A stretch of 64,000 bases of DNA, from positions 9,734,001 to 9,798,000 of the forward strand of contig JBHGNT010000002.1 of NCBI GenBank assembly GCA_043228905.1. Direction: 5' to 3'. The translations under genes were made by a program, and so were the position numbers. The notes under the pieces were generated by a model. That model made no database searches. It was given only the letters and a program-made list of their open reading frames with translations, and was not told the origin of the DNA. Position 1 is the stretch's first letter; each line of letters opens with the position of its first letter. The DNA is from Azolla caroliniana. Its lineage: Eukaryota > Plantae > Polypodiophyta. Of the stretch, positions 1 through 64,000 are shown piece by piece.

Positions 1-1809
1 GTTGTACAACCACCAGTTTGGGCGAAGCCATTCCACGTGTTCATCGACGCCTCGGACATAGCAATAGGAAGTGCACTAATGCAGCTCACCGAACCAAACT
101 GGTACTGGCCAATATACTACGCTAGTCACAAATTATCAACAGCAGAGCGTAACTATTCCACAACGGAGCAGAAGGCGCTAGGAATGATCTATAGCATCAA
201 TAAATTCCGACATTATTTATTAGGAAGGAAATTCACGTTCCACGTGGATCACTCGGCGTTGTTGTATTTGGTGGAGAAACAAGCCATGACGGGGAAATTG
301 GCGCGGTGGATGCTGCTGCTCCAGGAATTCGATTTCGTAATCCAGCACCGACCAGGGACGCAACATGTAGTGGCGGATTTTTTGAGCAGACTCGAGAATG
401 GATAAACAGTACAGAAAGATGACGACGATTTTGCGGACGCTAATATCCTGTGGGTAGCAGCACTAGCAGAAAGAACAGAATTGACCTTTCCGGACCGGTG
501 GCTTATGGAAATGACGTACTTTTTGACTACGGGACTGCCTCCACCACAATTACGCACGAACGAGCAGAAACGACTAGCCGTCCGAAGACGTCACTTCTGC
601 CTCATCGAAGGCGTTTTATATCACAAAGGAAGTGATGGCATTTGGCGACGTGGGGTACATTAGGATGAGAAGGAAGCAGTTTTATGGGAGGCACACTGCG
701 GCACAGTAGGCGGCCATTACGCGGGCGACGTTACAACTCGGAAAGTATGGTAGGCGGGCTTATGGTGGCCAACAACGCAGAAGGATGCATCCGAGTATTG
801 TAGAAAGTGTGATTTGTGTCAACAGATGGGCTAGCCCGCGGAGGGCGCAAGGATGCCACCCCAGCCCGTATTACCGCTAGACCCCTTCCAAAAGTGGGGA
901 TTGGATTTTATGGGCCCCTTCACACCGGCAGCAGCCCGTACGGGCAATAAATAGATATTGGTAGCCATGGATTATTGCACCGAGTGGGTAGAAGCAAAGG
1001 CACTACATGAAAATATGGTGGCCATCACAACCAGATTCCTTTACAAGCACATCTGGTGCCGGTTCCGCTGTCCGATTGAGCTCATCAGTGACCAAGGGAG
1101 TCACTTTCTCAATATGGTGGTTCGGGAACTAACACATCATTACGTCGTAGTCCATAAGAAGAGTGCGCCATATTATCCGCAGGTGAATGGATTGGCAGAA
1201 TCCACCAGCAAGACGTTGCAAACCATTTTGAAGAAAATCGTCAATGAAAATAGAATGGACTGGGATACTAAATTACAGAGTGCGTTATGGGCGTACAGAA
1301 CCAGTTACAAAACAAGCATATAGTCAACACCGTTTCAACCAGCGTTTGGGCTGCAGGCTGTGATGCCGGTCGAATTTCAGGTACCCAGTTTGTGAATTCA
1401 GGTACGGAACCGACTATCAGAAGCCAAGTCGGAGGAGGTACGGCTCCACCAACTCCTCGAACTCGGGGAAAAACACGTACACAGCATGGTTGTGTTGGAG
1501 CAGGAACAACGACGGCGTAAAGCGTTTGTGGATTGACATCGGAACGCAAGGGAAAAGGAGTTCGTCGTGGGTCAAGCGGTGCTGGTTTTCCAAACTCGCA
1601 TGGGCCATATGCCAGGGAAGTTACGATTCCGCTGGACCGGCCCATATTGGATAATTGGAGCGGAACAAGGCACGTTTCAACTACGTACGCTGGCCGGGGA
1701 AGTAGTACGACAAAAGGTGAATGGGTTTCGGCTCAAACCTTACCTGGGCCCTACGCCACCTAACCCATTCACCGCCGAACAGGACAAAGCCGGAGAACCC
1801 ACAACGTAA
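1..1809 (+). pseudogene. Ty3/gypsy pol remnant (RNase H, integrase with HHCC and GPY/F region), gypsy copy A, truncated by the window start
   Basis: ORFs with DASDIAIGSAL/YYASHKL/ERNYSTTE (RT-RNase H), DYCTEWVEAKAL/SDQGSHF/YYPQVNGLAE (integrase) and RWTGPYWI. Many in-frame stops; no chromodomain seen. Confidence 0.93.
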
Positions 1810-2576
1810 ATGGACGGCCCCACTTGTACCATAATGTAAAAATAGGTTGTAGATAACCGTTACAGGAAAAAAAAAGAAGGAGAAGATAGCGACTATTAAA
1901 ACGACTAAAGGCATGCACAAACTCCTAGTTCAAGAACACGTGGCACCACGATGGCTCACCGCCCAATGAACCCTAAGCCACAAAAGGAAGGAAATAGAAG
2001 ATTTTCTGCACAAAACAGAAACCCATCTTCTAGCTATCAGCGCTCCCATCGCTCCTCCCCCTCACCTTCTCCTCCATCCTATCACAGAGCTTCAGCCCAC
2101 CGCAACCACCGGTCTACTTCCCACGAACCTCCTCTGGCAATGCCGATCTTCATCTCTACTGCCTTACGCCGATGGCTCGTGGAGAAACACCTAGATTGGT
2201 ACATCCGGGTCGCAGAAGCACCCCCACATCCGGATGCCATGGACATCGCCAGGAAGCTTAACATCAACACGGTCACCAACTCCTCCATCCGGAAGAAGTT
2301 GGACATGTCATCGCTAGGAGAAAGGCATTTCGAAATCCCTCCTACAGAGGCGCTGTAGCGATATTTCAAGCCATATTCCTCCTCCGCCAAGGCCTATAGA
2401 ACGAAGCAGATTCTGGATCCCTTCTTCCGTGAAGTTGCCAAGTTCCTGCTAGAAGTCGGCTACGTATATGTCAACGCATATGGGATGCCCAAGCATCATT
2501 ATCGATACCTTTGAAGGGCGTGCGGTCGATTGGGGGGTCATCACAGGGTTGGCGTTAAGGGAAGGCCTGCATGCGT

Positions 2577-3375
2577 TGTCGTGAAGGATTTGCTTCACGA
2601 TATAAAAATAAACCTGAATATTGTATTAAGTAACATTTGAGAGACTTGAACCCGTAACCTCACACACCAAGGGCGAAGCATATACCATTAGGATAAGTTA
2701 TTTTCTATAATTATACTTTTATCACCATACTTATGACATGTGTATCTTCATACATTAGAGCTTAGATGAGCATGATGGCTATCATGCATCACATGTAAAG
2801 CATGTGCGCCAAATGGCGACCATGCATCACATGCATCACATGCATTACATGCATGCCATGCACCCCCATATCATCATATGCATGAGAGAACCTATAAAGA
2901 GAGGTAAGGAATTAAGGGATGAATCAAAGAAAAAACAAGGTAATCAATCAATGAAGAGAAAGTTAGAGAAATAAGATAATCAAAGAAATAAATAATAAGT
3001 TAGCTTGTTGGTGAAGAGGCTCGTGTTTCCAAGTTGGAGTCAAGGGTTGGAATCAAGAGTTGGTAGAGAAAGGGTTCATCTTGCTATCAAGCATTGTAAA
3101 GTTGGTAAAATCTTGTATTAATAATTTACATCATGTTCATATCATATACTTTAATTCCTTAAATCATACTTTGTCTCTATCTTGCTTCTTGAATCATACA
3201 TTGTCTCTATCCTTTATCTATACTTGTCTCTCTCTCACACACATTACTTTAAACTCTTATTCTTTTTATCCTTAATCTTCCTAACATTTGTGCGCAAGCC
3301 TTATAAAAGTTCCTTCAACTCCCCCTTAACCTTAGTCCCTGCGACTTCGCCGCACGAACCACAACTACCCCGACA
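2577..3375 (+). repeat. 5' LTR of gag-protease element
   Basis: TGTCG...CGACA termini; direct repeat of 5494-6292. Confidence 0.95.
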
Positions 3376-3414
3376 CATTTGGTGAACCCGATGTGAAGGC
3401 GGCGACAAGGGAAA

Positions 3415-5455
3415 ATGGAGGAGCAAATGAGGCTTATGTGTACAATGGTGGAACGAATGATGCGAGAGCAAGGAATGATGGCAAGCATCGACAAAGCCGT
3501 CGACAATATTCTTGCTCGAGTAGGAATCTTTGAAGGTATAAATTTAACAAAATGTCTGAAGATTTACAATGAAGAAATGCTTAAACGTGGTGTCGACGAA
3601 GCTGCAAAAATTAATAGCTTTAGTCGAGTCGTTGCGATTGGGCTACAAGAGAGGATCCAAGAGCTCCAAAGGGAGAATCAGACATGGACAACATTCGAAA
3701 GAGCATTACTCAATGAATACAACCTCAACAATATGTCAAGGATGACAAGGTGAGCTTTCATGGATTGGGTAGAGTCTAATAAACATTTAAGTATTTTGGA
3801 AGTATTAAAAGAGTTTTCTGAAAGATTTGAGCAACTAAATGTTAGAGATAGAAATATAATAGTGCTAGATAAAGTAATATTGTTTCTACAAGCTACTAAT
3901 ATTAAAGACAGGAAGGACTTGGGAATGCTTTTAGAAGATCAGAATAGTTCAAGTGGACTTACCGAAGACTGGGAGGAAATGAAAAGGGTGTGCGCCCATT
4001 TCTGCAAAAGAAAGTTATGGTTTATGGAGTTGCCCGACAGAAATGATGAAGAAACGGGGAATGAGTCGGGAGAAAAGAAAGTAGAAGAATAACTCTTACA
4101 CGAATTGGTGAAAGGCATGAAAGACTTTTCGATCAAAGTGACGAAGCTAGAATCGGGACAAAGCTCGACTTCATCAAGGCAGGGAGGTGGAATGGTCCGA
4201 AGGTGTATGTAGTGTGATAGTATCGACCACCAGAAGAAAGATTGTCAAGAGCATAAGGATGCTCTTAATCATAATAAAATCTATTATCAAGATGGCAAGA
4301 TTCACTCGACAGAGACTCGACAACCACTTCAACTCAACTTCGGGCGAGGAGGAATGAAAAAGCTAATGGAAGATGCTGAGAGAGAAACGACTCAAGCGAT
4401 ACAATCTGTGGCAACCTTAGGATTGCGCGTAGAAGGCTCATATGGTGGATCTGGCTTTTGGCAAGATGTGATGGATTATGCAAGAAAAGGGAAGGTTCAA
4501 GTGGATGAATTAAAAAGAGCGGGAGATGAAATATGAAACTTCACTAGATGGAATGATCCAGTAGACGCGCTATCAGCATTCGCCCAAGTGAATGCACAAG
4601 ATGTACTAGTGGAAGAGAAGCGAAAGAGAGCTCAGGAGGTTAATCTGGCAAAAAGGCATGAGACATAAGAACAAGAGAGAAGAGAGATGGAAAAGGATGC
4701 TCCTGAGTCAAAAGAAGCTGATAAAGTAAAAGGGAAGATAAACCCAGCTTTCCAGCTTGCTTCAGACACAAGACGTGACAGATTTAAAACATGTCACAGA
4801 AGAAGTTACGAGAGTGTGTTCAACAACACTCCAAGATCTAGATCGTGACACCATCAATGTTGCAAGTGTAAAGAAGATAAATAATATTGCAGTTCATGAA
4901 GGGGATAGGAGTCATTATACAAAGAACCATTGGGCTCAAGCAACAACAGAGGCACCTACAAAAATTGCGGAGCAACAAATTCCTTATATTTTTTTGATAG
5001 ATTATGGATCAAAAATTAACATGATGTCTTTGGAATGTTATGTTAAAGGAAGGTGGCCAATCGATAAGAATCATGGGTCCAAGAAAAGAGTTGCAACAGA
5101 GATGATGGAGGATCTATTCGGAGCATGTCCTAATGTGAAAGCAACAATGGGAGATGTGTCGGTGCGTGAAAATTACTATGTGAAACATGGATCAACCTAC
5201 CCTGTCATCCTTGGTCAACCATCCATCAGCGTAGTGAGTATGGAAACAAAGGATGGTGAACAATACATCAACGTAGTAAGGATGGAAACAATTGTGATTA
5301 ATGATGATTCAACTTTCGTGAGGATCAAGAGTCAGGATGGAAGGAAGAGGGGCCATATCATAACCATGACGCCTAACCATGAAAGAAACAAAGAATGCTT
5401 GAGGGGACATCCAGTTCCGAAACGGAATGAAGAGTTTTTCCAAGACTTTGGATGA
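3415..5455 (+). pseudogene. gag-aspartic protease polyprotein, disrupted
   Basis: Consecutive ORF pieces 3415-3753, 3760-4092, 4354-4536 and 4757-5455; Zn knuckle; LIDYGSKINMM and YPVILGQP protease motifs. Confidence 0.85.
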
Positions 5456-5493
5456 ACTTTGCACAACCAGTGTGCAAGTTCAGAGGGAGTGGG

Positions 5494-6292
5494 TGTTGTG
5501 AAGGATTTGCTTCACGATATAAAAATAAACCTGAATATTGTATTAAGTAACATTTGAGAGACTTCAACCCGTAACCTCACACACCAAGGACAAAGCATAT
5601 ACCATTAGGATAAGTTATTTTCTATAATTATGCTTTTATCACCATACCTATAACATGTGTACCTTCATACATTAGAGCTTAGATGAGCATGATGGCTATC
5701 ATGCATCACATGTAAAGCATGTGCGCCAAATGGCGACCATGCATCATATGCATCACATGCATTGCATTCATGCCATGCACCCCCATATCATCATATGCAT
5801 GAGAGAACCTATAAAGAGAGGTAAGGAATTAAGGGATGAATCAAAGAAAAAACAAGGTAATCAATCAATGAAGAGAAAGTTAAAGAAATAAGATAATCAA
5901 AGAAATAAATAATAAGTTAGCTTGTTGGTGAAGAGGCTCGTGTTTCCAAGTTGGAGTCAAGGGTTGGAATCAAGAGTTGGTAGAGAAAGGGTTCATCTTG
6001 CTATCAAGCATTGTAAAGTTGGTAAAATCTTGTATTCATAATATACATCATGTTCATATCATATACTTTAATTCCTTAAATCATACTTTGTCTCTATCTT
6101 GCTTCTTGAATCATACATTGTCTCTATCCTTTATCTATACTTGTCTCTCTCTCACACACATTATTTTAAACTCTTATTCTTTTTATCCTTAATCTTCCTA
6201 ACATTTGTGTGCAAGCCTTATAAAAGTTACTTCAACTCCCCCTTAACCTTAGTCCTTGCGACTTCGCCACACGAACCACAACTACCCCAATA
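5494..6292 (+). repeat. 3' LTR of gag-protease element
   Basis: Direct repeat of 2577-3375, preceded by the PPT. Confidence 0.95.
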
Positions 6293-6832
6293 GCGTATCA
6301 GGCAGGCAAAAAGCTCAGGTCGATCATACAACAGTACCTTACGGTACTATTCCCACCCCGAGGCCTGCCGGCACCGCAGCCCAGCCAACCCACGCCCCTG
6401 CCCCGATCCGCAAAACGCAGGTTAGCGGAGTTAGTGGCCCTAGAGTGGGAAGAGGAACCCCAACCCACCCAGCCAGACCCGAGGACAACAACTACCGACC
6501 AGTCGGACACACGGACAACACAGGAGGAACAACCAGCACGTTCCGTGGAAGCAACCCCAGAGCCAGACACCGAAACACGATAGGATAGCCCAGACCGAAA
6601 CGACGTAGATTGGACAGGAAAGATGGGCGGGGGTTGGTCAAAGACGTCCCCACGGCGATAGAGACACCGACCGAAGGCGATGGCTTTGTAGCTACGGAAC
6701 CCAATACCACCTTCAAAATCATCCGGGAAAGCCGTATTGACGGCGGAAAGCGAGGTTTAGGCATCTTCGGATATCCCGGATACGGCCCATGAGTTCAACG
6801 CCCTCTTATAGTTCAGAACTTCTTTCGAGCTC

Positions 6833-8575
6833 ATGGAATTCCTGGCAACACAACAGGTCAAAGCCTCCCAACGAATGGTCGAAGAGCACGCGGAATGCCA
6901 GATGATCGAGCGCGCCCTAACACAAACGGTGGAGAGCGACGATGAGGACCGGTTAGCCAAGGTCGCCAGACAGAGGAACGTCGGGGTACGCCAAGTGGGG
7001 ATGGAGATACCCCCATTAAACACAGCCCTAATAGAAGTCCATAGGGAATTGGCAAAGGTCAGCACGGGCGCCAAGGAGATGGCCATTAAAAATAAGAATG
7101 TCTGGAAGAAGGTGAAACTGACCCAAGCCGAACTGGAAAAAGCCAACGAACGCATCGCGGAGTTGGAAGCTAACGCGACTACGGCGCAACACACAAGTCC
7201 GCCACCAAACCACGCCATCGACGCTTTAAAGGAAGAAATTGAGGCTCAGACCTCCATCGCCTCAAAAGCGAAAAGGGTCGTGCAACTAGTGGAATCAGAA
7301 ATTGATCGCCTTCAAGCTGAACTACGCCAATCCTCAGACAGAGAAAAGGAGATACGGGCTAACGGCCGGAAGGCAGTAAAAACCCTTGAAGAGAAACTCA
7401 CTACGAAGGTAGCTCAGCACATCCAAACAAAAGACGAAAACACCCAATTACGGGAGGACGCGAAGAAATCGGAGGCGGCAATCACGGGACTCCGGGCCTT
7501 ATTAGAGAGAAAGAAGGTATGGTTCGACGAGCAGCTGCTGGTCAAACAAGAAAGAAGGCATCAGCTCAAAATCCGCCTAAACAATGAAATGGGGAAATTA
7601 GAAGAACAACATGCAAAGGAAGCCCAGCTGTGGGCGGGCCCGAAGGCCACGTACGAAGAAGCGGCGGCGGTTAAACAACAAGAAATTGCAAACCTCTAGA
7701 AGTCGATGGAGGACGCACGCAACCGTTGCCAGGCCATCACAGATAACGTGTGTATCCTTCTCCAAACAAATTGGGAGAGGTTCACAGCGCAATTGAAAAC
7801 AGTGTTGGACAAAGGATGGATGGCGTGGGCAACCCAAGCAGCGGAATTGCACGCGTATCGTGCGGACTGGGAGAACCGGCGAAAAGATGACCGAGGGTTC
7901 TATAAACTAAATCAGGAGAGCACTGCGGCCGTACGAGAGGACCTAGCGCAAGACTATTGTGCGCTAGCGAACCAACACTCCGAAGAACTCGTGCAGCTCG
8001 TAGATGATTTTGGTGAAAGCCAGGAGGAGCTATTTCACCAGATCACACAAACTGGCAACACGCGAACAAACGAGGAATCCAGCGTGACGCCAATTCCGGG
8101 CATGGCCGAAGAAGAGGAACCTCAGGCCCGATCACCAGAAATTAAAACGATGGTGAACAGCGCGGACTGACGAGCGGAGTTCCCCACAGTACCAGACAGC
8201 GAAACCACTGCCCAAGAGGAGGTTCATCCGCACGAACCCACGCTATCATCGGACCACACGGAGAACGGTGCGGGCCAGGCGGAATTGCCGCCCCACTCCC
8301 CGGAATGTACAAGGACGGCTGACATCACGGAGGAAGTAACGATTGAGACAGAGCCGCGACCGACTGCAAGCAGGACGACCGCGGAGCCCAACCCACTAGC
8401 TCAAGAAGAGCCCACCGTACTCGGATCGCCCACACACGATGACTACGACACCGGGAGAAACCAGTCCGACCAAACAGGAGAGCCACACCACGATGCACCT
8501 ACCGGCCCTACGTCACCTCCGAACGTGGACGCCGCAGCAGAGCCAAGCATCCGGGCCATTTTGGAAGAGGATTAA
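6833..8575 (+). pseudogene. Gypsy 3' extra ORF, coiled-coil protein of unknown function (disrupted)
   Basis: Same-frame ORFs 6833-7699, 7706-8170 and 8285-8575 separated by single stops. E/K/Q-rich heptads; motif WENRRKDDRGFYKLNQE has homologues at about 16400 and 48260. Confidence 0.7.
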
Positions 8576-8667
8576 CGGGATGGGTCCAACGTGTCGGGGC
8601 ACTGTCCCACACGCATGCCAGGTGTTGTCCGTCGGAATAGTAACCGACGGACAAGAGCGTAGGGTAC

Positions 8668-8840
8668 AGGAACTCGAGTTCCTATTTAAAGTTTGCGTTT
8701 TGGCACAGGAACTCGATACATCGTATCGAGTTCTTGTGTAAAGTATGTGTTTTATACATAAACTTGATACCCTGTATCGAGTTCCTGTTTACATTTTGTG
8801 ATTTATACATGATATCGATACGTCGTATCGAGTTACTGTA
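8668..8840. repeat. Array of four palindromic motifs (CAGGAACTCGATAC-NNN-GTATCGAGTTCCTG consensus)
   Basis: AGGAACTCGAGTTCCT at 8668-8683; further copies at 8704-8738, 8761-8788 and 8815-8840. Centres are about 46, 51 and 51 bp apart. Confidence 0.9.
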
Positions 8841-9361
8841 TAAAACACAAATTTTAAATAGGAATATTGTGTCTTTGGGGAACAATTTAGTATATGTGTG
8901 AAAAGATACCAAATTTTATGTCCAATTTAGATTTTTTTAGTGACATTTGCTATATTTTGTAACAACTAGTGGCCTTACTTAAAAAGGTTTTATGACCTAT
9001 AATAGCTTAAAATAATAGAAAAAAACCCACGAATTACCTTTATGATACCAAATTTAAGTCTCTCATATGAAAATTCTCTACAATATGGATATGGAATCAA
9101 TATAAGCCATACCTACCCTTCAATATGATACATATCCTTGTATAATTATTAAGATATATAATATTCGAAGTTGAATAGCCATTACTAGAATTAAATTCCG
9201 AATAAAGGACTATCATGTTCACTCAATATAAGATTGATATTTATAGTTTGCCACAAATCGCCTGTTAGTTTTTGTCTTCATCTACTTATGTATATTTTAA
9301 TATACAACCTTAATCTAGGTAACCACCTAACTGATATTTTCACATGTCCTTTCTTAAATAG

Positions 9362-12300
9362 GTCATTTGAGAACTTCTCGGACCGACCTATGAAGAAGAT
9401 AAAGCTCCAGATTCAGGGCTCTCCAATTGAGACCCAAAAAGTAATAGTTCCTCAAAACATGAAGAGAGGAAAAAATCTTCTCTTCAACAAGGAGACAAAA
9501 TCTCAACCATCTGATGATGTTAGCCAAAAGAAAATGTTAGCAGCTACTGGTGGTGATGACCTTCCAGACAATGATCTAACGAACAAGGAATGGTGTATGC
9601 AATACGTCGACTCCAAGAAAAAAGTTGTGTTGTATACAGCAAAGAAGAAGGGTGATAGTCAGCTTGAAAAGGAAACCGCATTTATGTATGGCCATATTCT
9701 ACGATTTGACTACGAAGATTCAGATTCAGCCAACATTCTTGTAATGATAGAGTGCTCGAAGGGGTTACGTAAAGTGTACCTTTCTAAAGATCGACTAGTA
9801 AAGGAATCTTGTGGGCCAAAATCTTTTAAAAAAGATCTAGAAAGCTCACAAAACCTGATTGTCACCTTGAGGATATACAAGGCCATGTAACTCTAAGGGA
9901 GCCCTTGCCCTCCCTAGTGAAGGCCCCGAAAAGGGCATCTAAAGTGCAATCAAGACCAGCAAAAAAGAAGACCACTAAAATGTCGGACTCCGACTCATCA
10001 AGCTCAAACGAAGATGAGGACACTAGGGGGACGTCATGAGTTGAGCTTGCATTGGGTGTGTTGTCATCCGAGTAGAATAAGATACAGAGAGAGTTAATGC
10101 AACGTAAATTGGTTAGAAAAGGGCAAGTGTTTAATTTGCCTATAACACACATCCATTGGCCCTCTGTAGATGAAAAAACAGGACGAAGACCACTTGAGAT
10201 CAGAGAGCCACACCGAATGCATGTTCAAAATCTCAAGAAAAAAATGAAAATTAATCCACATGCTACCGATGTGCCTTTTATTGCTATGGTGGATCTCTAA
10301 GAATGTGAAACCACTGAAGAATTCGACATAAGAAAGCATGATCAATACAATTACTTTGTAATTGGTGGATCACATTTGGCGGAGGCACGTCAGCAACTTG
10401 TGAGAGAACATGCAATGACATTCTTCTTCAAGTATGCCGAGTGCAAAATTTACGTAGGCCTCACAACTGAAGAGGCAAAGCTATTGGCATGGGACCACAA
10501 TAATGATAATGACTATAGGGAGAAAATGTCATCGATTGAGCGTATAAGGTTCTTCCACCACGAGTGACGTCAAACAAAAGTTCGGTGTGAAGCTACATCC
10601 AGGCCTACGACGTCAATGCTTGCATGAAGTCACCATTGTGGTGGATGATAATGTTAAGTCCGATGGTCTTCAGAAATATGAGTCCTGGTTACAACTTGCC
10701 TTTAGAGATGGAGAAGTATGGGACCTACAAGATCAAATCTTCTCAATGTGAGAGAATAAGGAGGTCAAGAGTCAACGACAAAAGAAATGTAAGGTAGACC
10801 CTCAACTAGAATTAAAATCACAAGCGGCCATGAAAATTGATTTGACAATTAAAGATGTGGTTGACGACATTAAGTTGTCTCTGTGGAGAGCGATGCAAGG
10901 TATTAAGGACGAGCAGCTTCGTGTCTGTTTTGTCAAGGGTTGTGGCTAAAGATTTAAGCCTTGAAGAAATGGTCACTGAGTTCAATAAGTAAGTCTTTCA
11001 AATACTAATATTGAATTCAATATGGTGCAATTGAAAGTTCAAATCTCGTTTTCTAATTTCACAGTCATAAGGTGTACATGAAGATCCAAGAAGTTATGAT
11101 GAAACAACTTGGATGTATAACTTGGGAACAAGTGAGCGAGGATTATCCTCTAACGTCTTTATATAAGGCGTTATTCCGAGTATTTTATTGCATTCAAGGA
11201 TTGGGTTAGTATTGGTGTTTTTTCATTAAGCTTTCCTCATATGTAGAGGTTGTGTAATAATACTTGATGATTTATTGCTTCTATTAGAAACCATGGCGTG
11301 GCAAGAAACAAGGAGAAGTTAAGGATATACACGATTTCCTGACATCCTTCCTTGCACATCTCGAGAGAGCTAGAAAAGAAAAGGATCATCGCTTAGTCAA
11401 GGCGTATGAAATTGAGGAAGATGGCTCCTTCAAAAAAATTAGCCACAGAAAGGATATTACGAGAGATCTTTACTACAACGTGGTTTGCGACGATATCATT
11501 GACATGATCCAAAAAGTGCCAAAGATAGAATATATGGTAATGATTGCTGATATTCCATACGGATTTCAAATGGCAGGGTCATCATACGACGATAAACCGT
11601 TTAGGTTTAAACAGTTAGAGAAGATGGTCAAGGATTTTGCTGAGCTAACGACTGCATCCTTGTGGAGAATAGTTGTCTTTCATAGTATGCACCAAGGGTA
11701 CTCGGTAGCTCAAGCTTTGAGATCTCGTTGCCATGGCATCGAGAACCTTGCATGGTAAGGCTTATTTATATGTCTCATTCACTATATTGCCTTTCTTAAG
11801 ATTGTTCAATCTATTTTTAACTCGATGTAATATTTGTTATAGGATAAAAACCAATGTAAATAGAGGGCCAACCTTTCGGTTCGTAAATGCCATTGAATAC
11901 ATTAGGGTTGGCTACTTCGATGAAATTAAGAAACAAAGAATCAAGGATCATTCTAATGAAGTGGGAGATTCAAATCTGTTGGTATATCCAGCAGTGACAC
12001 GGAAATTGCGACATGTCACCACGACAGAACGGGGACTTGTCAACCCATACCAAAAACCTCAATGACTTATGATGCGCTTGATCGAGATGTTTTCTGTAGA
12101 AGGAGATTGGATATTAGACCTCTTTTCTGGCACAGGTATTCCTCGAACTAGGTTAACGATCTTGAGATAACCAATACTGAATCTTTTTTGTTTGAAAACT
12201 AATTCTTCTTGTTACTTTCTTCACAGGGACAACGTCTGCATGTGCATTGAAGCTCTTTAGAAACACAGTTGCATTGGAGAAGGACGAGGAGCAAGTTATA

Positions 12301-12579
12301 TTTATAAACATGAGGATTAAGGCTTTGTGGGAGTGCCTAGACCAGGACGAGGAGGTCGGTGCAAAGAACCTCGCTGATACCGAAAGGTTTCAACCTGCTT
12401 CGCGAGAGCCTATTCCTCCGTTAGCTGGGGAACCGGGGGAGCTAATAGAGCTTGATGATGAGCTTATAGAAGATATTTCGTTGGCTCGGCTAACAGGGGA
12501 AGACAATGCACGTATAGCCGAAGAGACTTCTATACAGGATGAAGAAGAAAATGACATTGACGATTTGCTTGCTATGTAA
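9362..12579 (+). pseudogene. Intron-containing ParB/Srx-like domain plus beta-class N6-adenine/N4-cytosine DNA methyltransferase fusion gene (disrupted)
   Basis: ParB-like YFVIGGSHLAEARQQL...KIYVGLTTEEAKLLAWDHN...MSSIERI at about 10350-10550. Predicted introns 10989-11064, 11205-11287, 11755-11842 and 12136-12226. Spliced MTase reads VVCDDIIDMI...ADIPYG (11549-11560)...LAWIKTN...EYI...NPYQKPQ*LMMRLIEMFSVEGDWILDLFSGTGTTSACALKLFRNTVALEKD. Several stops and frameshifts. Confidence 0.85.
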
Positions 12580-13002
12580 TAGACTCTTTTGTTCACGAAA
12601 TGTATTGTTTGGAATTCACATTATTAATACAAATTTTGAGTTTTACTTGGTGTATTCTATTCTTTATAATCTTCTATATGTTTCAATTTTATTTCTATAT
12701 ACTTGGTTAGTAGAGTTATGACATTGGTTTCACCACGTGCATTGCTGACTACCAATATGGAGAAACATGAATTAGTTTAAATTAAGGTTGATTTTGGTCA
12801 AACTTTACCTTAACATAACATGGTCGTAGAATTGTTGCCATGATTGTCCATGTTGTTATTATGAATTTTTGTCTTCTATTGTTAAAACTATTATGTTTCT
12901 CTTCCATTGCTGCTTTGATTGTGTAGTGTGTTGATAATGGTTCCACTAGCGTTATCCGCATGTTTTTATATGTTTGTAGTTCCATTAGCGTTATTGTTCG
13001 GA

Positions 13003-13277
13003 GTTTGATCCAGTGTGAATCACCTAAGGAATAGATTAGATCAATTTTAAATACAAGTATAAAAGCCTTAATAGGTTTGTTATTTCCACCACATTATCCT
13101 AAAGTTCACTATCTTACATTGTCCACAATTATATACATATGGTTTGATCCCATACGAACAAACTGAGGAATAGATTAGATCAACTTTAAATACAAGTATT
13201 AAATACCTAAATAAGTTAGTTATTCCAATCACATTATCCTAAAGTTCACTATCCTACATTGTCCACAATTATATACA
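13003..13277. repeat. Tandem duplication of a unit of about 139 bp
   Basis: GTTTGATCC...AGGAATAGATTAGATCAA...CACATTATCCTAAAGTTCACTATC...GTCCACAATTATATACA at about 13003-13138 and 13142-13277. Confidence 0.85.
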
Positions 13278-13652
13278 CGCAAGTATGGGTCAAAGTATAA
13301 ATTATAACTCATTTTATTAGTATGGTTACAAGTACACCTCATATTTTTGTAAAACTTACCAAATTAATATAAGTCTTTAACTTAGTGTTTCCCATGTCGC
13401 ACATTAGTGAGATATTGAGCCATTGTTGAACTTTATTATGCCTACATTAACTTATCAACACATCCAAACTTATTTGAATTTCTAATGATCTCCACTCGTA
13501 GACCTATCATGTATTTTTATATTTGCAAATTCTAATCAAGTTGTGGAACATGTGATACTAGTGCATCCAATTTTTGTAGAGAGGGTATATTTGGATATTT
13601 TCAAGAAGATTCTACAAGTGGAATGCGTGATCCTTCCACTTGTGAATGCGAA

Positions 13653-16640
13653 CGTGTTAGTGGCGACGGACTATTGTACCAAATGGGTGGAATCCAAGGC
13701 TCTCTGAGACAACAGCGCGACATCAATGGCGAAGTTTTTGTACGAATATATATAGTGTGAATACACCATACTATCCGTAGGCAAACAGAGTGGCCGAACC
13801 AACAAATTGTTGGGTATATGTCCCTCCAGTGGGAGGAGTAGCCGACTGTCCAGGAGTAGTTGACAGTCGATAACTACGAGGAGCTGACTATTCGGAAATA
13901 GCCGACAGTCGAAGAGTCGAAAACAGAGAGTCGATTGTTTAATAGTTCGATTATTATTATTATAGCAATAATAGTAATGATATGCAGTAGTTGCTACAAT
14001 TGTAAATAGCCTATATAGTGTATAAGTATAAATATACTTAGGGCAAAACATTGATAGGTGTGTGTAGAACAGAAGTAGCGTGAGAGCGTGTTAGACAAAG
14101 AGTGAGTGAGAGCAGCGCCATAGCTATGTGTGTAACAACAGACTCCAATAGCCTTGCGTGGCTGATACACTCGGAGGAGTGTTGTAACATTTTGTGTTGT
14201 ATATCCACTATACATAGTGAAGCTCTATTCCCATGGTTTTCTCCCGTTTTAGGGTTTCCACATTAAATCTCTATGCACCATTGTTGTCCTGTTTTCTGGC
14301 ATATTTGTGATTCATATTTCAGCACAATTCGTTTATTGTGATTTGACCGAACGATTTCTCAACACAAATAAAACACCTCAAAACATCCTCCAGAAGATTG
14401 TGAACGAAAACTAGATGGATTGGGATACAAAGTTGCATAGTGCGTTATAGACATACCGGACAACATACAAAACAAGCATCCAGACAACACTGTTCCGATT
14501 AGCATTCAACCAGAGGCGGTCATGCCCATGGAATTTCAAATTCCCAGTCTGTGGATACGAGTCTGGGAGCGATTGGCCGAAAAGGAATCCGAACAACTCC
14601 GGTTGGAGACATTGTGTGAATTGGAGGAACATTAGATCGTCAGTCTACTGTAATTGGAGCTCAAGCAACGGTGACGGAAAGCATTTGTGGACCAACATCG
14701 GCAGGGGAACGAAAAAGACTTTGAAATAGGCAAACCGGTATTCGTATTCCATCCCTGGATGGGCAACATGCCGGGAAAACTAAGGTTCCAATGGACCAGA
14801 CCATTTTGGATCACAAGGGAGTTTAAGGGGTCCTATCAGCTGGGTACACTAGCCAAGGAATTACTAGGGAAATGGGTCAACAGATTCCGACTGAAACCGT
14901 ACAAAGGACTGATGCCGACAAACCCATTCAAGGAACCGGAGCAACAGGACTGGGCAACCGACGGAAGTCTGACAACACACGAGGAGTTGAAGGCAACATA
15001 GGGTCCAGAGAAGGACAATATACTGATTCCCCGCTCAACGGTGATGGAGCCCAGACTGGAGGCAGAACTAGCGGAGAGCCCGGAAGCGGTGAAAACGGTT
15101 CAACAAGAACCAGAGAAAGGAAGACAAATATCATCGGGTTTTCAAACGCAGCAACCGCATGGGGAACGCCGGCCAAAACGAGCACCGGAATGAGAGGAGC
15201 CGGGTATACTGAGGCTTGGAGATGAGCAAGAACTGATGTCAGAGCCAGTGCAACAGTTCACTGTACTCACACAACACGGAAACTGCTAGCAATGGCTGGA
15301 GTGGCTCGGAAAGTAGGTTTCCAGTGTGGCTGACCGGATGGAGGAAGAACAACGGGTGGAGCAAAGATAGGTGGAACAGTTGTTGACAATAGCCGAAGAA
15401 TTGAATAAAGCCCAAAAGTGGATTCAGAATCTGGAGGAGGAGTTGGCAAGGGGCAAGGAGTTCGTGGCACTCATGTCAAATATGGGCCAAAGCACAAGCT
15501 CAAGAACAGAGCCGGTAGAACCGGATAATCCATGGAAGAAAGCTCTGGAAAAGGAAGTAGAAATGAGGGCTAGCATAGCCCGGGAAAAAGAATGTCAGCG
15601 GGAGAACGAATTGCAAATGTTAAGGGAGGAGTTGGCCACTCAAGAAGCACTAAGAGAGAGAGAGAGAGAGAGATCATAGAAAGACAGTCGAGGAAGAAAA
15701 ACGGAGAACCGAGGAAAGTTTTCGGAAGAGTCAAGCAAACAACAATCGGCCGAAGTAGGAAAGAGGAATTTGCCGCAAGAGAAGGATAAGCTGCGGAGAA
15801 TGGTGGAGACAGAAATAGAAAGGCTAAAGGACGAAATCTAGCAGCACAAGGGTCGGGATGATCGGTTGCGGTCACAGTTCAACCAACGCCTAAAACTGAA
15901 TACAAAGGACTTCGAGAAGTTGTATCAGGACCATAAGTAGCTGGACGCGGAACATAAGAAGCTGGGGTCCAATTATGATATGCAACAAGAAAAGCTAAAG
16001 GAGGCCTAGACGGAGTTAAAGGAAATAACGGAGGCGCTGGCGGATCAAGGGAAGATGATGGTTGAGATGACGACAAAGGTTATGGAGGACGCGGTGAAAG
16101 AAAGAATGGAACTCTAGTCGCAGCAGTACGAGGAAGTGCAATGGGAAAAGATGGCTTTCGATAGGGTGCAAATGACCTACCAGACCCAATTTAGGGAGTA
16201 TGAAATACATGCGAAGGCGGCAGCCAACGTCATCAAGCAACTCAAGAACGAGAAGGAGGCTACGGAGGACAAGAAGAAGCTCGGCATCAAAAGGATCCAG
16301 ATTATCATCGAGGCATGGAGGGACCGAATGAATACAAAGATTGAAGATTGTGCATTGTCGGTATGGAATGAATGGTCCCGACAAGCGGTGGAACTCCAGA
16401 TACTCCGCGCCGATGCAGAAAACTAGAAAAAGGTTGGCGACAACTTCTACAAGATGGATGAAGAAAGAATTGTCACCATTTGGGAGGAATTGTCGGATGA
16501 TTTTTTTTCCTTGCCAGAAAACATCTTAGATAAAAGCTCAAACCCTTGGATAAAAGCATATTGGACATACTCGACGAAGAGGTAAGGAGCTAACCCATGG
16601 GTTCGATGTGCACTATCCCATGCGCATGCCATCTATTGAC
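13653..16640 (+). mobile_element. Degenerate gypsy copy B (integrase C-terminal part, 3' extra coiled-coil ORF, LTR start motif), related to A
   Basis: VLVATDYCTKWVESKAL, QKIVNEN and GKLRFQWTRPFW match A. Extra ORF has EN*KKVGDNFYKMDEE. GGGTTCGATGTGCACTATCCCATGCGCATGCCA at about 16599-16631. Confidence 0.85.
13808..14364 (+). mobile_element. Solo LTR (copia-type, related to the LTR at 48322-53531)
   Basis: TGTTG...CAACA termini and perfect 5-bp TSD CAAAT (13803-13807, 14365-14369). It splits the integrase of gypsy B. Its start TGTTGGGTATATGTCCCTC resembles TGTTAGGAATATGTCCCTC at 53531 (minus). Confidence 0.9.
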
Positions 16641-16719
16641 CTAGAGTATGATCTAGAGAGTTAATGTGGGCAAGGACGAGTCAGAGAAGAATATTATAAT
16701 TAGAAGATTAATTAGTAAC

Positions 16720-19038
16720 TAGGAGGTGTGCCTAGAGAAGTCATCGATGAACGTGACATAGTAGTGGCAACCTCCGAATGTCATGGTCTGGGCTGGTCCC
16801 CACACATCTGAATGTACTACATCCAAGATCCCTTTACTCACATTCCTCTCTTTCGGGAATGGATGCCGGCGTTGTTTTCCGAACTGGCACGCCTCGCAAA
16901 TGCCCGTAATCTCCTTCTCGGTAAAGTTTGGGAGTTCGATTATGACTCCTTTCGATTGCATGTTTTGGAGCTTCTGGAGATTAATGTGGCCAATTCTCTT
17001 GTGCCACAGTTTCCTGTCTGTTTCGACTTTAAGGCCTTTCACGAACATAGCCGATTTCACCTCTTTCTATTCAAGGATAAACATCATGCCTTCTCGGTGA
17101 CTGTGAGCAATGAGGCAGCCTTCTTTTTCGATGAAGCACCTTCATCATTGAACCACACTTGCATCCCTTGTTCGACAATCTGGCCTACTGAGACCAAGTT
17201 TTTAGTGATGGTTGGGACATGCAAGACATTTTTGAGGTAGGTTTGTTTGTCATCGTTCTTGAATGGGACGTTCCCGATGTGCCATATTGAATGTGTCATG
17301 TCATCACCTATTTCGACATAACCAGGCCAATCGGGCTTTCGTAATTCTTGGAACCAATCTTCATGGGACATCATATGATTGGACGCTCCCGAGTTAACAA
17401 ACCATACATTATCCGAGGTTAAGGTGCTTGTCTCACCTTGTGCCGACATCGAATGCGTCTTGTGCCTCATCATAAACATTCCACCACGTTCATCGTAGTC
17501 AGAATTTGAAGTGTAATTCGTAAGTTGTCGGTTGGTCGACGTCGAGTCTCGTATCTTTTTTCGGCACTCCTCTTCATAATGGCCAAGTTTTCCATAGTAC
17601 CCGCATTTGATCAGGTTGTTACGATTGCTCAGTCTGGCAAGATAGGTCCCCCTTCTGTCGAACTCTCTGGCATTGCTCCTGTCGTCTTGCCAATGGTGAG
17701 ATTTGTGTTCTCAGGTTGACTAACCCTGTCACCCTCGGCCGAATCCTCTTCTATCGTCCGATTGTGAGTAGAGCATCTAACCATCCGATTCACTACTCCT
17801 TTGTCGGGCATGGTTTTCTTCCACAAATAATATCGATTGAAGGTCGGAAAAGGAAGGTGGGTTCTCCCTTGCAAGAATGGCCGATCTGATCGTGCCAAAT
17901 CTGAAGTTAAAATCGTTGCCGGCCACAACCGGTTGTACGTGTGCGGAATAATTGTCAATCTAATGGAAAGGAAAAACAAAATACAGAAACTGAGAATGAC
18001 ACAGATTTTAACGTGGAAACCCAAACTGGGGAAAAACCACGTGGAGTCCACAAACTCCGAAACAGAACACTATGAGAGAAAAGAATACAATCAGAGATCT
18101 TAGAGGCAACGACCTCAAGATCCTGGTTCGCCAACAGGCGGCTATGGAGCTCACACGCTTCCACTCTCACAGTTAAGGAGCCAACAACCTCTTCAACAGT
18201 AACTTTACAATAACGCACTTATCTAACATGATTGCCCTAAGTACTTATATACTAATGTAACCTTTCGACTATTTACAAGTTTAGCCTTCCGTGTTGGCTA
18301 TCTCCACGATTTCTGGTTTCGGCCTCGGCCGAGTTGCTCATCAACACGGTTCTTCTCACTTCCCATCCGGAGGGACCTTTTTCCTAACAGAATCATGGTG
18401 CTAAGCCGTTGAGGCATATTTGCACCATTTTGTCATCATCGAGGATGACATTGATCGATCTGAGGGCATCACATAGCTCCTTGATCTTCACAGTATAGCC
18501 AGTGATCAACATATCCTCTGTTGCATGTTGTTTAGCTCTTGTCGAAGTTGGAGCTTTCGTGTAACCGTATTGGCCACAAATATCTTCTTGAGATTTCCCC
18601 AAGCTTCTTTCAGTGTTTTCGAATCTCGAATATACCCGAGCATGTGGTCATGGATGCATGACGCACGGCAACACAACACACGGCGTGCAGCTAGCTCTCA
18701 TGCTAGGTAGTCAGCGTGTGTCGGGTTGGGTTGCGTTTCGTGAGCTCCCTCGATGTAGCTCTAGTAACCTTGTCCGACAAGGTACTAATGCATCTTGTAC
18801 TCCCAAGATGCCAAGTTTGTTCTATCGAGCTTCTCGGTGGGAAGAGCACTTCCCATCTAGATGTTCATTGTCGAATTTCTTCTCTTGATTTGAGCTGTGC
18901 AGAAATCATTACTACAGTGATCAACTGGTTCTCTACGAGTTTGAGCACAACACACGTAAAGGTGATGGGCTTGGATCAAGCTACCATGAGCTTTGATACC
19001 ATGTAAAGAATCGAGAGTGATTTTGTGTAGCAGAAGGG

Positions 19039-19088
<50 letters not shown>

Positions 19089-19296
19089 ACAAGAGAGAAT
19101 GAGAGAGACTGAATGAGAGCTCTAAACAAGAAAGTGTATATTACATCCAACAGTAACTAAGTTACAAAAGGTTGGTTTAAATATCAACTAGTCTAGGGCA
19201 AATACCCTTTCTACTAATTACAAAAATGTCCTAGTAAGTTATCCACCGAATAGTGTGTACACTATTCCTATGGGAAGTTGAGTTCGATTCCCAACA
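16720..19296 (-). mobile_element. Truncated Ty1/copia element (5' LTR 19002-19296, gag, protease, N-terminal integrase)
   Basis: PBS TGGTATCAAAGC (Met) next to 19002; (GT)n in the LTR; WFVNSGASNHM, LWHKRIGH and VHSDVWGP/FIDDFSR motifs. It breaks off inside integrase at about 16720. Confidence 0.9.
17902..18389 (-). mobile_element. Solo LTR of the Tnt1-like copia family, inserted in gag
   Basis: TG...CA termini; TSD AAATC/GAATC (1 mismatch). Shares CGGCCACAACCG, ACGTGGAAA and TCCCATCCGGAGGGACC with LTRs 56137-56729 and 60845-61449. Confidence 0.85.
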
Positions 19297-21200
19297 ATTC
19301 ATCAACTGTTGATTAGTCGATTTTTCGGAAATCGATTTTCATTCCATTCCATTCGCCTTGTGCTCTTCCCATCCAGAGGGACCGATTTTCCCAACAGCCA
19401 TCACTTCTTACTCACCCCTTCTTGAGTTGGATTCTCTTGGACTATCTATTGGGGTGATTCATCGTGATTGCCTTGCTCATCTAGTGGCTAGGTGGTGGGG
19501 TCTTGTTGGGTATCAACTGGTTGGTCATCGCTTGCTTCGGCCTATTCGGCTTGCTCTATTTGGACGTCTATGTGGGGTAGGGGGGTTGCATTGCCGGCCA
19601 ATTCCTAGGCATTCTTGCTCGATTCACTGTCAAGGAGCCGTATGTGTTCTGATTCCTGGCCTTTCTCTTGCCCTTATTCCATCTAAACTCGTTCGGCTTC
19701 ATAGGCCTCCAACTCTAGGGTGAGCTGAAGTTGATCGTCCCCGAACTCTTCTAATAGCTTGGGCCTTTAATGGTCCGGCCGCATCATCCATGCGCCGTCA
19801 TTTCTTATCTACATACACCTCATGTAATTCACATAAGGCGTATACGCTAATTTTATCTACGGGGCACTCTCATCCCGTGGCTTCTTGGATGCCTTCAGTG
19901 GTGAGCCGGATTTCATCAGAGTCAATTTTCTCGAAAATTTCTAGCACTTCTGGCCAAAAAGACGACTTTGCTATAGATGTTTTGCCCACACGTATTCCCA
20001 CAGTTGTCGCATAATTGCTTTTTGCCGCCATCTCCTCCTCTTGGAACTTCTTCATGTCGCCTTTTTGGAAGTTTGGTCGAGGTGGCTTCCGAGAATCCAT
20101 CGAATGAATCTGATTCCCTTTATAGTAGATGATATCTTGCCGTAGAGCCTCCTTGTGCTCATCATAATCCTTCCGATCATGTTCGGTGTTATCGCACCAT
20201 ATGCACCGACAGTCCACATACTTGGAACTTGTGGGGCAGTCTTCCGATTTCTTCACCATAGCAATCTTGAGATTCTCCATCTCCTTTGGCAACTGCTCCA
20301 CTGTAGTTACATCGATTCCCTTCTCCGTCGTAGTCTCACGAGCCCGTGGTTGATGGTCTTCTACTACAAATCTCGGCCTCAGCGTTAGGTCCGTATTTCT
20401 CTCTTCTTCATCACTGAGCCATTGCCCCCTCTTTGTGTATCAAGCGACAATGCCGCGCACATTTTCCCATGTATCGGTGAGTCCACTCTCAGTAGTCGTA
20501 TCCTCTAGAAACACTCCAAGATCTTTCCGATCTCAAACATACACGGCTCATAAGAACATGATCACTTTGTCCGGTGTGAAGATAGCCTAATCTCTTGCGA
20601 ACAGCCTCCCGAATCAACTTTCAAATGCCGAAAGCACATCGAGGACCTTCAGCCCCTTGTCTGGTGTTTCCACCCAATTTTCGAATCCCCTCAACATTGC
20701 CTTGGAGGAGTCCTCGATAGCGTATGTAGTCTTCTATGCTTCTTCAAACGCTGCCCACGTCGGATTTTGTTGTCATATCCCGTGGATACTCCCTTGAAGC
20801 CCATCCGTAGCCACCCGATTGAAGGATGTCACTTGCAATCCTTCCGATATTCCGCATCGTAGCATCTCTACCTTGTAGTCCCGCAAATAACATGACACAT
20901 CCTTTCCATCGAATTGCCCATTCCGTTGCACGAGCCGTTCTACTACTGCCACGACCTCCGACATCGCGCGTTGCTCCTGCAATATCCACTCGAACATTGT
21001 TATCATGTTGCTCGCCTCTTGTCAGATCTCCATCTCCTTGGCACCCGCTTTCACATCGGGTTCACCAAATGTGTCATGCCTTTCAACACCGGATTGTTGC
21101 GTGAATCGGGTGGAAACCGCCGAGGTTTTGAACCTGAAGGAGGAGAAGTTTAAGCTTGTAAGAATATGAAAGAGAAAGATAAAAATCTCGTGAATTTCAC
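19297..21200 (-). mobile_element. Second, diverged tRNA-Trp-primed gag element (truncated)
   Basis: Same PBS (TGGTGAACCCGATGTGA, minus strand, about 21051-21067) next to an LTR end at 21072. Gag is similar to 3415-4536 (CIWCDNTEHDRKDY; FNRVATDGLQ vs FSRVVAIGLQ). Right boundary approximate. Confidence 0.8.
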
Positions 21201-21399
21201 GATAATAGTGTATTAGAATAATTAGTATTTAGAATTCAAGAAGTCAACCCAAAAAATATTTATTTATTTATTTATTTATTTTTCAAAAAAAAATATTCTT
21301 AATTAGTAGAAATTCTACATCCATGACAAATTGATTAGACTGACAACCTTATAAAGGTTGTAGCCATGGTAGACCAATAAAAACTATAGAGACTTAGAG

Positions 21400-22250
21400 T
21401 ATAAAACTACAAAGACCGGTGAACACCTACAAGAATGTTCTTTCCATCACCTGTGATCATTGGCTTAAACATTGAGCTGTAGTGAGAACATTTCAGGAGA
21501 CTATCTTTCGAAATGGAAGTATATCCAATAGTTCATGTACTTTCTCGAAGAGTCTACCCTTAGCATATAGATGAAGCAATGCATTGCCAACAACCTAGTT
21601 TCTCTTCAGCCTGCCCATCTCCTACATATCCTATAATGAGAACATTGCAGGAGACTATCTTTCGAATTGGAAGCATATCAAACAGTTCATGTACTTTCTC
21701 TAAGACTCCACACTTAGCCTATAGATGAAGCAATGCATTTCCAACAACCTGGTTTCTATTCAACCTGCCCATCTCCTCAAACTTTACATGAATTTCTCTG
21801 CCCTTTTCTATACAAATGTGACATAAACTTCAACCTGGATTTGAATTGGAAACATATCCTGTAATGAGAACATTGTAAGACTTTCACTTGATCTATCCTA
21901 CCACCTTTTGAATCCATATCCATAAAATAAAAAACATTACTTGTGCATGTATTTGTTGGCCTTTTTCCACAACTTTTAGTTTAGCACAACCTTTCGGAAG
22001 CATAGAAACAACATAATCGGTAGGTGTTGCATGTGTACAAACCAAACTTTCCTTGCTGCCTTATAGTTGTTTCCTTCAACATGTGTGTACATGCATTCCA
22101 TTGAAATTCTGAATCGCAGACTTCTAGATATAATAATTTGAAATATACTTCGTCGAATACAACAAACACCTGCAAAAGAAAATGATTCTACTTTCGCCAT
22201 TGCCTCATAAAAGTTTGTTTCAGCCCCCAACAATGTCATCACTCATCATT
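21400..22250 (-). pseudogene. PLS-class pentatricopeptide repeat (PPR) pseudogene fragment
   Basis: Minus-strand translation IEKGREIHVKFEEMGRLNRNQVVGNALLHL*AKCGVLEKVHELFDMLPIRKIVSCNVLIIGY. Internal duplication of about 154 bp (21483/21637); stops and frameshifts. Confidence 0.8.
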
Positions 22251-23859
22251 ATCAAACAAAGAAAACATGCTTCCTTTTCCCCAACCATCTCGCCATAGCA
22301 TAGCAAATCCTGTATCTACCAAACAAAAACATAATGACACTACTCTCTTTACTCCCCTCATGAAATTCAGCTTCTTCCCTCGACACCATCATAACTCATC
22401 CTTGACAATTTTCTTTGTTTTCCACATCAACCATCTGTTTGTTTGCCACTGAAGTCATGTACAAACAAAAAATAAAGTGAATGTGCTATCTTAATCCCCT
22501 CATAAAATCAACCCAAAATTTTCAATAGATTGTAAGAGAGAACGAAGACACGTGAATCTCCACAAGTTTTATATTGAGTAATGTTTAGACCATAATAACC
22601 ACCCAAATTTCAGCAATGGCTTGATGACAAACGATGGTTCAACTTGACCTTCATCTGGTTTATTAGTATCGCGTTGCATATTAATGACCTGTGCTTCTAG
22701 AACACCATGAGATTGTTAAAGTTCGGAAATCTTGTTCAAGGTAGAATTAAGGAAATTTTTTATTTGTAAGAAATACGACTCAATTAGGATTGCCCCACAA
22801 GTATTTCCTTGAATTGACTCCGCTTGGGAGGAATCGGGTCGTTATTATGAGTCATAAGAATATAATGTATGGCAAAGAAATAGGATAGGGTCAAACAAAT
22901 AGTCATAACATAATGGCGTGATGTAAACATATCATGGGCAAACATCAATCGATATCATTTTCTCACGTCTATACCCATCTGAACGCATGAGATGAGGTTC
23001 AAGATCAGGTAACTATGGTTAACACTTTTTAAACCATGGGGGTGACAAATGAATTTCTTTTCCTAATCTCTATAACGATTTTTACATGGCGGCTCCCCGA
23101 GGCTCAACCATGTTTGTTTGCTTCATGAATAGTTTATACATGAAAAAATGTTAACAATAAACTATGTCTTTGTGCCCACCCATGTGGTTTCAGCTCTTTA
23201 AGTTCTATTACAAGGACCCTAAAGTCTAAACATCTTTTATCATTATATGCATCAATAATGTTGTATGGTCTTGGTTATATTTGAACTCCCCGAGAACAAA
23301 ACCATTAAACACTTGAACTAACCAAATGGCTTGCTCCTATTGAATGTTTATTATGTGTATGAGGGATTATGAAGGCATTTGCACATATATGTTTTTTAAA
23401 AGAAAACATGTGTCTAGAATCCTCATTTCCACCTCGTTAACTAGAAAACTATGTTGGTACGTTACCCAACCTCAAGTCTCATCATTACAATGACATACCA
23501 TAAGGAGCAACCTAATGGTCAAGCCAACACTAGCCATCTTTTCATAGTAGGTCCACGTAGCCCATCACATTGTTAATTCATTACGAATGCCTTTCATAAA
23601 GATGAGCTCATGGTGGCATCATAATCATGTAACGAGCGCGGAATTTTGGATGCGTGTTTCATACCCCTTACACTCACAACATCATTGTGGCTATGCTTGT
23701 TTCATTTTCACATATAGCAAAATCGAGGTGACCAAGGGAGATAACAAAAAAAATTGTTAAAAAGGATGGTGACTACGCCATTCTCACAAAAATGTGAGAA
23801 TAACCACCAAAATCCTTACCCCGAAAGACAACCATCGTTCAATTAACATAACATAATAA

Positions 23860-26800
23860 ATTTCTAATATACACACATATATTTTTATGACATGTATACG
23901 ATTAAATAACAAAACATAACCAACAAATGATGTAATCAAGATACGTAATCAAGGCATATAGCCTCTACGCACTTGTAACATACAAAGATAAGAGTGTTCA
24001 CGTAATACGCCATAGAGGTATTGACCTCTTATGCATACGACTCAAATCGCATATCCAATATATGAAAATTGAGGTATTGACCTCATACACATATGTACGT
24101 GAATGTGATACACAATTGAGGTATTGACCTCATACGCATACATGTATACATTTTATACAACCAAAGGATTACCACTACAACATAATTAAATTATTGAATA
24201 ATTACATATCGATATAAACATAATTAGAATAGGAGAAGAAAGAATAGAAAAAAAAAAAGGAAAATATTAAAGTTCCTTTGTTGATGCATATCTGGATCCA
24301 ACTCGAACGAACATCGATCGATCACCATCCAACAAAACAAGTCAACAAAAGAAACATTAGGAAAAACAATCAGATACCAACTGTTAGAGCTTAATCCTAA
24401 TTTAATCATATGATAAGGAAATAATAGATAGATATATAAGAGAGGTGTTAAGAGTTATGAACTAACGTAAGCATATGATAAGGATAAAAGATATATGAAA
24501 TAAGAAAGGAGAGAGAGAAAGAAGGGTGCCGATCCACCTGACCACCCACGAGCGGAGGGATCAAGACGGACTCGAGCCTCGATCGGCGTCCCATACCACT
24601 GTCGTGGTGTGAAGTCGTACCTGGTGCTGGCGCACTCACTACAAGAGTTGACCAACCACAAGAACAGAGACTCGACGTAGTCAAGAGATCATGAAATGAG
24701 GGTAGCTAGGCCTCATATTTATAGTGATACCCAAGGCCCCCAGGCAAGTTCACACTTGGCCTAATGTCTCAATCCCGAGGATTAAAAGTAATCCTCCCCT
24801 TCTTTACACTCTCGTTTAACCCTCACACTTATCCACATGTATAGAATACTACGGTAAATTCTCACCACGAGATATTGTATGGTCATGCCCATAACATACT
24901 CCCCCGTCTTTAAAACATTGCACTCTTGCAATGAAAAGTTAGGGAAGTTAGTTCTAAGAGTATTTTCACGTTCCCATGTGGCATCTTTGATAAATTTATC
25001 CATCCATTTAATTTTAAATTCTCAAATTATTTTTGTACGTAGATTTTTTGTTTTAACATCGAGAATTCTTTCTGGTACATGTGGTTTAGAAGATAATTCT
25101 TCAGAAGTAACCAGAGTTTCAGTTATAACTGTATTGTAGCCAGAACCTACAAGTTCTTTTAGACGACTTACATGAAAAACTGGATGAATTTCAATGTCAT
25201 CAGGAAGAGCGAGATGATAGGCTGATGAACCAATGCGTTTGAGGACTTGAAAAGGTCCACAAAATCGTGGGGCTAATTTAGCGCACTTACTCGTAGACAA
25301 TGTCTTAGAATTGTGAGGTACACGTAAAAATACCTTCTGTTCAAGGTTGAATACACGAGGTTGCCTATTATGATCAGCGTAAAAACGTGTTGTATCTTGA
25401 GCTGTTTTTATATTATCTCGTGCAATATGCAACATATCTTGCATATCCCGAAGAAAGTTTTGCATACTTTGCAACTCATCATGATTTATATTAACATCAA
25501 TCGGGGCTCATGGCTAAAAACCATACATCAACATAAAAGTATTATATCCCGTCAACGTATGCTTGGAGCTGTTATAAGCAAACTCCAAATTTGGGAGATA
25601 ACATTCCCATTTTGTTGGTTTTGCACCAACGTATGCTCGAAGCATGTCCTCAATAATTTGATTTACTCGTTTTGTCTGTCCATCAGATTGAGAGTGATCC
25701 GTGGAGGTCATGCTCAACGTAGTTTCTAACTTCTTAAAGACTTGCATTTAGAAATCACTAGTAAATTTTGGATCTCGATCACTCACGATATCCATTGGTA
25801 ACCCATTAAAACGAAATAACTCGTCAACAAATTGGTAAGCCAATTCAGGAGTTGTTACCATGGTTTTAGTAGCAATAAATCTGGCCATTTTAGTTAGTCT
25901 ATCAACCACAAACCAGATGACAACATGGCCTTTTTGGGTGCGAGGAAGGCTAACAATAAATTCCATAGATATACTTTCCCACTTATTACTGGGAATGTCC
26001 AAAGGATGTAAAAGTTCCGCGACTTTAAATCGCATGACTTTGTTAACCTAACATTCGATATATACACATATGTATATTTATCACACATATACAATCAAAT
26101 ACGTATACACGTGACCACATATGCGTATATTAAGAAAAATTGTAACATCAAATAGCCAACATATGATGAAATCGAGACACGTAATTGAGGCATATCGCCT
26201 CTACGCACACGAAACATCCAAAAATAAGGGTTCATCGTAATACGCAATTGAGGTATTGACCTTTTATGCATACAACACCAAACGCATATCATTTACATAA
26301 AAATTGAGGTATTGACCTCATACACATACGTAACATATGTTTGTGAACATAATACGCAATTGAGGTATTAACCTCATACGCATACGACACAAATCACATA
26401 TCAAATATGTGTCAAATGAGGTATTAACCTCATACACATATGTAAATGTTTTATACAACCAATTAATTACCACTACAACATCATTGAATCAATGAAAAAC
26501 AACACATATTGACTATACATTATTAGATTGGGAGAAGAAAGAATAAGAAAAAAAAAAAGGAAAAGCTACCGAAGTTCCTTTGTTGATTGTTATCTGGATC
26601 AAGGTTGACCGCACGTCGATCAATCACCATCAACAAGAAGAAAAAAGCCAACAAAAGAAACATTTGAACATAAGCTCTGATACCAACTGTTACCACGTAA
26701 GCATATGATAAGGATAAAAGATATATGAAATAAGAAAGGAGAGAGAGAAAGAAGGGTGCTAATCCACCCAACCACCCCCGAGCAAAGGGATCGATATTAT

Positions 26801-27212
26801 ATGGTCATGCCCGTAACAAGAGGAGCGAGAAAGAAGGGTGTCGATCTACCCAACCACTCATGAGTGAAGGGATCGAGACGGACTCGAGCCTCAATCAGCG
26901 CCCCATACCATCGTCGTGGCATCGAGTTGAACCTAGTGTTGTCACACTCGTTATAATAGTTGATCACCACAAGATCAAAGTCTCGACATAGTCGATAATG
27001 TATCAAATGAGGGTAGCTAGGTCTCATATTTATAACTAGACCTAAGGCCCCAAGCAAGTTCACACTTGGCCTTAATGGGTTGTCTCAATTCCTAGGATTA
27101 AAAGTAATCCTCCCTTCTTTACACTCTCGTTTAACCCTCACACTTTATCCACATGTATAGAATACTATTGTACAAACTTACCACATGATCATTTATGGTT
27201 ATGTCCATAACA
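23860..27212 (-). mobile_element. Chromovirus (Ty3/gypsy) remnant in tandem LTR-internal-LTR-internal arrangement
   Basis: Compound LTRs at about 26688-27212 and 24382-24896, each followed on the minus strand by a Met PBS. PPT at about 24897-24905. Integrase (WESISMEFI, VSDRDPKF, LAPRFCGPF) and chromodomain (PERILDVK...KWMD...ATWE) at 24900-26040. Confidence 0.85.
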
Positions 27213-29505
27213 GAAAGGTACAAATAAAAAGGCGGGACGATCGTTGCTCATGAGGTCAAGGCACTGAAACTCGGAGTCCTTCCTCACTCGGAGTCCTTCC
27301 TCCCAACTTACTTCCTATTTCTTAGGAACTTCTCTTTGTATCCCCCGTTTGTAACCATTCGTTGCATACCCTATTTTTTGGAAAGGGGAACATATATTGT
27401 GATCGAATTAGTGGATCGAAAGTGCACTTACCTCGTGTTGAACACTTGAGCACTACACTTGAGCTCATTTTGTAGTAGTAGTATTGTGATGGTCCTTTAC
27501 AAGTTTTTGCATAGAAAAATAATATAATTGACCCAAATGAAACCCTCAACATGAATTATAAAAGGATGAAAACTAGAGCTTATATGGGTGTCTAGTCTGG
27601 TACTATCAGGGTCATGAAACAATCTTTGTGCATAGAAGTCATATAATTTGTGCAATTGATCTGCCACTAGATCTCTTTATGTAGAAAATAAAATACTTTG
27701 TTGTTGCTTTCTCCCATTCAATTATTGTGTTGTCTACATTTTTACTCAATAGAAACTTCTCCTCAACTCTTCATATCCTTTTGTGGCATCGTTGCACATG
27801 AATACCCATTGATTGGGCTTGAACCTTTGTAGAGCACCACTAAAACCAACAAAGTGACCACAACAATATCTTAGATGTGTTTGATTGAAGGAACATTTTA
27901 GTTTAGGCAAAGTTGCCTAAATAAGAGGTATGAAATTTAGTGAATGTCAAAAAAGTTTGAATGGTGTTGGGTAGGATGGTCTTTGTGTGTAAAACCAGAT
28001 GTAGCATGAGTTTCCAATTGGTTGACCTAAGTATATCTAACTATAAACCATACATTAAGATTACATTTGAAGTTTAAAAAGTAGGTATTGACGTATTTGA
28101 AGTGTACAAATTCTATTAAAAATTATGTCGTTTGACAACAAACCTCCCAGATAAGGTATAAGAAAGAAGCCACGAACCATAAGAAAGAAGCCATGGTTCA
28201 CTTCTTGTATCATTGGTATACAAAGGAAAAATTCTTCAAATCTTGCCCATTCTTTTTAGGCACATCATTTGTTGGTCTTCTCATGTGATGCATTCCTCCA
28301 AACCAACTAAAATGTTGTCAAAGCTAGAGGATTATCTGTAATAACAAGCCATGTTAAATTGGTTTGGACACTTTTTCACCAACTCATTAGAAAATATTTG
28401 AGTAAGGAGAGTTTGCAAGCCAAAGTACTTTGCTTTTGAAGAGTTCTTTTACCATCATTTCATGTAGTGAGTATGGTGCATTACCTTTAAAGGGGCTAAG
28501 CATTTGCATTACACTTTCTTTTTTACTAAATTGAATTCATGAAATGGACACGCACACATTTTGTTTTACTAAACGAAGCACATAAACTTGACATTCAGAT
28601 ATGAACGTATGTAATTCAATGACAATTGCTTGGGTGTGCATACATGCACACATGTGGATGAACAAAGACAATATGTAATTCCTCAACCCAATGGTATATA
28701 TGTGCAACAAATTCATGTTGAGAGTTGTAACTTGACTTTATGCGACGTTGATATCACAATTGTTTGATTCCACTTTATGCACAGGAAATGTTTGCACATC
28801 AATACACCACTCTACTTTGAATTTCGAAAGTGAAGTGGGCAATTGAAATTTTGATTTTTCAACGAGAATTTTTGTGTTGTCAAACATTAACCAAGCTCAT
28901 CAATTTTTTGATACTTTTTTGGATGTGTACACCTTTTTTTTTTTTTATATGCACATTTCCCCACTATAATTACAACAGAATCATGACGTTGTGGACTAAA
29001 CATTTTTGACAACTTTTGCATTACAAATTTTACTACATGGGGCTTTCTCAAGACAATAAGGTCCACAAGATTGTACAATCTACCAACTATTTTTAACCTA
29101 TTTGATATGTCCTATTACCATATTACAACTTACTTAGAACAATATTATGAGCGTTGTACATGGGAGGATAACTTAAACACAAACTTTATATGGTTGGGTA
29201 AAGAGGGCCTTGCTGACCTAGCTTGGTATCCTACTATTCCACCCATGAGACAAATGTTATAAGGGAATGGTTGGGAGGGGCTTTATTTGATCACATAGAG
29301 ATGCAATACAAACTTTTGGGTCTTGGGAGGTTAAAAAGGGAGAATTGCGAACCTTACATGCTCCTTTCAGACTTCATGTTACAACTCAAATCACGTGTTT
29401 CGTATTAACCAAAGGGGAAAAACCTTGAAGTATCCCGAAATTCTCCCAAGTTCTCATCCTTTTCCGAATATATTTGTCAAACCCATCAAAGAGAGAAAAG
29501 GGGCA

Positions 29506-29529
29506 AGGGGGGGGGGGGGGGGGGGGGGG
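29506..29529. repeat. Poly-G homopolymer
   Basis: Run of about 24 G. Confidence 0.8.
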
Positions 29530-30185
29530 CATGTTGCTTAAATACTCCCATATGGTCAAATAGCTCATAGGGTTGAGAAAAGTTGGGGAGGGATTGATCA
29601 TATTCATAGTACAAATAGATAACACACATATCAACATACAAGAGAGGGGTGGCGGGGGGGAGTTGACTAAGGTAGAGCTCATGTGGGATGCTAAGGGAAT
29701 AGCGAAACACTCTCCCGATGAGGGGTGTTTCGGAGTGTTTTCTTGATAATATATATGCATACAATACACACTTACAACACTTATATGTGTTGTATCTCTA
29801 TAATTTTAAGACTTGATTGATGTACATATAGAGTGTGTGGGAGTGTGTGTGTGTGTGTGTAGGTATTATTATTATGATAGCTGCAGCACTTTGATATTTT
29901 ATACATACATATACATAAATATGTATATATTTAGTCTTTTAGATATGTATGTACAGACAGATAAAGGAAAAGGCCAGAAAAAGCACGACCCCCATGTTCT
30001 TACTTTCTTCCTTCTACCTTCTCACTCTCTCCATGGATATGGCCAAAAACAAGGTCAATCCAGAGATATTTTAACCAAATAAAATAGTATCAAATACGTA
30101 ACCCAAAACCTACAAGGGAATCTAATGCCCCTCCCATATCCAAACCTCTTCCCCTCTGCCTTCTGCTCTCTCCTCTCTTTCTCAG

Positions 30186-30345
30186 GTATGAGTTCTCAAA
30201 TTTCAATTAAATTTGTTTTGTTTTTTTTTTTTTTTGCCCCAAATTGTTTTCCAAACTCTGTTCTGTCACGAAGTTGGGTTTTTATTATGGTTTTTCTTGA
30301 ATTTTCTGATTTATTCCCCCAACCCCTCTTCTTCTATTATTACAG
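30186..30345 (+). other. Probable 5'-UTR intron of the GT34 gene
   Basis: CAG|GTATGA donor, T-rich body and TACAG acceptor upstream of the ATG at 30471. Confidence 0.6.
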
Positions 30346-30470
30346 GAGAAAGAGCGAAGCTATGTCAGATCTGATGAGACGACTCTGTTTCAATTGAAGT
30401 AAAAAGATCCCCCTCCCCTCCTCCCCGTCTCCCGTAACAAAAAAAGGGGAAGGGGAACAGAAAGTGAAAG

Positions 30471-31559
30471 ATGTTGAGGCCTTCATATTGGCTACTGATT
30501 TTCCCCACTCTCAACAAGGTGAGAAGGTCACCAAAGCTCATCTTCTTCCTTGTGTCCCTAACCTTATTCTGCTTCTCCACGATTGTCATTCTGTTTGGAT
30601 TCGAAGTCCATGTCGATGTCTCAACACTCTGCGAAATCAATCGCAAGGTTCCTAGCCTAACCCAGCATAGATCTTCTTCTTCTTCTTCTTCCCTTCATCA
30701 ACAGAAGCCCATAAAATTCTCCATCCTCACCTTTGCAGATTCAAAGGCATTTAAGACCTATTCCTCCTCTATCCCCAGCTTGCTAGAGTCTAGATCTATC
30801 TATGCAGATCTCTATGGCTATGAAATGAAGACCTATTTCCACAAACCAGAAGCAAAGAGGAGGCTTGTGTGGTCAAAAGTGCCAGCTATTTATGAAACCC
30901 TGTTTGGGGATGATTTACCTTCATCTTCATCATCATCATCATCATCATCGCCATCATCAAGAAGCAATACTAACAATAGTGACAGTACTTACTCTATATA
31001 CAATAGTAACCACAACCATAACAATGTTGAACATTGGGTATGGGTGCTAGATGTGGACACACTTATATTTAACTACAATGTAAAGCTCGAACACGTGGTC
31101 GGATGGGCGGGCACGAAATGGGCAGCCTCTGCCTCAAAATGGGCAGCCATGGATATGATCATATCGATGGACATGAATGGCATAAACGCAGGGTCATTCA
31201 TGGTGAGGAGGAGTGAGTGGACAAGGGAGCTTCTTAAGAGATGGTGGTCAAGGAATGATGTAAGTGTGCCCAACATTGGGGGTATGTTCGAACAAGCCGC
31301 CCTAGCCGACCTTATCCACAAGGACACTAGTGTAGCAAGCCATGTTCAAATTGTGCCCCAGAGGACGTTTAACGCGTACGGCTACCCTTCTCCCGAGGAA
31401 TCGGGCTTGTTCCACATCGGCGATTTCATTGTGCATTGCCCTAGCCCTAGCCGTAAACGTCGCCTACCGTCTTATGCTAGGGCATGGGAGAGAATGATGA
31501 AGGAATGTAAGCTTAGAGAGCTTTGGATGGATGGTGGTCACCTATTGGATGGTGCCTAA
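30471..31559 (+). CDS. Glycosyltransferase family 34 (GMA12/MNN10 galactosyl/mannosyl/xylosyltransferase family), type II membrane protein
   Basis: Intact 362-aa single-exon ORF with an N-terminal TM helix. Motifs WSKVPAI, WVWVLDVDTLIFN (DxD), DMNGINAGSFMVRRSEW, FEQAAL, VPQRTFNAY and GDFIVH. Confidence 0.9.
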   Translation: MLRPSYWLLIFPTLNKVRRSPKLIFFLVSLTLFCFSTIVILFGFEVHVDVSTLCEINRKVPSLTQHRSSSSSSSLHQQKPIKFSILTFADSKAFKTYSSSIPSLLESRSIYADLYGYEMKTYFHKPEAKRRLVWSKVPAIYETLFGDDLPSSSSSSSSSSPSSRSNTNNSDSTYSIYNSNHNHNNVEHWVWVLDVDTLIFNYNVKLEHVVGWAGTKWAASASKWAAMDMIISMDMNGINAGSFMVRRSEWTRELLKRWWSRNDVSVPNIGGMFEQAALADLIHKDTSVASHVQIVPQRTFNAYGYPSPEESGLFHIGDFIVHCPSPSRKRRLPSYARAWERMMKECKLRELWMDGGHLLDGA

Positions 31560-31608
31560 CTTTGTTAGTCATTTTTGTTGCTACCCCCCAAGGGTATATG
31601 AACATTGT

Positions 31609-31646
<38 letters not shown>

Positions 31647-33418
31647 GCCAAAGAAGAGCTCATGTGGGGGCAAGGATATTTCAAGTCTTGTGGACATTAT
31701 ATCTACCCCCACCCCTAAAACCACTTTTGTGACATAACATCTTTTTTCAAATCTCAATGTTGCATATATTGCATATTTGGGCTATTTGTCAAATTTTCTT
31801 GATGTGTGCTTCCATTGTCAATGATTGTAGTTTTGGGCAACACGGTTTCAGATTCCCCCTCAATCCCTTTCTTTTTGGTCCGTGGGGTGCTCCTAATTTA
31901 TGGATAAGACGGTGTATCCTTTTAGGAGCAGTACGGGTTCTTTGAGGTGTTTCTTGCGGTTTAAGCTTCATGTCTTGTTTGTGAAAGCATTGTAATTTTG
32001 AAATTGTTTTTTGGAATAAAATTAACATATACCTCAGTAATGTGACACGATGCGATTGCAAATAATTGGTGTAGTTTTCTGGTTGTGGCTCATTTGTATG
32101 GATGAAGTAAGGGTAATGAAAGATCAATACAAACGTTCCACGATCATTTGAGTTTGTGAATGTTGTTTTTACTTCTTTTCGCTTAGTTATTGCTGTCTTT
32201 GTCAAGAAGGTATATATGTAGTTAGGTGTCTTTGAAACATGACCCCAAATTCAAAATTTGATACGAGAGTCAAGACACACGTTTGTACCCATGGAATGAA
32301 TGAGATTGTCTTTATAAATGGAGGTGGAGCTTGCAGATGCCACATCAAAAGATCTACTCCTCAAGTCTAAAGACCATATCCGTCAAGATCTACAACTATT
32401 TTAAGCTTTGACTGACTATAACCAATTTATATTTACTCATTGATAGCACTTTTTTCAGCTTGTCTAGGTAAAATCTACGAAAAAATGCTTGTCTACTTTT
32501 TTTCAAAGTTCATGGAAAGATGTGAAGAGGGGCAATTTACTTATTTCTCATAGAAGAGGGGCAACATATTTCCCTCGAATGAAGCATTTCTTTTCTTTGT
32601 GCAAATGTCTCTGGGTTGTGGTATGCATGCATGGTTATTTAATATTTAGTTGTATGATTTGCAGTTGGTGCAGAGATATTGAATATGTAGAACATGCAAA
32701 TGTACAGGTTATCCCTTGCTTGCAAGAAATACAACTTAATTGAAAGAATGCAATAATTTATAGTTGGTAACAATGGTTTTAGCTCGGTTGAATTTATACC
32801 CATTTTTTAGGCATATGCCCAAAGGGCATTGAGTGACATTAGGTGATGTTATGATTTTGCTTCCTTAAATATTGGATTTTGTGTTCCACATTTTGTTGTT
32901 TTTATTGTTTGAATATCAATGTAGTGAATTCACTCATTTAATGATTTGTACCTCACCTTTCCCATCTTATATGTAATGATTGTTTATTAATTCCTTCCCA
33001 AATTTCGTCTTCTACTTTCCCCCCCATCATTGCCTATGTCATAAACTCTTCCCTCGCACTTAGTTATCCTTGGGGGGGTATACATCAGTGTTGGGCAAAG
33101 TCTCTAGGCCCTACCGGAAATTTTCCTGCTTCTTATGAACCTAACCGGAATGTTAAAATCTCAGCCGGCCACGTTCCTATTAGCGACAATGTCAACCGGA
33201 AATGTTGAAATTTTTTTTAACGCATACCAAATAAATAAATAAAATTCTAGTGCAATACCACATCAAATCAATCACAAAAAATTGGAGCCCAAAAACTAAA
33301 TATATATATTTATCAAAAAATGTACTAACTTTGTAAACTAGCATTAACAACATATTAGATCAAATTAGAGCTAATATATATAAAGTTCCAAAACAAAATA
33401 GATCACATTTACAAAATT

Positions 33419-35653
33419 TCAATCTATATCTTCTATGAAGTCCTCGATGTCATCATCATGCTCATGAGAAGTACTTGTAAAAATATGACGATATGCCTTG
33501 CTTTCTCGCCACAACAAAATGCTGGCATTGAAGTCATGTTCTTCTAATTCAGGTCCTTCAATAGATATTCGTATCAATGCATCAACCGCATTGGTTTTTA
33601 GCCTATTTCTAAACTTATTTTTTATTAGATTTAGGCGACTAAAGCCTCTCTCACATGCTGCCGTAGAAGAACACTGAATTAACCCTATCAATGAAAGCTT
33701 TAGAAGCTCGGGTAGTTTTTCTTTCCACACATCATTACAATTTATCATACCCCAAACATCTAAGAAATCTCTTCCAAGCCATTCCGTGGTAGCTTGCCTT
33801 TTGAAAATTGCATATTCATCATACAATTTATCATTATCAATTATGGGAGAAAACGCTTTCCCATCTATCATTTTTTGAATGCCATAAAAATTTCCAAGTG
33901 TTTTCAACTCATTAAGACCCATAGTTTTTCGTGCTAAAATGCTTGTAGATCCGGTAGACATGTTCATTGGTGATAACATTTTCAATGCGGAAAGAGTCAC
34001 CGGATCTTGAAGCCTCTTTTTTATTGTCTCTATCAATGCCTTAGAAAACAAAGTTTGGAATTGTATGGCTTCAATTAAGTCCTCACCATCAACACTTCTA
34101 TCGATGAGGATGCTTTTATACATATTACCTTTTGTGGCATCTCGTAAAACTGAAAGCATTCCTTTTTCTCTACCATATTCTGGAATAATTGGATAATTAT
34201 CGTTATCCTTCTCAAAACCATTCAGATCCATCATAACATGATGTAAAAATTGTTCTTCTATCTCCCCAATGGCTATCATAGCCAAACCTCCAATGCATGT
34301 CACATCCACATATTCCTCTTGGAATTCCATACTTAATGTAGACATGATCTTAAGTACATCTGCAAGGAAGTGAAGCATATACACTACTTTAAAGTTTCTT
34401 AAACTCAAGAATACATTGTATGCATCACTTTGCGATTGCAAAGTCTTCATCAAGGGTTCATACACATCACATACCCTCATGATAGCACCATGCCGACTAA
34501 GCCATCGTGTCTTCACAATCCCAAGAATATGCAAATGTGTGTATTCTAATGCATCTTGCATCTTACTTAATTCACCTTGGTGCATTGAGCTCCTCGAGAA
34601 ATGTGCAGCCACCCGATTCACAAGGGCATCTAACTGCTTGCATGTTTCTTTGACTTCGACGTTCTTTGAAGCCTCTTGCACACACAAGTTTGTTCGATGT
34701 GCACAACAATGTAATGAAGTCATAAATGGATTATATGACTTCAATCTTGTAGCAACACCTGTAGACATACCTACCATAACAGATGCTCCATCACTTCCAA
34801 ATCCCATCATTTTTCTAACATCTAAGTTCCACTTTTTTAACAACGCTAAAATGTTTTCTGTTATTGTTTTTGCTGTACCATCCTCTACTTCAAGTACCCC
34901 TAAATAAGAGGTTCGTACTTGCCTTCCTTCCACAAATGTAGCGTAAAGGATCAAGTTCTTGGTCACACTTACATCGGTAGCTTCATCTACCATAAGCCCA
35001 AACCAAGGACTTGTCCTCAACCTTTCATATATCTCGGCTTCAAGAGCCTTGCTAATGTGCAAGATAAAGCTTGCACAAGCCTTATTATCATTGTACATTC
35101 GTGGAAGGCCTTCCACACCACACTCTCTTAATAAACGTAAGAGGTTTTCCAATTTTCTAAATGCCAAATCCTCTTTAGCTATAAAATATGCACATTTAAA
35201 CAATTTTTCAACTGCTAAATCCACACTAGCTTTTTTCTTTGATGCACATTTTTCAAGACCATTCTTGTCTCGTTCTTGTAACAAAATGGCATCTCGATGG
35301 GCCACACTTCTTGCATGTTCTTCTAATGCAGAAGTCTTAAAAAATTTTGCACCTGTTTTTCCAAATAAGGACTTACAATGTGGGTCATTCCTACAATAAC
35401 TACACCATAGAAGCCCAGTTTCTAAATCCTCTTGAAGCCACTTAAATTTAGTAGGCCAATCTTCTTGAAATCTTAGTTTCGCCTTACTAACTCTATTTAT
35501 TTCATTAATTGACTCTTGAGAGTATTGTTGGTCTTTTATAGGTTCTTCTAGAGACACATCTTCATTAGAAGATGACATGTTCTTCCTAAAACAAGGCATT
35601 GTATGAAGGCTCATTTGTTTTCCCTTGCCTTTGTTATTTTTGTTGTGCGACAT
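33419..35653 (-). CDS. hAT transposase (ZNF862/KIAA1586-like)
   Basis: Uninterrupted ORF; likely ATG at 35653 after a TTACAG acceptor. Zn finger (WCSYC...H...H), DEATD, GSDGAS, HCCAH, TRWLS and STAACERGFS dimerisation motif. Confidence 0.92.
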   Translation of the reverse strand: MSHNKNNKGKGKQMSLHTMPCFRKNMSSSNEDVSLEEPIKDQQYSQESINEINRVSKAKLRFQEDWPTKFKWLQEDLETGLLWCSYCRNDPHCKSLFGKTGAKFFKTSALEEHARSVAHRDAILLQERDKNGLEKCASKKKASVDLAVEKLFKCAYFIAKEDLAFRKLENLLRLLRECGVEGLPRMYNDNKACASFILHISKALEAEIYERLRTSPWFGLMVDEATDVSVTKNLILYATFVEGRQVRTSYLGVLEVEDGTAKTITENILALLKKWNLDVRKMMGFGSDGASVMVGMSTGVATRLKSYNPFMTSLHCCAHRTNLCVQEASKNVEVKETCKQLDALVNRVAAHFSRSSMHQGELSKMQDALEYTHLHILGIVKTRWLSRHGAIMRVCDVYEPLMKTLQSQSDAYNVFLSLRNFKVVYMLHFLADVLKIMSTLSMEFQEEYVDVTCIGGLAMIAIGEIEEQFLHHVMMDLNGFEKDNDNYPIIPEYGREKGMLSVLRDATKGNMYKSILIDRSVDGEDLIEAIQFQTLFSKALIETIKKRLQDPVTLSALKMLSPMNMSTGSTSILARKTMGLNELKTLGNFYGIQKMIDGKAFSPIIDNDKLYDEYAIFKRQATTEWLGRDFLDVWGMINCNDVWKEKLPELLKLSLIGLIQCSSTAACERGFSRLNLIKNKFRNRLKTNAVDALIRISIEGPELEEHDFNASILLWRESKAYRHIFTSTSHEHDDDIEDFIEDID

Positions 35654-37384
35654 ACTGTAACAATAAGGTAGAGTATATTGAACAATCATAATCTATCATT
35701 TTCATTTACAAGAAAGGGAAACATACATACACAATCCATGTTTTCCAAAGAGAATAAGAAAATTAAAATACCCGGAATATATGGAAGATTGCGAGGCTAT
35801 AAAAGATTGAGTTTCCACTATGGATCTTCCAATCTATAAAAAAATAAAGAAGAAAGAGGAAGCCTCACATTAGCTTACACGCACATGCAAATGATAAATA
35901 ATACATATCTTCACTATTTACTAGTTCATCTCTTTCTTAGCGTGTTCGATGCAAAACGCAATTGAAACTCTTAAATTGAATGTCAAAACCTCAAAATAAT
36001 TTCACTATCAATGAGACATACATGCATTGTCTTCGTCTCATGCATGCATTGTCTTCGTCTCATGTTTGGGTCATAAAGTCAAAAGTTTGAGCAATACATT
36101 GTACACATCATACATGTGTATCCAAATATGCACAAAGTGGCCTCGTGGTGTTTACACTAATTATGCTACTCTATCTTGACTTGTCCTAAACTTGTATGCT
36201 ACTCTTGGATCTTCATACAAATCTATTTACATAGAGACAATATGAAATACATGAGCATATGTAACAATTCTTGCTACATCTATATTGAAAGCACCACTTC
36301 ATCTTAAGGTTTATGGTAAGTTTGTTTAAAGTAATTGAAATTACCATGCAATGTATTGATTATGAACCGTCACTACAACATTGGTTAGGGACTCATTGGT
36401 TTAAAGCTTAGCAAATCAAGCGATATAAAACCGAGAGAACATGGGTTAGGAATCAGGATGACATGTTATCAAATCACTTGCTCCAACTCGTTCCTAATGA
36501 CATCAACATACTCTCTTAGATACGTAGTTCCACATCTTACATGAAAAAAATGAGCAAGACCATTGACAAGTACACAATTGTTCGCATTCGGCTCAAACTA
36601 GGAGACAAATAGACGGGAGAAAACGACAACTAGTAGCAAGTTATGAAATCTATGTGGGAGGGGAATACAAACAAATGAGCATTTCATTGACATATGCTAT
36701 GCATGCTATATTGGAGGCAATTACCATTATATATTTCGGGACAAATTCGGACCATTGTACCAAATCACGGAGTGCGAAGGCCCAAAAAGTTTATGATATT
36801 CTTTCTCATGGTTAAACACACTTGCCACGAATCATGGGCCCATGCACTTCTCTCCTCTTCTTTGCCACTTCTCTCCTCTTCTTTGCCTTTTTTTGAAAAC
36901 AAAAAAACAGAGGAAAGCAGAGCCTTTGTTTCCCTCTCTCTTCTTGTTGACTCTGATTGTTTTCTGTGTATCCAACAGCAGCAAGCAAGCCATCTTAAAA
37001 CTTTATAAGGTTTCACCATTAAATTAGGGTCTCAATCCCAATACAGGCCTAATTCTGAGAGAGTCTCAGTGTCCTTTTGAAAGCCTCAAACTTTCATACC
37101 CTGATTGACAGAAGAGGCACTCTGATGCTCTCAAAACATACAACAATCTCTTTTGATGCCCCTAAAAAATGATTTAGATATATCTCCAGCTTCTAGCTTC
37201 CATCATCGTTCTGAAATCCTAACAGCCATATCCATTGGAGCAGCTAGCTGCAAAGATGTATGAGGTAAAGCACTTATAGATCCAGCTATGGAGATGAGTT
37301 AATCACTTGAAACTTTCTTTCAAGGTCTTTCTTGTTCCTTTGCAAGAATTGTTAGCGAGAAAGAATTATGAGGTTTCAAAGAGA

Positions 37385-37650
37385 ATGTGGTCATGTGGAT
37401 GATGGCAATACCATGATGGTTCATGAAAATGATAATGATGGATGTACCATGGTTCAGGATGATGATGATGTGCATATCATATCTCATGATGGTGGTGATG
37501 ATGATGATGATGGCAATGGGCACACCATCATTCATGATAGGCATGCCACTTCTCAACAGACCATGTTTCATCATGAGTATGTGCATACCATGATTCATGA
37601 TGATGATGGGCATGCCATGTTTCATGATGAAGAAGAAGAAGAAGAAGAAA
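37385..37650. repeat. CAT/GAT-rich degenerate tandem repeat inside the hAT element
   Basis: Repeated CATGATGATG / ACCATG.TTCATGA units, then (GAA)n. Confidence 0.7.
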
Positions 37651-40600
37651 ATTCTAGTACTCTAATTTCTCTCGCCCATGTTCTGAAATAATTACCGTAG
37701 TTTACGGACATCCACTGTACTTGCCTCTAGTACAAAAAACACTATTTCTCTAGCGGGAAAATGAACGTTGGAAGCAAAGGCAACAATAATTCAGGATTGC
37801 AATCATCAGGCATTTGAGCAAATATTCATGGATGTCATTAATTATTGTGATAAAGAAACAAAACCTTCACAAACATAGCTATTAAAAATGTGCATTTTAT
37901 GTATAAAATGCATTTTAGAATACTTGAACTATTTAACATACATTCTGCATTTTACAACTGCCATTTCAAACTGGTCTTGTTCTTATGAACCTAATTGGAA
38001 ATTTTTAGAAACTATAGTTGTGCACTCACCTTGCAATAGAGAGCGACGAGCGGCGATTGAGCGAGCGGCGATCAACGAGGAAGGAGGAACGAGTAATGAT
38101 GAAGTCCGAAGGATGGAGTTGTGAGAAAAAACAGAAATTGACAGAGTGAAATGGAAATTGACAGAGAGGGAGACAGAAATCGTCGTCAGAGAGGGAGAAA
38201 GAAATCGTCGACAGAGAGGGAGACAGAAATGAGAGAGAGAGAGAGAGAGAGAAAGAGGAGGGGGGGAAAAAACATGCAAAGGGGGAAAAAGGGGGAAAAG
38301 GGGGGAAAGGCTCAAGAGTAAATGAATATGTTTTTTTTTAACCTTTTTATTTTTACAAACTATATAAATAGCCGGTTCAAAAAATATGAACCGGCTAGAT
38401 TCCGGTTGGTAGGAAAACCTAGCCGGAATCAATTCCGGCTGCCCCCCACCTTGGCCGGCAAAAGTCCCAACCCAACCGGAACGCTGACACTGTTCCTGGG
38501 ACTTTGCCCAACACTGGTATACATATGAAGCTCTTTTCATCTTCTCGGCTCATAGAATTTCGCAGTCTATAGTCACTAGTGTATTTTTTGGGTTTAACAT
38601 GTAAATGGAGGAATACAGAAAAACAAGGCCACTTGTTAAATCAGTCAAAATTAAGTGCTTTCCACAAAGATAGTACACATATTTGGTATTGGGAATTCTA
38701 TGGATGAGACTTATAGCTATAAGCAGCTTTGTCATAATTGAGAAATCTAGAACAAATTGGTATTTGCCATTGATATCTGATTCCCGAGCACTAGGGACTA
38801 GCCTCTCGAGGACCACCAAATTTTATAAAAAGTCCCTAGAATTTGGGAGACGTTGTTCTTTTTATTGGTTTTGAATGAGCTTTCCATGAGCCTTGCTATA
38901 TTCTTTTGGCATAATTCTTATAATTGTTTGTGCTCGAGTAAAATGGCATATTTATTATTTTTAATTGATGATTTCAACTAGCTAATGATATGGGAAGTCA
39001 AGGCATGGGAGGAATTGGATTGAATAGAAGAGTATACAACATGAAAATTAATTTTGTTGTTTGCCTCACAGGCCATTCATTATTGAGAGCAAGACCTAGT
39101 TTAATTGGGTTTTAATCTTGAAACTTTTCTAAGATTGGTAACAATGAATTAATTTATGTGGCTAATCAAGCATATGCTTTATTTATGAGTTCACCTTGGA
39201 TTTAATTATGAACTGAACTTACTTTATTTTACTATTCAGTAATTATGAAGATAGTAATAGTGGAATTTGGAAAGGACCTACAATCAACCAACTATTTAGA
39301 CATGTAAATTTTTTATTGCTTATGCTAATTGATATGCTATGGATTAATGTTGATTTTATTTATTGCCTAGAAAATATGTTAAGAATAGTATTAATTATGT
39401 TTAGGGAATAAAGAAACAAAGGATGGGTGGAACCTTCAACTCAATTCCAAATATGAGTTACAAAACGAATTCACTTTAGCGAAACACGTATACTTTTTTA
39501 ACGAGGAAAAAGTAGTTGTTTAGGTTGGTTGGTACTGGTCGTTAGAGTATAGGCATTACTCACATGGCTAAGGTTGAGGTGTTTCTATCGAGGAAATTTC
39601 AATGTCCTCCAAGGTCCAAAATAATTGCCGCCTTTGCATTTTCGATGTTTTCTCGCACCCTTTTTGTCTATCTGGATGACTTTGTTTCACTAGAACCCTA
39701 CTTTTATGGCATCTTTGAGTTGAGTGCCCTTGTGATAATGTGTTGAGGAGATGCCCTTACCACTCTTCATAGCACATCTTTGTCGTCAATTCTAGAATTG
39801 AATGAGGCAATAGCAATCTCCCTTTCCTTTCTTTACCCCTAGCCTATTTAGGGCATGCTCCTCTAGAGCTTATTGTTTCTATCAACAATGTTGGCATGTT
39901 TAAACAATTTCTGAGCTCAATTTATTAAGTACCTACCACTTACCTAATTTTTTTTACTTCCCAAGGAAATGGTGCCCAAGCACCAAGTATAGCATAAAAA
40001 AGATAAGTAAAGGAATTAAATGTAATTGTGACTTAGGTATGAAAGTTCCTCATTTAAACCCTAAAGCCATGTTTTAGACTTGTTGAATTTTATGAGGGTT
40101 TAGCTAGAGCTTAAGTATTCTAACCTCTCTCTTTTTGTTTTTCTGGTAAAAGCACACAATTATATGAATTGTATGTAAACGCCATTGTTACAACTTCTTA
40201 ACTTCTCTACCAATGTAGGTAGAGGGAAGTCTTTGTAAATCCGTAAGAAAACCCGAAAATGAATTTGAGGAAATGACCCCCACATGCTCGAATATCCAAA
40301 AATTCCACATGAGAATGCCTTTCAACTTCTTAACGTAAGTTTTCGTCCTATGTCTACCATCAAAGATGAAAACATTATAGATATTCTAATTGTTTTGCAA
40401 TTGTAGTTCTTAAAAAACACATCTTTTAAGTTTAGAATACATTTTAGAATACCTTGAGGACTAGGGGTCGGATGGTGAGGGAGCTTGCTTCGGTCTTTCT
40501 CTGCCCGCGCTAGCTCCAACTGGTCAGGCTTCCAGTCGGATATATCCGCAACCGGCTCAACTTCCTTCCTTGCTGTCGGCCTTCGGGCCGTGTCGGCTCT

Positions 40601-41386
40601 CGGGCCATGCCTACCGTTAGCTTTTGACAGCGGCCGCCTTGGCCTCCTTCTTTGCTATCGGCTCTTGGCAGCGTCGGCTCTCGGCTTTCTGCGGGTTCGT
40701 CTGTCCAACGTTTTCTTTCCGCCGTCCCACGCAACATCAACGAATCCGAATAGAGCCAACACAAAGAAACGACAGCAGAAAACAAGAACAAGATAGGCAA
40801 TAGAGTATAAGGAAATGTTCTATTAATCACGGTTCATAGACCAAGTTACAATAATGGCACTTGGACAGATTTGACATGACAACGATACAACTGGAAAGGA
40901 AAGCGATAAGACCAAAGACAAATGACAAGAATGAAGGGCTCGAAGATGGCCACAGCTCCTAACTCGTAATGCTTTCCCTCGACGAACCGGGCATACTGCC
41001 ATGTGAAACGTGAATGGTGAGCTCTAGGGCTCGCAATGGCGAACGCGAACGCACGTTGACCACGAATAAACCTCCGAACGGTGAGCACTCGGGCTCACCA
41101 CGGAGAATGGAGGCCTTGCACCACCACGATGACGCTGCTTTGTGAAGCTAAGTGGCGTGAGAGAGCTCAACAGAGAGAACGAGAAGAGGAAGATCTTCCA
41201 ACACCTAAAGCCAAACTAAAAGAAGACTAAGAGAGAGCCCCCCCCCCCCCTTTTGTCAGCACCCCTCTCCTTTTGGCCTTAGAAGACGTTAATATATCTT
41301 TCTTTCTTTCTTTCTTTCTCCCCTTTATAGCCGAAGGGAGAGGTGCCACTTTGTTATCTCCCTATTGGAGAAACACCTTGGATTAC

Positions 41387-44300
41387 TGTTGAGAGACAAG
41401 CTCAACATCGGCCGGATCGGCTGAAGAAGCCGAGGACCGGATCGGTTGGGACCGATCGGTTAGGCCGAGTGCGTAAACCGGGAGGTCGTTAGGAAAGATA
41501 TTCCGTGAGGAATATATTTGGGAGTTAGTGTAGGAGTTCTTGATGAGCATTGAAGTACTGTCAGTACTTCGGTCAGTCCTTCTAGGACTTGTATAAAAGT
41601 GTTCACTGAGCACGTCTTATGTACAGACTGAGTATTATTGTTGAATATAGTGTTTGTGTCTTCTCTCTCACTCTCTCTGTCTCTCCCGCGTATACCGTGT
41701 AAGCTCAAGCTCTCCATTGAACTTGAGTTTCCTTCCTTCTGTTTGGTCTTCATACTTGCTTCCGCACGTTACTTTCTACATGGTATCAGAGCGTGAGGGT
41801 TGAGAACCTCTCTGCAGCCGACACAGCTTGACGAAGGAGAACAAGAAGAACGATGGATAGAGGCATGGTGAGCTCGCTTCCAACAGAGAAGCTCGACAGA
41901 ACCAACTACGCGTCTTGGTCCTACAAGATGCACCAGTACCTGCTCAGGCACGGCTGCTGGAGTTATGTCGAAGGAGCTAATGACGCGGCACCCGAATCGA
42001 CACACAAAGACTTCCCGTCGTGGGAGCAATCGGCGAGCAGGGTATTATACTGCTTCGCGTCGTGTGTGGGCGAACAACCATTGAGCTATGTTCGGGATGC
42101 AAAGACGCCGAAGGGTGCGTGGGAAAATTTGAAGAAGATTTTCGCCGCAAGCACCACAGCCAGGAAGCTTCAACTCCGACAGGAGTTGAGCAACCTACGA
42201 CAACGCGACTTGTCGGTGGCGGACTATACCTCGAAGATGAAGGATATCTGCGACTCCCTCGCCTCCATATAGGTGAACATCGAGGAGAGCGAGATGGTCC
42301 AGATCTGTCTCGGAGGTTTGGCGTCGAAGTTCAGAGCGTTCCGAACGGCTGTGTGTGCCCGGGAGAATACGTTGTTCGAGCATTGACTTACAGTCAATTA
42401 TCCTGGTAGAGGAGAACCACGCGGGTGCGTCTACAAGCACGCACACCGACAACAGAATGCTGTACACGGAGGGAGATAGGCCCCGTGGACATGGAGGACG
42501 AGGCGAGTCGGCACGCAATGGAGGCGGCCGACGAGATCAGGGAAGAAGGCACCGAAGTGATGCCGACAGCAACTCCGGACCCTTTGGAAACAAGGGGAGT
42601 CGAAGCGATGAGAACCGGCAAGGGAAGTCCATCACGGAGTGCTAGTACTGTGGCAAGAAAGGCCACGGGGAAAGTGAGTGCTGGAAGAAGCGCGCCGATT
42701 CGGAGAGAACCGGTTCCGAAAACGGCTCCGGACATACCGACAAGGGAAATCGGCAGCGATTGCACTACGCCGAAGACTCCGGGAGAGCCGGAGAAGGGTC
42801 TGTCTTCGTGAAGAGACACGAAGTAAACTCAATGAAGCAGACCACCCCGAGATCGGACGAGGTGTGGTACGTAGACTCCGGCGCGTCAAACCACATGACG
42901 AGCCATAAGGAATGGTTCTCGTACCTTGAAAAACCGAGACAACCTGGAGTAGTCGCAACTGGAGACGACACTCCGCATCCGATCGCGAATGTCGGAGAAG
43001 TTCCCCTTAGCCATGTCGGGCAGAAAGGGAAACTCATGAACGTGCTGCACGTCCCGACAATCACGAAAAACTTGGTCTCGGTCGGACAGATTGTCGACCA
43101 AGGGATGGAGGTTCGGTTTACACACCTTGGGTGCTTCATTGAGGAAGAAGGCCGTGTGATTGTGCAAGGGCGCAGAGACGGGAGGATGTTCATCCTCGAC
43201 TCCATTGACGGCAGCACCGCAATGTTCGCAAAGGGAAGAAAAACCGAGTCGGACATTGACTTGTGGCATAAGCGGATAGGCCACGTCAACTACCAGCGGC
43301 TTCAAGATCTGCAAACGAAACAGGTGGTATTCGGATTGCCCAAATTTAGTGGCCGAAAGGCACAAATTTGTGAAGCCTCCCAGCTCGGGAAGCAACACCG
43401 ACTTCCTTTCCCAAACGAGTGAAACCAGAGCCGGAATAAGCTTGACCTTATACACTCCGATGTATGGGGGCCGACACAAAACGTTAGTCTTGGCGGGAGC
43501 CGATATTTCGTCTCCTTCATCGACGACCACACGCGGCACGCGTGGATCTACCTCATTGAGAGGAAGAGCGAAGTCTTCGCCTATTTCCGGTACCTCAAAG
43601 GGTTCGTGGAAACGGAAACGGGACTAAAGATCAGGTGCCTGCGGTCGAATGGCAGGAAAGAGTACTTTTCTGGTCAATTCAACGGTTATCTACAACAAAT
43701 GGGAATTCGGCGTGAATTCAGTTGTAGATACACGCCAGAGTAGAACGGCGTGGCTGAGACGAAGAATCGGTCGATTGTGGAAGTGGCACGGGCAATGCTG
43801 GAGGAGAAGAGCTTGCCCAAGTTCTACTGGGCCGAGGTGGTAAGGACCGCGGTATACATCCAGAACCGGATCGGAGACAAAGTGTCGGCGCACCAGCTAT
43901 ATTTCGGAACGAAGACGAACTTGCGACACTTGAGGGTGTTCGGTAGCATTGCGTATGTGCATGTACCGAAGGAGAAAAGGAGGAAGCTGGACGCAAAGGC
44001 CGAGAAGTGCATCTTGGTCGGTTACTCGGACGAGTAGAAGGGTTATAAGTGGTATAACCCTCGCACCAAACAAGCGCGTGTCAGCCGCGACGTTGTGTTT
44101 GACGAGTCCGCGTCCTCGTACCTGCCCCCGACTCCGAACCCCGCCCCCAATCCAAGCTCTGACGATGAGGCCAACGAGGCCGAGATGCCTCCGGATGAGC
44201 CCGAAATCGAGACCCGTGAAGAGAGTCCGATTTCACTCCGATTAAGTGGACCGATTGGACGACTGAGTCGGTACGACCAGTCCAATGAAGAGCCGGCGAG

Positions 44301-47067
44301 TAGTGGAGGCTCGGCCGTGCATTCCCCGCACAGGAAGCCGAGGAGACGGCTTACACACAAAGAGAAAGGGAAGAAGAAGGTGTCGGATTCCGGCACGGAT
44401 AGGAACGAGTTAGACCGACGCGAGTCCGACTCCGAGGGAACCGGTGACAGGTCTTTAAAGGTAAAGTCGGCGTCGACCGAGAAGGCCTCGACATCGGCTA
44501 ATGTGAGATTACGCCGATCTACCTGCTAGAAGAACCCTGTCTTGCGGTTCGGATACAACGAGTACATGGCGCATCGTTATGCGTACATGACCTGTGTAGC
44601 GGAAGTGCGTGAGCTGGAGAGCTACGCAGAAGCGGCTAAAGACGCGAATTGGCGTGCCGCGATGGAGGAAGAGATGCACGCATTGGCGGAGAACGAGACC
44701 TGGGACCTGGTTGACACACCAACAGGGGTAAAACTGATCGGGTGTAGGTGGGTGTACAAGGTCAAGTACAACACCGATGGCTCTTTTAACCGGTACAAGG
44801 CTTGGCTAGTGGCAAAGGGCTACGCGTAGAAACACGGCATCGACTACGATGAGACATTTGCGCCGGTCACGAAAATGACGACTGTCCGTGTTTTGCTCGC
44901 AGTAGCCGCGGCCAAGGGGTGGCACCTACATCAAATGCATGTAAAGAATGCGTTCCTGCAAGGTGACCTTGAGGAACAGGTGTACATGGTACAACCCCCC
45001 AGATTTCACTCCGGAACAAACTCCTCGGCAGTATGCCGATTGAAGAAGTCCCTTTACGGACTGAATAAGCCCCGCGTGCCTGGAATGCGAAGATCACGCA
45101 ACAACTGCGTCGGATGGGCTTCGTCACGTCAAAATCGGACTCTTCCCTGTTCATCCGGAAAGGTCGACTCGGACCGGTTAGTATTTTACTATATGTTGAT
45201 GACTTGGTCATCACCGGCGTCGACCTAGGTGAAATCGACCGCGTGAAGCTCTAGCTTGCGGCATCGTTCGACATGAAGGATCTGGGGGACCTTCATTACT
45301 TCCTCGGGATCGAAGTGATCCGTACCCCCGAAGGCATATTGATCAGCCAACGTCATTACGTGCTGGGTATGCTCTTCAAATTCGGGATGGCCGACTGTAA
45401 GTCTATCTCGACTCCTTTGGACAAAACCGTCAAGCTTCGTCCCGACACGGGAAAGGTATGCGACCCGACGAGGTTTCGACAAATTGTCGGAAGCCTCATA
45501 TACTTGACCATCACCCGACTCGACCTCAGTTATCCGGTCGGGGTGATCAGTCAGTTCATGGCACGACCTACCGAGGAGCACCTTCAGTGTGCGCAACGCG
45601 TATTGCGGTACGTAAGCGGCACTAAGGACCGCGGACTGCTATATCGGACCGGTGTAGCCGCGCGGTTAGTCGGCTACACCGATGCTGATTGGGCTGGCAA
45701 CGCCGCCGATCGCCGATCCACGTCCGGATACGCGTTCTCCCTCGGGAGTGCCGCGATCGCGTGGAGCAGTAAGAAGCAGCTGACATTTGCACTGTCGAGC
45801 ACTGAAGCTGAGTACCGAGGAGCGGCTGTCGCGACATGCGAAGCCATATGGTTGAAGCGGCTACTTAAGGACCTGCAAGAGGAGGTGTCAGATCCAACGA
45901 CGATCTATTGCGACAACCTCAGCAGCATCCAGCTCGCGAAAAACCCCGTTTTCCATGCACGGACCAAGCACATTGAGGTGCACTACCATTTCGTCCGTGA
46001 GCGTGTCCTTTCCGGTGAAGTCGAACTTCAGTACGTGTCGACGGATCAGCAGACTGCCGACATCTTCACCAAGCCTCTTGGTCTGGACAAGTTGCGGCAA
46101 TTGTCGGGTGCGCTCAGATTGCGTCACCTCGACGTGCTGAACTTGAGGGGGAGAACAGTCCCAAACGACCAAGCAAGGCAGCAGGAAAGGAGCGGAGACC
46201 GCGACACCGAGTCGGTTGTCAAGTTCGACTTCGGATCGGCTGAAGAAGCCGAGGGCGGACCCGCGGAAAAATCTCAAATCGGACAGAAGGGGAGCAGCCG
46301 AAGGAGAGAGACGAAGCCAACCACGAATTGGGAAGATGACGCCATCGAGGGCGAGAAGATCGAAGACGAGTTGGAGACAGCCAACTCGGACGAGAGCGAA
46401 AACCGATCGGAGGTAGCCGAGTCGGTTTGGATGTTTGATTCAGACACGCTAAATCAACCGAGGCCCAAGCGGAAGAAAAGGCAGCAGAAGAAGCGTCAAC
46501 ACCGCAACAGCAGAAGAGCTGATGAGGGCCACATGAGCAGACAAGCCGACCGGAAGGGTCGAAGCGCGCGAAGTCGAACAGGTCGAGGAGCGCGATCGAG
46601 GCGTGAAGCCAGGAGGAATCAGAGCTGTGAGCCCGAGGATCCCGAAGAGCCTCGAGTTGAGCTTGAGGGGGAGTGTTGAGAGACAAGCTCAACATTGGCC
46701 GGATCGGCTGAAGAAGCCGAGGACCGGATCGGTTGGGACCAATCGGTTAGGCCGAGTGCGTAAACCGGGAGGTCGTTAGGAAAGATATTCCGTGAGGAAT
46801 ATATTTGGGAGTTAGTGTAGGAGTTCTTGATGAGCATTGAAGTACTGTCAGTACTTCGGTCAGTCCTTCTAGGACTTGTATAAAAGTGTTCACTAAGCAC
46901 ATCTTATGTACAGACTGAGTATTATTGTTGAATATAGTTTTTGTGTCTTCTCTCTCACTCTCTCTGTCTCTCCCGCGTATACCGTGTAAGCTCAAGCTCT
47001 CCATTGAACTTGAGTTTCCTTCCTTCTGTTCAGTCTTCATACTTGCTTCCGCACGTTACTTTCTACA
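41387..47067 (+). mobile_element. Full-length Ty1/copia element G (disrupted ORF)
   Basis: 394-bp LTRs at 41387-41780 and 46674-47067 with about 7 differences by eye. TSD ATTAC, PBS TGGTATCAGAGC at 41781-41792, and PPT. Domain order gag-PR-IN-RT-RH. Confidence 0.96.
41853..46679 (+). pseudogene. Copia G gag-pol polyprotein with stops and frameshifts
   Basis: WYVDSGASNHM, LWHKRIGH, HSDVWGP, LLYVDD, YTDADWAG and RTKHIEVHYHFVRE motifs. Confidence 0.93.
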
Positions 47068-48473
47068 ATTACTTTTCCGGAGTAATCGGGGCAAGGAATT
47101 GTGGTCGCGTAAAAGAGTAGGGTAGGGTCTAGCAAGGCGGAAACATTACACCTTGCAGGGTTGAACCCTCCGAGAATCGGCTACAACCGATTCATGCTCA
47201 CGATTTCATATGTTAGATAACAGAATCATAAATAAGGTTAAGATGAGACACACACAAAGTTTGGCCCAAAAAGTACATGTATTGATTACTAAATATAGCA
47301 ATTACAAGAGTAGTATAGACCGATTATAATTAGTAACGCTCTCTCTCTTAATACAAATCTTCGAATCTAAACTTAATCACTCTGGCTCGAAATAGGGATA
47401 TCTGTTGCCTGTCCTTCCTTCTGTTGCTTCCCGTTTTAGATATAACTTTCTCCTTAATCGGCGCATTCCAACTACTCTCTTCTAATCCTCGGCTTATGTC
47501 TCGGCTGCTAGTATTTCGGTTACTTTCCCCCTTGGCTGCTATTGTTTAGGCCTTTTCCTTCGCTTTTGACCTACTAGTCCCTTTTTACTCTTTACTTTAA
47601 GATTCTTTCCACACTTCATGCCTTTTGTCCCACGGATAACACCTGGCATGACTGTGGGATAGTGCTTTCCATGTCGAACCCAAAAAAAATCGAACTCAAA
47701 CATATTGCCATCCGAAAAAATGCTATAATACACTTATTCCTCCTCCAAAATGCTCGTGAGACTCTCCACCTACTTCGGCTCGTCCGGTTTGAGCTCGGCT
47801 ATCAATTCTAGCCCGTGGTTTGTTAATGTCGGAACAACCTCTTGGGCGTTGTTTGGTTGAGTCACCTCTGCTTGTGTTGGCTTGTCTAGGTGGAGCTCGA
47901 CTGGCAATTCTAGTCGTTGCTCTGCATCCGCCAACGTAGCTTCTGGAGCCATCTCCTCCTATTTTGGCTCTGTGATCTGGGTGGCCCTCGGTTTGATCGG
48001 TTGGTCCAAGGGCGTTCCATCGTCTATTTTCGGCTCTTGTCTTGCTTGCTCGGTCAACACGTCTGCTGCAGTGGCTTCAACTTCCTTCTCGGCTCGGAGA
48101 CGCTCGCATTCATATCCTTTCGTTTCAATGGTGAGCAACAATTGATCATTGTTGAATTCCTCAAGGAGGGTTCCGATGGTCATGGTGTGTGTGCACGCCA
48201 AGACCTGGAATTCCTCAATGAGGTCTTTGCGGAGGATTTGAATGCTTTTCTCGTCCATTTTGTAAAACCCGTGGCCCTCCTTTTGTCAGTTTTTGGTATA
48301 AGGATTTAACTTCCTTTGACCTGTGAGAAAGACCAACTGAAATCCATGCAAAATACGCGGAAAATAGAAGACATAGGTTTTACGTGGAAACCCCAAACGG
48401 GGAAAAAAACCACGGGAACACAGATCCACTATACAATGGAGAATACAAAGGAGACGGTATACAACTCTGTGTG

Positions 48474-51400
48474 TGAAGAGAATAGACACGGAATATTGCT
48501 CGGCCACAACCGAGCCTTGAATGACAGGAATGGGAATGAAACACAGAAATGGGAAGTGGAGAGTACACAAAGGAAATACACAGGATGTTTACGTGGAAAA
48601 CCCAAATAAGGAAAACCATGGGAGCCCACAGACTCCAACTATCACCATAGGAGAAAGGTACAATCAGAGCCTCGGAGGCAACGACCTCGAGCTCTGTATC
48701 TTCGCCAATCGGCGGTTACAACAGAGTATCTCTCTATATCTCATACTCTCTCCCTCTCTATCGCTCTCTGTACAACAATTACAACGATATAAACAACAAT
48801 ACTCTCTCACTTTCTAAAACGATTGCCCTATTTACAAATATATCCTCAATAGGCTTTTACTCAAAACATATCTACAAATATGTCTTCTCTTCCGGTTCTC
48901 ACTGGGTCCTCTTCATTCATCACCGGATCCCATTCATTCATCTCTCAACAATTTCCCCCTTCACTTCGGCATGGGATGTCTCATCAACCCGATCCACTTT
49001 TGACACATGTCCAGCTTGTCGGTTATCAACACCTTGGTCAACATATCCGACCTGTTCTCCTCCGTGTGGATCTTCGTCAACACGAACTCTTGATCTTCTA
49101 CTCTCTCTCGGATCCAATGGTACCTTCCCTGGATATGTTTCATTCGGGAATGGTAGGCCGCGTTCTTTGCAAGGTGGATGGTACTTTGACTATCGCAGTA
49201 GAGCCGATATTCCTCTTGTTGGATTCCTAGCTCTCCGATGAAGTCCTTCATCCAGATTATCTCCTTGCCGGCTTCTACAGTTGACATGTACTCAGCCTCC
49301 GTGGTTGACAACGCAACCGTCTTCTACAGCCTCAACTGCCACAAAACAGCTCCCCCAGCATGAGTCATGACATATCCGGATGTAGACTGGATGGTATCCG
49401 CATCAACCGACATATCCGAATTCGTGAATCTGTCAAGTTGGGGATTACCGGAGCCGAACCGGAGGCACATACTCGAGGTGCCTTTCAGATACTGGAGGCA
49501 CATACTCGCTCATGAACTGGCTTACCACTCTAACTGCATATCCGATATCCGGCTGGGTACATACCATCGCGTACATCAAGCTTTCGACGGCAGAGGCATT
49601 TGGTATCTTCATCATATCCTTCTTCTCCGCCTTTTTCCTCGAACTTTGTTTTCCGGATAGCTTGCAATTTTCCGGAAGTGTCGATCTGACCAGTTTCGCC
49701 TTCGACATGTTGAAGTGTTGAAGCACCTTTGTCACATACTTCTCTTGTGACAACCACAACAGCTTCTTCGACGGGTCCCGGATGATGTGCATTCCCAATA
49801 TCTATCTTGTCGGCCCCAAGTCTTTCATTGAGAAGGTCTGGTTCTGAGCCTTCTTCAGCATCTAGATCTTGCCTTGGTCTCATCCGACGATCAACATATC
49901 ATCCATGTATAGGAGCAATACCAGGAACTCTCCTCCGTCAAATTTCTTCACAAACACGCAGTGATTGGCTTGCGTCTTGTGGTACCCTTGGTCGGTCATG
50001 AAGGAGTCGAACTTCTGGTACCATTGTCGGGGAGCTTGCTTCAGTCCGTATAAGCTCTTCTTCAGCTGACACACCACATGCTCCTTCCCTTTCTTCTCAA
50101 ATCCTTCCGGTGGATGCATGTAGATCTCTTCTTCAAGGTCACCATGGAGGAATGCCCTCTTGACGTCCAGTTGCTCTACCTCGAGGTCCATGCTTGCCGC
50201 TATGCCCAATACCGTCCGGATGGATGCCATCTTTACTACCGGGGCAAAGATCTCATCGAAGTCCACTCCTTTGTTCTGCTGGAAGCCCTTCACCACGATC
50301 CAGGCTTTGTACCTTGGTAGATTTCCGGCGTCTCCCGGTTTCAGCTTGTACACACACTTGTTCTGGAGTGCTCTCTTCCCTTTCGGCAACTCTGTCAGTT
50401 CATACATGTGGTTCTCATGCAAGGAATCCATCTCGTCCTACATGGCACTCAACCACTTGCGGATGTGGGTGTCTCTCTTTGTTTCTTTGAAGCTTTCTGG
50501 CTTCCCCTCATCGGTTAGCAACACATGCTCTACATCCGGAAATCTCTAGGGGGCTCTTTTCTCCCGGAGAGGATATCTCCGTCCTTGGTTTCTGACTACT
50601 GGTTCCTCCGCCTATTCCTCATCCTCATTCGATTCAGGATCTTGTCCGGTTCCGGTGTCTTCTTCTTCTTCTTCTTCAGTCGGTTCGGTTTCCTATCCGT
50701 ATCTGGTCAGTTTGTCGAGTGTCATCCAGTTTTCAACCGGGTAGGTCCTTGTGTCCTCAAGCTGGTTTTCATTGGATGATCCGGAGTTGATCATCTTCTT
50801 CTCCAACTCCCAGTCGACAATAGTCCTGTCTTCCATGAAGACTATGTCCCGACTCCAGAACACCTTCTTGTCGACCAGATCCCACACCCGGTAACTAAAC
50901 TCATCATCGCTGTATCCAAGGAATATGCATGGCTGGGACTTTGGATCCAGCTTTTCTCTCTTATCCTTTGCAACATGCACATATGCTAGACACCCGAACA
51001 CCTTCAGATGCTCGTAAGACATGTCCTTACCGGTCCATACTCTTTGCTGTGTGTCTCCGTCCAAGGGTACTGAGGGTGATCTGTTTATCACATAGGTCGC
51101 CGTCATCAGCGACTCAGCCCAAAACATCTTGGGTAACTTTGCATGTGCCAGCATGCTCCAAACTCTATCCATCTCAATTCAGTTCATCCTTTCGGCCAAC
51201 CCGTTTAGTTCCGGCGTCTTTGACATGGTGAATTTGAGCCGGATTCCCTTCGACCGGTAGTACTCCTCGAACTGCCCCTGGTATTCTCCTCCGTTATTTG
51301 CTCGAAACCCTAAACCCGTGTAGCCTTCATCATTTAGCCGATCGGCTGATATCAGGTTCACTCGAACCTCTGGAACGTATCAGACATCCTTCAACAACAC

Positions 51401-53048
51401 CTTGCATCCGATTGATGTCGTTAGCAACACATCTCCTATGCCGATGATTTGGCATGTCCCTTCATTCCCCATCCAGACACAACCATGCTCATCGGCTGTG
51501 TAGGATGAGAAGCATCTCCGATTCGGTGTCAGGTGGAACGACGCTTCGGAATCGACAACCCACGTTGTCTCGTCGCCAACAAGGTTTAACTCATTCTCCT
51601 TGGTGATGAGCATCAGTTCCTCTTCACTTGTCGCGATTTCTGACGTTGCTTTTCGATCCGTGCCTCTCCGGTCTGAACTGTTTCGGTCTGAACTCTTCTT
51701 CGAATCGGTATTGGCGGTTTCTTTCTCCTTCCGAAAAGGCCGATACTTCTTCTAGAAGTGCCCTGGCTTCCCACAATAGAAGCAAGTAGGCCTCCCCTTT
51801 GACTTCGACCTCGTCCCCGATATGTCCCGGTTTTAGGGACTCCGATACCGGCCTCTTCCCCGGTTGTGGTCATCTTCCATGACCAAAGCCTTCGGATTGG
51901 TTCCGGACTCCTGGTCCTTCTGGCGAGCTTCTTCATCTAGCAAGCTTGATTTTACTCTTGCTAGGGACAACTGTTTTCCTTCCGGTTCGGCGTTGTCCAA
52001 CGTGACAACTAGTGTCTCCTAGCTATTTGGGAGGGAACCGAGTAGGAGCAATGCGAGTACCTCATCGGCGAGAGGTACTTCCAATGAGGTTGCTTGGTGT
52101 ATCAGTCCCTAGAAGGAATTCATGTGTTCCGCCATATTGGAGCCGTCCTGGTACCGGAGCCTCACTAGCTTCTGGAATATCGAAACCCGATTAACAACAT
52201 TCTTGGTCTGGAACATGATGCCGATCTTCTCCCAGAGTTCATGAGCCTTGCTCTCTTCATTGAAGTTGTTGTACAAGCTCATGTCGATGAAGCATTGGAT
52301 GTATGCCGTCGTCTTCATGTGCATCACCTCCCACAATGTGGCGTCGATCTTATCCGGTCTCTTGTCCTTGAACTGAACCGGCAACCAAAGATCTTTAACC
52401 ACCAACATATCCCTGATCTTCAACTTCCACATTGAGTAGTTGGAGCCGGTGAGCTTGAACATGCCGCCGAATGATTCTTCCATTTTCTGTGTTGTTTGCT
52501 CTGATACCAGATTGAAGAGAATAGACACGGAATATTGTTCGGCCACAACTGAGCCTTGAATCACAGGAATGGCAATGAAACACAAAAATGGGAAGTGGAG
52601 AGTACACCAAGGAAATACACATGATGTTTATGTGGAAAACCCAAATAGGGAAAAACCACGGGAGCCCACGGACTCCAACTATCACTATAGGAGAAAGGTA
52701 CAATTAGAGCCTCGGAGGCAACGACCTCGAGCTTTGTATCTTTGCCAACCAGTGGTTACAACAGAGTATCTCTCTGTATCTCACACTCTCTCCCTCTCTA
52801 TCGCTCTATGTACAACAATTATAATGATATAAACAACAACACTCTCTCACTTTCTAAAGTGATTGCCCTAAGTCATATTTATACTTATATGAACTTAGGG
52901 CTATTTACAAATATAGCCTCAATAGGCTTACTCAAAACATATCAACAAATATGTCTTCTCTTCCGGTTCTCACCTGCGGTCTTTCGGTTCTCACCAGGTC
53001 TTCCTCATTCATCACCGGATCCTTTCCTGAGGGACCGATTTCCCAACA
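48474..53048 (-). mobile_element. Degenerate Tnt1-like copia element D, inserted in the LTR of E
   Basis: LTRs at 52513-53048 and 48474-48950; Met PBS and PPT; gag-PR-IN-RT-RH fragments. Internal deletion at about 51310; no clean TSD. Confidence 0.88.
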
Positions 53049-53914
53049 CTCTTTGCACAGAGTGTATTAGCCACGCAGGGCTCTTGGCGTCTAAGCTCTC
53101 TCAGCTATGATGTTTCTCTCTTCGATCTGTTCTACTCTACTATTGTTCTACACTAACTCTATGTTTGCCCTATTAAGTGTATTTATACTTATACACTGTA
53201 TGGGCTATTTACTAATGTAACCACTGCTAGTGTCATTCCTATTATTCTATTAAATAACAATAATAGTTTAATCAGTTGATTGGTCGACTAGTTGATTCAA
53301 CTAGCAGACTCCTATGTCGACTGTCCAGTTAGCCTAGACGTTAACCCTCTAGTCGGCCCAACTAGTTGGTTGTGTATTCCACTTGGATCACACATATACT
53401 TATATGTATATATGTATATATGTATATATATATATACTATTGACTCTCTGTGTCGACTCCCCCTTGTCATCGACTGTCGACCCTTGGCCCGACCAGTCAG
53501 TTCCTCCCATAAGAGGGACATATTCCTAACAAACTCCCCCTTCACTCCTATGGGTGGAGTCAGTTAGTCCTGTCCTTTGTCGATAGAATCTGAGTATATC
53601 CATAGGTAGGTTCTTCGTCAGCATGCCAGATCCATTGTCGTTAGTATTGATCTTCACGAGGGTAAACTCCTCTCCTTCCACTTTCTCCCGCAACTAGTGA
53701 TACCTCCTCTGTATATGTTTGGTTTGGGAGTGGTACGCAACGTTCTTGGCTAGATGTATGGTGCACTGGTTGTCACAATGAAGCAAGACCTATCTTTGCT
53801 TCATTCCTAGTTGTTAAGAATTAGGTAAGTAATTAAGTATGGGTTAATTAGTACCTAATTATGTGATTAAATTAAGCGAAAGATTAAGTGATATCCGTGT
53901 GTATATGTGTGAGA

Positions 53915-53970
<56 letters not shown>

Positions 53971-56136
53971 CACTTATGAACAACACAAGATGGGGGATGA
54001 GTAACTATGTTAAATTAGCATTAGCATTATCATCATCATCATCAAATACAAAAATACCTACAATAAGGTATATATAGATCTCATGTGCAAGGGTGCACAT
54101 GTGAGGATAATATAGGTACAAAGGTGTAACTCCTATATTAAATGTACTTGGGAGTGGAGGATCTAGAATATCCCACTTAAGTACAAGGTCCTATTTAATG
54201 TGTTATAGTCAACACTTCTAACTAGATTCTATCTAGGTAACTACGAAGTTACATGGTTGACTAACTAACTAAACTAAGTTGAGCTTGATCTCTCAACACG
54301 TCCCCTCAAGCTCAAGTACGGGGCATCCGATGCCTGCTTTAGCTTTCGATATTCGGATATTCGATTCGGTTGAATCGACTTTGACTTTGGATGGCGTCAA
54401 AGTTTTTGTGGCAGTTTCGGTTCCTCCCCCTCAAGCCTGTGATGAAGGCTTGTTGTGTGAAATTGGCTGACTGCTTGCTCAAGCTTGTGATGAAGGCTTG
54501 TTGTGCGAAATTGGCCGACCGCTTTCACCCATTGTGGGTTACAAGCCACTTCTGTAGAGCTCTCGGGATCTTGTTTGCCCGCTACCTTCATCCCGAAGGC
54601 GTAATGATGGGCCATATACTCGTTGTAGCCGAGGCGAGTGACAAGATTCTTCTCCCTAGAAGAGCGTCAAAGTTTTTCGTTTGCTGATGTGAGCACCTTC
54701 TTTACTCCGGGTGTCTGCATGAGGGTACACCAAACTCACTGTCTAGTGAGGGAGCCGATCCATCTGGATCATTGTCATCGGGGTGGTCGACTTTGTATTC
54801 CGGCATCTTACCTTTGCCTTTGTCCAAGTTTGTACTTGACCGCGACGTGCTTGGGTCACGTGGGGGCTCTTGTGACCCACTAGGCCTTGCCGTAATCGGA
54901 CTTTCTTCAAACATGTGTTCGAAGTGATCTCCATCTTCTACCTCTTGTTCGGCGGATTCCGGGTCGAGCGGAGTCTGAGTCGAAGTTGTCTCTGGTGTGT
55001 ACCAAGATGCGGACTCGTTGAAGACCACGTCTCGACTTACCCAAACCGCTCGGGTAGAAGGGTTGTAGCACTTGTATGCCTTCTTCTTGGGCGAGTATCC
55101 TATGAGGATACATTCCTCTGACTTCGCGTCGGGCTTCTGTAATTGTTCGTTCGGGATGCGTACATTCGCAATGCTTCTGAACACCTTGAGGTGCGACAGG
55201 ATCGACTTCCTTCCGACAAGGAGCTCGTATGGAGTTACCTCATGAAATCCATTAGTGGTGCACTGGTTCATGACATATATAGACGGCCGTGGATGCCGGT
55301 TCGGCCCAATAGAAATTCGGCATGTGCTTCTCATGCATCATGGCGCGTGCTACCTCGAGTATTTGCCGATTCTTCCTTTCGGCTACTCCATTTTGTTGGG
55401 TTGTGTGTCGGCACGAGAATTCTCTCTGAATGCCTTCACTTTGGAGATATGAGGTGAATTCGTCGGAGAAGTACTCCTTGCCTCCATCCGATCGTAGGCA
55501 TCGAATGTGCCGACCGGTTTCTTTCTTGACTTGGCCCTTGAGCTTTTGGAAGTGGGAGAGCACTTCACTTTTCTTCTTCATCGGGTAGATCCACGCATAA
55601 TGCGAGTAGTCGTCAATGAAGGTGACGTAGAATCGGAATCTGCCGATCGTCAGCGTTTGAGCCGGTCCCCATACATCCAAGTGTATGACCTCGAGGAGGC
55701 CTTTGCTTGCGGAGCTCTCCTTCGGGAATGGGAGTCGACATTGTTTGCTGAGTTGACACGCTTTGCATACTCGGTCAACTCGTTTCGACTTGAATGTCGG
55801 AAGTCTGATGATGACTCCCTTTGTTTGCATAGCTTGAAGCTGTTGGAGGATTATGTGGCCGATTCTCTTGTGCCACAACTCAATGCTTGTCTCGGTTTTG
55901 AGACTTTTAGAGTACACTGTCGATTTCACCTCGTTCGAATCGAGGATGAACATTTGGCCATCTCTCCGCCCCTTCGCTATGAGTCGGCCATCTTTCTCAA
56001 TGAAGCATCCTTCTTTGTTGAAGAGAACTTCCATTCCTTGTTCCACAATTTGGCCTACCAAGACCAAATTCTTCGTTATCGTGGACACGCGCAAGACATT
56101 CTTGATGCAAGTTTGTTCGCCTTCTTTCCTGAATGG

Positions 56137-59100
56137 TGTTGAAGAATCAACGCTCCGATTCGCCTTCACCGCTCGGCCACAACCGAGAAATCACGAATCA
56201 ATGCAGCAGAAAATAGGAAACACAGAGAAAGACACGATAACACACGGATTAACGTGGAAAACCCTATACGGGAAAAACCACGGGAGTGCAAGACTCCAAA
56301 CCAAAACTATGCACAGAGAAATATACAATGGCGAGCTGCAAGGCGACGACCTTGAGCTCGCTATCCTCGCCACAGGCGGCGGTATTACACAGAGGCGTCG
56401 ACCTCTCTCTCTCTCACGCTCTATCTCTCTCACGGCTGCTCTCTCTTCACTCCTCTTGAGTGGAAAAACAGAAAAATGAGTAGCAACATAAAACTGTTTG
56501 CCCTAAGTCATATTTATACATATATGACTTTCGGGCTATTTACAAATATAGCCTCGAGGGCCCTTGGCAAACATATTCACAAATATGTCCCCGCATCCGG
56601 ATCTCTCTCCGGGTACATTCGTCATCCAGCTCCGTAGCCGGGGTCTTCATCATCCGGATCCGGAACCGCAACCGGGCTTGCCGTCATTCATCTCCGGACA
56701 TCCCATCCGGAGGGACCGAAATCCCAACAAACTCCCCCTTCACTTCGGCATGGGATGTCTCTCCAATCCGATCCTCTTCCGGCATGCTTCCAGCTTGTCG
56801 GGTGTGAGCACCTTGGTCAGCATATCCGACCCGTTCTCGTCCGTGTGGATCTTCGTCAGCACGAACTCCTTGTCTTCTATCCTTTCCCGGATCCAGTGGT
56901 ATCTACGCTGGATGTGTTTCGTCCGGGAATGGTAGGCCGCGTTCTTCGCAAGGTGGATGGCACTCTGACTATCGCAGTAGAGTCGGTACTCCTCCTGCCG
57001 GATACCGAGCTCTCTAATGAAGTCCTTCATCCATATTATTTCCTTGCCGGCTTCAATAGCCGCCATGTACTCCGCCTCCGTGGTTGACAACGCAACCGTC
57101 TTCTGCAGCCTCGACTGCTACGAAACAGCTCCCCCTGCATACGTCATCACATACCCTGATGTGGACCGACTGGTATCTGCATCAGCCGACATATCCGAAT
57201 CGGTGAAGCCGTCGAGTTCGGGCTTACCGGAGCCGAATCGGAGGCACACGTTTGTCATGCCCTTCAGGTATCGGAGTATCCACTTGACCGCGTTCCAATG
57301 CTCTTTGCCGGGATTACTCATATACCGGCTCACCACTCCGACTGCGTATCCAATGTCCGGTCGGGTACACACCATTGTGTACATCAAGCTCCCGATGGCA
57401 GAGGCATATGGTATCTTCATCATATCCTCCTTCTCAGCCTTTGTCTTGGGACTTTGCTTCCCGGATAACTTGCAGTTTGCCGGGAGGGTCGACCCGACCG
57501 GTCTTGCTTCCGACATGTTGAACCGGTGAAGCACCTTTGTCACGTACTTCTCCTGTGACAGCCACAACTGCTTCTTCTTCCGGTCCCGGATGATGTGCAT
57601 TCCTAGTATTTGCCTCGCCGGACCCAGGTCCTTCATTGAGAAAGTTCGGTGAAGCGCTTTCTTCAGCATCCGTATCTTGACCTGGTCCCGTCCGACGATC
57701 AACATGTCGTCCACGTACAGGAGGAGTATTAGAAAGTCTCCTCCTTCGAACTCCTTCACAAACACGCAGTGATCGGACTGCGTTTTGTGGTATCCTTCGT
57801 TGGTCATGAAAGAGTCGAACTTCCGGTACCATTGCCGGGGAGCCTGCTTCAGTCCGTAAAGGCTCTTCTTCAACCGGCATACCAGGTGCTCCTTCCCTTT
57901 CTTCTCGAATCCTTCCGGTTGCTGCATGTAGATCTCTTCTTCGAGGTCACCGTGAAGGAATGCCGTCTTCACGTCCATCTGTTCTACCTCGAGGTCCATG
58001 CTTGCCGCTATGCTCAGCACCGTCCGGATGGAGGTCATCTTCACTACCGGGGCAAATATCTCGTCAAAGTCGACGCCCTTCTTCTGCTGGAACCCCTTCA
58101 CCACGATCCTGGCTTTGTATCTCGGGGTGTTTCCGGCATCTCCCGGTTTCAGCTTGAACACCCACTTGTTACGGAGTGCCCGTTTTCCTTTCGGCAACTC
58201 CACAAGTTCATATGTGTGGTTCTCATGCAGGGAATCCATCTCGTCCTGCATGGCACTCAACCACTTGCGGCTCTGGGTGTCATGTTTTGCTTCTTCAAAG
58301 CTCTCCGGCTCCCCCTCGTCGGTTAGCAGCACGTGCTCTGGTTCCGGAAATCTCCGGGGAGCCCTTCTCTCTCTTAGAGGATATCTCCGTTCCGGAGCTT
58401 CGGTAACCGGTTCTTCCGATTCTTCTTCATCCGAATCCATTTCGGGATCGGGGCCGATTCCGGTATCATTTTCATCTTCTTCGGCCGGTTCTGTTTCTTC
58501 ACCGTCTTCGGCTGGATCTTCGAGTGTTAACCGGTCCCTTGCCGGTCGGGACTGCTCCTCGTAGAGTTGATTCTCACCGGTCGACTTGGAGCTCTTCATC
58601 TTCTTCTCCGACTCCCAGTCGGCGAGTGTCTTGTCCTCCATGAAGATGATATCTCGACTCCTGAATATCTTCTTGTCGACCGGGTCCCATACTCGGTAGC
58701 CGAACTCGTCGTTGCCGTAACCGAGGAATATGCATGGCCGGGTCTTTGGATCTAGCTTTCCTCTCCGGTCCTTTGCCACATGCACATATACTAGACACCC
58801 GAACACCTTCAGATGCCGGTAGGACACTTCCTTACCGGTCCACACTCTCTGTGGCGTGTCTCCGTCCAAAGGTACTGAGGGTGATCTGTTTATCACGTAT
58901 GTCGCCGTCGACATTGCCTCAGCCCAAAACCTCTTGGGTAATTTCGCATGCGCCAGCATACTCCGGACCCTCTCCATTATGGTCCGGTTCATCCTCTCGG
59001 CCAGCCCGTTCAGTTCCGGCGTCTTCGGCACGGTAAACTCGAGCCGGATTCCTTTCGAGCGACAGTACTCCTCGAACTGCCCCCGGTATTCCCCTCCGTT

Positions 59101-61449
59101 ATCCGCTCGTATCGCTTTCAGCTTCTTGCCGGATTCCCTTTCCACTCTCGCGTGGAGTTCTTTGAAGACGCACAACACTTGGTCCTTTGTCTTCAACGGT
59201 GCCGTCCACAGCTTCCGGCTGTGGTCATCTATGAATGTTACGAAGTACTGGGCTCCGCCATGTGACTTCGTTTCTACCTGACACACATCAGTGTGTACCA
59301 GCTCCAATGGTACACTACGTCTCATCGGTGGTCTTGAGCGGAAGGAGGTCCGGTTTTGCTTACCGGCCAGACAGTCGGTACACTTCCCCAAGTGTACGTG
59401 CTTTACCGGTATCAGGTTGTCTTCGGCAAGCCTCTTCATCCCCTTCTCGCTCATGTGGCACAGTCTCTTGTGCCACAGCTCACCGGCAGTGTCGACTGCT
59501 ACGTTCAACTCTTCCGGACACAACCGGGCATTCATAAGGTACAGTGTGTTGACTTTCCGGGCCCGAGCCACTATCAGGCTCCCCTTGCTGAACTTCATTA
59601 CGCCGTTCCGGATGCTACCTGTGTAGCCTTCATTGTCTAGCCTCCCGGCCGAAATCAGGTTCAATCGAACCTCCGGAACGTGTCGGACATCCTTCAGCAG
59701 CATTTTGCATCCGGTCGAGGTTGTCAACCACACGTCTCCCATGCCGGCAATCCGGCACGTACCTTCATTTCCCATCCGAACACAGCCATGCTCACCGGCT
59801 GTGTAGGATGAGAAGTATTTCTTCTCCGGGGTCAGGTGGAACGACGCTCCGGAATCGACCACCCAGGTCATCTCTTCACCGGCAAGGTTCAGCTCCCTCT
59901 CTTCGGTAATGAGCATTATCTCTTCTTCACTTGCCGCGAGTGCCGTCATTCCTTTCTGGTCCTGCCCTCGCCGATCCGGACCTCTCCGGTCCGTGGCTCC
60001 CCGGTATGCACCGTTTCGCTCCGGTGACTTCTTCGAATCGGCGTCATCGGCTCCGTTGTCCTTTCGGTAATGCCGACAATTCTTCCGGAAGTGCCCCGGC
60101 TTCCCACAGTGGAAGCATGTGGGTCTTCCTCTTGACTGCGACCGGGTCCCCGACTTCTCCCGTCTTTGCGGACTCCGGTTCCATTGTCTTCCCCGTTCCG
60201 ATTCGGTAAGCAGCGCCTTCGGGTCGGAGGCCGGTTCTTTATCTCTCCGACGCGCTTCTTCGTTCAAAATACTTGTCTTTACCGTTTGTAGGGACAAGTT
60301 ATCTTCCGTGCAGGAGGTGCTGAGAGTCACCACCAAGTTCTCCCAGCTTTCCGGCAATGTACACATCAGAATGATGGCTTGCATTGCATCCTCCAGCGGG
60401 AACTTGATCGCCTTAAGCTGGTTCACGAATCCCATGAACGTGCTTACGTGTTCCACCATACTCTCGCCGTCCCGGTACTTGAGGTTCACTATCTTCCTCA
60501 TCAGGGAGGTCCGGTTCAACGCATTCTTCCTCTCGTAGAGGCCCGACAGCTTCCGCCACATCTCATATGCGTTGATGTCGTTCGCCACATGTTGTAGAAC
60601 GCTCACGTCGACGTATTGCCGAATGGTTGCAACGGCTTTCCGGTTCAGAAGCCTCCATTCCGACTCAAGTACCCCCTTCGGTATTTCCGACCTGTCAATC
60701 GGTTCGTACAGGTCCCGAACAATCAGAAGATCCTCCATCTTGATCTTCCAGTCGGCGTAATTCTGCGCATTCAGCACCATCATCCCCGGCTGCCCGCTGC
60801 TGCCGCCTTCCATTTTCTGCACTGCCGTCGCTCTGATACCACTTTGTTGAAGAATCAACGCTCCGATTCGCCTTCACCGCTCGGCCACAACCGAGAAATC
60901 ACGAATCAATGCAGCAGAAAATAGGAAACACAGAGAAAGACACGATAACACACGGATTAACGTGGAAAACCCTATACGGGAAAAACCACGGGAGTGCAAG
61001 ACTCCAAACCAAAACTATGCACAGAGAAATATACAATGGCGAGCTGCAAGGCGACGACCTTGAGCTCGCTATCCTCGCCACAGGTGGCGGTATTACACAG
61101 AGGCGTCGACCTCTCTCTCTCTCACGGCTGCTCTCTCTTCACTCCTCTTGAGTGGAAAAACAGAAAAATGAGTAGCAACATAAAACTGTTTGCCCTAAGT
61201 CATATTTATACATATATGACTTTCGGGCTATTTACAAATATAGCCTCGAGGGCCCTTGGCAAACATATTCACAAATATGTCCCCGCATCCGGATCTCTCT
61301 CCGGGTACATTCGTCATCCGGCTCCGTAGCCGGGGTCTTCATCATCCGGCTCCGTAGCCGGGGTCTTCATCATCCGGATCCGGAACCGCAACCGGGCTTG
61401 CCGTCATTCATCTCCGGACATCCCATCCGGAGGGACCGAAATCCCAACA
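56137..61449 (-). mobile_element. Young, near-intact Tnt1/Tork-like copia element C
   Basis: LTRs at 60845-61449 and 56137-56729 are near-identical apart from two indels. Perfect TSD AATGG, Met PBS and PPT GTGAAGGGGGAG. Confidence 0.97.
56740..60813 (-). pseudogene. Copia C gag-pol polyprotein, single premature stop at 57118-57120
   Basis: One open frame from ATG 60813 through CFHCGKPGHFRKNC, WVVDSGAS, integrase, LLYVDD and FTDSD. TAG replaces W in GAVSWQS; the frame continues to 56740. Confidence 0.95.
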
Positions 61450-62932
61450 AATGGGACATTGCCGATGTGCCAAATGGGATGCGTGGTGTCGTCTCCCGTC
61501 TCTATGTAGCCGGGTCGATCCGGTGTACGCAAGTCATTGAACCAGTCTTTGTGGGATGCCAGTGATGTGAGGCGCCGGAATCGATGAACCACACGTCTTC
61601 CGAATTGGAGGTGGTTGCGGAGTCGGAGGTCGTCATAGAGGTTGCTCTATGCCTCATTACGAACATTCCGCCATGGTTGCCATAGTCGGAATTCGTGGCG
61701 TAATTTGTAAACATTTCACTACGATCGCCGTAGTCGGAATTCGATGTTGATTCGTGAACATTCCGCTACGATTGTCGTAGTCGGAGTTCAATGCGTAGTT
61801 TGTGAGTTGTCGACTTGTTGAAGCCGACTCACTTCTCTTTTTCTGACACTTCGCCTTGTAGTGACCGATTTTGCCACAATAATTGCAAGTTGCAGGCCTC
61901 GTTTGCCGACCATGTTCGGCATGGAAGCTCCCCCTTCTTCCGAAGGTTCCTCGATGGCTTCCGTGAAGGTTTGAGCTCCCTTCGTGTGATGGGCCAAATT
62001 GGCCTCTTCTACTGCCTCGACTTCGTCCTCGGCCACCATTCGAATTCGAGAAGAACATTTGTCCTTTTGATGTCTTGGGTTTGGTTTGGATGTGGTTCTC
62101 TTCAACCATCAACATTGATTGAAGGTCGAAGAATGAAGGAGGATTTTCCCTCGCCAAGATTGTCGTCCGTAATTGAACGAATCATTGTGCGAGGCCGCCC
62201 AAGCATACTTGAACCATCTCATCTTCGTCGACTTTTATGTTGATGGAACCAAGTGAGTCGCAAATGCTCTTGATCTTGGCGGTGTAGTCCGACACAGACA
62301 TTGCTTTTTGTCGAATGTTATTCAACTCTTGTCGGAGTTGAAGCTTACGGGCGGTTGTGTTGGCGGCAAACATCTTCTTTAAGTTCTCCCATGCCTCTTT
62401 AGGCGTCTTGGCATCTCGAATGTGGCTAAGCATGTGGTCGTGGACGCATGTTGCCAAGCAATACATTACCCGACTTGCTCCTTGCTCCCATGTTGGGTTG
62501 TTGGCGTTTGTGATGTCGGGCTTGTTTTCGAGTGCGCCATTAATGTAGATCCAATACCCTTGGCCGACAGGGTATTGGGTCATCTTGTACTCCCAAGATG
62601 AATAATTGCTCCGGTCTAGCTTTTCACTAGGGAGCGAGCTACCCATTTGTGTGTTCATGTTGATTGTAGTGTCTTCTCTTCTTTTTCTTTTCTTCCTTCA
62701 ATCATGTACACGTGCTACGTAGTGGCACTACGGTAGCCAATAGCCGGATTTTGTCGTCGGCATCTCGAACACACAATCACGGAGTCGGGTGGGCTTAGTG
62801 GATTTTCTAAACCACACGCTTTGATACCATGTTAAGAATTAGGTAAGTAATTAAGTATGGATTAATTAGTACCTAATTATGTGATTAAGTTAAGTGGAAG
62901 ATTAAGTGATATGTGTGTGTATATGTGTGAGA

Positions 62933-62976
<44 letters not shown>

Positions 62977-64000
62977 CACTTATGAACAACACAAGATGGG
63001 GGATGAGTAACTATGTTAAATTAGCATTATCATCATCATCATCAAATACAAAAATACCTACAATGAGGTATATATAGATCTCATGTGCACGGGTGCACAT
63101 GTGTGAGGATAATATAGGTACAAAGGTGTAAGTCCTATATTAAATGTACCTGGGAGTGGAGGATCTAGAATATCCCACTTAAGTACAAGGTCCTATTTAA
63201 GGTGTTATAGTCAACACTTCTAACTAGATTCTATCTAGGTAACTACGAAGTTACATGGTTGACTAACTAACTAAACTAAGTTGAGCTTGATCTCTTAACA
63301 CCAACTCACTAAGAAAATTTCTCATCCAGATCAGATCTTTGTTGGCCTCTACTGTTGTCGTATACTCTGTGGTTGAGGCAACAAACTTTTACAGTCGTCA
63401 CTGCCACGACACTACTCCCCCTGCATATGTCATTACATACCCAGAAGTGGATCAACTTGAGTCTGCATCCCCCAACATGTCCTAATCGGTAAAACCTTCA
63501 AGCATAGGATTTCTGACACCATACCTAAGGCATACCACCGAGGTGCCTTTTAAGTACTTGAGTATCCATTTGACGGCCGCCCAGTGTTCTCGTCCTGGAT
63601 TACTCATATATCGGCTTACTGCGCCCATAACAAATGCTATACCTAGTCTCGTACAGACCATAGCTTACATTAAAGTGCCGACGACCGATACATATGATAC
63701 TTTCCTCATCTCAGCCTTTCCCTTCTCCCTTCTCAGGCATTGCTTTGCATTGAGCTTGCAGTTGGTCATACAACATAGACCCGACTGGCTTTTCTTTTGA
63801 CATACTAAGACTTTTGAGCTTTTCTCTTGTGACAACCACAACACTTTCTTTGTTCTGTCTTGAACTATGTGCATCCCTAAGATCTATTTTGTCGAATCAA
63901 GATCTTTCATGGCAAACAACTTGCCTAGAGCTCTCTTCAAGCTCATGATTCTCGTTGTGTCTTGTCTGACTATCAACATGTCATCCACATATAATAAGAG

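Follow-up and report, generated by a model that had tools for sequence, protein, structure and literature searches.

The design closest to the one examined here has been described in Sola1-1_Ec32, an element of the brown alga Ectocarpus in which a Sola1 transposase is accompanied on the opposite strand by a gene for a ParB-like domain and an N4/N6 DNA methyltransferase, and for which self-modification is proposed (PMC12477816). Plavaka PAG2/PAG3 of Bostrychia likewise carry a PF01555 methylase and a ParB-domain protein, with tandem inverted-repeat arrays beside the ParB gene (10.1101/2025.02.11.637652). Modification of the element by its own accessory proteins is, in these accounts of algal transposons, a proposal (PMC12477816; 10.1101/2025.02.11.637652). 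Land plants have been described as possessing few adenine methylases (PMC4738411), and our literature search, which was thin on subscription journals, found no published account of such elements in land plants.

The window analysed here is a stretch of 64,000 nucleotides from the fern Azolla caroliniana. Its ParB-methyltransferase (ParB-MTase) gene lies in a transposon fragment with the following features, given by window position and strand.

8660-13658, plus strand: right-hand fragment (~5 kb) of a Sola1-type DNA transposon with terminal inverted repeats (TIRs), holding the palindrome array, the ParB-MTase pseudogene and the right TIR; the transposase half is missing
8668-8831, no strand: palindrome array of 17-bp TCGATAC-N3-GTATCGA units at 8713, 8764 and 8815 (51-bp spacing), with a degenerate unit at 8668
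9362-10988, plus strand: exon A (exon 1), N-terminal region, ParB/Srx N-domain and ParB-type helical DNA-binding domain, placed by tblastn with intact relatives and a model of relatives; 3 frameshifts, 4 stops
~10076-10460, plus strand: predicted ParB/Srx N-domain within exon A
11065-11204, plus strand: exon B (exon 2), helical linker; +1 frameshift near 11174
11288-11754, plus strand: exon C (exon 3), N-terminal half of the MTase including motif IV DIPY, supported by 88 homologs; frame open
11843-12135, plus strand: exon D (exon 4), W-x-K, EYI, NPYQKP and the start of motif I (DLFSG), matched by PF01555; a single stop at 12063
12227-12579, plus strand: exon E (exon 5), end of motif I, ALEKD motif, acidic tail and stop codon, collinear with residues 548-636 of the Ginkgo protein P0119
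13622-13658, no strand: right TIR, ending ...CGTGTT, an inverted match (89-92%) to the left ends of relatives L035 and L105

The preliminary description of this DNA had proposed that removal of four GT-AG introns rebuilds a methyltransferase, and comparison with relatives bears this out. Searches were run per exon or with natural homologs as the query. Compared exon by exon, the window exons tile the annotated protein P0119 in order with short gaps at the joints (exon 3 ends at its residue 444, exon 4 covers 448-546 and exon 5 starts at 548), and they are also collinear with the intronless natural open reading frame P0132. All four introns have GT-AG ends. Introns 1 and 2 are kept in each of the eight aligned copies. 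Across 18 divergent relatives, intron 3 agrees with the window in position, phase and GT-AG ends in every one, and intron 4 does so in 16, its location in the remaining two not being clean; the intron interiors vary freely. Intron 3 interrupts the Trp codon of W-x-K (between TG and G, joining 11754 to 11843) and intron 4 the motif I Gly codon (between G and GG, joining 12135 to 12227), exactly as first proposed. A splice acceptor at 9360-61, immediately 5' of exon A, is conserved in 7 of 7 copies, which implies a further intron upstream. The window copy has an in-frame ATG at 9390; the DNA upstream of exon A shows no conservation among copies, and neither the 5' exon nor the start codon could be placed there.

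The copy itself is a pseudogene, as was originally suggested, with four frameshifts (near 9873, 10566, 10927 and 11174) and five stops (10037, 10073, 10298, 10749 and 12063). The stretch is absent from all listed RNA runs; one paralogous 241-nt exon-D contig of 86% identity contains no splice joint.

The motifs DIPY, W-I-K, EYI, NPYQKP, DLFSGTG and ALEKD are all found in the window gene, with motif IV (DIPY, exon C) preceding motif I (DLFSGTG, spanning exons D and E). The PF01555 profile matches a 23-aa motif I piece of window exon 4 at E 2.5e-4 (21.5 bits for the piece alone, Pfam cut-off 26.7), and the relatives score above that cut-off, at 34.7-65.7 bits. Their exon 4 is matched at E 7e-10 and Ginkgo P0119 at E 8e-18, and the Chara and Riccia homologs match as well. 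Sequence searches of the PDB with exon alignments gave no significant match. The MTase domain of P0132, as modelled (pLDDT 83), adopts a permuted Rossmann fold whose best structural match is CcrM (E 1.5e-15, TM 0.75), followed by M.BceJIV, M1.HpyAVI, MboIIA and RsrI; lower in the ranking are the rotifer N4CMT (15), PvuII (38) and METTL3 (39). By motif order, profile and predicted fold, the encoded enzyme is thus assigned to the beta-class amino-DNA-methyltransferases, in agreement with the first reading of its motifs, and is distinct from the plant C5 methyltransferases.

Motif IV reads DIPY in 55 of the 65 homologs in which it is readable, distant members carrying DPPY, DFPY or DAPY, and motif I and the acidic motif-II residue are kept from Chara to ferns. 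DIPY is also motif IV of the HindIII-type N6-adenine beta-MTases (PMC12294265), whereas the Marchantia enzymes that write N4-methylcytosine (4mC) carry TSPPY (10.1101/2021.02.12.428880). Because of these two motif comparisons, and because the top structural matches are N6-adenine enzymes, the predicted product is likelier to be N6-methyladenine (6mA) than 4mC. The amino-methyltransferase class proposed at the outset stands, and of the two products then named, 6mA and 4mC, the former is favoured. An enzyme of the MpDN4MT1 4mC type was considered and rejected, TSPPY being absent as motif IV.

The ParB-like part of the fusion was recognized by its fold. The Pfam ParBc profile, named in the preliminary description as a check, gave no match with single window exons or with relatives. 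A model of the exon A region, made from relatives, matches ParB, Noc, PadC and KorB, and the match extends over the N-domain as well as the helical DNA-binding segment (Foldseek E 1.7e-5 to ParB/Noc; VIA Z 10.1 to PadC, 9.3 to KorB and 5.0 to the KorB DNA-binding domain), and at this level the proposed fusion is upheld. ParB uses the arginine motif GxxR for CTP. The corresponding position reads GGSH across the transposon ParB-MTase family and GGCH in Ginkgo; we therefore call the domain ParB-like and do not assume a canonical CTPase clamp, and CTP clamping by it is doubtful.

The motif TCGATAC-N3-GTATCGA is found three times in the window against 0.12 expected by chance, and in relatives it recurs, in up to ten units, between the transposase and the ParB-MTase gene. 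Unit spacings cluster at 31, 41, 51, 62, 72 etc. with a period of 10.3-10.4 bp (p 2e-4, from distinct values that are not fully independent), and such a period suggests that bound proteins would line up along a single face of the helix. Subfamilies have different palindromes, namely TCGATGC-N3, CCGATGC-N3 and a ATGCATGCAT-type at ~107-bp spacing (L064:4106-4290, L096:6713-6810, L078:3637, L109:4922-5351); of these, L109 is a distant relative with its own array at ~107-bp spacing. No array is evident in the distant elements L104, L107, L108 and L110, and in the bacterial genomes scanned for the palindrome the matches listed are isolated single sites, with no arrays among them. The presumed recognition helix, SDGLRKYEPW, is identical in the TCGATAC-site and TCGATGC-site subfamilies, and no specificity co-variation between helix and palindrome was found across these two. 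Some copies (L010:821, L011:1215, L014:643, L013:727, L025:4616) apparently start at or within the array beside unrelated DNA; the array may be a hot spot of breakage or insertion, or such starts may be assembly artefacts.

Complete relatives are ~7.6-8.9 kb long and consist of a TIR, the transposase (minus strand), the palindrome array, the ParB-MTase gene (plus strand) and a second TIR, the TIRs measuring 21-35 bp in L070, L078, L105, L107 and L109. The transposase of ~890 aa matches DUF7869 at E 1e-51 to 1e-53, and its Sola1-type D-D-D motifs (DGxxQ, DNxxxENKN and GHTHxxIDQ) match, when compared by eye, those of the Sola1-1_Ec32 transposase. Window positions 9351-13658 have 81.6% nucleotide identity to relative L026. 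Subterminal conservation begins at 13543 and sequence is shared to exactly 13658 before it diverges; 11 loci have this terminal base in common, with ten different flanks between them, and homologous contigs contain ~26 different right flanks beyond the shared TIR. Judged from these alignments, the ParB-MTase gene is an accessory gene of a multi-copy transposon, which we call Sola1-type from the by-eye motif comparison. Target site duplications of Sola1 elements are 4 bp, classically AWWT. A perfect 4-bp flank match was present in one of seven two-ended contigs (L064) and in none of the other six, possibly as a result of collapsed repeat assemblies, and the 26 right flanks are AT-leaning and not AWWT.

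In the window, tblastn found no transposase, and no left TIR is present anywhere in the 64,000 nucleotides. The left junction near 8660 is abrupt and cuts a retroelement-derived repeat. A public contig matches window positions 8603-8659 and then runs into other sequence, as would be expected had the transposase half been lost by deletion. The right end of the transposon lies inside a gypsy integrase frame with a VATDY motif (13659-13764 and 14307-14480) that is split by an LTR-like insertion at ~13770-14300. The 3' non-coding part of the element contains a tandem duplication of ~136 bp (13003-13277, 86% identical), both copies of which are matched by L026 and L025.

Other features of the window include an older gypsy element (RNase H at 1-402, integrase at 955-1320) within which an LTR element is nested at 2577-6288, the 795-bp LTRs of the latter being 97.6% identical. 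Two related arrays of a 56-bp repeat (23986-24141 and 26221-26445) lie ~2.2 kb apart and flank a gypsy SH3/chromo-type fragment (25025-25507). An open 363-aa Glyco_transf_34 (galactosyl/xylosyl transferase) frame on the plus strand at 30468-31556 is an apparent host gene among the repeats, and an open 757-aa hAT transposase frame (zf-C17orf113, DUF4371 and hAT dimerisation domain) occupies the minus strand at 33422-35692. Copia elements are found at 41387-46973, 48350-52900 and 56137-61360, two of them with 98% identical LTRs, and an open 1251-aa frame lies on the minus strand of a copia region at 57121-60873.

Homologs of the ParB-MTase occur in Chara, Riccia, ferns and Ginkgo and are annotated as a gene in the latter three; the close named homologs are from the ferns Ceratopteris and Adiantum. 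Open-frame natural copies, for which a search across fern, lycophyte and bryophyte genomes had been suggested, were found, with homologs in ferns and Riccia. In 12 loci the DUF7869 transposase is head-to-head with the ParB-MTase gene, even where ParB identity is as low as 26-40%, and the layout persists in the distant elements L108, L109 and L110, which have 26-36% ParB identity and DPPY or DAPY motifs. Distances between transposases correlate with those between ParB sequences (Mantel rho 0.89, p 2e-4); the comparison shows long co-inheritance of the two genes and is not proof of functional coupling, since shared descent alone gives such a correlation. dN/dS is ~0.04-0.07 in exons A, C, D and E (unsaturated pairs only, 2-22 per exon), which indicates that the protein was under purifying selection while the element spread. 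The transposase and ParB trees are poorly resolved, with long-branch warnings, and support no donor or order of events. A scan of viral contigs with P0132, which detects close relatives only, found no relative. Among prokaryotic proteins, the MTase profile finds its best matches in ParB-MTase fusions of ~400 aa that match phage families; their ParB parts are not alignable by sequence with the transposon ParB, and therefore we claim no direct phage-type donor.

Taken together, sequence and structural models make it on balance probable that a ParB-like dimer docks on the array of its own element and brings the MTase there, controlling expression or evading silencing. The ParB-type DNA-binding domain would bind the phased palindromes as a dimer, as ParB and KorB do at parS and operator sites, the fused beta-class MTase would thereby be brought to its own element, and an amino-methyl mark, most likely N6-methyladenine, would be written near two divergent promoters. 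The element would probably benefit by regulating its own expression or by evading 5mC silencing imposed by the host. Marking of its own element, which the preliminary description also suggested, stays conjectural and had already been put forward for the same architecture in Ectocarpus (PMC12477816). The window copy is dead; on this reading it landed in the gypsy integrase, was deprived of its left half and then accumulated its lesions. A broader reading, in which a transposon lineage of long standing in streptophytes (Chara, liverworts, ferns, Ginkgo) encodes a self-targeting epigenetic module, combining a ParB-type reader on a phased parS-like array with a fused writer that puts 6mA on its own element and so counters 5mC silencing, is offered as a tentative possibility. 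On that reading, land plants would have in this family an enzyme that places 6mA in DNA at targeted sequences.

At phage terminase loci, ParB-MTase fusions are believed to modify the DNA while it is being packaged (PMC4738411), and the best prokaryotic matches of the MTase profile are, as noted, to fusions that match phage families. By this analogy an active methylase could work in trans or at transposition, on termini, new insertions or target DNA, with the transposase or a host factor binding the array, and some distant elements have no visible array. We consider this unlikely, because the array occupies the middle of the element, 5' of the ParB gene and a long way from either terminus, its 3-bp-spacer palindrome suits a dimeric HTH, and in Plavaka PAG3 a ParB without an MTase has the same array adjacency (10.1101/2025.02.11.637652). 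A KorB-like regulator of the divergent promoters, with an MTase domain that is catalytically weak or dead and kept for binding or dimerisation, could explain a motif IV that reads DIPY and not DPPY, and inactive transposon-borne MTases do exist (DIRS1, PMC4738411). However, active HindIII-type enzymes use DIPY as their catalytic motif (PMC12294265), and the conservation of motif I and the acidic residue, together with the DPPY, DFPY or DAPY of distant members, makes this regulator-only reading improbable.

Methylation of a different target, either 4mC in DNA or m6A in RNA, draws on the beta fold common to rotifer N4CMT, PvuII and METTL3; with SPPY absent, DNA N6-adenine enzymes as best matches and a DNA-binding domain fused, we regard this as improbable. 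The preliminary description had also called the gene eukaryote-domesticated and transposon-borne. Its spliceosomal introns, and its annotation as a gene in Ginkgo, Riccia and ferns, would suit a domesticated single-copy host gene of which the window copy is a pseudogene, but the shared TIR with its many right flanks, the transposase pairing in long contigs and the multiple copies make that extremely improbable. For the family this candidate is largely refuted, as there is no single fixed locus free of transposon ends; the gene is transposon-borne, and host domestication falls away.

The family forms a compact unit: its enzyme exists in natural copies whose frame is open, an array is at hand as candidate binding site, and the element that carries both is defined. 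Should the enzyme be active, it would account enzymatically for 6mA in ferns and liverworts and would amount to a new anti-silencing strategy. The window copy itself adds little, being one more decayed, truncated insertion.

Among known enzymes, CcrM, M.BceJIV, M1.HpyAVI and M.HindIII share the predicted fold and the IV-before-I order at ~20% identity, and DIPY is as in the HindIII group (PMC12294265). MpDN4MT1 of Marchantia and N4CMT of bdelloid rotifers are likewise prokaryote-type amino-MTases in multicellular eukaryotes, N4CMT having a beta-type fold, but both are host genes writing 4mC, and MpDN4MT1, set apart here by its description, carries TSPPY. To our knowledge, neither is ParB-fused transposon cargo. 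The chlorophyte-type Dam with ParB-HTH also joins a eukaryotic ParB-type domain to an adenine methylase; its MTase is of Group 2 (M.EcoKI/M.TaqI-like), whereas that of the ParB-MTase described here has a beta-class (M.MboIIA-like) fold (PMC4738411). Phage-type fusions (PHROG 498/67; ParB-terminase loci, PMC4738411) place a ParB N-domain before a beta-class amino-MTase in the same way, but are ~400 aa long, carry DPPY and lack both introns and the long helical DNA-binding segment. Plavaka PAG2/PAG3 resemble the present elements in their transposon-borne PF01555 methylase, ParB domain and arrays adjoining the ParB gene; they differ in belonging to the EnSpm/Plavaka superfamily and in dividing the two domains between separate genes, one joining ParB with a 2OG oxygenase and the other joining the methylase with SET.

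Sola1-1_Ec32 shares the Sola1-type transposase, the opposite-strand ParB-MTase gene, catalytic motifs that match by eye, and AAC...GTT termini (AACCG-CGGTT there, AACAC-GTGTT in fern-type elements). It is 21.5 kb long with 282-bp TIRs, whereas the streptophyte elements are ~7.6-8.9 kb with TIRs of ~35 bp; the latter have the palindrome array, of which the available part of the Ectocarpus account makes no mention, and the accessory proteins are likened by their architecture. On that account, both the architecture and the idea of self-modification are already published for Ectocarpus, and the occurrence in streptophytes extends a known design.
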